Assembly (NCBI GenBank): GCA_964187785.1 | Contig: OZ076409.1 | Location: forward strand, 60,328,001 to 60,392,000 | Direction: 5' to 3' | DNA from: Amphiscolops sp. MND2022 | Taxonomy: Eukaryota | Length of the DNA: 64,000 nt | In this document: positions 1 through 64,000 of the stretch, one piece after another | Layout: every line of letters starts with the position of its first letter | Position numbering within the stretch: the first letter of the stretch is position 1 | The notes under the pieces: generated by a model | What the model was told of the DNA's origin: nothing | Seen by the model: the letters and a program-made list of their open reading frames with translations, nothing else | The model's database searches: none | Program-made: the position numbers and the translations under genes

Positions 1-202
1 CATTTCAAGACCTAGTGTTGCGCAATAGATAGACAATCTCTGTTTTCTGTCATCTTTTACTCAATCTTCTCAACCTCTTCGCGTCTTCAATTTCGTAGTT
101 CATTACTTCTCAGTATTTCTTAAAATACATTTCTACCTTGAACAATAAAAAAACTTAAAGCTACAAAGTCATGTTTTCATCTCTAAAAAACGTTTTGTTT
201 AG

Positions 203-824
203 ATATTACATAATCGCAAATTACCTGACTCTGTTCGGAATCAATCCTACGACCGGAGAGCTATACACTGATGGGAAAATGGACTTCGAACAAGGACACG
301 TTGCCGACTTGAAAATTCGCGCAATCAACGAAAAAGCTGGAATTTCTCAAGGCGAGGATAACTCGGCGCTAGATTTTTCGTCGTCAGATTTGAACGTTCG
401 GGTGAGATTAAAAGACAAAAACGACAATACCCCTGTTTTTGAGGACCAGGTCATGCAAATATTTGTACGGGAAAACGAACCCGTGGGCTCAGTAATTGGA
501 ACCGTTACTGCTACCGATGAAGACTCAGGATCTAACGGGAAGATACTTTACTCAATCTTGGATCAAAGCCCAAAAAATAAAGTTGAAATTGACAGTTCTA
601 AAGGCACGTTAACCCTTTTGGAGAGTATCGATTACGAGCAAACCCAAGAAATTGATGTCGTCATAATGGCACGTGACCTTCCGGACGACGAGAGCCAATC
701 AAGAGCGAGCTACTCTACTGTTGTAGTCAAAGTGTTAGATGAAAACGATAACAATCCTGTTTTTGAAGGCAACGATTCCATTGTCATCAGCGAGGATCAT
801 GATTTACAGTTCTCTTTCTTCAAG
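203..824 (+). CDS. ds: Internal coding exon of a Dachsous-like (Fat/Dachsous family) cadherin; about 2 extracellular cadherin repeats
   Basis: Cadherin motifs DFE, DKNDNTPVF, ATDEDSGSNG, IDYE and DENDNNPVF. Acceptor ttttgtttag ends at 202 and donor AAG|GTTAGT begins at 825 (phase 0). The stretch ARDLPDDESQSRASYSTVVVKVLDENDNNPVFEGNDSIVISED resembles my recollection of DCHS1 ATDRPANASRRRAARVSARVFVTDENDNAPVFASPSRVRLPED. The cadherin call is strong; the ds orthology is inference. Confidence 0.9.
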
Positions 825-1351
825 GTTAGTCATCTCAAAAACGTGTCAATTATGAAAGACAATTAATAGTTCAGCAATTAATCTAATTTTACATTTCTGA
901 AGCCATCAAAAGTTTTCTTTCTGGTATTTTTGATGCTTTTTTTCAATTTCCAAGAACTTCCTTCAAAAGAAAGATTAATGATATCTTTTGTGTAATCTTG
1001 GTTTTTCCTGATCATTAAATGGGTTTTCGCATTGCTGTGATCTCAAATATTTGAAAACTAATGAGATTTTGCGTAATCAAAGCTGATAATTTGAAAATAA
1101 AACTGATAGAAGATTGTAGAAAGTTTGTATATTCACTCGATGTCGAGATGGTTTTTAATGATAGTTCAACTACTTTGCTGAGAAGAAAACGGATGATTAA
1201 TTAACTCGATGGTTGCATTTCTGCTTCTGAAAAGCGTTTAAAAATGTTCCAACTGGAGTTGAATTCTAGAGTTAGGTAAAAACTACTTTAATCACACCTT
1301 GTAGTTTAACATCTCGCATTTTTTATATGGTTCTAAAAGACTAGTATTTCT

Positions 1352-1905
1352 GGTAAATGGTCACTTGGCTTAATGCCATTTGGCTTAAAGTCATTTGGCT
1401 TAATACAATTGGTCACTTGGCTTAATTTTTTTAGACTAAGTGTCTCGGGTATTGGTCACTTGGCTTGAAGACATTTGACTTAAAACCACTTAGTTGAAAA
1501 CACGTGGCAGATTTTGTCGAATTTATCTTTATAACGAAGTCAGCGTATTATTATAACATGTCATATCAAGTACCCCTCGGATATGTCCCCATTTCCTCTA
1601 GTGCCCTGCGGCCCCTTGGGGCCGCTTATATTCCCATCTTGCTAAGCGAGGTCGAACAGGAGCAAAGACCTAGCGGGAACGAAGATCGCGAAGCGATCGT
1701 AGTGGGAGCTGGTCTTTGCGACGGTGAGGGCGAGCGTGCATACACCGCATATGCCCCACATGATAGTTCCGGGAGTTGACATATTTATTCCTTGAGTTGG
1801 AATGGAGTTGGCTTAATTTTGTGGTCACTTGGCTTAAAATTTTTAAGCCAAATGACTCGACGAAAAAATTAAGCCAAATGGTATTAAGCCAAGTGACTGG
1901 TAACC
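1352..1905. mobile_element. Non-autonomous TIR DNA transposon (MITE/foldback-like, GG...CC ends, about 15-bp subterminal repeats with core CACTTGGCTTAA)
   Basis: Inverted termini GGTAAATGGTCACTTGGCTTAATGCCATTTGGCTTAA and TTAAGCCAAATGGTATTAAGCCAAGTGACTGGTAACC. 8-bp TSD GTATTTCT at 1344-1351 and 1906-1913. Confidence 0.85.
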
Positions 1906-2582
1906 GTATTTCTGATCCAAGCTGAATACCGTCATTTGATTGCGTCAAAGTTGTTTGTATAATTAAATTTCACTGCCACTTGCGACATAGATATTAGATA
2001 TTATTGACTGTAACCGGGCAAATAATGAATGCCCTTTCATCAATTGATCATTCGCTGAGAGTTGACAGGCTACCTTCAGTGGAATGCAAAAGGTAGAAAA
2101 GGAAAGTAAGAAAGAAACACCATTCCCGTTTTCTGGTATTTTCTTTTATTTCCATCATGGATAGTAAAAAATTATTTGTTCTTGTTCAAGTAACGAAGCT
2201 TAAAACTGCAATTTTGAATTCTTTTGAAGAGAAACTTCTAAAATTTACAAAGAGTAATTTGTTTTAAAAACTTCTCATCAATTGAAAGATTTACATGCGA
2301 AGATTATTTTATTTTGATTTTTCTTTTGGAAAACGTATGCCTCTTATGTCAGTATAGCGTATTTTCAGTTACAATCAGATATCAATTCCACGACGTTGTT
2401 AAGAGGTTTTGTTGAACATATCCAAAGATTTCATACTCAAAAGTTGTAGTTAATGTAATTTTGAATTTTCTTGTGTTGCCTTTTCACTTATTGAATTTTT
2501 TATGTTGAGAGTTTTCATGTTCACCATGTTCTCAAATCGAGACGTTATGCATACAATTTCTGTAGAAATGTCATATGCATTG

Positions 2583-3930
2583 TTTTTAGTCGGCGCTTTT
2601 CGAAACAAGCCGGGAACGGCCAACGTCGGCGCTATGTCTCAGGCTCAAAATGCGCAAATGTTTTAAAATTGTGAAAAGGGGGACTCTTCGGGCTTTTTAA
2701 AACCCCAGTTTGTTGCAAAGATGAAAACAATGAAGGTACCCTTTGGAGACTCTAAAAAGTTTCCGAAAAAAAGTGATTTTTGAACAGCGTCACAGTGCCG
2801 AAAAATGAATCCCCCGTCGGGATTTTTACCATCCATTGTGTTGCAGAACATCGAAGCAAAAAAAGGGGGACCCTTTGGTGCTTTCCTAAAAAAGTCTCAG
2901 AGTGCCAAAAAAAATCTAAGTGAAAAACACCAAGATAGCCAAAGGGGAGTCCTTGGTATCTTTTCGAGGTTCTGGACGTCGGTTTTGTTTCTTTTCGTTT
3001 TGGACGAGGTTCTGTGGTTTCGAGTGTTTTGAACCTCCGTAGTTCAAGTTGTTGAACGAATGAAAAAAAAGTGGACCTTACACGTCTAAAAAACTACCCA
3101 CTGTAAGAGTCGGGCGTTTTATTCAAAAGCGCCGGGTAAAAAGAACCCACTATTGCAGTGGTTTTTCTTGAGACCAGCGAATTGACAGATTTCTAAAAGC
3201 TAAGCAATTCTATTACTTTAAGCAACTACTTAGCTGTAACTCAGTAACATGTAACTGCCATTTGGCCTAGAGGTTGACACGGATTTGCTGAGCTCTGAAA
3301 GCAGGAGTGCGTGGCTTCGAGTTTCGCAGTTTACCAAGTTTTTTAATGATTGCAAAAATAGAGAGAGACCAAAGGGTCATTCTTTTGTTTTTTTCTGCAC
3401 TATGCCACTTTTTTCAGTTTTTTTTTCCAGTCTGAACTCTTTTTAGTTTTTCAGCAAATAGCAGCGTTTTGCGAAAAAAGATGGCTACTTTTAGTTTTTC
3501 GGCACTATGCGACTTACCGAATTGAAAAAATTGAAATAATTGAAATATTTTCACAGTTTTCGTTTTTTGAGGTTTTCTTCAAAATGAAAGTGTGTCCCGA
3601 GTCTTGAGGGTGCCTGTTTGTTAAATTTTCATCCTGTGGAACAGATGAGTTTTCCTAATGGTAATGGAATAGACTTTTTTAGCATTGTGGCCTCTCCGAC
3701 TGTTTTGCGAAACGTTCTTCTTAATGGCGGGCTGCAAGCCCCTTTTTTAGCACTAGGAGACTTCCGAACGAAAATTTAAAATTAAAAAAGTTTCAATTTT
3801 AAATTTATTTTATTAACTGGTTTTTGATGTTTCCAGTTGGGGAAAACGGTTTTTGGAGTCTTTTTGTATCCTTCCGGGTATTTCTCGACCCTGTAAATTT
3901 GATCGAATTTTCGCAATTGTTTCGCAAATT
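2583..3930 (+). mobile_element. DINE-1/Helentron-like non-autonomous element (outer copy) interrupted by a nested copy
   Basis: The 5' end TTTTTAGTCGGCGCTTTTCG resumes after about 3142 with AAGAACCCACTATTGCAGTG. A tRNA-like module lies at 3263-3336. The 3' boundary is approximate. Confidence 0.6.
2605..3141 (-). mobile_element. DINE-1/Helentron-like element (nested inner copy)
   Basis: One end reads ACAAG-CCGGGAACGG-CCAACGTCGGCGC-TATGTCTCAGGCTC. The other end is a stem-loop, AGTCGGGCGTTTT...AAAAGCGCCGGGTAAAAA. The body is similar to copies at 14064 and 18815. Confidence 0.75.
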
Positions 3931-3996
3931 TTTCACTGCGGCTGTTCACATGTGCAGATGATCATTTTTTAATGCGACCTGGCAATAATTCTCTCA

Positions 3997-4523
3997 TTTT
4001 TAGTCGGCGCTTTTACAAATAAAAGAGCCCGACTATTACAGTCACTCGTTTTTTTTCTTCAAGACAGACTCGAAGCGACGAACGTTAAACTTAACGTTCA
4101 ACTACTAAATACAGTACTTAACTACTGGACCCTGGACCGGCAAAGGCAAACGGGAAGCGCATTTAGGATAGGGTTGCAAAGGGTCCCTGCTTTCAGTTAC
4201 TCCATTTTTATCGTAAGATACAAAACAGGACGAGACTATAGGGTTTGAGTTTTTTCGGCACTGTGCGACTTTTTTTCGAAATTTGTTTTGTCTCCAAAGG
4301 GTCCCCCCCTCAAGTTTTTTGATATTTTACAGCAAATTGAAGTTTCAAAAAGCCCAAAGGGTCTCCCCTTTCAAGTTTTTCGGCACTAAGAGACTGGCTC
4401 AAAATTTTTATTTGTCGACTTTTCTTTTCAAAAAACCCAAAGGGTCCCCCTTTTACAATTTCAAAAAGTTTGAGCTTTTTGAGCCTTAGATATGGCGCCG
4501 TCTTGAGACGTTCCGTCTTGTTT
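3997..4523 (+). mobile_element. DINE-1/Helentron-like non-autonomous element
   Basis: 5' end: T-run, AGTCGGCGC subTIR and an inverted copy (GCCCGACT). 3' end: GATATGGCGCCGTCTT, hairpin AGACGTTCCGTCT, then TGTTT. Confidence 0.75.
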
Positions 4524-7500
4524 ATTTCTGCGATAGCAGGAATAATATTGAAACCTCAAGATTTTCACTTTTTTGTTCAGTACAATTCTTGTCGTGATAC
4601 TGAAAAATTCAGATAATTTGTTCGGCAGTGAGTATAAGCGTGAGATTTAATTTTGTCACGCTGCCGAAAACAGTTCGTTTCTCGTGTGATGGAACGAGCG
4701 AGTGGTAATTATGCATTCGTACGCCGAATTCACTGAGATGAAGCGAATGAGTGTTAATTATTTGTTCGTTGAAAGCTTCGCCTGCATTCAAATGCGAATG
4801 CGAAACTTCGTCTACGCTTAGTAGTTATATTTTCTTTAGTCCGAGAAAAATTAAAGGCGGTGTAAGCTGGTAGTGATTAATTGTGCTTTTTTAGCACGAT
4901 TTCCAAATTATATTTTGTCCAAGTTTGCATCTTTCATTTGCACCCATTTAAATTCAAGCTTGTGTAGAGAAAAGTTGATGAATGCCATTTGATAAGTTTG
5001 ATGATTCAATTACAGACAGTGTTGATCTCAAGTTAAGGTTTATACTTTGGTTCAAAATCAATACTGTCATTTTATGAACAAAATTTGCTCAATCTTTTTT
5101 TACTTATTCAGCTTTTCCTGCAGAGTGTCAGAATGGTATTACCAAAAAATGTTAATAAAAAACGCCACCGTGCGGTTATCATTTTGGGCCAAAGGGGAAA
5201 GGATTACGACTTCATCAAGTGGTGTGACCAGACTGATTGGAGCTATGATTGAGCAGTATATGTCAGTTCGGAAGAGATAGCAATCCCAGTTGAGCGATTA
5301 GCTGATCCATAGATAAAATCCTATCCCAACGCACTCGCAAGCAAAAATTGATACTCGTCGAAATGGGATTTTTATGGTCCGTGGGGAGAAAGCAAGCCCG
5401 CAAAGTTGTCACCCAGGCGCCACTTCTTTTGGCTCAATTTTTCATGCTCATAAAATTATAATTGCTGTTGACTCGGGGAAGTGGAGGGGAAAGGGGGAGA
5501 AAAATCTACACGGAGTCGTGTGTGTTAACCAACAGTTGAAATAATGTCATTTTTAAACCAAGTTTTCATCATCAAGTGATTAAATATTTGGTTAATATAA
5601 AATGATAGATAGTTTTGAAACGTCAATCATGGACTGATTTTGGCCTCAGTTGTAATTTTAGACGAAGCTCAAATTTTTGGAAGCAATTTTTGGCTGTATC
5701 ATATCCTGGGGCACTAAATGGAAATAAATCAACTCATGACTGGAGTTTAGAATGAGGTCTTAGTTTAATTCAGAAAAACGTAGAATTAAGGTATATAATT
5801 AGTTTTATGAAACTATTCAAATTACTTTTCATGTCTTCGTTTCCTGGCATAAGTTTTTTCTAATCCCCTTTTTTGCGATTTTTCAAAAAACGATAGTCGG
5901 TTTCTGGGTCAGCTTAACAAAATCTATATTCGCAAACCATAGCTCCATATTGTCGCCACGTCATCATTGACTAATCGATAATTTCATCTTATCAAAGTAT
6001 CTTTACTGGAGTTTTTGTGTTCCAAGTTTTTGTTCACGAATACAGGGGAACACACATGTACGAGACTTTCAAAAGTTTGATTGAGACAATTTTCCAAAAA
6101 GCAGTAGCGTACAAAAAAACCCTTCAAGTTAAATTAGTTTCAAAAAGTCTAATGACTTTGGACAATCGACTGTTTCATGTTTTGATGGGATGTTTCACTC
6201 TGAAATGGGTTTTGGGTTTTGAAATAACAAGTTGTGTTAGCATAAAACTGCAAAAATATCTGTGACTGTGCTATTTGGCCATTGAGACAAAACAGCCCAT
6301 TGAAACAAAACGAACGAAAATAATTTAATGATGAAAAGTGGTTGCTTGTTAAAAACAAGCTTCTGTTTAGAATTGGTGGTAGCCTGAGAAAACAAGATAC
6401 AGTCATTTTAATAACAAGGGTGATTACTGATTAGAGAAAACTATTAAAGTGTTAATCCTAATATGAACCCTATATCTGACGCTCAAATAATTTTGATGCT
6501 ATAAAATACAATAATGGAGAATTTACAGAATCTGTACAATCTGGATACATTGACAGGCATTTAACTTCAAAAGCACTTTGAATCTTCAGGTAGTTCGTCT
6601 TTATTTCAACTTATGTTGGAAATTACCTGTAATCCTTGATACCCAGGCTCAGATTTCAGTTTTCTTTGTATGCACTTCGAAACATGTGCGATTGATTAAA
6701 CTCAAATAATTTGAAAATGGGAAACTTGAACGCTGTGAAGTTCACTTAATCTCAACTCAGTTCACATGTTATGCAATTTGGTCAGCCGTTTTTTGTTGTC
6801 AAAGTGTGAGCAGGTTGACACATTCAAACTTGTTCGCACTTGCTGGGTGGAAACTTTGATCTAGTTGAAACATGAAACAGCTGCTTTGAATTACACGATA
6901 TAATTTTTCTTATTCATTCTACAGTGTAGATAGGGTCACTACTAACTGTAGACTGGTTAGTAACAAACAACTACCGGTAACTATGCGCTCCATAAATAAA
7001 CTCACTGGAAGGCTACTTTTGAAATGTAAAAGGTAACTACTGTTTATTCCACATGTTACAAGTTTATTCCATCATAAAACTTCTGCAAAATGCGTCGCGA
7101 GTTTCACTAGGTCTATAAATTTATACGCCCGGTGCATGCTATAAAAGAACACCTTACAATTAAAAAAATTGTTGACAAAAATTAAATAAATCCTGTTACA
7201 AATACATATGTACATAGACTGTAAATCTTTTACATGAAGCTATTACCAAAATAATTTATAGTCAAGGTTATATTTTTTCCTCCCTTGATACGTCAGCAGC
7301 TTGTTCAAAAACTACATTTTTGATTTTACAAGTTGATCTGTAAGTGTTTTCACTCGTAATTTTATGGTCCTTAAACAACATCTGTCACCAGCATACTCCC
7401 ACTAGTTTAGACATCTCTCTAGATTTTATGATGTCCCCACAAAGACACATTTTGGTTTTCAATTTCCGCTCATGTATCACGCATACGAAACAAAAATATC

Positions 7501-9577
7501 TCTCGATCGGCGGTTTTGACATTTTTTATGTGAGGCGGAAAATTCGTCGCCAGTGATTTCGTCTTCAATAAACTGCGAGAAAACTCGTCGCAAGAAAACT
7601 CGTCGTTAGAAAATTTGTGAAGATATTCGTCATCAGAAAGTCCATCGTGTTTCCCAATAAAAAGCGTCAATTTAATGTCTGCTAAGGTATATATTAGAAA
7701 ACCGTAATGTCGAATCTTTTTAGGTCTGATCAGCAGAGCTAGTCATGATGACAATAGATCTTTCAGCAGTACGTAGGTAGTTTCAAATTATACTTTCGCC
7801 GTTCAAGTTTTCGACCAAACGCTTGACGTCCTAGCTCTACCCACAAACCATTTTACAGTAATCATGTTTCGGTTGGTGATAAAACTCCTCAATTGCTGTA
7901 TGCAAAATTGCCAAATAAACACATTCAGCGAGCTTTTTTTGTTTTGAAGAAGTAGTTCAATCCGAAAAGTTATTTTGATTTTCAAGTCACCGGTTTTTCT
8001 ACCATTCGATATCCAGTGCTCTTAGTTGATTGCAAGCTCCCCCGCCGCAGAGCCCTTTTAATTCTGGTTGCGATTGCCCGGTCACCTGGTGATAGGTGAC
8101 CTTTCATGGTAGGAACTAGCAGTCTTTCAAAAAGCATCTCTTATGGACTTTATGAGTGGACACCACAAAAATATCATTAGTAAAAAAATATAATTTTTGG
8201 AAACAGTTGTAAAATGGAAGCTCTATAAATTTTCATCGCGATGTGAAAAAAGGTTTTTTTTCACATATTCCACCATACTTACAATGCAGGCTAGTTTTCG
8301 TTTATATTTTTGTAATGTTTATGCAACCCAACTCTATTTTGGAAACAAATTCTTGTCTCAAAGAGAACTACAAAAAATTGAAAGAAGAAGAAAGCAAATT
8401 TCCCCAATTCCGCAGGGTGGACGCCGAATAAGCCGTTCTGCTTTTCTAAGTAGGCTCCCTTTCGGATACTATCTCCCCATAGCAAGCTATGGTTCCATAT
8501 TTGCAACCAAGTGGTCAAGCAACGGCGGACTTGAAGCTGAGAAAGAGAGGTTTCACATGGTCATTTCCCGAGAACTATTTTCCTGTCAACGAATTTGCCG
8601 ACGACGAAGTTTCTGATTGAAACATTTTTCTAGAAAAAAATTTAATGAGAGTGCCTAAGTGTTAAGTTCCAAACTGAACTTAAGTAGCCAAAGCGAAAGT
8701 CTCTGGTCTTTTATTTTCCCAAACTTTCGATAGTTTCAATTCACTTTTTGTAGCAGGAGATTTTTGGCTACGCTCGTGTTTTGAAAAAATATTGTTACTG
8801 AAACAAATCAAGATGGAAGTAATCAGTTGCTCGACGGGCGTCTTGTTGTGTTTTTTGAAAGCAATGCATTTTGGCGAATCTTTCCCATCGGAAAAACCTC
8901 AGTACCAAGAATCTGAGCAATCCAGTTAATCAGCACAATATCATTCGAATTAGCACATGGCTACTCAAATTATCGAAAAAGGCAGGTTGCTCATCTTTTT
9001 AAAGAATTTTTATCGATGCCGAAAAATTCTTCAATTTTTTTCTGTCGGTGTCTTTAAATTTTTAGAATCCTAGAAAGATAAAAGCCGCGAAAAGTACGTG
9101 AATTTTTCTGGCATTCAATCGTGGTTTGTATGTTTGATTAACATACTACTTCAAAAAAAGACACAAGATAAGCTTCGAGAACTACCACCTGTCAAAAATA
9201 AACGAACTGGGCGACTTCTACTTAGCTGAAATTTGAAACTAGAGGACGCTCTGAGTATCAAAAAACTCTGTGTCTCCTTGGATATTTTTTCCTCTTATCA
9301 ATGGAAAAAAGCTACAGAAAAATTTCTGACTAGCTATAATAGCAAAAAGGGCTGCCTAAAAATTCATTTTCGAAATCTTTAAAAAACTATCAACATTCAT
9401 TTTGTTCGATTTGCATCATCAATTTTTGTTAAAAGAGAAAGGAAGTTGATTAAAATGATGTTATATCGACGCAACGCTTTAAAATGCTGTCGTATTTTTC
9501 AAGGAAATCTCTGTGTGTCAAAATGTAGAACCGAGGCATAATACATGTGTATGCTGTCAGTGACTCATATGTATATT

Positions 9578-11390
9578 GTATCATCTGTCCCATTCATAAG
9601 AAAGGAGATACCTCGGACCCCAATAACTATCGGGGGGTGTCACTGATAAATTGCATCTGCAAAATATTTACGTCACTCATTGAAACGCGCATTCGTAATC
9701 ATCTTGATGCGACGGGAACAATAGGTAACGAACAAGCTGGTTTCAGGAAAGGTATCAGCTGTCAAGATCAAATCTTTCTGTTGTCCAAAATTGTAGATTT
9801 TTATCTAACCAAACGGAAGCGACTATATGCAACATTTATTGACTATGAAAAAGCATTTGACACAATTGATCGTGCTCTACTGTGGAAGAAACTATATGCA
9901 GTGGACATCAACGGTAAAATACTGAACGTTATTCGTGACATTTACCAAAAGACGAAAGCATATATTAGATTCAATATGGAGCGTTCAGCATCTTTTCCGT
10001 GTGAAATAGGGGTACGTCAAGGAGATGTGCTTTCACCGCTCCTCTTCCAGGTGTTCATTAATGATTTCGAAACACACATGAGATTTTCCTCTTGCAATGG
10101 CTTAACTACTCTCAAGACATTTGTGAATGATAACTTAGGTAACGATGACATTGAAATAATTTTTAAGCTCTTTGTGCTTCTTTATGCCGATGACACCATT
10201 CTTTTGGCAGAATCTGAGAAAGATATGCAAAAAGCTCTCGAAGCTGCGTCACTTTATTGTTCGGAGAATAATCTGAAAATCAATTGTGGAAAAACGAAGT
10301 ATATGATCTTTTCAAGAGGGAAAGTTAGAAAGGCTATCCCCATGTTTGTGAACGATTCCCCGATAGAAAGAGTAGATAGCTTCTGCTACTTGGGTGTGAT
10401 TTTCAAATATAACAATACATTTCAACTTGCCATTAAACATAATATCGATAAAGCTAAAAAAGCACTATTCAAAATGTTAGTTGAAACATCGGATTACCAC
10501 ATAGCAATCGAAACGAAATTACATATGTTCGACTCGATGATCCTTCCAATTTTAACGTACGGATGTGAGGTGTAGGGTTATGAAAATTTGGAGCAAATCG
10601 AGGTGTATCATAGATTCTTTCTGAAGAAACTTTTGAGTTTACGAAGTAGCGTCCCGAATGCCATGATTTATGGTGAACTAGGTCGGCATGAAATTCGATT
10701 CCACATATGGTCAAGAATGATAATGTTCTGGAAGAGATTAGTGGATAACCCAAACAAGTATTCATCTGTTCTTTATTACAGTTTTTCAGCCAGCGATTTA
10801 AGCGACAAGTGGCTGGGAACCATTAGACATATACTGATAGAATGCGGTATACCGGGTGCTTTCGAACATATCTCTGAAATTGGTTATACTCATTTGAAAA
10901 ATAGTATCAAACATAAATTGGAAGAAATTGGGACCCACTATTGGAGAATTTCTATGGAAAAGAATGACTTATGCCAAGGATACAATGTATATAAACATTA
11001 TTTGAGGATGGAGTCTTATATACGTTTGTTGCCCTATAAAAACATAGTTGAGCTAAGTAGATTTCGCTGCGCGTCCATGGTTTCTGCTAGGACTAAGAAT
11101 AAATTTACATCTGAATATAATAACTTGTGTACTCTCTGTGAAACCGCGACTCTTGCCGATGAATACCATTTATTGCTAGTTTGCAGTAAACTGAAAGAAC
11201 AGCGTGCCAAATATTTAGATGAATATTTCCTGAACTACCCCAACATTTTAAAATTTGACCAGCTGATGAATCAAACTTGTCCCTTAAAACTTTCTAAACT
11301 TGCTACGTTTTGTAAAACCATTACCGACTGTTATCGCTGTAATCAAAGTTTGTAATTTGTACACCCGAGTGGGTAACAAATGATAATTCA
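9578..11390 (+). mobile_element. 5'-truncated non-LTR retrotransposon (RTE-X-like LINE): RT domain plus C-terminal Cys/His domain, one nonsense mutation
   Basis: RT motifs PIHKKGD, NYRGVSL, EQAGFR, FIDYEKAFD, GVRQGDVLSPLLF, YADD and YLGV. ORFs 9547-10575 and 10588-11355 are in one frame, split only by TAG at 10573-10575 where YGCEVWG predicts TGG. The C-terminus contains CTLC...DEYHLLLVC. There is no endonuclease domain. The clade is inferred and the ends are approximate. Confidence 0.9.
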
Positions 11391-14063
11391 AGTCTTCTTC
11401 TCTCTTGCGAGATAGCAGAGAATCAAATCCACGTATTTGCAGCAAATGAATCTTTTCCTGTATTTATATCTTACCTGAGTAGCACTGAACATGGCAGTAT
11501 TGATTTTTTGAATTTTAATGACTAAATGGCCTTGGAAATCAGAACCGTTACATCACACCACAAAAATTGCCTAAAACTCTATGTATTCACTAATTTCATG
11601 CACAAAAGCACCAAAAAGAAAAAGGCCACTTTGACTTATGTTCATTTCAGAAAATATTTCTGGAGTAAAGGAAAGCAAATTTGAAAAAGAAAATAGAAAT
11701 GAAAAGAGCAATTGTATTTTTTTCTATATCAAAAAATGACAGTTTTGTCAGGTGTATCAAGCCCCGTCATCAAACTAAACTTCCAGTTAAAGCTGAATAA
11801 TTTATGCTTTTCATTCTGATTTGCCCTGGCACGCATTTTACGCTGCAAGAATAATCGAAAATCAATCCAAGTGCATTAAAGAACCTGAGATGTAAGACTA
11901 AGAAATGCAGAATGCCCTCTAGTCCCAAATAGTGATGTGAATTTGATAAGAGCACGTTTTTTGCCCCGAATTTCAAAAAAGCTGTCGACGTACATCAAAA
12001 ACTTTTGTTTCTTTTCTCTGGATTTTCTTTCTTTGCTGATCATAGAAAAAAATCATGCACTGTTTTTCTTTGTACTATTCAGATTTCCGGTTCCAATTGA
12101 TTTATTTTGGAAATCCATCGACCGTTGAAGATGTCATCAAACAATACACCATGGAGCTGCATTTTTCATCCTCCAAATTTAGAAAATTGAAGAGGACCTT
12201 TCGAATTCAGAAAGTGTCATTTTTGAGGTCAAATTTGCGCAGCACCAGAATTGACTGAATAATTTATCAACGCTGATTTATTCAGAATTTGAGATGAGGA
12301 TTCTTGTCTCGAATGTTGATTATAAATTTATAGATACTCACGGATATCAAAAAAATTGACAGATTGGAAAGGCGTTTTTAGTGGAGACTTTAAGCATAGA
12401 CTTAACTGTACCAAGATTCTCAAAATGACAAGGTCACAATTGAAAATATGTTCTCAATTTTGACTGATTCTGTCATGTCCTTAATATCTTATCCAAATTT
12501 TTATTTTTTTTTGTGAAATTTAAATAAATTTTGAAATGAGTTAACATTTACCCTGAAGTATCGGAATAGCCATGGGCTATCTTTTACATTTTTCAAGTTG
12601 TGTCACCATTTCCAAGAAGTTTTAGCGAAAAATCCAACTTTGATCAACCTTATCTTTTAACTCTAAAGTCCTATAATTTCAACTTCAGTGAGCGAAGGAA
12701 CTCTTTTCACTCCATGGTTCACAAATTTGGTGGTTTAGTTCTCCTCGCCATATGTTTTTGTGACAGAATTTTTACTCTGTTCGCTTCACTTATGTGTATA
12801 TTTTTACTTTTATTCAATCTCAATTGCGGATGACTGAATAATTTTATGATCAATTATGGAAGTTATCTGTGAGAGCAATGAAGCTCCAAATGTTCCAAAG
12901 ACCCCTAGATTGTAATAAAGAGTTCTTTTATCACGTGATTCAAGAATAAAAATGTGTTAAAGTGAACTGTTCTTGGCTTGGTTTTTCGTTCTTCCGTTAT
13001 ATGACGCTTCATGTGTTTTTGTGAAGGCACAAAATAGGACCACGCCTTGAAAAACTTGGCACACAAAAAGAGCGTGCATCGTGAAAAGAACTGGAAAAGC
13101 ATGAACGCGTCTTTGAAACTTGCTTTTGCAAAGTTAGCATTATGCTATTGAGAATGGTCATTGAGATTTGGAGCTATTTTGCTGTGATATTTTGACGAAA
13201 CTTCTTGAGCACTTTTTTCATTTTTTGGTTTTTTCAGGAACTTCTAAAGCCTTTTACTTGAATTTTTGGTAAATTTTTAAATGAAATCGCTTTACTTTTT
13301 TTAAAATTTACTAGTAAAAGACCCCTCTGAAAAAAAACTTTTCTGAATATCAGTATTTTGACAGAAAAGGAACTGAAATATTTCAACTACAGATACATTT
13401 ACTGGTCTGGAAATAATTTCATGCATATAGCTTTCCGAAACGGTTCTTTAAAAAAAGAACGTATTTCCACTCAACGCATCACCTGGGGCTCAGAAAGAGC
13501 GAAGTGTTCGAAAATTGCTTAGGAACAAGAACAAATATCAAGAAAACTGCCATCAATCTCCGAAAAGTAACAGCAGGCACCTCAGGGACTCGGAAAACTG
13601 AAAACCCAAAATTGTGTGGAAAAATTATCGATAACTTTTTTCATAAAATGTTGGTTTTTGGAAAGTCGCATAGTGCTGAAAAAATTAAATGAGGTACATT
13701 TTAGGTTTTTAAAGCGCTTTTTGTTGCCCAAATAACTTTTAAAAATGATAGCAGGGTCCTTCGGTGAAACGTTTAATAAAAGTCGTCCAGTGCCAAAAAA
13801 CACAAATGGTGACTCTTAAACTCGTAAACTTTTGCAAACATAGGAAAAATAGCACAGCGTAGGATTCGAACCCTGTACGTTTGCTTTCCAATCCCTGACA
13901 CCATGCAAAGACTCCCGTTTTGACGTTTAGGCTAAGTTGAAAATACAGCAGCTTCCTGGTAAATTCCGTCAGAACATGAAAAGTTGAAGGAAAAATGTTG
14001 GAAAAACCTGCTAAACAAAGCTCGGAAAAATTTGACCTAAAATGCGCACCTGAACAAATTGGA

Positions 14064-14510
14064 ACAAGATGGGAACGTCTCAAGTCGGCGCCATACCCAA
14101 GGCTCAAACTTTTTAAAATATGCTCAGGACGTTTTTATGAAAACTCACAAAAAAGTTTCGAAACACTCAAACGACCGAACTGGCGCGCCTTTCCTTTAAC
14201 ATCTTTCCTGTAGCAAAATATCGAAAAAATGAAGCGGGTCTTTAGTGCGATGAAATAATTTTCGGAATAAGTTTCATGGTGCCGAAAAAAATCTAAGTGA
14301 AAAACACCAAGATAGCCAAAGGGGGATCCTTAGTATGTTTTCAAGGTTCTGGACGTCGGCTTTGTTTTGGGTGAGCTTCTGACGTTTCAGTATGGTTTGA
14401 ACATACGTAGTTCAATTGTTGAACAAATGAACAAAAAAGTGGACCATGCTCGTCTAAAAATCTGCCCACTGTAAGAGTCGTGCACTTTTCTTCAGAAGCG
14501 CCGACTAAAA
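14064..14510 (-). mobile_element. DINE-1/Helentron-like non-autonomous element
   Basis: ACAAGATGGGAACGTCTCAAGTCGGCGCC...AAGGCTC at the left end and AGAGTCGTGCACTTTT...AGAAGCGCCGACTAAAA at the right end. Confidence 0.75.
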
Positions 14511-15050
14511 CGAAGAGGGTAGAGTAGGTTGAGACCTTTCAGGTCGGAAGAACGTTGTTTCGAAGACTTTTTCGAAGGCTTTTTTCAAATTGTGAAGACA
14601 TGATAAAAACCCCCTTCAGCGAAATAAATTTTATTTCGAAAGAAAATAACTTCTTTGTCTCGTTTGAGTTTGCTTTGCAAACATACAAAAAATCACTCTT
14701 CTGCGGCGTTCGAATCCACGTACCGTGATTTAAAGATAAGCACTCTAACCACTTGCCTAAGTTGCGGGACTTCGCCATTGAAAAGTGTCTGTAGTTCCAG
14801 AAAGAACTCTTCACAAGAAAATCTAGGTAAAATTAATATTTTTCATCTCAAAGAAACGAAAAAAATAACCAATCAATTATTTCAAGCATAACTTTTTACT
14901 ACAGGACCAACTCATATTGTATCAAATATTTATGTTCCGGTTGTTTTACAAAAAGTTCCTGCTCCTGGTGAACATCGAGATTTTTTCTATCGTGAAAAAT
15001 TTCACCAACACCGTTCAGCTCCAAAAAAAAAATTGTACTCAGAAGTTTTA

Positions 15051-15588
15051 ACAAGCCGGGAAAGGCCCAAGTCGGCGCCACATCTGAGGCTCAAAAATAG
15101 CAAAAGGACTTCAAAGTGTCAAGTATTCTCTTCTACAGTACCCGCATGAGGAAAAAAATTGAAAAAAAATCCCAATTTTTTTGTGAATTTTTTTCGAAAT
15201 TTTTCTTGGTCTCCGGTAAGTTGCATAGTGCCGAAAAATGTAAGAGGGGGCCCTTGGGGATTTTTTGAACATCCATTCCTTTGCAAAATAGAAAAAATGA
15301 AGGGGACCCTTTGGAGACATTGAAAAATTTGCGAAAAAAAGTCTCACAAAGCCAAAATAACCTGCACAAAAAAATTGGTCAAGGGCGGGACTCGAACCCA
15401 CGTCCTTCAGCTTGACAGACCTCAAAAAAGCCTGATTAATCTCTATGCCAAGTGCCAGTATAAGTAGTGTGGCACAGTTTAGTGTTAGTGCAAGTCAGCT
15501 TATAAAGCTTATGAAATCTGTCAGTTCGTTTGTCTTAAAAAAGTCACTGCAATAGTCTGCGTTTTTTACAAAAAGCGCCGACTAAAAA
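15051..15588 (-). mobile_element. DINE-1/Helentron-like element carrying a tRNA-like module
   Basis: ACAAGCCGGGAAAGGCCCAAGTCGGCGCC at the left end and AAAAGCGCCGACTAAAAA at the right end. Minus-strand TGGCATAGAGATTAA...GGTTCGAGTCCCGCCCTTGACCA at 15376-15450. Confidence 0.78.
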
Positions 15589-18500
15589 TAAGGTTTTCAT
15601 AACTCAATTTAAAACAACTTACTTCAGACACAAACCAATGATCGAACCTTATCTATTGTTTTACGGGTTAAGTCAACGAACCGGGTTTTTGAATCTGATA
15701 ATTCCAAAGAAAATTCCAATACATGGCAAAAGCAAAATTTCAGGGAAACTAGTCAACAGTATTTTGGAAAGCAATTGCTGAGAAAATTCCCGTAGGTTTC
15801 ACAGTGCCGGAAAAAAGCACGTTTGCACCATTTCGCTTTTCGCCAAGAAACTTTCCGTCCGGAAAAAATCAGAAGTACTAAAAGAGACTTTATCACCGTC
15901 ATCTTTCTCAAGGACGATCAGGAATTTTTAAAGAATAATTCACCATCCCTTCTCCAAATTTTGAGTATCAAAAATGTCAACAGTAATTTGGAAGGCAATC
16001 TTAATCGTTATTCTTATGTATGTAAAGTTAGTCTGATATCTTACGAAACAATATCGCCTGCGGAAGATTCAAATTTTATGTTTACTGAAAGGTTAGCGGA
16101 AAACCTAAATTGTTTAGGATCATCTTTTTGAAATCTTTCAAGTCGGTTTTTGGGAATTTTAGAAGATTAAATATCCAAGACTCCGGGCATTAGGGTGGTA
16201 TAAAATGCCCTGATGGCTCCTGGATTCTTAACCTGGATTAAATTAATCACACTTTCTGAGTGTAATATCTTCAGAATGACGCCATTCTGGGTTGATCAAT
16301 GCCACTTGATTAATTAAAGATTGCTCCAAATCTAATTCCCTTCCTTGGCGTTTACCATGCTTCTGTACGATTTTATCAGAGTTACCGTCAAAAGAGAAAC
16401 ACAGTTTGGAGAATTGGATTTTGAAACTGTAGAAGTTTTCAAGACAAGTGTCATAAAGTTACAGTTGTTGGAAATCGCTGTGAAACAAGTTTGTGGTTAT
16501 GTTAATGAGCACCCAAGTCATGGATCATGTGAAACAGTTTTATAGTTGTCAAGATTAATTACAGGCGAAGGTATTACTAACAAGATATATTGTAGCAACT
16601 TGTAAAGTATTTTTATTATTTAAACTTGCTCTTTTCTTGACCTTTCAACACAAAATCCTCCTCGAATTTTTGCAAAGATATGTCACAAATTTGGGCATAT
16701 AATTACATTGTGGCACAACAATTTCATTTGGAAAGATTTAAAACCCACTGAGTAACATCTTTTCCTTTAATTCTGTAGCACTTGAGACTAATTCCGGAGG
16801 TCTTGGGTAGATCTTTCATTCATATTGTTCATTTGTTCAAATAAAACTTCTCGTTATCAAAGTTGGAATTTAAATTCTAGCCGATTTTAGAAAAATCCTA
16901 TTTTACAAAAACTTAACTTGACTTTTAAGAGTAGACCACAAACTGTCAAATTTTCTCTATTCTGGTGTTGAAAAAACGTCTTGTATTTTCCTGCAAAGAA
17001 CGAATTAAAACAATAACTGCGGAAATGAGAGCAAGTTTTTTTGCTTCTTTCTAGATGCGAGGCGTGATGAAAACGTGATAAAATTTTTTGCAGACGCGAA
17101 ACCATTCATTAAACGTGAACCTTTAAAGAAAACGTCTGTTTTATTCAAACTCACTTCCTGTCATTGAAAAATGTATCGATGTTCACTTTTTAATTAAGAG
17201 TAGGAATAAAATGATGAGTCTTCTTGAGCAAAAATATTGGAAAACCGCCGTTTCATAAACATGCTGATTATTTATTCGCGTTTTTCAATAATTCAAATTT
17301 TTAATTGAGCTGTTTGGAATATCTTCATGAAAAAATGAGAGACGGCTTAAATATCAAACAGTATGTTTGTGTTATGGTGAAAAACCGTTTTAACGTTTAA
17401 AGTGGCATAAAATACGATCTATCAGTTTATCGACATACATTTATATGCTCTGTAGTTTTGTTACAATTAATTAGATATATTCAATGTTGCTTTTTAAAGA
17501 TGCATGATATCAGACATATACAAGTAGTACTTTATATATTTGACGAAAGTGAACCTGAATTCCAGCAAAAATCTTATTCTAAATTTTATGTCTCATTTTC
17601 CATAAATCTTCAAAGCTTTGCCCGATACTTTCATCTAAAGTCATAAAAAGTTCAATTATTTTTGGTCAGTGGCTGTTTGTATATGAATGATTGAGATGCT
17701 CCTTTTTAGGAAATGCTTTATACTTCTCTGTAATTCTGCCCGTAGATGTGATTGACATGTTTCCTCTATCAGGGATTATCATAATTTATGCAAAAGAGGT
17801 ACTCTACGCATAATACGCAGCTAGATGGAAAACTTTTGATGTCAGTTTTCAGCAGCGTGAGTCACATGGTTTGGAATTCCAGATGAGATAATTCTGGGAT
17901 TTATCCTTTTTTGAATATAAATTACAGAAATCTCCCTTTTTTGAATTTTAATCGCCCTCCACAGAAAAGTTCATCCACATACAATTGTGTTAATAAGCTC
18001 GAAAAAGCAATAAATGTGGCTTGTTTTGAAGTTAAAAACAAGGAAATTAGAGTTGGGCCAAATTCACTTGCACGGTTCAATGATATATGTTCTCAATAAA
18101 CATTTAGGTCAGGCATAACATTTATTTCGCTAATCGGGAATAAGGCTCCTCCTTGGAATGACTCACAAGGATAGAACGAGTAGAGGATACAAGAACAATT
18201 ATAAAAACGGGAAAATGGCAGTGAAATGAAAATGACGTAATATCAATAGCGCTTAAAATACGGGTTAAAATGTATCACTTTTCGAGGACCGCTTCAAAGG
18301 TGAAATTAACATAGATTTAACTTTCCTTAATAGCCTCTTTAAAGACGACTGAATGTTTGTGACAGTGTTTATATAAAGCAGCGTTCAGAGACACGATGAA
18401 AAATGAATCTTAAAACGAATTTTGAGGAATTTAAACAAAAGTTATTCCGCATGGAACTCTTTTCAAAGTAAATATATCACTAATTGAATAATTCCGACAA

Positions 18501-18814
18501 AAGACTTTTCACACCTGTACTGCTTATTCACAATTTTTTCCGTCCTTTTCCAGTGGCATCAACAATGGGTTAATAGAAACTCTTTTGACAAAAAAGAGAC
18601 CCGTTTAATTCTTTTGTTTGCTGTAGAAGTCAACAATTCATCCTCTAAGTCAAATCCCAAGAAAAAATTTTCAAGCAGTTTAGAAAACCATAAAAATCAG
18701 TTTTATTATGATGAAAAAGCTATCTCTGAAAATGAAAAGACCTCAATTCGGTTAGGATTTTGTCCTCCTGCAGGAACGGAAACAATAGAATATTTCCAGA
18801 GAGTGCTGATTAGA

Positions 18815-19349
18815 ACAAGTAGAACTAGTCGGGAACGGCCAAAGTCGGCGCTATATCTAAGGCTCAAAAAGCGCAAAATTTTTCAAAATTGTGAAAGGGT
18901 GGCACTTTGGGTATTTGAAACTCCAGTTTGTTGCAAAATATTTTTAAAATGAAGGGAGACCATTTGGAGACTTCAAAAAATACCGAAAAAATCAAAAAAA
19001 ATTATGAAGTGTCACAGTGCTGAAAAATGTAAAAAAGGGGACCCTTTGGGATTTTTCAACATCCATTCTGTTGCAAAACATCGGAACAAATAAAAGGGGT
19101 ACCCTTTGGCCTTTGGTACAATCCAAAACTTTTTAAAAGAAAAATCTTATAGTGCCAACAAAAAAATCTAAATGAAAAACCAAAATAGCCAAATTGGGAT
19201 CCTTAGTATGTTTTCGAAGTTCTGAACGTCGGTTTTGTTTCTTTTCATTTTGGACGAGGTTCTGTGGTTTCGAGTGTTTTGAACCTCCGTAGTTCAAGTT
19301 ATTGAACCTCCGTTATTGAACAAATGAACACAAAAGTGGACCTCACGTA
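18815..19349 (-). mobile_element. DINE-1/Helentron-like element, one end truncated
   Basis: ACAAG...GGGAACGGCCAAAGTCGGCGCTATATCTAAGGCTC terminus. The body closely parallels the 2605-3141 copy. Confidence 0.7.
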
Positions 19350-20912
19350 GAACCATTGTTCATTTCCGCCCCCGCAAATTTATTTGTGTATCGGGGAGGA
19401 AAATTTTAACCTGTGTTGCGTTTTTTTCCCAAATTTTGCCAAATCTCAACTTTTTATTTCATTTTGTATTTAATATTGCGTTTTACTAAGGAGGAGGTGG
19501 GGTTCAAAAACAAGCGCTCCCTTTTGTCCCAACACGCTGTATCCGAACTATTAACGTTATACCCGAAGTTAATTGCATTTTACCAAGCAGGACGTAAATT
19601 TACGATTAAGTGTCAATTGTTAGCTAATTGAATGCGCAAAATATCGTGGTGCATAGCGTCTTGTTTCTCCTGACCTCTGATGAATTCGTGTTTGCTTCTG
19701 GAAAATCCTTTGACAAGAGTCGAGACTGCTTCAAATCGCAATTTATTCAAAAGACGCGGAACAAAAGTGTTTTTCAAACGAGACAAAATCACCAGCTTTT
19801 AAAACGGACAAATGAGCAATTTCGAACATAGGTAAAATCAAAGACAAAGAAACTGGAGTTGAATTATCCGATCTAGTACAATTTTCAAAGGAGTACTTAC
19901 TACAGCTTGTGGTATTTTCGTAATTAGTACTCTTTTTGTGTTAAGTGGCTTTGTCTGATGAAGAAAAAATTAGCTATCAACTGAAAAGAAATTTGAAGCT
20001 TGCCAAGATCTTGCGTATTCTTACAGTTTCTCGTTCGCTCGTCAAAGCCTACATAAGATCTTGTTTATTTTTTGCTTCACAAAAATCTCTTGAATTCCTT
20101 CAAAAGATTGTTGGTAAGAGTCTCAATTTAATATGTATGTAACAAACAAGCTACAGCACCCTTCTTTAAAGTGTTGGTTTTAGGTCAATACCGAATATTT
20201 AATATCAGGATGTGATAACTTGATTGGCAGTGTGAACGGTTGTGCCATTTTTGATACGCTGATCAAGCCGCAGTTGTAGGGGGTTTTGTTCATTTTCATT
20301 CATGATTGTTATCTTTTCTTTTGAAACTGTCGCCGGCGGCAAGATCCTGCAAGGTTGCTTATATTCTTATTACTTTGAAAGTTTTTTTCATCTGAATTAA
20401 AACTCCATTCTCCATTTCAGCACAATTTGAATTTTTAAAACAATTTTGCTGAACTGTTTTTTTCGCTGAATATGTGCAAAAAAAGTTTTTCCCGGTTTTT
20501 CTTCTTCCACAGTTTCCAGCTTTATAATTGAAAAGTGGAAACAGCTGCACTGACCAGTTAAACTTTATCTGACCGCCGAAGATGTAACCCAAATAAAGTT
20601 TCGATTTCATAATTTTCTTGACTAAAACGTTAGAAAGCATTACTGAAAAACTTTGGATTTCTTGGGACAAGTTATTTTTGCTCGAGTAGAATAATCTAAG
20701 GGCCTATATATTTATTTCATCAAGCCTCTAAACTTACAGTCTTGGATGCAAAAGTTGTTGAAAACTCCCGGTTCCTTCTCTAACTAAAGTGTGTTTTTTA
20801 AATCTCATGTTTGTTTCAAAGACTTTGTCGTAATGTTATCTCATCGCGTAAGCAAAAGAGTTGCCTAAGCAAGGCGCCTGTCAATCACCGGGATGTTTAC
20901 TTCCCTTGAATG

Positions 20913-21367
20913 TTTTTAGTCGGCGCTTCAAAAAGTGAAACGCGACTATTATAGTGACTCTTTTTTGTCAATCCACACGAACTGACCAAAATAGTTCTTC
21001 AAAAGTTCTACGAAATATTATGGTGTCAAATTGAATCATTTGGCCTAGCGAATTGAACCAAAAAGGGTTTTCCTGTTTTTCCGCGTAACATACAGTACCG
21101 GGCGAGACTAAAGGGTCCTCCCTTTCAGTTTTTTCGGCATTGTGCTACTTTTTTCGAAAAAAAAAATCCCCAAAGGGTCCCCTTCAATTTTTTGATGTTT
21201 TGCAACAATGGATGTTAACAAATCCGAAAGAGTCCCCGCTTTTAACGCCAATTCGCTCCAACTTCTGGGTTTTTCAGGTACTGTAAAAGAATACTTGACA
21301 CTTTGAAGTCCTATAGCTACTTTTGAGCCTTACATATGACGCCGACTTAAGACGTTCCAGGCTTGTT
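20913..21367 (+). mobile_element. DINE-1/Helentron-like non-autonomous element
   Basis: TTTTTAGTCGGCGC...GCGACT at the 5' end and GAGCCTTACATATGACGCCGACTTAAGACGTTCCAGGCTTGTT at the 3' end. Confidence 0.75.
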
Positions 21368-24300
21368 ATCAACTAGTGTTTGGGCGAGTTAACAAATACT
21401 CGACTTTTTGAAGTCTTGTAGTTTTAAGACGGACGTAATTTGACATCAATCGAGGAGAATAGAAAATAGTGTATGCTCTGTGCAAGATAAGTTACATTGT
21501 ACAATTTCATTGCTAAACGTATGTGTATACGTTAGTGCTTTTTTCACTATTGAAGAACTGTTTTCGCCTTAGCAAACATATTTCAAAGAAAAAATACCAA
21601 GTTTTGATCTCGGGAGGAGATTACTGGAACAGTTGATGAAACTGAACTGTCATGTTTTAATCAAGTTGGAGAAACTATTCTTCCAATTCCTGCTAAGGAA
21701 TCCAAGATAAGGGAACGCCCTCGTTAAATCGAGGTGAAAATGCAACCTGCGAGAATAGAGGGGAAGTGATAAAACAGTTAGCGCAAATGCAATCAAAAAT
21801 TCAATTTGTGGCTCCGTTTGGGCGGAATATTAATTACATGCAAATTTGTTTTCAAAATAGAGCAAGTAATGATGTCGCCGCGCCCTGCATGAACTGTATC
21901 TTGCCCAAAAACCTTTTTCCCCAATTTCGAAGCCCACTTTTTGTGGTTTTTCTGAGGGGGACGTTTCCTGAAGTGGAATTTTTGGTCCTTGTTAACAAAG
22001 CATCGGTCGTTTTCAAATCAAAATTCGAAGCACGTATGTCATGCTGAGAAAAAAGACACGCCTGGTAATGAATTGGTAATGATACCATGCAACCATGCAG
22101 TGAACAAACTCCATGTCAGGAAAGATGTCTCATTTTGGAGACTTGTTTCCTGATTTCATACCGCTTCTTGATTAACCCCAATCTAATTTGACGCCATGCC
22201 CTGAAAACTAATTTTGAAGTACCTCAAATCCTGTTTTAAGGCTTTTTTGATACTAGAAAAATTCCACAAAAAAGATAACACTGTTTTTCCTTAACTTAGA
22301 CTGGCTTTTCGAAATACGCCGTGGGTCTAAATTTGAATTTGAGAAAAGCGAAGGCCTGAAGATGGAAGCATCTTTTGGTCGTGGAATTTGGAAACAAAAT
22401 CGTACGCGTTTTTACGGTAGCAGGTGTTTTATGGATCATTTTGTGGCGGTAATTAGCAGATTTGATCGGTAATATTTTTGATGTCCTTCGATATTTTCAG
22501 AAGGATGCGGTTATCATTTCTATTGCGGTTTTATGCCCAAACGCATAAACAAAAATTTACGAAGAAATCATTAGCATGCGTGAATGTTCGCGTTCAAAAT
22601 ATGTTAAACACCATCGATTACGAAATGACCATGCAAAAAAGACGGTTGAACAGTATGAATGGTATTAAAGTATGATCACGTTTTTTGCTTTGACAGCTTT
22701 GAACAGTACTTGTACTTTGTAGTTTAACTAATTTCAAGGTGCGCCCAATTTTAAGCTAGGTTAATCATGCGTAGCTATAAACCAGGGAAAATATTCGTTT
22801 CGCTGTCTAATAAATATTTACTTGAACTTCAAATTTAAACTCTTAACACGTTACAGAAACAATGTTTTTGTATTCGCTGTACTTTAAAAGCGATTGCTTT
22901 TTCGACAGTAACAATAGTATCTGACAGAATATTTCAAAACAATTTTTTCTCAAGTTCAAATTGTTTTCATAGCATGCCAGTTAAAGTTTCCTTAAGAGGA
23001 ATGAAACCTAAATTTTGCATTGGGCATTGAAAATTAAAGAAAAGTTTTGATTTCATCTAATTAGTTAGTCAACACAGCTGGGTTAAATCTATAACCCGTG
23101 TTTCACAAAATGGCTCAGAGGGATCACGTTTGTTCTGTAATTCATGACTAAGATGAAATTCATGTTTTCTACAATTGTTGTCGGCTCGAATATGTTATCA
23201 TAACTCATGTTAAAAGCGTAGGCCCGTGTTTAAGAAACACTTCATAAAATTGTATTTCTCTCTTGACTAATTTCGGTTAATAAGATAACCGTTTTAATCT
23301 GTAGACTTCCTTTTCCTTTTATTTTGCTATTACATATCAAACTTTCCTGAAAGTGGTACTTGAAATATGTCATTCTAAAACTGTCTGTAACTCTGTTTTG
23401 AGTTTATACCTGAATATACAGGTAGCACGACACGCTAGCCAGATATAAGCGCCTAGAGTACACTAAGATTGTTCTGGATATATCTGGATTAGTTTTAGTC
23501 CTTTGTATAAGCATGCTTTGTTTCATTTCGGCCCTCATATGTATTTCAAATTTCCTGAACAACGTTTGGGGATTAAAAACCATCTTTTCTTGCCGTTTCT
23601 GGGGTTACTTACCTACGCAGTTCATACAAAAACGCATGGTAGTATTACTGACTGAAAAAATAGTAATTATTCATTCGAGATTATTTTAATCGCCTTCTCA
23701 ATTCAAACGTGTGCAAAATTTTGGTAGCGTAATGCCCGAATTAAGCAGAAATCCTCTCTGTGTAAACTCGCTTTAATGTTGTTATTGGAAATAAGTCACC
23801 GTTCCCACGAAAATATCAAAGACCAGTTATCATGTGAACAAGTGTGATCTCATTCCAAGAAGTGCGAACGCGTTTGAAATTCACGGCCCAAGTGTTATTT
23901 TTCGCACCGGTAGTTTTCAGAATGTTCTGAATTTAATCATGGACGCATTTTGATGAGAGAAACATACGAAAACCATTGATGACTTTTTCTTATATGTGAC
24001 TATTTTAGAATTTTATAAATATCTTACTACCGACAAAAGGTCAACTTTCAGTTGAATTTCAGTTAATGGTTTCGTTGGTTTATTAAATTATAAAATTAAA
24101 AACCGGAAAATTCAAAGACATAGAATTACAGGACTGTGAGATAAGAAATATGTTTTATTGATCTAGTAATCTATTTTATTATTCGTGACTCGCAGAAAAA
24201 CAAACCGCGTTTTTTTTTCAAACGCAGAAAACAACCTTGGATGAAAGAAGAGCTTGACGCCTGATTTTATTGTATACTGTCTGACGATCAAAGACAATTT

Positions 24301-27008
24301 TTCAACAAATCCTGCTTTTTGTAATAGAAATTATATTCGAAGCACATTTGGCGGCTTTCATTCACATTTGCATGACTTTTTCAGGTGGCATCGATTTCAA
24401 AGAAAACCTACTTTTCATTTTACAACAAGTTGAACAAATTGTTGCATGAACAAAACCTGACGGTCAATTACAGTATTAAATTATCAGTGAACGGAACGGA
24501 TATTTTCAGCTTTGATCATAAAGTGATCAGTTGTTTTGCAATATCAAAATTCGTTCACAATTATTGACTATTTTGTTCGGGCTCATCAGAGCGGCATAGA
24601 TGAAAAGTGTTAACGGCGATTGAAAGATCATGCTTTACAGCTCGGACCCTTTGTGTTGAGAAAAAAGGATCCTGTATTTTGTGATTCGCCTTTGATAGGT
24701 GGAAATGAAACAACCGGTCATTAAAATGCGCATCCGATCATACGAACTTCAAGGGTCATCAATAACCTGAAAAGAATGAAAAGTGGAATTTTATTTTTTA
24801 ATCAATTATCTATTCTCTGCGGTTTTCATGTTTTGAGTGGTTTCGTTTTTGAAAAGCCAATTTTAGGAGTTCTCTACGTGTAGGCCTACCGACCCAGTTA
24901 GGTTTCCGTAAATTAAAGTTGTTTTCAACTTCAGAGCCGTAATTTTGGGTTGATAAAGAGTTGAGCTAAGTTGGGGTGATTTTGAAGAAACACTGGCGTT
25001 TTTTCGAAAGTTGAAAATTTTAACGCTATAAATTGAAATATGGAAAGAAAACAGAAAAAAATGACAAGCTACTTCTGAATTGGGGAAATATTCTGTTCGC
25101 ATCTAGCAAGCAAGTTTCAAAAAAGCTTACAAAAAGTTTGAACCAATTCTCCTTTTACAAAGAAAACAATAGCTTACTACCCCTGAATGCGATTGCGATT
25201 TTTTGCGACCAGAATGTCAAAATCGGATTGGTAGATATGTAGTCAAAATTTTGCAGGATTATTTCAAACCCCTTTGCAGAAACTGCTCGCAGCGTATTTT
25301 GGTCACTCGTCAAAGACATGCGGCGAAATTAAATCAAGTCATCGAGTTCTTGAAGCGAAATGCCAACTCGACTTCAACAAAACGTCGCCGTTTTCTCTTT
25401 AAATCTAACCGCGAGGTTGCCAAGAATTGCTGCTTTTTTGCTTCTTTCAAAGTTTCACCACTCCTAGGCAAGTACAAATATTTATATTGGCTATACGAAG
25501 CTTTATTTATTCGACAAACGGGCCAAGTTTTTTTCTGTTGCTAGCTTATGACTGAAGATCTTTTCGGAACTTCAATAGTTTGCAGGGAAGAATGAAGACG
25601 CAGTGAATACACAATCATTTGTGACGTTGTTTACACCGCGAGGGGCGAAAATCAATGGTCCAAAAAGTAGCCTTTGGTGCAAAATAGCTTTAATAAAGTC
25701 GCTTCTTAATTTATGCGCTTCAAATCAACCCCGAACTCAAACAACCCGTACTCAAAAGGGTTCCTAAATCAATGCTTGTAAACCCATGGGAAGTGTAAGA
25801 CTTAACAAACGGCTGAAGTATCGTCATTTCAGGCATTTGATTTCCACCATCAAAGGTTACCCAAAGTAAGAACCTAATATTTGAAGTGATATCATGCTCT
25901 GATTTTTTGCCAAGTTAAATGGAATGTAACCAATCAAATTACATTCACTTTTCTTTAATCAGTCAACATGTTAGCTCTGATTTGAAGTTTCGACATTGTT
26001 GTCAACACAGACTTCAGAAAAAGAACCAGTTTTCAAGTCGCCGTATTTTCAACAACAAGTTTGCAAATTTTCTACACTGGCAAAAAATTCAATGAAACTA
26101 TCTTGAAAATCAATGTTCTCATTTATGTAAACAACTTTCAATTAAAATAGTTTCCTTGAAGGTACCCGAAAATCCAAAAAAAAAACGTAATTGAGTGTTT
26201 TTGTAAATCATCATTTGATAGCTTAAGAAGTTGCCACAAGTTCGTAATTACAGGGTTTGAAATCATTTTGTTAAATCACCAACTTATACAGTCCGATCTT
26301 TAAGTTTAACCTCAAGTAAAACTCATTTACAAATTGTAAAAACGTTGTAAGCATGAAATATTTTACCATCTATGTTAAGCTGTTCACGGCTGTGGACGCA
26401 TTCAGTTATTTAGTTTCGCTTGTTCTCTCGTGATTTCATAAGTTCGAAAAGTTCATACCATGTCGAACTTCCTAATTTTGAAAAACCATTTATTAGTATC
26501 ACAGCTTTTCATAATTCACCCTGTATTTAAACTACCTAGCATCGAAACAAGTTTTGATTCAAAGTATCAACTGAGGAAAAATATTTATATGAAAAGTCTT
26601 CCAATTTGTTAATTTCAGTATTGCGTGTTCTCTTGATAACTACCCAAATTTTCTCGAACGCGGTTTATGATAGGATTAGAAGAATTAGAAGGCAAATATA
26701 TGAAAGAGGCAGATTTTTTAGTCCAAACAGTGGATTCACGTGACAATAAAAGCGGAAGAAAAAACCAGGAAAAACCCATAAAGTGTTCAAACTGCAATCA
26801 TTTTGTACTAAAACATTAGTTCTCAGATCTTTTTGTTTTGATTTTGTTGATCTCAAAAACGTAGGCAAATCAAAAAGCAACAAATTTTTAGAAAATTTTT
26901 ATGAACTCTATCTATCGGAAGAATCAATACATTTCATAAAGAAACTTTTTGTGAATTGAGCCAATTTTCCTCAGATGCTTGTTATATGAACTGCCACATA
27001 AACTTAGA

Positions 27009-28015
27009 ACAAGCCGGGATCGGCCCAAGTCGGCACCATATCTAAGGCTCAAAAATACCAAAAGGACTTCAAAATGTCAAAGTATTGGTGAATTGGGGAC
27101 CCTTTTATGGAAAAATTTTTTTTTCGAAAAAAAGTCTCACAATGCCGAAAAACACTGAAAGAGGGGACCAATTGGGATTTTTCAAAATCCATTCTGTCCA
27201 AAAATATCAAAAAAAATGAAAGTGGGACCCTTCGGTGAAAAAAAAATTTTCGAAAAAAAGTCTCACAGAGCCGAAATTACTCTTTGGCCCCGTTGAGTTT
27301 CTTAAATGATATACAAATACCACTTCGTAAGCTAGGAATTGTAAGAAATTTGAGAATTGTAAGATTGTAAGAATTGTAAGAAAAGTGGACCATTCAGAGT
27401 GAAATTGTCAGCTGAAAAAGAAAACAAGACGGGATCGTCTCAAGTCGGCGCCATATCTAAGGCTCAAAAATATTCAAAGAACAACTATTGGAAACATTTG
27501 GAAAATTTTTTTTCAAAAAAAAATATTGAAATTTTTTTTTCGAAAAAAGTATTTTTTTTAGAAAATCGCACAATGCCACAAAAACTCAAAAAGAGGCCAT
27601 TCAGGCTCATTGAACGTTTTTACAAACCGAAAACTTCAAAAAAATGCAATTGATAGAATCCGAAAATTTTCGAAAAAAAGTCGCATAGTGCCGAAAAAAA
27701 ACCGAAAAAAATCAAACGAAACGAAACAAAGCTTTGGTCTCGCATCTACTTTTGGAAACATAAAAAATTTGTGGTTTAGTGCGAGAATCGAACCCACGAT
27801 CTCCTGCTTTTCAGAAAATTAGTTGAACAAATGTGAACAAATGTGAACAAAGATTGTAAGAAAAGTGGACCACTCAGAGTGAGATTGTCAACTGAAAAAA
27901 AAACTACTCACTGTAAGAGTCGGGCTTTTTTCCTTAAGGGAAAAGGCGCCGACTAAAAACTACCCACTGTAATAGTCGGGCTTTTTTCCTTAAGGGAAAA
28001 GGCTCCGACTAAAAA
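27009..28015 (-). mobile_element. Two nested DINE-1/Helentron-like elements (inner copy 27424-27959)
   Basis: Two ACAAG-hairpin-AAGTCGGC termini (27009 and 27424), and two consecutive stem-loop termini ending CCGACTAAAAA (27959 and 28015). Confidence 0.8.
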
Positions 28016-28399
28016 CACCTGCAAAAGCTGCAGACGTACAAGAAGAGTTAATAATTAGCTCAGTTGGAGAATTTACAGATAAACACACACCTGAGAAAAA
28101 CATACAGTAACTGAATGTACAAATGATTTGATAAATAATAAAATCAAAAATACTATACCGAAACGCAACACAATCGTTCAGAAGGGATAAAACTCAATAG
28201 ACTGAAAACTGCGAGAAAATATATATTTTTAAAAGACAGTAAGAAGATGAGCGTCTTGATCAAAGACGAGGAATAAAAACAAGATACCAATTGCAAAACT
28301 GCGTTAAAAATGTCTACAACTATATTTATAGAACATCAATGGCTATCATATGTAATCAGTAATCACGTCTACCGAAGGTAGATCCCGACAATATGAACA

Positions 28400-28750
28400 A
28401 AATCTTTGTTTCGTTTGGCCGGATGCTGACTTGAAACGTTGACCGAAGTAGTCTTAGTAAGCTCTGTAAGTGAAGTGTTTGAGAAATTGATCCAAAGGCG
28501 CATCACCAAATTTTTCGCCAAGACATATGGTATTACATCAAGAATCAATGGGGGTTTTGCCAACTTTAGGACTCTTGCAGCGGCAATAATTTGTCAATGC
28601 TTGCTGATGTTACTACTACGTTAGGCGCAAAGAAAAGTCATAGTTTGACGATGCGAAGAGAAACACTTGCAGTTTTTGACTGGAAGGCAAGTAATAAAGT
28701 AACAATCAGTATTGACCAATGCGAGGTGATGTGCTTTCGATCCGCAATTC
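28400..28750 (+). pseudogene. Highly decayed LINE reverse transcriptase remnant
   Basis: LVSSVSEVFEKLIQRRITKF resembles the RT segment SLLSxxSKxFEKxI. WKASNKVTISIDQCEVMCF resembles WxxxNxLxxNxxKxxxMxF. It is frameshifted and has large deletions. Confidence 0.5.
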
Positions 28751-29054
28751 TACTATTGGACTACTATTTAAGCAACCAATCTCAGTCGATTCAATGTCAA
28801 ATTTCCACTAGTGAGAAATTATTGGGACCTTGTGAGTTGCGACCACACAATCCGTTGTTATTGCAATCTGATAGATTTGGTACTCAGCTGTAAACCACTG
28901 AGCTACCAGGTCCACACTACCGAGAGTCTTACTTTCTCTCTTGAACTTTTCTTATTCAAGCTTTTTTTATCACAACTCACCATGAGAGTGAACAATCTAA
29001 CTTTTTCTTTGAATGAAAATTAGGGAAACACCGGTCCAATTTCAAACATCTTGT

Positions 29055-29386
29055 AAACAATTTAATTCAGCAGAAAAATAGTTGATCCAATCAAGGTTTC
29101 GACTCACAGATTTTACACGTGAGTTCTTTGTTATAGAGTTCGTCACACCTTCTGACGAAATTGCCTTCCTGTGTTCTAGAACTCTCACAATTTCACAAAA
29201 TCTCTTCAAAATCAAGCAATCATTGCGTATTGTGCTTCTGCAAAGCGACTTCTGCAGAAGCACAATAGGCAATGATTGTTTAATAATTAGGAGAATTTGT
29301 GTGAGATTTTCTGAACACAGGAAGGCAATTGCGTCAGAAAGTGTAACGAATTCTATAAAAAATATCTTCTGCAGTTTTAATTGTTT
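29055..29386. repeat. Long imperfect palindrome (foldback)
   Basis: Core arms of about 110 bp (about 29131-29242 and 29252-29358) are reverse complements, for example CAATCATTGCGTATTGTGCTTCTGCA and TGCAGAAGCACAATAGGCAATGATTG. Weaker outer pairing reaches about 29055/29386. Confidence 0.85.
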
Positions 29387-29731
29387 ATGGAATAAATTTT
29401 GAAGAGATTCAAAAAGAGTAATTCAGACAACTCCGGTTTGGATCCCCAATTACTAACTACATGAAACGTTGAAAGTTATCACTACTTTTGCGAGAAAAAA
29501 TATCACAGGACTACTCCCTTCCATATACAGGAAAACATTAACCAAAGAAAGTCACTCGCCGATTCTTTACTGATAACGAATCAATGGCCCACTGGATTGA
29601 AACTGCTGTCGATGAAATTTTAAAAATTTAGAAGCATTACTTCCATGCAAAAAAACAATGTTTAATACATAATCCACTTGTACGTTGTTGACAATAGATA
29701 TCGTTTTCAATGTATGAATTAAGTCATTTAC

Positions 29732-32700
29732 TCCACTGATGAAAGCATTACCCATCAAATCGACAATTGTGTCAAGAACTGGAAGATTGGATCCTTTTAG
29801 AGATGTTTATTGTACTGTGACTGGGTATCAAACAGACTCAAATGAATAAACTATTCTTTTATTTTTCCATATTCTGTAAAAAACGCCATTGAAACTCGTC
29901 AACTCGTCGGGACAAGCTATCCGGTCGCGTATTTTGCGTTTGCTTTTCTGAACAAATTTCTACTGAAGGAAAGATTCAGATATAACAAACAAATTTCGGA
30001 TTCATTGAAAATGTTGCTCTTTTTGCAAAACAGGGGAGAGTTCGAATTCAATCAACTTCGAAATTTTTCCAACTGAATTTCAGTAGTTGCCGAGATGCTG
30101 AAGGGAAAATATTTGCTGAGCTGAAACCATTCTTTCATAAATGTACCAATTAAATGTAGATATAAAAAGTGTTTCTTTGAATTTTTGTTAAATTTTGTAC
30201 TTCGACAGTTTTGGCTGTACAGAACCATTTGCGTAGTTTTTTCTACCAGTTGCAAAGGGTTCTTTTCAAACTTTGAGTGACGACTGGCAGCAGTTTTTTG
30301 TTGGCCTTGCCTTTAAAAATTGTTTAGGGTTTGAGATTTCAAACGTTTAGCAACATCCTCTGAGTAAGATCAATGTGAAAAATACCTGACGCTGTAGTTT
30401 TACTAGTACGACTCAACACCAAGATTTGGTTCGAAGTTACACATAATCAGCCAGGAGAAAAAATTTTGCGCTTCTGTTTCACTAATGCTGAAGTAGAATT
30501 ATGTCTCGGTTTTCGACGCCATTGCTACGAATTACCCTGGAGAGTTTGAGGACAGTTTAGCGTGAAACAAAACGTACGAATAAAGATGTGCATTCACTTC
30601 ATCCAACAGTCTTTTCACCCCAAATCGTTTTGCTCCAATTTTGCTCCATATCATTTCACTCCACGTTCAGTTCATTCCGCACTCATTTCACCCCATGTTG
30701 ATTTCAACCCATATTTTAGGTATTTGAAAGCGTCTCGCCCGTATCAATCGATTGACAACGAAACGTTGTTTCCCATTGCCCAATTTGTCTCAGCTTTGTT
30801 TGATAAACTGATTCTGGCCATGCGGAAAATTAAAAAGCGGAAAACGTAATTTATTTCTGAAGGTTTGCATTATTCGTACTTGAAACTTCAATTACGCAAC
30901 GAGAGCTTTATGGTAAAAGTTGCGGAAAAACTCTCATAGTCTGATTCATGAATAGTCCGAAAACGGGATGCACCATAAAGAGGCTCATTTTCATCATAAC
31001 CAAAACGCGATGATTATGTATGTTAATTAGTGTATTATGTTAATTGATGCATTTGAGTAAAAAATTGTGTATTGAAAACAAAAAATTGAGTAAAATAATT
31101 GAGTATAAATATAAAAAGTTTTAAGCATATCGTGCATCAGAATTTTGCTCCCACACAACAACTAATACCCATTTGAAATTTTTCAACTGTGAAACGCTCG
31201 CGTTGAAGACTAAGAACACGTTTTAAATATGAAAAAAGTCGCTCAATCTCGGCACTGACCTTTCGCGCGTACTTCAATTTCTAAATATCTTATGGGCTTG
31301 CATAAAAACTAGCGACTTGGTCATCTATCTCGCAGCACGGCTGCTAGTTTTTCAAAATAGTCCACTGATGAAAGCATTACCCAATAAATCGACAATTGTG
31401 TCAAGAACTGGAAGATTGGATCCTTTTAGTTTATTGTACTGTGACTGGGTATCAAACTGACTCAAATGAATAAACTATTATTTTTCTATATTCTGTAAAA
31501 AACGCTATTGAAACTCGTCGGGACAAGCTATCCGGTCACGTAGTTTGCGTTTGCTTATCTGAACAAATTTCTAATGAAGGAAAGATTACATGATTCAGAT
31601 ATAACAAACAAATTTCGGATTCATTGAAAATGTTGTTCTTTTTGCAAAACTGGGGAGAGTTTGAATTCAATCATTTCCGATTTTTCCCAACTGAATTTTA
31701 GTAATTGCCGAAATGCTGAAGGGAAAATATTTGCTGAGCTGAAACCATTCTTTCATAAATGTACCAATTAAATGTAGATATAAAAAGTGTTTCTTTGAAG
31801 TTTTTGTTAAAGTTTGTACTACGACAATTATGGCTGTACAGAACCATTTGCGTAGTTTTTTCTACCAGTTGCAAAGGGGTTTTTTTCAAACTTTGAGTGA
31901 AGACTGGCAGCAGTTTTTTGTTGGCCTTGCCTTTAAAAATTGTTTAGGGCTTGAGATTTCAAACGTTTAGCAACATCCTCTGAGTAAGATCATTGTGAAA
32001 AATACCAAATGCTGTAGATTTACTAATACGACTCAACACCAAGATTTGGTTCGAAGTTACACATAATCAGCCAGGAGAAAAGATTTTGCGCTTCTGTTTC
32101 ACAATCACACTCTAATGCTGAAGTAGAATTATGTCTCGGTTTTCGACGCCATTTCTACGAATTACCCTGGAGAGTTTGAGGACAGTTTAGCGTGAAACAA
32201 AACGTACGAATAAAGATGTGCGTTCACTTCATCCAACAGTCTTTTCACCCCAAATCATTTTGCTCCAATTTTGCTCCATATCATTTCACTCCACGTTCAG
32301 TTCATTCCGCACTCATTTCACCCCAGGTTGATTTCACCCCATATTTTAGGTATTTGAAAGCGTCTCGCCCGTATCAATCGATTGACAACTAAACGTTGTT
32401 TCCCACTGCCTAATTTGTCTCAGCTTTATTTGATAAACTGATTCTGGCCATGCGGAAAATTAAAAAGCGGAAAACGTAATTTATTTCTGAAGGTTTGCAT
32501 TATTCGTACTTGAAACTTCAATTACGCAACGAGAGCTTTATGTTAAAAGTTGCGGGAAAACTCTCACAGTCTGATTCATGAATAGTCCGAAAACGGGATG
32601 CACCATAAAAAGGCTCATTTTCATCATAACCAAAACGCGATGATTATGTATGTTAATTAATGTATTAAGTTAATTGATGCATTTGAGTAAAAAATTGTGT

Positions 32701-32989
32701 ATTGAAAACATAAAATTTAGTAAAACAATTGAGTATAAATATAAAAAGTTTTAAGCCTATCGTGCATCAGAATTTTGCTCCCACATAACAACTAATACCC
32801 ATTTCAATTGTTCAACTGTGAAACGCTCGCCTTGAAGACTAAGAACACGTTTTAAATATGAAAAAAGTCGCTCAATCTCGGCACTGACTTTTGGCGCGTA
32901 CTTCAATTTCTAAATATCTTATAGGCTTGCATAAAAACTAGCGACTCGGTCATCTATCTCGCAGCACAGCTGCTAGTTTTTCAAAATAG
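29732..32989. repeat. Head-to-tail tandem duplication with 1,629-bp units (29732-31360 and 31361-32989)
   Basis: The units align colinearly with scattered substitutions and small indels. TCCA occurs at 29732, 31361 and 32990, i.e. at all three breakpoints. Confidence 0.93.
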
Positions 32990-34170
32990 TCCAGGTTAAG
33001 ATTTTTTCGAAGTACCTGATCCAGCCTTTTCTTGTGCTTCGTCGTCGCCAAACTGTTTAACGACTTTTCAAAATCTTCAATTAGCTTCACACTTTCAATA
33101 GGTGGCAGCCTACCATTGACTGCTCCAACTGAGTGATTGAAGCAGATTAATTAGGGCTTCAACTGATTACTCCAAGTAACTGATGATCTTCAACTGATTG
33201 ATGATCTTTTTCCAATTGATCGATATATTCGCAGATTTTCGTGAAACTTTCACAATAAAAAAACGCTTTGCATCCATGTACCCCATAACGTATTCACAAC
33301 TTTGGGAGGCAAGTGCAAACCAGTGATGTTCTTTAAGTCTCGCTTCCCGCGTCCAGATTTTGATAGGAATTTTTTCATAGAAAATAGAAATTTATCCACA
33401 ATTTCATGTTCAATACGAATAAATTCTGCAAGATAATGTAGCCTATGAGCCAAGCAAGTCACGTGCTGGTTTGCAGAAGGTTTGCAAACATGCTGTTCTT
33501 CATATTTTCTCGAGTTTGTATAATGTAGCTAGCAGCGTGACTAACCAGAACTCTCACTTCTTCGTATGAATTTTTGTGTCCATATTTTTTTACCGGGCTG
33601 GAATTGATGAATTGTGTCATCTTAGCAATGTCGGTTTTTGGCAACTCAGCGATATCAATCAGTGAAGGTTTTCCATAGCCCTCACCATCGAGAACTTTCA
33701 TCAACGTCAAGGAGTTTTCTTTACCTTGTAATCGTTCTTTAATTTGGCGAGCATTTTAGAGAACTCACTTTGGAGGTAGTTTTTTCGGAGGGTTGACTCA
33801 CTGGGAGCTTTTTTCGGGTGTATTTTTCCAAAAATGCTTTGAAATCATGATTATCATTTTTTGATTGAAGAATATTCGCTTTTACGAACGCCTGGACCGT
33901 ATTCCGATGACAAACACTTTCTGTCCACGACGATGTTGGTTGATCATCTAGGAATAACTGTCTGCGCAATGTTGCGGCAACATTGTGTTTGTGTTTGTTT
34001 GATTCCACATGCGTTTTAACCCGGAATTTGACTTAATCATTGTAATCGATTACCTGCGGACAAACTTGACAAACAACTTGATTGGTAATCGAGTTGATTT
34101 TCCAAACATTTCGCGCTCACTAAGGTTTGATACAAACAAAGATCTTGGTATTTGCTGTTTTGGTATAGCT
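32757..34170 (-). pseudogene. Decayed hAT transposase of the CGGBP-like group
   Basis: Minus-strand fragments occur in the expected order: CQVC...HVESNKH zinc finger, AFVKANI..NHDFKAFLEKYT, TCLAHRLH (CxxH), NTLWGTW (TRW-like) and YAPKVSAEIERLFSYLK (catalytic E region), ending at a TAG near 32757. There are many frameshifts and stops. The C-terminal part is duplicated at about 31130-31360. Confidence 0.85.
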
Positions 34171-37100
34171 GTTTTTTGTGTGAATGTGTTTAGAACAAAG
34201 TTTTATGACTTATAGACAGAGATAATACAACTAAAACGATGCTGTACTGCGCTTTATCAAACAATTGAACCTGAAAACAAACAACTCCTTTGTTAAATGT
34301 AATTATTAGTCAGATCCAATAGAGAGAATTTACACAATTTGAGTGAAAAATTGAGAAAAAAAAACATTTTATTGAGTAAAAAGGTAAACATTGAGTAGTT
34401 GCGTAAAATATAGAATACTCAAGGAATTACTAGGCCTTCCTGTAAGTGAGGATTAAAGATGTGTCTTTGTAGCGGATCAGGTACTTTTTGGTGCGCTTCG
34501 AGATCGGCTGTTTTGTTACCGTTACATAATCAGCCCCTGTGCTAGGTTTAATAAATCGGCGCGTTCGCTATGCCTGATATTAGTCCATTTGGAGGCGCCC
34601 CTTTCCATTGATTGATGTTGTTTTTTTTTGTTTTCGTTCTCAAAGAAAGCATATTTTATCTAATGGGTATTTAGATTCCGGACGTGTTTCTTTTAGCATT
34701 AAGAGTGAAATTGTGTCACCAAAGGTCATTAATCTCAGACGCATGTGAATAATTAAAATGTGGGGTGACATGAAAGTGTTTTGAAACAAATGTGGAGGTA
34801 AATGATTTTGGTGTAAAGTGATTTTGGAGTGAAATGGTTTTGACCCGCAAACAAAATGTCCAGTCTTCAATTTTTTTGATTATGAATAAGCCGCAAAATG
34901 ACTGTTAAGTTGGTCGTGATGAAACTCAGATTACACAAACAAAGCTTCAATTACCAATACTTTGAAAATTTGATGGATGCAGTCTCTAGCAGCGGATGAC
35001 CGAACTCTAAATACTGGGCATTTGCTACAAGAACATTTGCTTCGGAGCCACTTACTACCAGAGACGTTTGCTACTACAAGCAAAATGCTACTAAGCTAAT
35101 TGCTACTTTTTGGGTGCTCCTACACAGTGATCAATCAGACTAATAGGTGAATGATGAAAATCAACTTCGCTGAAATATTTGTCAAAATTGGCCTTCAAAT
35201 AAGCCGTGACCATGTTAACAAGGACCTAACGGTGGATTTGCTCGTCTTTTTTAGACACTCAAAACTAGAGGAGCTGACCGATAGTCCCATGGTTAACAGT
35301 TATCAACCTCATAGTTAGTATTAGTAGCAAATGTCCTAAAGGCAAGCGTCCTGTAACAGTAGTAACCACTCTTCAAGTTCTGATGACCAAATATGATGTG
35401 AATTCGTCAAGATTTCCATTGAATAATTTTGAATTTTGTGTTAGCAAGTATATTATTGTATCAGAGCTAAAAAAAAGTATGCTTTCCGTTTTGTCTTTGC
35501 CAGTGGTCGGGGTGTTTGCAATCTGTTAACAGAATAGCTAAAAGTCGCGTTTTTAAAGATGCGCCGTACCAGATTTTATGAAAACCTAATCAAGTTTTGA
35601 CTGCTTGCAAGAATACATTTTTCCAAGCTTGACCCCTGGATCCAGGGTCGACATGGTATTCGATTAGGTATCTTCTTGTAGTAACATTTTGCTCTAAACA
35701 AGGGAACTTCTGTCCAAATGATTTTTAAACAGCGAGATTTGCTCAACAAGCGGGCTCCTAAATTTTTCTGTTCACTAGAGTCCAAGAAATTGGACAAATA
35801 AAGTACCGTGTTTTCCGTGTTATGATGGATGCTCTGAATGTAAGACACTTACCACGAATTTTATTGGTAATTTCAGAATAATTTGCCCTTATGTGTACTT
35901 TCATAGCTGAAACGCCGTGTCTGGTAGTAGCTGATTGAAAATCTAGTGATAAGTTGGTTTACGATTGATCAACAGCTCTACTAATGAAATTTTCATTTGT
36001 TGGGCAAAATCAAAACTTTGAAACGACTTTCTCGTTTTAAAAATGTAAGACGTCTTCGTTTATAAAACGTCGTGTAGCCCATCGCGGAAATAAAAGGCAT
36101 GCCTGACAACAGAACATGACAGGTGTCAAGGATTATATCGCAAAACTTGTATTTGTCAGATTGGAATAAACACAATTCATGCAACGAAAATTTGGAACTC
36201 TGATTTGAGTTTCGATGATTTTGATTTTGTTCTTTGGCTCAACACGATGCTGAAACAAAAATTTTTGAAATCGAGAGAAACTGGAAAAAATATCGCAGCT
36301 GTCGGAAAATCGGTGTTTGTTTTCGAGGGAAGCTTTTTTGCGCGTGAAAATCGTACTAATAAGGAGCTTCTGATTTTAATGATTTTTTTTAAACCGTACT
36401 GAATCGTTTTTCATAACTTGTATCTTTTGGGAACGTTTCTCCGCAATCGATATTTGAATATTTGAATTCATTTGTTCAGATAAATATTGAAAGTATAGAG
36501 ATATTCCTTCAAAACGTTTTTTGTCGGCTACTTCACACGACATGAAAGCGATAGAACACAAAAGTGTTTTAAACATGTTGGCGAGATAAATCTGTTGGCG
36601 TAATTTTCCCCATTATTGACTTTCTTTGATAAAAATTGATGTTGAAAGGCAATACGACGAAAACCCCGACAAAAGAGCTCAAAGTGCAAATTTGCACCGT
36701 TTTTGTAGGAAAATTAGCTTTGAGCAGGTCGCCTGAATGTTTGAGACATGTTTCAGCCAGAAGGTTAAAAACCATACAAGACTAATTGAAAGTGTCGCAA
36801 GAATCATTCATGCTACATATTACTTCTTCGAGTTTTCTTGAAGCTTGACTCAGCTTGACTCAAAACTAGCTTGACTCAGAATTTAGAACACTGAAGAGAA
36901 TTTTTGACCGTGAATAATAACTTTCTTTAGAAGTTCGGAGAAAAAACATATTTAGGCTCTCAACGTCTTCACACATTCATAACGACTTTTAAAACAAAAT
37001 CGAAAAATGCACCATAAATAATCAATAGCTGTAATAAAAATTGATTCATCATTGCAATCTATTTAAAGTTTGTGGATATTACTTTCGTCAGCATCTCCAA

Positions 37101-38353
37101 AACATAGCTGGAAACTTGTAACTTTAAAGATACTTTTTTGAAGCGACTTTTTAGAAAAAATTTAGTATGATTGTTAAAAGGACTAAAAAATCCTACCATA
37201 TGGCATCTTGAATATAGAAAAAAACTATTTTCACCAGAATTATTGTTTACTCAAAGCAAAATCTCTATTTTCTGAAAAAGAAAAGGCCTTTTTTAAATTA
37301 TGAACAGGATTTCGTTCAACAAGTCTTTTTGAGGGACTATTTCTCTACTTTTCAATTGAGGAAATTAATTCATAGCTGACGGAATTTTTGGTCAGTGACG
37401 CAAAATAAACTCCAGTTTCGTTTCCTGACTCGTCTTTGAAAACAGGATTAGAACCCAAATTGATTTTCACTCAATTTAATTGCGCGTCACCTGATAATTC
37501 TGGCAAATATTTGGTTTGAGTCATAACATCAGCGGATTACCTTTTTTCATCCTTTTTCAGGCTTTCTCAACCTTTTTTGTTGCCTTTTTTAAGCTTTTTG
37601 CATTTTTTACATCACGTGCTGGAGACATTGTCGCCGGAATGACTGCTTCGGTGGAGAAAATGTCTGACTTGAAGGGAAATTATTAATCTCCAAATTGATT
37701 GCTTCCAGTGATGATAGTCTCTGTAATTTCTGAAAAAAATGGAGAGAAAAATGATCAGGACTTCGGTGAGATTGGAAGTAGTCTTGAAATGCCTTGACAT
37801 GGAAAACAACCAACAAATGGAAGACGGAATGAAAAATGACCTGAAGTCAATTTTTGTTTTACGGTCTGTCAAAGAAAAGATTTATAAGGCATCTGTCACT
37901 TGAGCAAAATATATTTTCATTTTTATTCAGCTGGGAAACTGGGAAGCAAGACGTCAAATGGGCAGTTTTGTGGAAATATTATTAGCTTGAAGTAGTAAAA
38001 ATCAATATCAGTGGAAAAGCAAGTTGCAACTGGGTAGATAACGTTTATTAAAGGTCATTAATTTCCCCCAAAAGTGATTTGACTTTAAGGTTGTTTAAAA
38101 AAAGGAACTCGCTAGAACATGGCGTAGAAGCATTGATTTGATGATCCTAAAAAAGATTTAATGCTGCTGTTATGAAAATAAGTTCTGAACTCTATAAGTT
38201 GTGATGTATTTTCAGGCACTCTAAATCTTACTTGAGAACAAAAAGACTCGATTTTAGTTCCAATTTTTTTAAACATCAAATTAACTGAATTTGGATTCTG
38301 AACTTTTAACGTGAGTCCGGTGTTTTACCATTTGTTGATCATGAGACATCAAC

Positions 38354-38810
38354 TTTTAGTCGGATCGTTTTGTTTGTTCACAGGCGCTTCCAAGGCAGAC
38401 GGCCGTCGCTTCGACGCCTGCCGAGGACGAAATAGGTCAAAGACGTGTCAAAAATCTCCCCTTTTGGTTTCTCCGTCATTGTGAGACTTTCGAAAAAAAA
38501 ACTTTTCACCCTTCGGTTTTTCCTTATTTCAACTCCCAGGAAGACGTTTTACAAGCCTAAAGATTCCTATCTTGTGGTTTTTGGCGATATGCGATTTTTT
38601 CAAAAAAAACTTGTTTCTATCAATTTGATGTATTTTTGATGTTTTCATTAAAAGAAAAGCGTTTTTGGAGACCGCAAGTAGCCTTTACGGATATTTTTAC
38701 CACTCTGAGAGTTATAAACATTTTGTGAAGGCCACCCTGAGCATTTCAACGAGACTTTGCACTTTTTGAGCTTTAAGCGTTGCGCCAACTTTAGACGGTC
38801 TCGTTTGTTT
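38354..38810 (+). mobile_element. Diverged DINE-1/Helentron-like element
   Basis: TTTTAGTCGG at the start and TTTTGAGCTTTAAGCGTTGCGCCAACTTTAGACGGTCTCGTTTGTTT at the end. Confidence 0.5.
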
Positions 38811-39329
38811 CCGTTTACATCGGTTGTCCTTAAAATATTAATTGTTTTAGACAACAATTCAAAACCTCTTTTTCCAAATTTTGCATGCTGCTTGCAGATG
38901 CACGCAGCTGCAGCCAAGGAAAATCACTTTTAATCTCAAACCAAATATCGGAATATCAATCAAGTTGGAAAAGAAATATTCACTCAATAGTGTTTTGTTT
39001 CCCCTAGTTGAGACTGCTTGAACGTTTTACATGCTGCAGGCCTGCATGCAGGGTAATTTTTAATAAAACCTAGAAAATTCAGTATGCATCCGTTGGTAAA
39101 TCTTGTAGAATTACACTGCATTCTCCACTACTGCAATTAAATTTGAAAATATTTCCCTATTCTTTATGGACATGATCACGTTTTATTCACACATTAATTT
39201 CTCAACTACTCATCTGATTTAACCACCACTTCTCAAATAGGACGCCGAAGATGACGCTAGTTTGCTGTTTACATTGTGAATGAAATTAAATTGCATTGAA
39301 ATGGCGGCAAAATTGTGAACGTCTCAGAT

Positions 39330-41676
39330 CATGGCTGTCAGAAATATGCGGGACTTATTTCCGCATATTCCCGCATTTTTTTAGTTTTTAATTATCCGCA
39401 TATGCAACTGCATATTTCTGAGAAATTGGCGTGACCAGTTGTCACGCGTGATGGAAATTTGACAGCCAATCAAATTGAGTGTTGCTTCTTTCGCACCTAA
39501 ATAGGCAACTTTATATTTCTGAGAAATCGACGTGACCAGTTTTCACGCGTGATTAAAAGTTAACAATCAATTAAATTGCGTGTTGCTTTGAAATTGCGTC
39601 TTCGCTTTCAAGTTCACTTGTTTCTATATGATTAAGACAATGTCTGAGAATGCTGATATTTCTCTTGTGACTTTTACTACAGACCAGTTAACCAAACAAT
39701 TAGAAAATAATGCACATTCCGGTCATTACTCGAAAATCACTGCACTTCAAAGAGCCCAACAAGCACAGAATCGCACAACATTTTATGCTGATGACAATAT
39801 TTTGTTCTGCAAAACCTGTTCGTGCACTGTTGATCATAGCCGACAATCAAACCTAGAACAACATTGCAAGACTAAAAAACACATTCGTAACTGCGAATCT
39901 ACTCAACCAGCAAAGAAGCAAAAAACCATTACCACAACTCTAAACATAAAGAACCCTGCTAGTTTGGAGAAAGTGAAAATGATTACTGATTATATCCGAG
40001 TTTTAGCGTCAACAAACACGCCTTTCCACACAATCAACAACCCAATGGTGAGAAAGTTCTTTCGAAATCACGTTTCTGGAGGGGGAAGTTTACCAACACG
40101 TCAAGGCCTTAAACCGTATTTGGACGATGTTTACGATGTTGAGCGTCAAAATTTGCTTATAAAAGTCAGCAAAATGAAATTGCTTGTTATTATTGATGAA
40201 ACCTCCGATGACGAAGGCCGTTACGTAGTCAACGTTATGTTCACCGTTGTTGGAATAACATCTGAGCACTGTAAGCTGAAATCTTATTTAGCATCAACTT
40301 ATTTCGAGAAGAAATCAGTGGACCATCAAAAAGTGAGCCAATTAGTCATCAGAACAATAAATGATTACAAAATTGATTTCAGAGACGTAATTGGCTTTTG
40401 CTCTGATAATGTAGCTTATATGATCAAAGCTTTTCGTGAAGTGTTGAAACCTTTATTACCGAACTGCGTGCACTTATCGTGTGTTGCTCAAATCATTCAT
40501 CTTGTGACTAAAGATTATTTGAAACCTTTCACTCATGCCCTCAACTGGATAAAATTGTGGCCTCTGTATTTTAGTCATTCAGGAGTGCGTAAATTCAGGT
40601 TCTTACAATTTCTCAAGACAAAAAATCTCACACCGAAGACTGCTCCTATACCAAGTTTAACTCGGTGGGGCACATATTTTGAAGCAATATCTTATCATGC
40701 TGAATACTTTGATGAAGAGTGCAAGTTTATACATTCCGAGTTGGATATTTTTGGAGACAATGTTCCGAGTATTCTCAGTGAGCTCAAAGAAATTGTCAAT
40801 AATAAAGACATCTGGCAACAAACAGTGATGGAAATAACTTTCCTGAAACCTAGAGCGTCTCTCTTTGACAATGCACTCAATATATTCCAATCACAGTTAG
40901 GGCAAAGTATTTTTATATATCCCCAGATTGAAGTGCTTATTCGAGAAGTTACCAATTTGAGAGAACTCAACGACTTGACTATATTGGATCATTTCGATGA
41001 CGAATTTTTTGCTGACTTGCCCATCCGGACTCTACAAAATTTCGTGAGCATTGTTACAAGAGCAGCAGAAGAAGCACAAATGAAGTTATTGAAATATTTT
41101 GGTTCGAGTGTTGGTGTTCATCCAAGTTTGCAGTTTTTACAAAATGTTCCATTTTTCAACCCTCAATGTTGCTTCAATTTTACTGAGCCTAATTCAATTC
41201 CTGGTTTCGATGATGTTACTCCGGGAGAAATTTTTCTATACAAAGAGAAGGCCAAAATGTTCCAAATGCCCTTAGATTGTCCAACAAATATTGAAACACT
41301 TACTGAAAAAATTTATGCAATCCATCAATTTTGGGTATCCAACAGGACAACACTGCCAAACCTATCAAAAATAGCACTTGATTATGCTTTTTTGCATTCA
41401 GCCTCAGCAGATGTTGAAAGAAGTTTCAAGAAGTTAACTTGTGTTTTCACCGAAGAAAGAAGAAGTTTTAACGAAGAAACTTTGTGTAAAATGCTTTTTC
41501 TGTTTATAAATCTAAATGTTGATGCCTGAAATTGAAGTTTCATCTGCGTTTTTCTCAAGAGTTGACTCAAGGTGTTAGCCGTTTAAGAAAACATAAATTT
41601 GCATATTTTTCACGATTTTAATTAACGTAAAGTTGCATATTTTGTGGAAAAAAGCCGCATATTTCTGACAGCCATG
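39330..41676 (+). mobile_element. Full-length hAT-superfamily DNA transposon (2,347 bp)
   Basis: Perfect 22-bp TIRs CATGGCTGTCAGAAATATGCGG (39330-39351 and 41655-41676). Perfect 8-bp TSD TCTCAGAT (39322-39329 and 41677-41684). Subterminal GCATATT repeats at both ends. One uninterrupted ORF. Confidence 0.96.
39628..41529 (+). CDS. hAT transposase (633 aa) with CGGBP1-like N-terminal zinc finger/DNA-binding region
   Basis: Zinc finger LFCKTC...HCKTKKH. Catalytic and hAT motifs IIDETSD, CSDNVAYM, HLSCVAQ, TRWGT and SADVERSF. The ORF is intronless and lies between the TIRs. Confidence 0.93.
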   Translation: MIKTMSENADISLVTFTTDQLTKQLENNAHSGHYSKITALQRAQQAQNRTTFYADDNILFCKTCSCTVDHSRQSNLEQHCKTKKHIRNCESTQPAKKQKTITTTLNIKNPASLEKVKMITDYIRVLASTNTPFHTINNPMVRKFFRNHVSGGGSLPTRQGLKPYLDDVYDVERQNLLIKVSKMKLLVIIDETSDDEGRYVVNVMFTVVGITSEHCKLKSYLASTYFEKKSVDHQKVSQLVIRTINDYKIDFRDVIGFCSDNVAYMIKAFREVLKPLLPNCVHLSCVAQIIHLVTKDYLKPFTHALNWIKLWPLYFSHSGVRKFRFLQFLKTKNLTPKTAPIPSLTRWGTYFEAISYHAEYFDEECKFIHSELDIFGDNVPSILSELKEIVNNKDIWQQTVMEITFLKPRASLFDNALNIFQSQLGQSIFIYPQIEVLIREVTNLRELNDLTILDHFDDEFFADLPIRTLQNFVSIVTRAAEEAQMKLLKYFGSSVGVHPSLQFLQNVPFFNPQCCFNFTEPNSIPGFDDVTPGEIFLYKEKAKMFQMPLDCPTNIETLTEKIYAIHQFWVSNRTTLPNLSKIALDYAFLHSASADVERSFKKLTCVFTEERRSFNEETLCKMLFLFINLNVDA

Positions 41677-43043
41677 TCTCAGATGCATTTAAAATTAGAA
41701 CTGATGCATATTGAAACTTGCAGAACTTCACGGCTTGAAATTGCCGCCAAAACTTTGATGATTCTTTGAAGCAGCTTGATAAAAGTTGATGACAACAGGG
41801 AAATAATAACGCATTGAAGTTTCCGTAAGAGATTTAGAAAATCATTGAAAAAGTTGCTGGCAACTTTAAAGAACATATAAAAAATTCAAGCAAGTTCAAC
41901 AAGGGTCCCCATCATCCTCCTTAAACGTCCGCCCCCATTTTCTCAGTTTATTTTAGTCTCAGCTTGAAAGACAAAACGGAACTTGATTGAAGTTTCACAC
42001 TCAGTCAAAACAAATTCAAAAACTGGCCCTAAATAATGGGAAGACCTTTTCTGAGGATGCTTCACTGTGAATTGAAAACTTTTTGTCATTCCATAATTAC
42101 ATAATGTAACACTGAGCTGTTTTCAGTTGGGCCATTCTTGAAATGTCAGTTTTGGAAGAGGCGGACAGAAAATATTTATCAGATCAGAGGCTTTATGCAG
42201 CTTTTCAAACAGCCTTTGTTTTTTGTGTAGGCGAGTTCTGTTCTTGAATTTTGTCTTCGGAAGCTCTTAATGCAATGATGGCGATTTTAAAAAAATGTTC
42301 AGTTTCGTTTCTTGTCGAAACGAAAGATTTCCTTTTGTGTTTGTATAGAGAAATCTCTTTTAAAAAGGTGCACAGTGCCGAATACCCCACAAGCGGACCC
42401 TTTGATCTCGTCTAGTTTTGCAGCCAAGAAAGATATGCGCGTCCTCTTTCCTAATTTTTCACATTCTTAAAATCTCATTCTTAATTGTTTTGAAAACCTA
42501 CCAAGAAAGCGGCCTTATTAATTTACAAAAACTAAATCATTTTCAAAAGTGGACGCTTGAGGGTCAGCTGAAAAAAAACGTCAAAGTAGGAGTCTGCTCT
42601 TTTTCTTTGAAAAGCGTTTGACTAAAAACTCCAGAATGAAAATGATCAGTTGACTATAAATTTTTTCAGTGTCAAACGTTTCAGATCAATTGATGCGGTG
42701 TCGTTTTAGTAGTTTAATGAGATTATTCATCACAAAAAACGCCTATTTACACTTGTTACGACCATAGAGTAACTGCCGAGACAGTAATAAATGTCGTCCT
42801 TTTTGTGTTTTACCCCCAAATTTTAAATTGCTCCTTTTCTCCACTGCTAAATTTTTTTTGTTTTCCAGTTATTTTTACTTTGAAAAACTTTTATTTGACT
42901 TCATTCGAACCATTATCAACTTTCAATTGATTTAATTGATTGAAACTAACTTTTGAGCTTTCGTTCCATGTTTAGGACGAAATTACTTGAAAAAAAATAA
43001 AGCAAATCAGTGTTTGACCATTTTATTACGTTTAACAATTTTA

Positions 43044-43360
43044 ACAAGACGAGAACGTCTCAAGTCGGTGCCAGCTTTAGGTTCCGAAAAGTCTGCGGCT
43101 TTCGATTATGCTGAGAAGGCTTTTTATTGAATCTCTTAAAAATCTAACAGTGCCAAAAAACACTCCTTGCTTGAAAATGCTTTCTTCCACTTCAGAATGT
43201 CAAAAACCATTATAAGACACTTCAAAAACTCTCAAAAAAACTCGAGTGCCTAAAAACCCAAAGATGTCTTTTTGGAGCCCGCAAAAGCGTTTTAAATCTC
43301 GGAAGATCAAAAAATATCTTAATTGTTCTCAAAAAGTCTTTCAATGCCAAAAAATTTAAC
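43044..43360 (-). mobile_element. Partial, diverged DINE-1/Helentron-like element
   Basis: ACAAGACGAGAACGTCTCAAGTCGGTGCC terminus. The far end is not identifiable. Confidence 0.5.
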
Positions 43361-45273
43361 GGTACTGTTTTCTGTCCTTGTACTGTTTTCTGTCTTGTAG
43401 ATCTACACTCGTTTCCCCTTTTTGGTGAACTTTAAAAACGGGGTTTAATATCGAGAGAGTTGCAAAACAAGTTTTGTGATTAAGCATAGTTTTCTCTGAA
43501 AAATGCAAACACTGAACAAAAGTTGTCCAAAACCCAATTTTGAGGCTACATGGTTTAATCGTTAGAGCATCAGGCCTGGTTTGTTACGGTATTATAATAT
43601 ATGTAGTAATATAATAAAAATATTTTATATTTTTTCCTTCATCAGATACCATGAATCTTCGTCATCAATCAAGTGCCATGTGTGTCATCATGTTGAGAGG
43701 AGAAGACGCACATTCGTGGTCTGCTATGGCGAAAGGAGTTAACTCCATACCAGCCACTTTCTCAGTCGACCAGTTTTACATTTTGATCCATATAATTGTT
43801 GGTAATTTCGGATCGGAAATATGTCCATTCCAAGTGGATGAGCCGATAACTTGGCCTGTGGTTTCGTTTGCGGAGCAGTGTTCTTGTATTGAATCGCAGT
43901 TGCATGCAAAAAGTCAAATTCTGCGTGTGAAACTTGTGGAATCTTCTACATTAGTCACGCTCTATTGAAATCGACTGTTGACTTGATATTCAAGGTAACC
44001 AAAAGCGCAGTATTTTGCGATATGATCATTCTTCAAAGAAACTGATCTTCTTAAGTGATGTGGACCCGCCGAAAAACGCAATTTATTATAGAAATGCCAA
44101 CCGTGACAGGACTCACGATGAGAATGTGGCCTCCGCAGAGTCCCAAAAAACTAACAGCTCAAAATTTTTCAAACACTATCCATTACATGAGCTAAAACAA
44201 AATGAAATTAGAAGCATATTGTCGGACATTTAGTTCTACTGAAAACGAAGCACTCAGTAATTGGAAAATGTCCTTATTCTGGGTTGGAGGCTCTGCTAGT
44301 GCTATGTTTCGGTCGTATTGGGCTTTCAAATTCCGGTTCCGGTCGAGTTCCGGCCGTACAAAAATTCCTCTTTCGGTGTACCTCTAATATTTACCGTTTT
44401 GACCGTCCCAAAATGATAAGCAAAAATAATGAATTTCAAAATGGCCGCGTCCAAACTTCGAATTTTTCAAATTTAGAATTTTTCATAAATCTTGCAAGAT
44501 ATTTGCAGCAAAATGTTTTTTTTTCAAAAATCTTGTAAGATATTTTGTAAGATTTGCATACTTCTAAAAAATCTCGCAAGATTTGAATTTAGGTCCCCAA
44601 TCTTGCAAGGCAAGGTAACTTTCAAATGCAAGGAATTGGCAAGAATCTTAAAAGATTTGCGTTTAACTTCATCCAGGGTATATTCGAACTTCTCTCAACC
44701 CATCATTGTTAGGCATTGAGCAAGTTCTTCACCCGTAGATTAGTGGTATGGTCATTACAAAAAATGTCTTTGGTGGAGGGAACACTAATGACAAAATAAC
44801 CGCAAGCAATCAGAACTTTGTGACCTTGAGAAAGTCCCTTCGAAACCACAGGTGTTTGTTGACCACTTAGTTGCAAATATGATACCGTACCTTAGCATAG
44901 GAGACATTGTGCACTAAGGGTGCCGACTCAGCAAAACAGAACTGCTTATACGGCGTTCACTCCGCCAAAATGGCATAAAACGTGTTTTTCTCCAACGTTC
45001 AACTGTTTTAGGCAATTGGTTAATGTTTCATGTTTATGTATAAATAAGTATCCACAGTGTTCAACTAGAATTTTCCATACTCATGTATGGTGAAATAATG
45101 TTTTTCTTTAAAAAATGAACCAAATAGTGTTAAATTTGTCTGAAAGTTTCTTTTTTTGAAAGTTCGTAGTTTATTTAGCTTTAAAATGTCTCCCTAATAG
45201 TTTGGGGCAGAAATGCTCACCGTGCATTTAGCTTGCGTCTTTTGTTATTATATTGTGAGTTCTTTTGTTTTAG

Positions 45274-45367
45274 ATTCAAGCGACAGACGCTGATTCTGGC
45301 AAAAATGGTGCTGTGGAATATTACCTGGACAACTGGACAGATATGTTTTCTCTGGACCCTGAAACAG
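45274..45367 (+). CDS. ds: 94-bp internal exon of the Dachsous-like cadherin (IQATDADSGKNGAVEYYLDNWTDMFSLDPET-G)
   Basis: Flanks are ttttgttttag|ATT ... ACAG|GTAACT. The phase-0 start matches the exon ending at 824 and the phase-1 end matches the exon starting at 60529. It supplies the missing AxDxDxGxNG..Y..F.LD..TG part of a cadherin repeat. It is not in the ORF track, whose 45233 ORF uses another frame. Confidence 0.93.
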
Positions 45368-45717
45368 GTAACTAATCAAAACGCATCTGACATGTCCCTC
45401 CTTATCCTCTATGTTCCTTTAATAAGGAATCTCTTTTATATCAAACGTTATGATGGTAGCTTTACAATTTATTGTGAAAACATAAAACATCTGCAACTTT
45501 CACGAACTGTTTTCGAAATTAATTACTTTATTGGATGGTGATTTAATTGTTGTTTAATGAGCAGTTTTCACTTTCATATTTAGACACCGAAAGTAACGTA
45601 TGTCTGCAAGTTGTACAATTTTCATTAGCATTTTCATGAGCGGTAATTTACATTAGTTTTTGATTAGCTGTTAAATTCATGAAAAAAATCTCAATCATCA
45701 ATGGTCAGTCTTTTTGA

Positions 45718-46141
45718 GGTATCAGGTCAAAATCTCCTAAGTTAAAATCTCCTAGACCTAAATCTCCTAGGCTAAAATCTCCTAGACCTAAATCTCCTAG
45801 GTCATAATCTCCTAAATTGAATTTCATAGTGTGAAAGTAACTTTGATTAAGCATTAAAAGCTGAGACAGTCATTGAAAGATTATTACATAATTGACTAAT
45901 GAGTGAAGGTTTGCAATTAAGTTTGAAAATGGTTGAAAATTGAGGTTAGCCTTTGTTCCTAAGCGAACAGCTTTCCGCTTCAATTAAGTTGGCGAGTTGT
46001 TTTTCGATGAGTTTCTTTTATTCTAATTTTAGGAGATTTTGACCTAGGAGATTTAGGTCTAGGAGATTTTAACTTGGGAGATTTTAACCTAGGAGATTTT
46101 AACTTAGGAGATTTTGACTTAGGAGATTTTGACATGCAACC
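45718..46141. mobile_element. MITE with GG...CC ends and 15-bp subterminal tandem repeats (core AAATCTCCTAG)
   Basis: Termini GGTATCAGGTCAAAATCTCCTAAG and CTTAGGAGATTTTGACATGCAACC. 8-bp TSD CTTTTTGA at 45710-45717 and 46142-46149. Confidence 0.9.
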
Positions 46142-47282
46142 CTTTTTGAAAATCAGTCTTACATTCATAAAGAGATATAATCCAAAGAATCCTATTTTTA
46201 CTGGTCAAAAATAATCCTAACGATAAAGTGATTACCATTTTTTTCCTGAATGCGCCATTGGCTGCGCATAGTGTGAACAGATACAATTTTTCCTGTTTTA
46301 TCGACCAATCAGATAATTAGGAGACTTTTAGGATAGCTGAAGTTGAGCGGAATTTTTTTCATCATTATGATTGAGTCACCTGGCTTTAAAAAAAATATTG
46401 ATGCAAAATTCTCTCAATGTTTCAGAGAATTATCATAATGAAATTCAAAACCCACTTTCAATTAGGCCAAATTAGCATTTTCAGCATGTCAACGCATGTC
46501 AAGAGTCAGAAAAACACCCCCTCTCACAAGTTTGATGAATCATGAAAAGACTACAATATGAGATTAAAGATAATATCTATCATTGAATGTATGCCAAAAG
46601 TTGAGTTTCATTCCTTGAGCTTTCGAAACGGCGCCCATAAGTAGCTTATTTGTTTTCATTTGATTTTAATTGTGACAAACAGTTTTTAGGAAAGCAAACT
46701 CTGATATCCCGGAGTGATACGACAGATCAAAGCTTTTGATTTTTTTTCGAAGTTTTTCTCGGATGCTCTAGGAGAGAAACAGTGATTTATTCTTAAGCTA
46801 GAAATTAATTCAAGACTCAATCTCATCGTTACTCAGTTCAAACAGTCTCAAGTGCATTCGTTTTGAAGATGAATGTTTATGTATATCGAGCATTAATATT
46901 CCGAAATTCAGCAATGTAAAAAATCGATGCTTAGTGTTTGGAAAAAATTTAACAACTTTGTGGCCCGCTCAAAGCAATCAACGGTAGTTTTCAGCCTCGA
47001 ATTTGAAAAATGACCAATTAATTTATTAGCACAATTAGAAAATTTATTACAAGTCAATTTTATGAAGTAACGCGAAAATCATCTTTCAGTGAAAATTTCA
47101 AACATTTATCAGTTTAGTTTCTCAACAAAATTGAAAATTGCATGGATCTTTATTTTAGAAGTCTTTTATTCAATATAAATTATTCTTCGTTGCCAATATG
47201 CGTTCGCTAACTCTATATTTAATTAGGAAAAGAAGTCTTGTAATTCGAATGCGCCGTTTGAAAATTTATACCCACAAAGCGA

Positions 47283-48118
47283 TTTTCCGTCTGCGCTTCC
47301 GGAGAAAAAACCGACTATGGCAGTGACTTTTTTAAGACCAGCGAACTGACAAGAATTTATTAGCACATTTTCATTAGTTGTAATTGTAACTTCTAAATGG
47401 CATGAGGGTATAGTAACTGCTACTTGGCCTAGAGGTTAACCCGAATTTTCTGATGTCTGAGAAGCAGGAGAACGTGGGTTCGAGTCTCGAACTGAACCAA
47501 AATATTTTATGCTTGCAAAAACAGGGGAAACGAAAGTGCCCCTTTCAGGTTTTTGCGACACTGTGCGACTGTTTTTTTGGAGTTTTTTCAACTTGAGTGA
47601 TTTTTGACAAAGCGCTCTACGAGTACAGAGGTATTATGTAACTCGCCGAAAAATTCAAAAATGTTTGAGGCTTTCTGTGAGCAAAACGCTTTTACTCTCT
47701 ATGGTTGAGAGTGACCTCTTTGATCATTTTTTGGTCCTGTGTAACGGGAACTGATGAGAGATTTCTCAAAAATTATAGAGAAGAAATACAGCAAACTTTT
47801 TCTGGTCAAAGGGTACCTCCTTCACTTCCGAAAATGTTTTCCGCTTTCAAAAAAGCGTTTCGCGAGCTTGAGGCTTGTTTTTTGGCAATATTAAACTTTT
47901 TCCGAAGCAAAACTTTTTTGAAAACAATGTATTTCAATGAAAACTTTTTTGATGTTTCCAGTTGTGGAAAACGGTTTCAGGATCTTATGTGTACCTTCGC
48001 GTATTTTCTGGCACTGTAAATTCGATAATGTTTTCACGATAGAATCCCTTCGCGTTTTCAAAAACTTGGTTTTTTTAACCTTGAGCGGGGTGCCAACTTG
48101 AGCGTTTCACGGTTTGTT
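47283..48118 (+). mobile_element. Diverged DINE-1/Helentron-like element with tRNA-like module
   Basis: Degenerate 5' stem-loop (GTCTGCGC...CCGACT). TGGCCTAGAGGTTAA...GGTTCGAGTCTCGAACTGAACCA at 47425-47499. The 3' end reads GGTGCCAACTTGAGCGTTTCACGGTTTGTT. Confidence 0.6.
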
Positions 48119-49126
48119 CATTTCTGTACAATATATACAATTAAAACGTTTCTTCTGTTCCATTGAGAATTACGAGTTTTGCCATCAATGCTATTAAAAT
48201 TTAGCCGGAATACGACATCAAAGAGTTTCGTTTGTGTCGACTTTGTTCAATCTCTCCAGTTTTCAGAAAAGGTACTCGAGTCTAGCCTACTGGACTTTTT
48301 CGTATTTTCGTTTTCAATCTAATTAGACTTGGTTGTAATCACGTCTGCGTATAGTTTTCACGTTTTCAGAAAATTAAATACCGCATTTTTACACCGCTTT
48401 GATATACGCAACTTTTCAGCACTTATAAACACTCCATTTTTGAAGCACTCTTCGGCAACACTCGAACAAAATTGTTCCACGTTGTCAAAGATCTGAACGT
48501 ACTCTTTTCGCAGACTTTTGAGTCCTTTTTGACGAAAACGTTCATTTCGTGACTCGAAAACAACTAACATCGTGTGGGAGATTTTATAGAGATAAAACTT
48601 CCTCGTAGAAAAAAAATCCGCACGAAGTTCTTTGTACCCTGAGTACTTGTTGTTCAATGTGGACATGATATACCACGGTACCAAGAAGCTAAGGACACTC
48701 GAATTCGTTCACAAAAAACTTCAAGGCACAACAAATTTGGCGACTTTTGTAAGAAATGTGCCCCAACTATTACAGTGACCAGTTCGCCTTTTTTCGATCA
48801 GATGACAAAATGTATCTGAATGGTTATAGGAAAAAACGCCGAGGAAAAAAAGCCCATTGGAGATATCATCAGATATTTAGAAGAATTAACTCTGAAACAG
48901 CAACAATTTTTATATTGGTTGTATGGCGCAGCCTTGCTGCTTAAAGGGCGCTTCGCGCTTCCTCAGGAAGTCGGTTTTCGCCAGAAACATTCGCAGCACT
49001 AGTAATCACACGTCGCTCTGCTTCGCTCATACTTTTAGGGCACTAGAGATATGTGAACATAGCTGACTACGTTACACTAATTTTCTATTGACGTAAGTAC
49101 GCTTGGGACGTTTTTTCCAATGGCTG

Positions 49127-49845
49127 CCCGTACTGAGACTCCATTCAATCCCATCGATGGCCATCGATGGGATTTGAATTATCGCCCAGCGCACGGGGGC
49201 ACTTGTGGAGCATTTCAGGGTTAAATATATCTAATTTTAACCTACTCTCATTTCCTTTTAAGCCTGAAAGTCACTTATTTCGGAGCAGCCTTGTCCTTGA
49301 ATTAATTTTAAAAAATCATGAAAAACCTGGAAAATTGCAATTATTCGCATAAAAATGCAACGGAATCGAGCTTCAATCGAGAAAACCATCTGCTTGTAAG
49401 AAGAAAACTTATCTGAAATATGAAGAAATTTGACTTTGAAAATAAGTTTTTGCATTAACAAAATTGGTGTTTTTTCCTTGGAAAATCAACAGAATCCGGT
49501 TTTTCACAAATGTAAATAATATGGATAACTATGTATAACTTCATTTCCGAATAAAATAATTTGGGCATCCTCGAAATCCCAAACAAAGTTTAAATAGACC
49601 GAATGAAACACTTAAATGGCCAGAGTTTTGTGTTAAATTTTGAACATGACCTAGTCGAACGAATTTTGGTGATGGAAAATTTCGACTCCCATCGATGGGT
49701 CATTGATGGCCCATCGATGACCCATCGATGGGATAATCGTTAAAAAAACCTCATCGATGCCCATCGATGGACCATTGATGGCCATCGATGGGCCCCATGG
49801 GACTGCGATGGCCATCGATGAACTGCGATGGGATCTCAGTACGGG
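49127..49845. mobile_element. MITE with CCC...GGG termini and palindromic CCATCGATGG subterminal arrays (possibly CMC/EnSpm-like)
   Basis: TIR CCCGTACTGAGA / TCTCAGTACGGG, flanked by TG on both sides (2-bp TSD). Many CCATCGATGG units lie near both ends. The superfamily is inferred from the termini only. Confidence 0.8.
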
Positions 49846-51629
49846 TGTTTATTTATTGGGTGTTTTTCTGGACTCCATCTAAATATTTACGCTTCTTAAA
49901 CAGATTTTGTTCTCGCCGCTTCGCTGGTCTGCCATTTGGCCTGGTAGCTAGTAGGCGTAGCGGGGAAGCAAGAATTCTTGGGTTCGAATGCGCTGATCTA
50001 GAGGTTTTTAACGTTTACGGGTGACTTTAACGCCTGTGCGTTTTTTGTTAGAGAAAAAGGTGTTTTTGGAGTCTAAAATATCCAAATTTCAGGTTTGGTA
50101 GCACTGTAATTTTTTGGAAAAAAATTCTCACTTTTGGGTTTTTGAAGTTTTCTTATGTAAAAAATTGTTTTAAAAATCAAGACTGAGTTTAAAAATGGCT
50201 GCTCAGAGTTTTCCATGTAAATTGTCTTTGTTCATATTAAAGATGAAAACTTTTTTATTTTGCTATTCACTAAGTATTGAATAACTTGAAAATTAGGTTT
50301 GGAATTTCATTCAGATATCATAATTGATGTTTTGTGCCTAAAGTCAGTAACTAATTAGCATTTTAAGAAAAACTGCATAAACTTTTTCCTACATGAAACT
50401 ACCCTTAAGGCTCACAGCATCTAAGGTTTTCACTGATCATTAAGAATTTTGGGGGGATTTTCTCCTCAAGCGTTTGCAGATAATTCATTCTTCTGTAATT
50501 TTGCATCTCCAAGTTTCAATTGTGTTGTTACTCTCAAAATCTCGACATTGATTTAAAAATCTAATGAAAGCCTTTTGACAAATAAGAAAGTTTCTTGATT
50601 AAAAACGAAAATGAAAACGAAACTTTCATGACATCAAGAGGCAAACTGTATGTAATTACTAAAAGTTTTTAGATCAATTTGACGCATTATATGAGGTGGA
50701 AATATGGATAAAATGTAAAACTGATGAAAGCCATCTTTCTAGACATGATTGAAAAATTAAGTTTTTCTTGATTCAGGTTTAAAAATATCGACAAAAGGAA
50801 ACGCTTTGCGGCCTAATTGCCATTTAAGATCAGAAAACGATCGAGATATTTCTCAATTGTTCTGACTATTGGTCTCAGTGTCTCTGTTTTTTCCCGAAAA
50901 GGATAATTTTGTTAACTGATTGTCTTAAACAACGGAGACAATTGAAGAATCTTTGAGAACCCTAAACCGAGACAAGGGGACGCCGGAAGCAATTAACTTC
51001 CATCCGTGGATTCCATTAGGACAGAAACGAGTCTAGGTTTGATCAGTGTGCGTTTACCACCTTCATTCGGATCTGAATTTACTTTTTTGCTTGAACTTCC
51101 CTTTGCACTGAATTATCTGACTTACTGGTCAATACTGACTGACCAAAATCTTTTTATCAATATCTTTCCCTCCCAAGAAAACCTTTTTCACTGAAGTATG
51201 CAATATAGAATGATATTACAAATCTTTCCCCAAAAAAGTGTTTAGGGGTAAACTGAAATAATAATAATGTAAGTAATACTGAAGTAATACGCCGAGCCAA
51301 CTAAGTCAGATGACCTTCTGTGGCCTGGAAGCAACTGGGTCTTTTGGAAGAAACTACTGGCCCAGTTGTACTGTGATTCTTTTGCTTGAAAGAAAAAGCT
51401 TGTAGAACTTCCTAATTTAGGATGTGCAACCACTGTTGGCTCCTAAAATCTTCAAATCTTCCGACTGTTTTCACTTCAACATTTTCATCAGCTCTTGAGA
51501 AATTTCAAAAATTTTCTCCAAAATGTCAACACCTTGGAATGTCAACTAAGCCAAAACTTGCGATACGCCCCACTGAAGCAAAATTAAACTTTCATGAATG
51601 ATTATTTGAAAGATTATTCAATTAATATT

Positions 51630-52050
51630 TGTTACCCACTTGTAACTCAGCGCAGACCAGTAAAAAGTAGTACCGATCTGCATTCACATGGTTAATACAG
51701 AGTGGACAATGCGTCTCCTTTACCCCTGTAAATTTTTCCCTGACTTCTGCTATAATCAGAGCAGCACATCGAAATCGACTCAACTCAATTCTGTTTTTTG
51801 TATTCAAGGTAAAAACATATGGCTCGATTCGATATTTGTATTTAAATGCAGCATACACTCTGCAGAGTAGCTTATATTTCATTGATGTGATCCACTGTTG
51901 TATTGACACATCCTGGAGCTTGTTCTTGGTATATTCTTCATTAACATTAAGCGAGCTTCATTAACATTTTCGATAAAATGATAAGCGCCTGGAACTCCAC
52001 ATTCTATCAGTATTATTTGAACACAAGACAACCACTTTTCTGAAAGGGAA
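51630..52050 (-). pseudogene. 3' fragment of a second RTE-X-like LINE
   Basis: LSEKWLSCVQIILIECGVPGA and ELSRFRCA...CPLC...ADRYYFLLVC align by eye with the C-terminus of the 10588-11355 ORF (LSDKWLGTIRHILIECGIPGA; ELSRFRCA...CTLC...ADEYHLLLVC). Confidence 0.85.
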
Positions 52051-53228
52051 AATTTCTTTAGTAAGTCTTAATGAATTTTCCGAACCAGCAATTGGTCTTT
52101 TAGTTGACATTTTCTGAAACAAATTACAGTAACTTGTTTTTTCTCCATCCTTACACTGAAATGTCCACTTTTTTGTTCAAATTGCTACGTTTCGTATTGT
52201 CCTGAAACAAGTCTAAAGTGCATCTAAAACGCGTTGAGCCGTTTACAATGCTATATGGTACTGCGGGGCCCTTCTGCAGTTTTTGGCACTATGCAATTTT
52301 TTTTAATTGTTTGAATTTTACCAAGTGGTTTTCCTTTGACTTTTTGTAATTTTTTCGTTTGATGAAAAACTTTTACTTGACTGAAAGGTTCCGCATTCGG
52401 GTTTTTTCGGCATGTGAGACTCCAGAAGTTGGAAAAAACAGCTCTTCAGCCTTTTCAAAGTAGTTCTTCGCGCTTCTGAAAAATTTCGGGGGCCGCCGAT
52501 TTGGAGTGGATACAGTCTTATTTTTTTGATACACCCATAGGCTCACTAAAACAGTGTCGTTTCCTGGTTTCTACTGTCTAATACGTGAACTAGATACAAT
52601 GCTGAAAGAACCAGATGTCCCAACCCTGTCATGGTTGGCGATCAAACCATTCGTCATATTGCTTTGAAATCGTCAAACCTTGACACACAGTTTTTGTTTC
52701 CAAAAGCACTAGGAACGAAAATCGCAAAAAAATCCGTTTTTCAATTTGGAATCAAACCCGACTGTTAAATTGGCTTTTTGCCTTTTTTTTCAATCCACAC
52801 GAACTGACCAAAATAGATCTACAAAAGTTTACACAATCTTAAGGACCCCATAAACCACAATGTTAAGGACACAAAAAGACCCCAAAAATTTAACACCTAA
52901 AAGTGTCTTCTCGGGACTTTTGAAAATTCCACTCTTCAGCATTTCGAAGAAACCTTCAATAATAATGATAATCTTAAAATCTTGAAATATACTATTTGGC
53001 TCATCACGCTGTATCCGAATTTTCGACGTTATTTCGGAATAAAATTGCGTTTAACTAGGGGGAGGCGGAGGTTCGAAAAGACTGCGCTATATTCGAATTT
53101 TTGACGTTATGTTCAAAATAATTGGTGTTTTACTGAAGAAAGGGCCGAGGTTCAAAAAAGCGCTCCTATTTGGTCAAGCACGCTATATCCGAACTTTTGA
53201 CGTTATATAGCAAGACAATTGCGTTTTA

Positions 53229-54680
53229 CACCTTTTGTAATTCAAATAGAACATTCTGAACATTCGAATAGAACAATTGGAGTTTCAAACTGAACACATA
53301 AAAAATCCATGCCTAGCGGAAGTTCAAATAGAACAGCGGAAATTCAAATTGAACTAATAAAATTTTTGTATAAACAACAGGTATAAACACTTGATATAAG
53401 TCCTTAACATCAACTGAAATCACACGTTTACATGATGTCCTCCATCTGGAGACACCTAGCATAATAGGTAACGCTGTGGTTTTCCCACTCAACACACTTG
53501 TCAGCTGTAATCGCTCTGCTGCTTTCATCAATAAGGGCCTTCAAGTGGTTAAATCGAAATACAGATAAAGTAGCTTCCCCTCTTCCATGGCCATTTGGGT
53601 TGATGAAGATATCTTGGTTGGCAGATAGAAGGTTTTTAAGTTCTGCTTTCCTAGAAGAGAAAGCAGATTCGATTGGGTTGAGCATAGGTGAGTTTTTTGG
53701 AATACGTCTCAAGGGCAGAGTATGAGAGTATACGCTATCATCCAGGTTGCGGTGACTGGGCGCATTGTCGAACAGCATATGGACGTCGGGATTTGAACCA
53801 TATTCAGCAATTAGATTCGCACTGACTTCCATAAGAAACTGACAGAACATGTCTCTCTTCATCCCGCACGGCAAAACGATAAAATGCATCAAACCGTGGC
53901 GGGAGCTGATAGCGGCGCAGACGGTAACGTTGCTGCCAGATTGGGTCGAAGCCAGTCGAAATGATCGTTGTCCTTTTCTTGATCGGCCAAAATTGCGTTT
54001 GGTGCGGATGTGTTGGATCCAAATTCGTCAATGTAAATTTTTAATGCATATACGACTTCCGTACTCATCATCCATTCAACGTGTTGTTTTCGGTCGACTT
54101 TTGTCTCTGAGCTATTTCGTTGCGCTGGAGTATCGCGACTCAGCTTCAGTGTAAACGCCAAGCCATCAATCGCATTGGATAAAGTTTTGTCACAAATTTC
54201 TGGTTTGTTTGGATACCGTCTTCGAAGCTCTTTATTGAGGTTTGAAACTGTGACAAGGGGATTTTCTTCCAATATTTCGACAAAATCCAGCATGGAACTA
54301 TCAACTTTTTTGTAGTTTTTCCGCCCCGCTTTTTCTCTACAGCCTCTCTTCGCACAATAGTGTACGCTGTTGTCCTGTTTGTATTCAGCTGCGTTGCTAA
54401 ATTCAAGAAACCACCTCCATTTCGGTAAACTTCTCTAAGTCTTCCTTTATCAAGACGAGAAATTGTGTTGTAGGCTTGACGAGGCATTGAAAAATTTGAT
54501 AAAATAAATGTATCTATGTAGAATAAATTAGGAGAGAAACGATTGAAAACGGATGTTCAATTTGAATTTCCGCTGTTCTATTTGAACTTCCGCTAGGCAT
54601 GGATTTTTTATGTGTTCAATTTGAATCTCCAATTGTTCTATTCGAATGTTCAGAATGTTCTATTTGAATTACAAAAGGTG
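53229..54680 (-). mobile_element. IS630/Tc1/mariner transposon (1,452 bp) with 126-bp TIRs and a frameshifted transposase
   Basis: Near-perfect TIRs at 53229-53354 and 54555-54680 (starting CACCTTTTGTAATTCAAATAGAAC). TA TSD at 53227-53228 and 54681-54682. Confidence 0.95.
53428..54487 (-). pseudogene. Tc1/IS630-type DDE transposase split by two frameshifts
   Basis: HTH-like N-terminus, then IYIDEFG (D1), FDNAPSH (D2) and SPMLNPIE (E). The frame changes at about 54305 and about 54012. Confidence 0.9.
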
Positions 54681-57600
54681 TACTAGAGGCAGGCGGAGGT
54701 TCGAATCTTATTTGTTTCGATGCTTCATTTCCTTCCAAAGTAAAAAAAAGTAAGATATATCTGAATTTTTGACCTTATATTCGAAATATTTGATATTTTT
54801 GGTAAGAACAAAAGCAAAAAGCCTTTTATGCCCAAAAAGGTCCCCTTTGGATTTTTCGGTACACTACTTCCGAATTTATTCAAAAGACGCTATCCAGTAC
54901 TAATGTTTTTTTGATTGTTTATCAATAAAATATATCAGTTGAGTTGTCAACTCGAAATTTGATTGCAATTTCATTTTTTGTCTGTCACAAAGCATCCATC
55001 GCAGCTTCAGTTTCTGGAAGCGCATTTCCTCGGTTTTCGTATCAACTGAAAATAAGTTAGCTCACCACGTTCTACGTCCGCAGGGGGCGGAGGCGTGGCA
55101 ACGCGCTCTGAGTTTGTAGACTACTCGTTGAATAATACAGTATAAAACTTTTATGGCATTTTGTTCCCAACGCTAGAAAGGATGAGTAATTTATAAATCT
55201 TTCTGCGTGAGCTGAAAAATCATGGTATTGCTAAACGGTAGTTTTTTGTTCGACAAAATTTTTGAGACAAACTTCCATTCCTACTCAAACAATGATTTTT
55301 TCGTCTGTTTCGCGTTTTGTCTTTCATCCATTTGACCGAAAACGAGCAATAATTATTAGTTCCCTGAAATTTCAGGCTGCATTTGAAAGGTCATTAACGC
55401 TGCTACTGACTGACATAGCTTTGTTCTTTTCTATTCAAGTGCGAATGCTTATTCTCCCAGATTTGATTGCTTTCAGTTAAACTTTCTAGGTTTGCAGGAT
55501 CATTGCCATATTCAAAACGTTGGATTGTTCTGGAAAATTTCTCTGCAATGGACATTTCATAATTTTTTTTGTATCTCGAATAACTTACATGGAACGGATA
55601 GATAATTTGCAAACTTAAATTGTGAGTTTTTTCTGACTGCATAAACATTGCTGAGTTCCGAAGGGGCCGAAGTATCTCATTTCGATAAACGCGACCAATC
55701 CATGTTACGGTTTTCTTGAATTTAACCAAAATCATTGGCGAGGTCGCGTCCTGGTATTTAAATTTAGACAGGGCAACTTTTTTTTGCATTTTGTTTGTTG
55801 TTAAATTTTTAGGCCACGTTGATTGGAAAATCGCTTTGAATTTGTGAAATCCTCTATTTCAAAACCTTTTGAACGCGATTCAAAATGTCCAAGTTATCAG
55901 TATGCAATTTCTAAAATCATGTCTGCACAAATGCGTATTTCATCAAAACCGCGTTTTTTCATCAAACCGGATGTGGTTGTAGTAATGGACTTTTTAAATA
56001 CATCCAAAAACTCGATGGTTTGTTTCTTTCAGTTAATCGAATCTCTTTGAAAACAGGAAACCTGCGTCACCAAAGTGGGTTAAAAGGTACTTTTAGTCTT
56101 GCATGGGGTAGGTTTTGAAACACTTCAGTGAAATCTTCAAATGCTGTCGCGACTGATATAATCTCAAAAATTGAAGAACTGTCTGTCCTAAATGATTATT
56201 TAAAACATAATAAGGTTTCAAGTCTAACGATTGGCAATATTTCTTCTCTTAATGGCATCCTACAAAAGGAAAAACAACTTAATTGAGAGAAATGTACTTC
56301 CTGTTATTGGATATAGGAATAACAGTGGAACCTTTTTGTCAATTTAGGTTTGAACTCAGACAATTGATTTTTTTAAATGACACTACGATAAGCAAAAATT
56401 GCTGCAATTTTTTGGGAATAGTTATCGCAAAATGGATAAAATGCTGGAAGCAATATTTAATGAAGTCTCCTTAATGAATTTTAAAATGAACAGCAGGACG
56501 CTAATTAAAAACTCGTCAATGTTGAAATCTAGAATTCAATTTGTTTTCTAATACATGCATTTGTCAACATTTTTTTCGCAAATACCATTCATAAACTCAT
56601 TACAGCTGATAAGATTTGATGGCAAGAAAAGATTAACGTTATTCCAAAAAAAACGAAGCGTTTAGATGAAGGGGTCAACTGAAAAATCTAAGTTTTCGAT
56701 AAAACTTTATTTTATTGTAAAACTTCACGTAGTTTTAAAACGTTATTTCATTAAAAATCAAATTTTGCGACAAATTTTTCAATACCAAAAAATCTTTCGA
56801 AGTTTGGTATATTTTTATAATCTAAGATTTCTGTTTTGTTGGCTTTAAGATAAGTTCCCATCATTTTGCATGAAACTGGACAGTGGTTCTAATTCCGACA
56901 GTTTTCGGCTCCTTTCTGCCCCCCCCCCCCTCACACCACCAAAAATTTTGAAAGCAAATTTTTTCTAAATTTTTCAGACTAGCCTAATAAAATAAAACCT
57001 TCTTTCATAACAGGAAGTTAACGTTTATTAGAATAGTTTGTTGCTTGAACAAATCATTTTCACACGTTCTGGCTATAATTGTTATTAACTGTTTTTTTGT
57101 GACTCAAGACAGTAAGCTGTTGATTTCTTCACCAGGAATGCGTGAACAAAGTTTGTATCTCAATTCTAAACTGTCACCCTGGAAATAAATATAAAATGAG
57201 TTTCAGGCTTGTATTCAAGTCTTTATTATAATTTTTTCACAAATTTTCCAAAAAAAATTGGTGGGGGTGAACAGAAAAGTTTTCAGCTCTAAATATGTCG
57301 TAATAGGTGCCTGTCATGTAAATAGAATGATTCTCCTTCAATAATGTGCTTTTGAGTCAGGACACAAAATATCAAGACCGTACTCTTTGGAAATTGCGCA
57401 ATTTTGCTGTGCACTTGATTTTTTTCTTACACAATTAAGAGTCCCACCTGACAATGTACACAGGACTGGTCAAGAAAAGAATCTTATTGCGACATCTAAT
57501 TGCACAAAAGCAAATACCCATTGAGATGACGTGACAAATGCCATCTGATTGTGCGTCATTGCGTCATTCAAACTAGAAAGTAAAGGAGATGGTAGTGTTC

Positions 57601-58399
57601 TAAACAGAATAACTCGAAAAACATGGAAAATTGTATCAACTAGACCAGCACAATCTTTCGTTCACACACGTCTCGTTGTTATTAGGGATTTTGTTTGTGA
57701 TCTTCGAATATTGAAAAAATCGTATTTATTTTTTTAACTAGTAGACATCAAAGCAAGAAAAGCAATGAAAATGCTGAAAAGTTCCAACTGTTAGAAAAAT
57801 GTTTTCGTGCAATTTTTCACTTGCTCAGTCTAAACTGAGTACAGATAATTTTCGCGTTTTGGTTTTATAGTTGAGAAACTATGGCCCGAAATGGGTATCA
57901 AAAGCAAGTGTCAAATTTTGAAAAAAAAGCAAAAGCATTTCTAGCAGAATGTTTTTGGATATTCTGTGAGGATGGTAACATCTTTAGCTTGTTTCAAGTG
58001 CAGCCTTTTTTGATTATATGTTGTTATTCTGGAGACATACATGAATGGCACAAAATTTCTTTTTGCGGAGAACTTGAAATGTTTTTCTCCAAATCATACC
58101 TCCTAATTTTTTCCAACTGAAGCCAAATCAAAAACTTTTTACCGGTTATTTTATCCACTAGAGCTGCTTGTGGAATGCAAAGGTCGTCCTATTACATGCT
58201 ATGAAGAACCACAGAGAGTTGTTAACCGACAAACTCTACTTACCTAGATTGCCGTTTTATGTTGCTAAACATGTTATTGTTCATTGTTGTGATATGAACG
58301 ATAGAATCGAGTAGAAGATACACTTACAAACATCTCGTGTTAACCTAGATTTAGAGGTACTATTAAAACGCAGCAGCAAGATATAACCTTAGAACCCAA

Positions 58400-58850
58400 A
58401 AACTTCCTACCGACAAAGTAATCAATTATGGCAACCACGAACAGTATGCAATTACCATTATGGAAGATACCGGGCTGGACGGCAAAGAATTATACACACC
58501 GTAAGAATGAACCGAAAGAATTTGGCACTATATCAAAAGCATCCATAACATCCATATCAAACAAATACTAAGGGGTGAAGCAACGCCAATTGGCGAAAGA
58601 TGGGATGGAAAAAACAGCAATCAGAGAAGACCTCATCTGGACACCGAACCGTCAGCAACCGAAAATATCACAACAAGAAAGTTCAACACGGACGCAGACG
58701 CTGTCAAAACCGGCAAATTGCTACACCTATTCCGGGAAGAATACATACCGAAATTGAACACCTATCACAGCCGCGGAGTATTGTTTTGGGGAAAACAGGA
58801 AAATGATGAAACGCCCGAAGAACATTGAAAACGCACTTGCAAACGATAAA
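58400..58850 (+). pseudogene. Possible decayed LTR-retrotransposon gag-like fragment
   Basis: A/C-rich coding-like fragments in shifting frames (ERIWHYIKSIHNIHIKQIL, AIREDLIW, SRGVLFWGKQENDETPEEH). The last resembles gag MHR-like QxxxET motifs. No pol was seen. Confidence 0.4.
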
Positions 58851-59150
58851 CAAGCCGGGAACAGCCCAAGTCGGCGCTTTATCTAAGGCTCAAAGTATTG
58901 GTCAATTGGGGACCTTTTTATGGTAAAAAATTTAAAAAAAGAGTCTCACAATGCCGAAGAAACGGAAAGAGGGGACCCTTTGGGATTTTTTAACTTCCAT
59001 TCTGTCGGAAAATACCGAAAAGTTGAAGGGGGACCTTCTGGGGAATAAATTTTCCAGAAAAAGTCTCACAGAGCCGAAAATACTCTACGGGAGTAGTAGC
59101 CTTTGGCACCGTTGAGTTTCTTAGATGATGTAAAAATACTTCGCAAGCTT
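58850..59150 (-). mobile_element. Partial DINE-1/Helentron-like element
   Basis: ACAAGCCGGGAACAGCCCAAGTCGGCGCTTTATCTAAGGCTC terminus. The body matches 27009-27330. Confidence 0.7.
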
Positions 59151-60528
59151 TTGAAAAAGGATTATTATTTATACTTCATCTTTCAAAATTATTGTTCCTC
59201 CACCAGTTTGACATAATCATTTATAAAACTTCACTTTAAGCTTTGTTTTATTTTTAGCAAACCTTTTAGTTCAACAAAAAGAATTTCGCCCACTGTGGGA
59301 CGTACCAAAGGTTATCCAGAAAAATTTTCACTCAATTTTTGGTTTTTTGATGTTTTCTGTCGAGCAAAACGGTTTTCCGAGGTTCAAAAGTGACTTCTTT
59401 GATTAGTTTTGGGCCATGTGGGATCGATAAGTGTTTTCTAAACAAATGTGGAAAAGACCTAGTGTTATTCGGCTGTGTGCATCTTCTTTTCGAAAGTTTG
59501 TTTCACTAGAGGTCATTGGTTCGGTTTCTTTAATGTTTTCTTTTAAAAAACACGAGTTTATCGAGCTTTTGGGTAGCTTCACCGCTGCGAATTTTTCGAA
59601 CAAAAAACTTTAAAAAATATCAATATCGAGTTATTGTATAAAAAACAGTAAAAAAAAACAAAATCGCAGTGCCACTGCACTTTTTAAATTTTTTCTGTCG
59701 AAATACTGAAGAACTTTTTTGTTTGTATCATAATATCGTTTTTCGCTGTATTTTTTCTGCTATGTTCTTTTTTCATCTTGCATATATACTGTCGAAATTT
59801 CAAACTGTTAAAATATGGGATTTGATATCGTATTCCGATTGTTTCTGACAATTGATTTCCGTGTTGGAGATCTTGTAAGTCTGAAGGTTCGCTCACCGCG
59901 AACATCGGAGAGTCCTGCCGAGTGAAATTGATCATCTCGTGTGCTGTAGTTGGAGCAGAAGAAATATTTCACGGGGGTGTGAAATTGTTAACTTTTTGTG
60001 TCTTTAGCAACTTACAAATTGTCCAGAAAACAGTTTCCTCGTTCGTGAGCAAAATCGTTTTCCCTCTATATATTTGATTTTGTTTCTGCTCCCGGTATTA
60101 CCTCAATTTTGCTCGGAAGTGCTCCAAATTAGAGATGGTAATACCACAAACCAAGCTGTACATATTCAAGCCTTGAAAATTCAATTGAAAGTTAGGCTAT
60201 TCTGCGCATCCGAATCATTCTGTTCTTTTTAAACTTGTTTTTTAACTTGTCTTTCAATTCTCAAAGATAGACACTTTTCATTTTCCAAATTTAATGTTTT
60301 CTGTATGAATTCTACTAATGCTCGTTTTAATAAACCCATCTAAACAATTTCATACTAATCCGCATCATTTCAACATTAAAACAAGGAGTTTAACAAGAAA
60401 AGCGTTTTGCTCAATGAAAGCGACTATATCATGAACTAATGCGACTTTATTTTAATTTCACAACTTTGTTACTTCGTACTTGTTTCATTCAAATATCGGA
60501 GTTCGTTTCAACTTCTTTTGTGTTCAAG

Positions 60529-60761
60529 GATTGATGTTTCTGGTCCAAAAACTGGATAGAGAAAAAAGGGACAACTACACAGTGAGTGTGACTGCTCGCG
60601 ACATGGCTTCGCCTGCCCTTTTGACCCGAAAAGAATTCTTCATCAAGGTCACGGACGTGAACGACAACAAAGTCGAGTTTGTAGGTCCCTTTGACGAGTC
60701 GGGCACTTTCCTGTTTGCAAACGTGTCGGCTAATGTGTCTGTGGGGGCTGTTGTCACGCAG
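60529..60761 (+). CDS. ds: Internal exon of the Dachsous-like cadherin (GLMFLVQKLDREKRDNYTVSVTARD...DVNDN...VVTQ)
   Basis: LDRE, ARD and DVNDN cadherin motifs. Acceptor ttttgtgttcaag ends at 60528 (phase 1) and donor CAG|GTAAGT begins at 60762 (phase 0). It continues the frame from the 45274 exon. Confidence 0.92.
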
Positions 60762-60799
60762 GTAAGTTTCACGCATGAAAAACTTGTAAATTTCAATAG

Positions 60800-61096
60800 C
60801 AAAAGATAAAAAAAATCAATGATAAAACTAAACAACCAATGAAAGATCTGAAAAAACATGAAAGAACATTAAACTTAACATATCATAGTTTTGCCAATAA
60901 CGAGCAGCTGAAAAACAGTCTTTTCAAGAGAGTAGTACCTTTGTGGAACGCGTTGCCTGAAAAACTGAAATTGGGAAATCAGACGTATGAAAATGTAAAG
61001 AAGAGGTTGAAAACGTTTTTTAATGAGAAATTTGTTAATGACATCGATAGACCTCAGTGTAGTCAGAAATGTTGGAGTGAATATCGTTTCAAGTAG
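60800..61096 (+). pseudogene. 3' end of a CR1/L2-like LINE ORF2
   Basis: KNSLFKRVVPLWNALP matches the SFFxRxxxxWNxLP C-terminal motif of CR1/L2-group ORF2 proteins. Confidence 0.65.
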
Positions 61097-61350
61097 TCAA
61101 ATTTTAATGCTCAATATTTGTTTTTTATACAATTTTTTGTAATGTCCATTTTTTTAATAATACGGTTTTACACTGCCCTTCATATATTTGTTTACATTTA
61201 AGATATTTTATATGAAGGAATACAGTGTTTTCTTTCTTTTTTTTAGGATGCTTATAAACATGAAGATTGCATACAAAAAATATTGCATACATGCGTTTGA
61301 AGAAATGGTCTGAATCCGCGTTCCAAAAGTTCTGTCAAAGATCATGACTA

Positions 61351-62334
61351 CCCGGGTTGACCCTCTTACTAGCATCTTGGCTGTCTTGGCAAGATCTTGC
61401 CAAATTCTTACTACATCTTGGCAACCATGGATCCCATGGCAAGATTCTTATTAAGATCTTACTAGGATAATACTTATTCCAAGATCGTATCTTATCACGA
61501 TGGACAAAACTTTAAGATTATAAAAAACACTATACCTTCGGTACAAGCAGCCGAGACTCAATCTAAAGGCTCATTTTACTCAACAACGACTATTTCTACT
61601 CGTTTTCATAATCAAAATGCTTAAACCTGCTGAAAAAATTTTGCGTGCAAAGATGAGTGAAAAATTACGATAACGTAGTCTGGCTTCCGAAATTTTGACG
61701 AGAATCCTAATAACTGCTCACCTGTTTAAGACTGAGAAATGCGAATGTACCAAATGAAAGGTCATTTCAAGGGCTTTCCAAAACTTGTAATTTATCACTC
61801 CTGTCAATTCCAGAGACGGAGAAACATGCTCTCAAACGTCCAGACCCACTATCGGAAAGTTACAAAGGAAAGTCCTTAAAATCCGGAAATTTTTGTAAAA
61901 TTCATATTTTCCGCTTTCTTAGAGCCTGTTTCAGCAGCCTTTTATTACTGCTAGAACTGCTAGAAACGGCTCGAGGCTTTTCTGACGCCGTTGTTGGCGA
62001 CAGTTTTGGAATTGAAAGAACAATTTAAACAGCGTCTTCCTAAATAAATATCTCTTCAATCAAATTTTATACATTGCTAACGGAAGTTTTAATGTCTATC
62101 AATATAAATCTGCAGAAATGTTGATTTTTGTTGAATTCCTTTCAGATTTTTTCTTTCCAAATAGGATTTTAAAATAAAAGTTTTCTTGGAAACATGGCTC
62201 TCTTGATAAAATCTTACCATGGCATCTTGCAAATCTTGGCAATATCTTGTCACGATCTTAGCTAAGATTTTTCCAAGATCTTGGCAAGATCTTGCCAAGA
62301 TCTTACTAAGATATCCATGGAGGGTCGACCCTGG
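61351..62334. mobile_element. MITE with CC...GG termini and CAAGATCTTG palindromic arrays
   Basis: TIR CCCGGGTTGACCCTC / GAGGGTCGACCCTGG, flanked by TA on both sides. Repeated CAAGATCTTG-like units lie at both ends. Confidence 0.8.
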
Positions 62335-64000
62335 TAATAGTTCAATTGAATAAACTTCACCGAGTTTCATTAATGATCTGTCAGCACCCAAAGCTTGATT
62401 TTGTGAAACTGCACATCCCAACTCTAACCTCAACAATTAAAGCCAGCCCAAAGTGTATTCGAGGCTTCGAGGGCGAAGACTCGAAGAGCAATTATGCTCC
62501 TTCGTCCTTTTTGGATGGTAAAAGTGTAAGGCTATATGTACTTTTATGCATCTATTTGTATCATCCAAACAAATTAACTTCTCTTCCTTTTCTTTCTGTA
62601 TTGGAAAATTTGCTCCAAAATAACTTTTTATATTTTTGTTTTTCATCGAATATACCTTTCATGCACCATCCTTCCCACTTTCGATTTTATTTTCGTTTGT
62701 GCTTTCTTGTCCCGTTCTCTATTCCCCTTTTTAAAAATCTTGGCATCAATTGCAAATAATCCTCGACGTTTTCTTTAAATATTGATACCATCTGGATTTT
62801 CCATTGCAATCATCCGTCTTTTATTGTCAACCTCAAGCCAGAAATTCTGGCTCTATCCTATGCTTACCCAAATGACATCATGTTTCTGGGAAATCTGCTT
62901 TATTGAGCTTCAAACAAGTCATAGATGGCGGCAAAAATCCGCGACGCCTGCTGCTCTCGGAGTATTAAAAATTAAAATATGGTCCTTGATTCCGCCGCCT
63001 TCATTTTTTTCTAATGCGTCGTTCCGGGAATGTTTTGCCTTGAAAAAATTAAAATAGTTTTTCTTGAGAATGGTGCGCTACGAATTGATGGTGAGTCAAG
63101 CTATAGTGTTCAAGACATGTGAGAGGTAGTGCGAAAATTAAGAAGGGGGTGGTCCAAGTTGGCGCCCCGCTTGAGACGCAAAAAAGCTTTTAAAAAGTCC
63201 AGTTTATCCAAAAAGGTTCTCTGATTCTATTCGGTAAAAAACGCATGCCAGGTGAAAGCTGAATTGATTGAGTTCTCTCAAAAAAGATAGAGGTTAGCAA
63301 CTGTATAACAATATAGTATAATGTTCATACTGTAATTTTCGACAGTCTTTTTAAACAACATATCATTAAAAGCAGTTAATGAAAGCTCCTTGTGAACAAG
63401 TCATTAGTCTAGACAGTTATATGATTAAATCTCCTTTCGGATCGTTCCATGCCGCTATAAAAATGCCTACGATATTACTCCTTAAATAATTTAGGCACAA
63501 AAAGTATATTTAAATTATTTTCCAGAATAAACGAGAAAAAGTTGCACGAGGTGATTAATTTTTTTGAAAAACGTTCTTTGAAAAAAGTCTTTCGGATCAC
63601 AGTTGGAGCTTTTCTACGGTGGTGCGATATTTCAATATAAAAGGTAACTTTAAGATTATAATTTATGATTGCCTGATGCGATTTTAAACTCAGTCTAGGT
63701 GACTGCCGTTGTTTATTGGCTGGCTATCGCCACATTATTGCGACCACTGGGTTAGTTGCCTAGGGGTATATGTCTATGCTTCGAGGGTATATAATTGGGC
63801 GGACGCAGGTGAGGCTAATGGAAAGCCAATACAAGTAGGGGGAGGAACTTACAAAACAGGAGAAATCATTGCCGATAATCACAAGTCGTTCCAGGATCAA
63901 GAATTGTGGCGTCCTCTCAATTGCGAAATCAATTCACAATCGATATTAAAACCCAGCCAACAAGCTTCTATCTTACACTCTTATTTTACCCCCGTGCTGA

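What the first reader, a model, noticed from the sequence alone, without database searches (positions are those of the whole stretch)
39330..41676. Structurally intact CGGBP-type hAT transposon inside a cadherin intron
Seen: perfect TIRs, a perfect 8-bp TSD and an unbroken 633-aa ORF, which suggest a young insertion. Established: vertebrate CGGBP1 derives from hAT transposases. From memory, residues about 35-180 (LFCKTC...HCKTKKH...KKQKTIT...EKVKMITDY...NTPF...NPMVRKFFRNHVSGGGSLP) track human CGGBP1 (LFCTSC...HLKSKTH...KKQRPLT...EKVSVIQDF...NIPL...HPAVRAFLSRHVKNGGSIP) over nearly its whole length. Inference: this is a possibly still-mobile, free-living relative of a domesticated DNA-binding protein.
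Basis: partly seen in the sequence, partly recalled or inferred. Interest (0 to 1): 0.7.

Follow-up and report, generated by a model that had tools for sequence, protein, structure and literature searches.

The report
Young hAT transposon, one catalytic mutation
This is a recently inserted cut-and-paste "jumping gene" of an already described group related to the human DNA-binding protein CGGBP1; its family looks recently mobile, but this copy has one change in the enzyme's active site that probably stops it from moving itself.

Summary
The element is 2,347 bp, with perfect 22-bp inverted ends, an exact 8-bp target duplication and a 633-aa hAT transposase. It lies in a 44.4-kb cadherin intron. 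The N-terminus is CGGBP-type: 29-33% identical to bichir 'CGBP1' and a coelacanth relative. Amniote CGGBP1 itself could not be retrieved.

The family is very young. Otherwise identical full-length proteins sit on four other contigs. Public runs show five junctions with different flanks, and there are four internal-deletion derivatives.

This copy is not fully intact. Its CxxH motif reads C-V-A-Q (codon 40489-40491). All 7 other family contigs covering the site have His, as do 125 of 131 homologs. The equivalent Hermes H268 is essential for transposition. The copy is therefore probably a non-autonomous point mutant that its siblings could still move; an assembly error is not excluded.

Free-living CGGBP-type hATs (mostly hAT-19) were described in 2021, and other intact families are closer to vertebrate CGGBPs than this one. 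Verdict: a new member of a known kind. Its modest value is that the His-bearing siblings are candidates for a transposition assay.

The parts
39322..39329 (+). Left target-site duplication TCTCAGAT
39330..39351 (+). Left terminal inverted repeat, 22 bp, perfect; ends in the motif ATATGCGG
39344..39417 (.). Left cluster of CCGCAT/GCATATTT motifs (CCGCATAT at 39344-51 minus, 39361, 39396; CCGCAT at 39371); inferred transposase BED-finger binding sites
   Evidence: 4 of the 5 CCGCATAT matches in the window are at the element ends (2 of them inside the TIRs); shuffles give mean 0.52. Function inferred from Hermes (PMC10368747 passages)
39400..39588 (+). Two 88-bp subterminal direct repeats 101 bp apart (84% identical), each holding the palindrome CACGCGTG, which occurs nowhere else in the window; role (binding sites or promoter) untested
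39628..41529 (+). Intronless 633-aa hAT transposase ORF (start at M1 39628 or M5 39640)
39730..40167 (+). CGGBP-type N-terminus (residues about 35-180): BED-like finger L59, C61, C64, H79, H85, then a Hermes-type DNA-binding/dimer domain with P132 and P156
40195..40197 (+). First catalytic Asp D190
   Evidence: D in 120 of 129 homologs with a residue; aligns with the first Hermes Asp in the profile alignment
40405..40407 (+). Second catalytic Asp D260
   Evidence: 133 of 134
40480..40491 (+). CxxH motif, here C285-V-A-Q288 (codon CAA at 40489-40491); siblings have His
40666..40668 (+). Conserved Trp W347 of the RW motif
   Evidence: 107 of 112; aligns with the Hermes TRW motif
41317..41505 (+). 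hAT C-terminal dimerisation region (residues 564-626) including catalytic E597
   Evidence: PF05699, E 3.3e-8; E in 68 of 76
41601..41664 (+). Right cluster of GCATATTT motifs (41601, 41635, 41657)
41655..41676 (-). Right terminal inverted repeat, 22 bp
41677..41684 (+). Right target-site duplication TCTCAGAT
825..45273 (+). Host cadherin intron (44,449 bp, GT..AG) that contains the element

Best explanation
This is a recent insertion of a young hAT cut-and-paste transposon family of the CGGBP (hAT-19-like) type. Inferred from Hermes: the His-bearing transposase of sibling copies binds the CCGCAT-containing ends through its BED finger, cuts the element out through flanking-DNA hairpins using D190/D260/E597 and the CxxH His, and inserts it with an 8-bp stagger, which made the TCTCAGAT duplication. 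Shown here: anatomy, residues, fold, sibling copies, deletion derivatives, and junctions with different flanks. This copy acquired H288Q at or after insertion, so its own transposase is probably defective in excision. Its ends are intact, so siblings could still mobilise it. In the intron it is most likely a neutral passenger removed by splicing.
For: The protein's 90% cluster has 6 members. P0155 (633 aa, 3 contigs) and P0157 (629 aa) differ from the window protein only by H288; P0158 has H288 plus one other change. Both public-run contigs covering 40491 (X1 and X3, two studies) read T, giving CAT = His. His is present in 125 of 131 homologs with a residue in that column, and none has Gln. 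A family profile aligns the motif to the Hermes CxxH, E 1e-19. Literature passages: Hermes H268A abolished transposition and Muta1 H307A cut it by 99.5% (PMC5225508); the Kat1 CxxH double mutant nicks but makes no hairpins (PMC4763223); the His contacts the scissile phosphate (PMC7780238). Mobility: 5 displayed junctions (4 left, 1 right) in runs X1, X2 and X5 all have flanks unlike the window's. The 17 element pieces I tallied are 91-99% identical to the window copy. Four different internal deletions are seen: P0005, P0156/P0159, 39602>40903 and 40809>41173. AlphaFold model pLDDT 92.5; the top 10 Foldseek hits are all Hermes.
Against: No experiment on a His-to-Gln change was found; the published mutants I read are to Ala, and the main Hermes structure paper was not held. 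Q288 rests on one base in one assembly and could be an error, since no reads of the source are available. The flanks of the sibling contigs could not be seen, so some may be one locus in several assemblies or haplotypes. The public runs are low-depth contigs and may come from related species. No empty site was seen, and no run covers this copy's own flanks next to the element. No whole genome is held, so copy number is unknown.
Confidence: 0.72

Rival explanations
1. The copy is fully autonomous: Q288 is an assembly or sequencing error, or Gln is tolerated.
For: It is the only amino-acid difference from P0155 and P0157 and rests on a single base. All other catalytic residues are present.
Against: It is a substitution, with only a 3-A run around it. 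The copy has at least one other base not seen in relatives: 39454 is G here and A in all four runs, so private mutations are plausible. 0 of 131 homologs have Gln there.
Confidence: 0.17
2. Early domestication: a catalytically dead, full-length DNA-binding protein kept by the host, for example as a repressor of its family.
For: CGGBP domains were domesticated dozens of times (PMC8097297). The bichir 'CGBP1 protein' and the coelacanth relative are long proteins with altered catalytic motifs (alignments). The one change here hits catalysis and spares DNA binding.
Against: The TIRs and TSD are perfect and the protein is otherwise identical to siblings, so there has been no time for selection to show. 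There is no evidence of expression: RNA-library contigs also carry flanks and cannot show transcription. There is no second sighting of Q288.
Confidence: 0.05
3. The family is already extinct: copies are alike because of a past burst or repeated assembly of a few loci.
For: Diverged relatives exist: P0036 82%, P0029 86%, and pieces down to 91%. No empty site or excision product was observed.
Against: Zero amino-acid differences over 629-633 aa among 4 contigs. Perfect TIRs and TSD. Five distinct junctions.
Confidence: 0.06

Closest known systems
CGGBP-domain hAT transposons, mainly the hAT-19 subclass (hAT-19_Crp, hAT-13_LCh, hAT-1_RPr, hAT-4_LMi; Yellan et al. 2021, PMC8097297; main text to the methods and the supplement text read)
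   Same: BED-like finger plus Hermes-type DNA-binding domain with the conserved Leu, Cys, His and Pro residues; single ORF; length about 2-2.5 kb (plot axes of Fig. S3); CGG-containing motifs in the ends; marine invertebrate hosts are already listed (Table S1).
   Different: A separate family; its nearest relatives are unnamed ENA proteins at 46% identity. It was not compared with Repbase or Dfam consensus sequences, which are not available here.
Hermes (Musca domestica hAT transposase; PDB 4D1Q, 6DWW, 8EDG)
   Same: Fold (Foldseek E about 1e-13), DDE, CxxH, RW, C-terminal dimerisation region, 8-bp TSD, short subterminal repeats.
   Different: 13-15% identity, perfect 22-bp TIRs against imperfect 17-bp ones, a different end motif, and Gln in place of the H268 equivalent in this copy.
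Vertebrate CGGBP-type host proteins: Polypterus 'CGBP1 protein' KAG2455269.1, Latimeria XP_006007065.1, and amniote CGGBP1
   Same: 27-28% identity over 563-617 aa (E 7e-62, 2e-63); N-terminus 29-33%; same broad clade in a quick tree, SH-aLRT 99.
   Different: Those are host genes; this has TIRs, a TSD and near-identical siblings. A sister relationship was not resolved, and other intact transposases are closer to them (45% against 32%).

Membership tests
hAT superfamily | Short TIRs (10-25 bp) and an 8-bp TSD (PMC3942097 passage) | tested here: met
   22-bp TIRs, 8-bp TSD. Length 2.35 kb is slightly under the quoted 2.5-5 kb.
hAT superfamily | DDE transposase with insertion domain and C-terminal hAT dimerisation region | tested here: met
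   D190, D260, E597; PF05699 above its cut-off; profile and fold match Hermes.
hAT superfamily | N-terminal BED-type zinc finger | tested here: met
   C61, C64, H79, H85 conserved; Atlas neighbours are zf-BED clusters. Pfam zf-BED itself did not hit, as reported for CGGBP1.
Autonomous (active) hAT copy | Intact C/DxxH histidine | tested here: not met
   Q288 in this copy; met in siblings P0155, P0157, P0158.
Autonomous (active) hAT copy | Demonstrated excision or integration, or insertion polymorphism | not testable with these tools
   No genome held; no empty site in 4 runs. Only indirect signs: different flanks and identical siblings.
CGGBP-type / hAT-19 | Match to the PANTHER/InterPro CGGBP1 model | not testable with these tools
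   Model not held. [quoted passage not shown]
CGGBP-type / hAT-19 | Seven conserved residues (2 Cys, 2 His, Leu two before the finger, 2 Pro; PMC8097297) | tested here: met
   L59, C61, C64, H79, H85, P132, P156. Which two prolines the paper means is inferred; its Fig. S2 alignment is not readable as text.
CGGBP-type / hAT-19 | Significant alignment to vertebrate CGGBP-type proteins | tested here: met
   Bichir and coelacanth proteins, N-terminal pairwise E 1e-18 and 2e-20. Amniote CGGBP1 itself was not retrieved.
CGGBP-type / hAT-19 | Clusters with Repbase/Dfam hAT-19 consensus sequences | not testable with these tools
   No such library is held.
Hermes-like target preference | nTnnnnAn target sites (PMC10368747 passage) | tested here: inconclusive
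   Six sites (window plus 5 junctions): T at position 2 in 4 of 6, A at position 7 in 4 of 6, both in 2 of 6. The looser YnnnnR fits 6 of 6 (background 0.25 per site). The pattern was chosen after the fact, and one site assumes the element's first base is T.
Domesticated CGGBP host gene | Loss of TIRs, truncation or introns, fixed single locus | tested here: not met
   TIRs and TSD perfect, intronless full-length ORF, near-identical siblings. Fixation was not testable.

The most novel reading that the evidence does not exclude
The family is transposing now, and its disabled copies are expressed as DNA-binding proteins that act on the family's ends or on host CGG/CCG sites. These would be this full-length H288Q copy and the in-frame deletion copy P0005, which encodes a 176-aa, CGGBP1-sized protein with the finger and 6 of the 7 conserved residues. 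That would catch a CGGBP-type domestication at its first step, beside a working parent transposase.
Probability: 0.08. Interest if true: 0.62.

Novelty: new member of a known kind. Interest (0 to 1): 0.3.

Why it matters
The element type is known, so novelty is limited. The useful point is practical. The His-bearing sibling transposase (P0155, identical on 3 contigs) with these ends is a candidate for a transposition assay of a CGGBP-type hAT. I saw no such assay among the titles and abstract openings listed by searches (20 of 1,964, 1 of 1 and 15 of 21 papers; open-access library only). The H288Q copy is a natural negative control. The case also shows that perfect ends plus an unbroken ORF do not establish autonomy.

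Tried and rejected
Own-genome copy count: not possible, no genome is held. TIR scan of JGI metagenome contigs: 13 exact 19-mer hits; none extends beyond 25 bp or has a transposase nearby, so they were rejected as chance. Other copies or MITEs in the window: none. Amniote CGGBP1: two profile searches returned fungal, fish and unnamed proteins but no amniote one, so the human comparison stays untested. Hickman 2018 (Hermes H268 structures) is not held; secondary passages were used. The tree finished only in quick mode with 50 selected rows and no outgroup, so no order of descent is claimed. Transcription: X2 and X3 are RNA libraries, but their contigs include element-flank junctions and cannot show strand or level; not counted as evidence. 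The empty-site flank translated in six frames shows no long ORF. No complex prediction was run. Earlier-findings searches gave nothing by sequence or place, and only unrelated hAT notes by words.

Full report
OBSERVATION. The element spans 39330-41676 (2,347 bp). Its first and last 22 bases are perfect inverted repeats, found nowhere else in the window with up to 3 mismatches. It is flanked by TCTCAGAT on both sides, and only length 8 gives a match. One ATG-started ORF, 39628-41529, encodes 633 aa. The left end holds two 88-bp repeats 101 bp apart. Both ends carry CCGCAT/GCATATTT motifs: 4 of the 5 CCGCATAT matches in the window lie at the ends, against 0.52 expected by chance.

HOST CONTEXT. 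Three cadherin exons (ending at 824; 45274-45367; 60529-60761) have canonical splice sites and join in frame without a stop. The second and third complete one cadherin repeat. The element lies in the 44,449-bp intron 825-45273, in the sense orientation. The host is not identified. The public runs holding the family are marine or seawater metagenomes and metatranscriptomes from 3 studies, which fits a marine animal (inference).

PROTEIN. Pfam gives the hAT dimerisation region (E 3.3e-8) and DUF659 below its cut-off. A 92-sequence profile aligns to Hermes over profile positions 118-568, E 1e-19. The AlphaFold model has pLDDT 92.5, and its 10 best structural matches are Hermes chains. I aligned the protein with the 153 homologs then held (3 and the best 150 of 1,735). 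D190, D260, W347, E597 and the finger residues C61, C64, H79, H85 are conserved in the homologs and present here.

CGGBP LINK. Residues 20-200 score 0.95 against an Atlas cluster named CGGBP1-like and equally against zf-BED clusters. A profile of the N-terminus finds a Rhizophagus protein named CGGBP1. The full protein aligns to a bichir 'CGBP1 protein' (27% over 617 aa) and to a coelacanth protein (28% over 563 aa); residues 35-180 give 29% and 33%. The seven residues that PMC8097297 links to DNA binding appear to be present, with the proline assignment inferred. The relationship is real but not special. Ranked by likeness to the coelacanth N-terminus, the protein is 89th of 253 hits, while another multi-copy family with an intact motif (P0178/P0179) reaches 45%. 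A quick tree puts it with unnamed families P0002, P0003 and P0173 (support 99) inside a larger group with the fish proteins (99), without resolving sisterhood. PMC8097297 already reports the domain in 29 of 824 Repbase hATs, 13 of 16 hAT-19, including marine invertebrates, and obtained motifs for four such transposases that match their subterminal regions. PMC9004415 (passages) adds hAT19 fossils in amniotes.

The CxxH motif reads C285-V-A-Q288. His stands there in 125 of 131 homologs that have a residue in the column (22 of the 153 have a gap); none has Gln. The protein's own 90% cluster has 6 members, of which 3 others cover the site. P0155 (633 aa, on 3 contigs) and P0157 (629 aa) differ from the window protein at this residue only, and P0158 has His plus E359K. 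Both public-run contigs that cover base 40491 read T, giving CAT. So 7 of 7 other contigs have His. The profile aligns this position with the Hermes CxxH. In passages I read, Hermes H268A abolished transposition and Muta1 H307A cut it by 99.5% (PMC5225508). Kat1 C402A/H405A nicked DNA but made no hairpins (PMC4763223), and the His contacts the scissile phosphate (PMC7780238). I found no test of Gln at this position, so the defect is inferred. An assembly error cannot be excluded.

FAMILY ACTIVITY. Four of 5 listed runs were laid. Five displayed junctions (left end in X1, X2 twice and X5; right end in X2) have flanks unlike the window's and unlike each other. A further left-end contig in X3 runs into letters that were not displayed. 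Seventeen element pieces from table 8, totalling 2,929 bp, carry 79 substitutions, range 91-99%. I left out one 34-bp piece of X5 and the pieces on the flanking host repeat, and 22 records were not shown by the tool. The six 8-bp target sites all fit YnnnnR and 2 of 6 fit Hermes' nTnnnnAn; this is post hoc and rests on one assumption. Four different internal deletions are seen: two as DNA joints and two inferred from proteins. P0005 implies an in-frame loss of about 1,026 bp between ACAA microhomologies and gives a 176-aa product. Older relatives at 82-86% protein identity also exist. Limits: sibling flanks are unseen, the runs are low-depth contigs possibly from related species, no empty site was observed, and no genome is held.

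MECHANISM. Shown: the anatomy, residues, fold, siblings and junction diversity. Inferred from Hermes (PMC10368747 passages): BED fingers bind the subterminal motifs, the DDE core with the CxxH His excises through hairpins on the flanking DNA, and staggered integration makes the 8-bp duplication. A sibling's enzyme most likely placed this copy, which then acquired H288Q. It should remain movable in trans.

VERDICT. A real, young, CGGBP-type (probably hAT-19) transposon and a new member of a known kind. The family is probably recently active and this copy probably non-autonomous. Interest 0.3. The supplement of PMC8097297 was read as text, but its alignment figure is an image and could bear on the residue assignment; supplements of the other papers were not read.

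Noticed in passing
window 53227-54682: Tc1/mariner-like element: 128-bp inverted repeats (98%) starting and ending in TA, with a transposase split over three frames (Pfam DDE_3, E 1e-13). It lies in the next cadherin intron.
   Followed up: partly
window 9529-11355 (+): LINE reverse-transcriptase remnant (Pfam RVT_1, E 6e-39) broken by a stop at 10575; a similar-looking C-terminal piece lies at 51622-51957 on the minus strand.
   Followed up: partly
window 2600, 14060, 15050, 18820, 27005, 27420, 43040, 58850 (+); 4430-4514, 21290-21370 (-): An abundant dispersed host repeat with a conserved core of about 48 bp, about ten copies in both orientations; not classified.
   Followed up: no
window 30057-31364 and 31675-32993: Tandem duplication with a period of about 1.62 kb, 94-97% identical.
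   Followed up: no
window 45718-46148: Foldback structure made of 15-bp subrepeats, arms about 90 bp, just downstream of the small cadherin exon.
   Followed up: no
window 39002-39082: Short piece of another high-copy repeat 250 bp left of the element, at high depth in runs X1 and X3.
   Followed up: no
run X1, left junction at 39330: Its flank ends in CGTCTCAGC, sharing CGTCTCAG with the window's flank but shifted by one base. This may be chance or insertion into a related host repeat; unexplained.
   Followed up: no
proteins P0002, P0003, P0173, P0178 and their clusters: Four further CGGBP-type hAT families, each with several copies on long ENA contigs and an intact CxxH. Full-length copies are 98-99.8% identical in the P0002, P0003 and P0178 families; P0178 is identical on 3 contigs and is closer to vertebrate CGGBPs (45%).
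   Followed up: partly
protein P0005: In-frame deletion derivative of this family encoding a 176-aa protein: the first 135 residues identical to the window protein, then residues from 478 and a frameshifted tail.
   Followed up: partly
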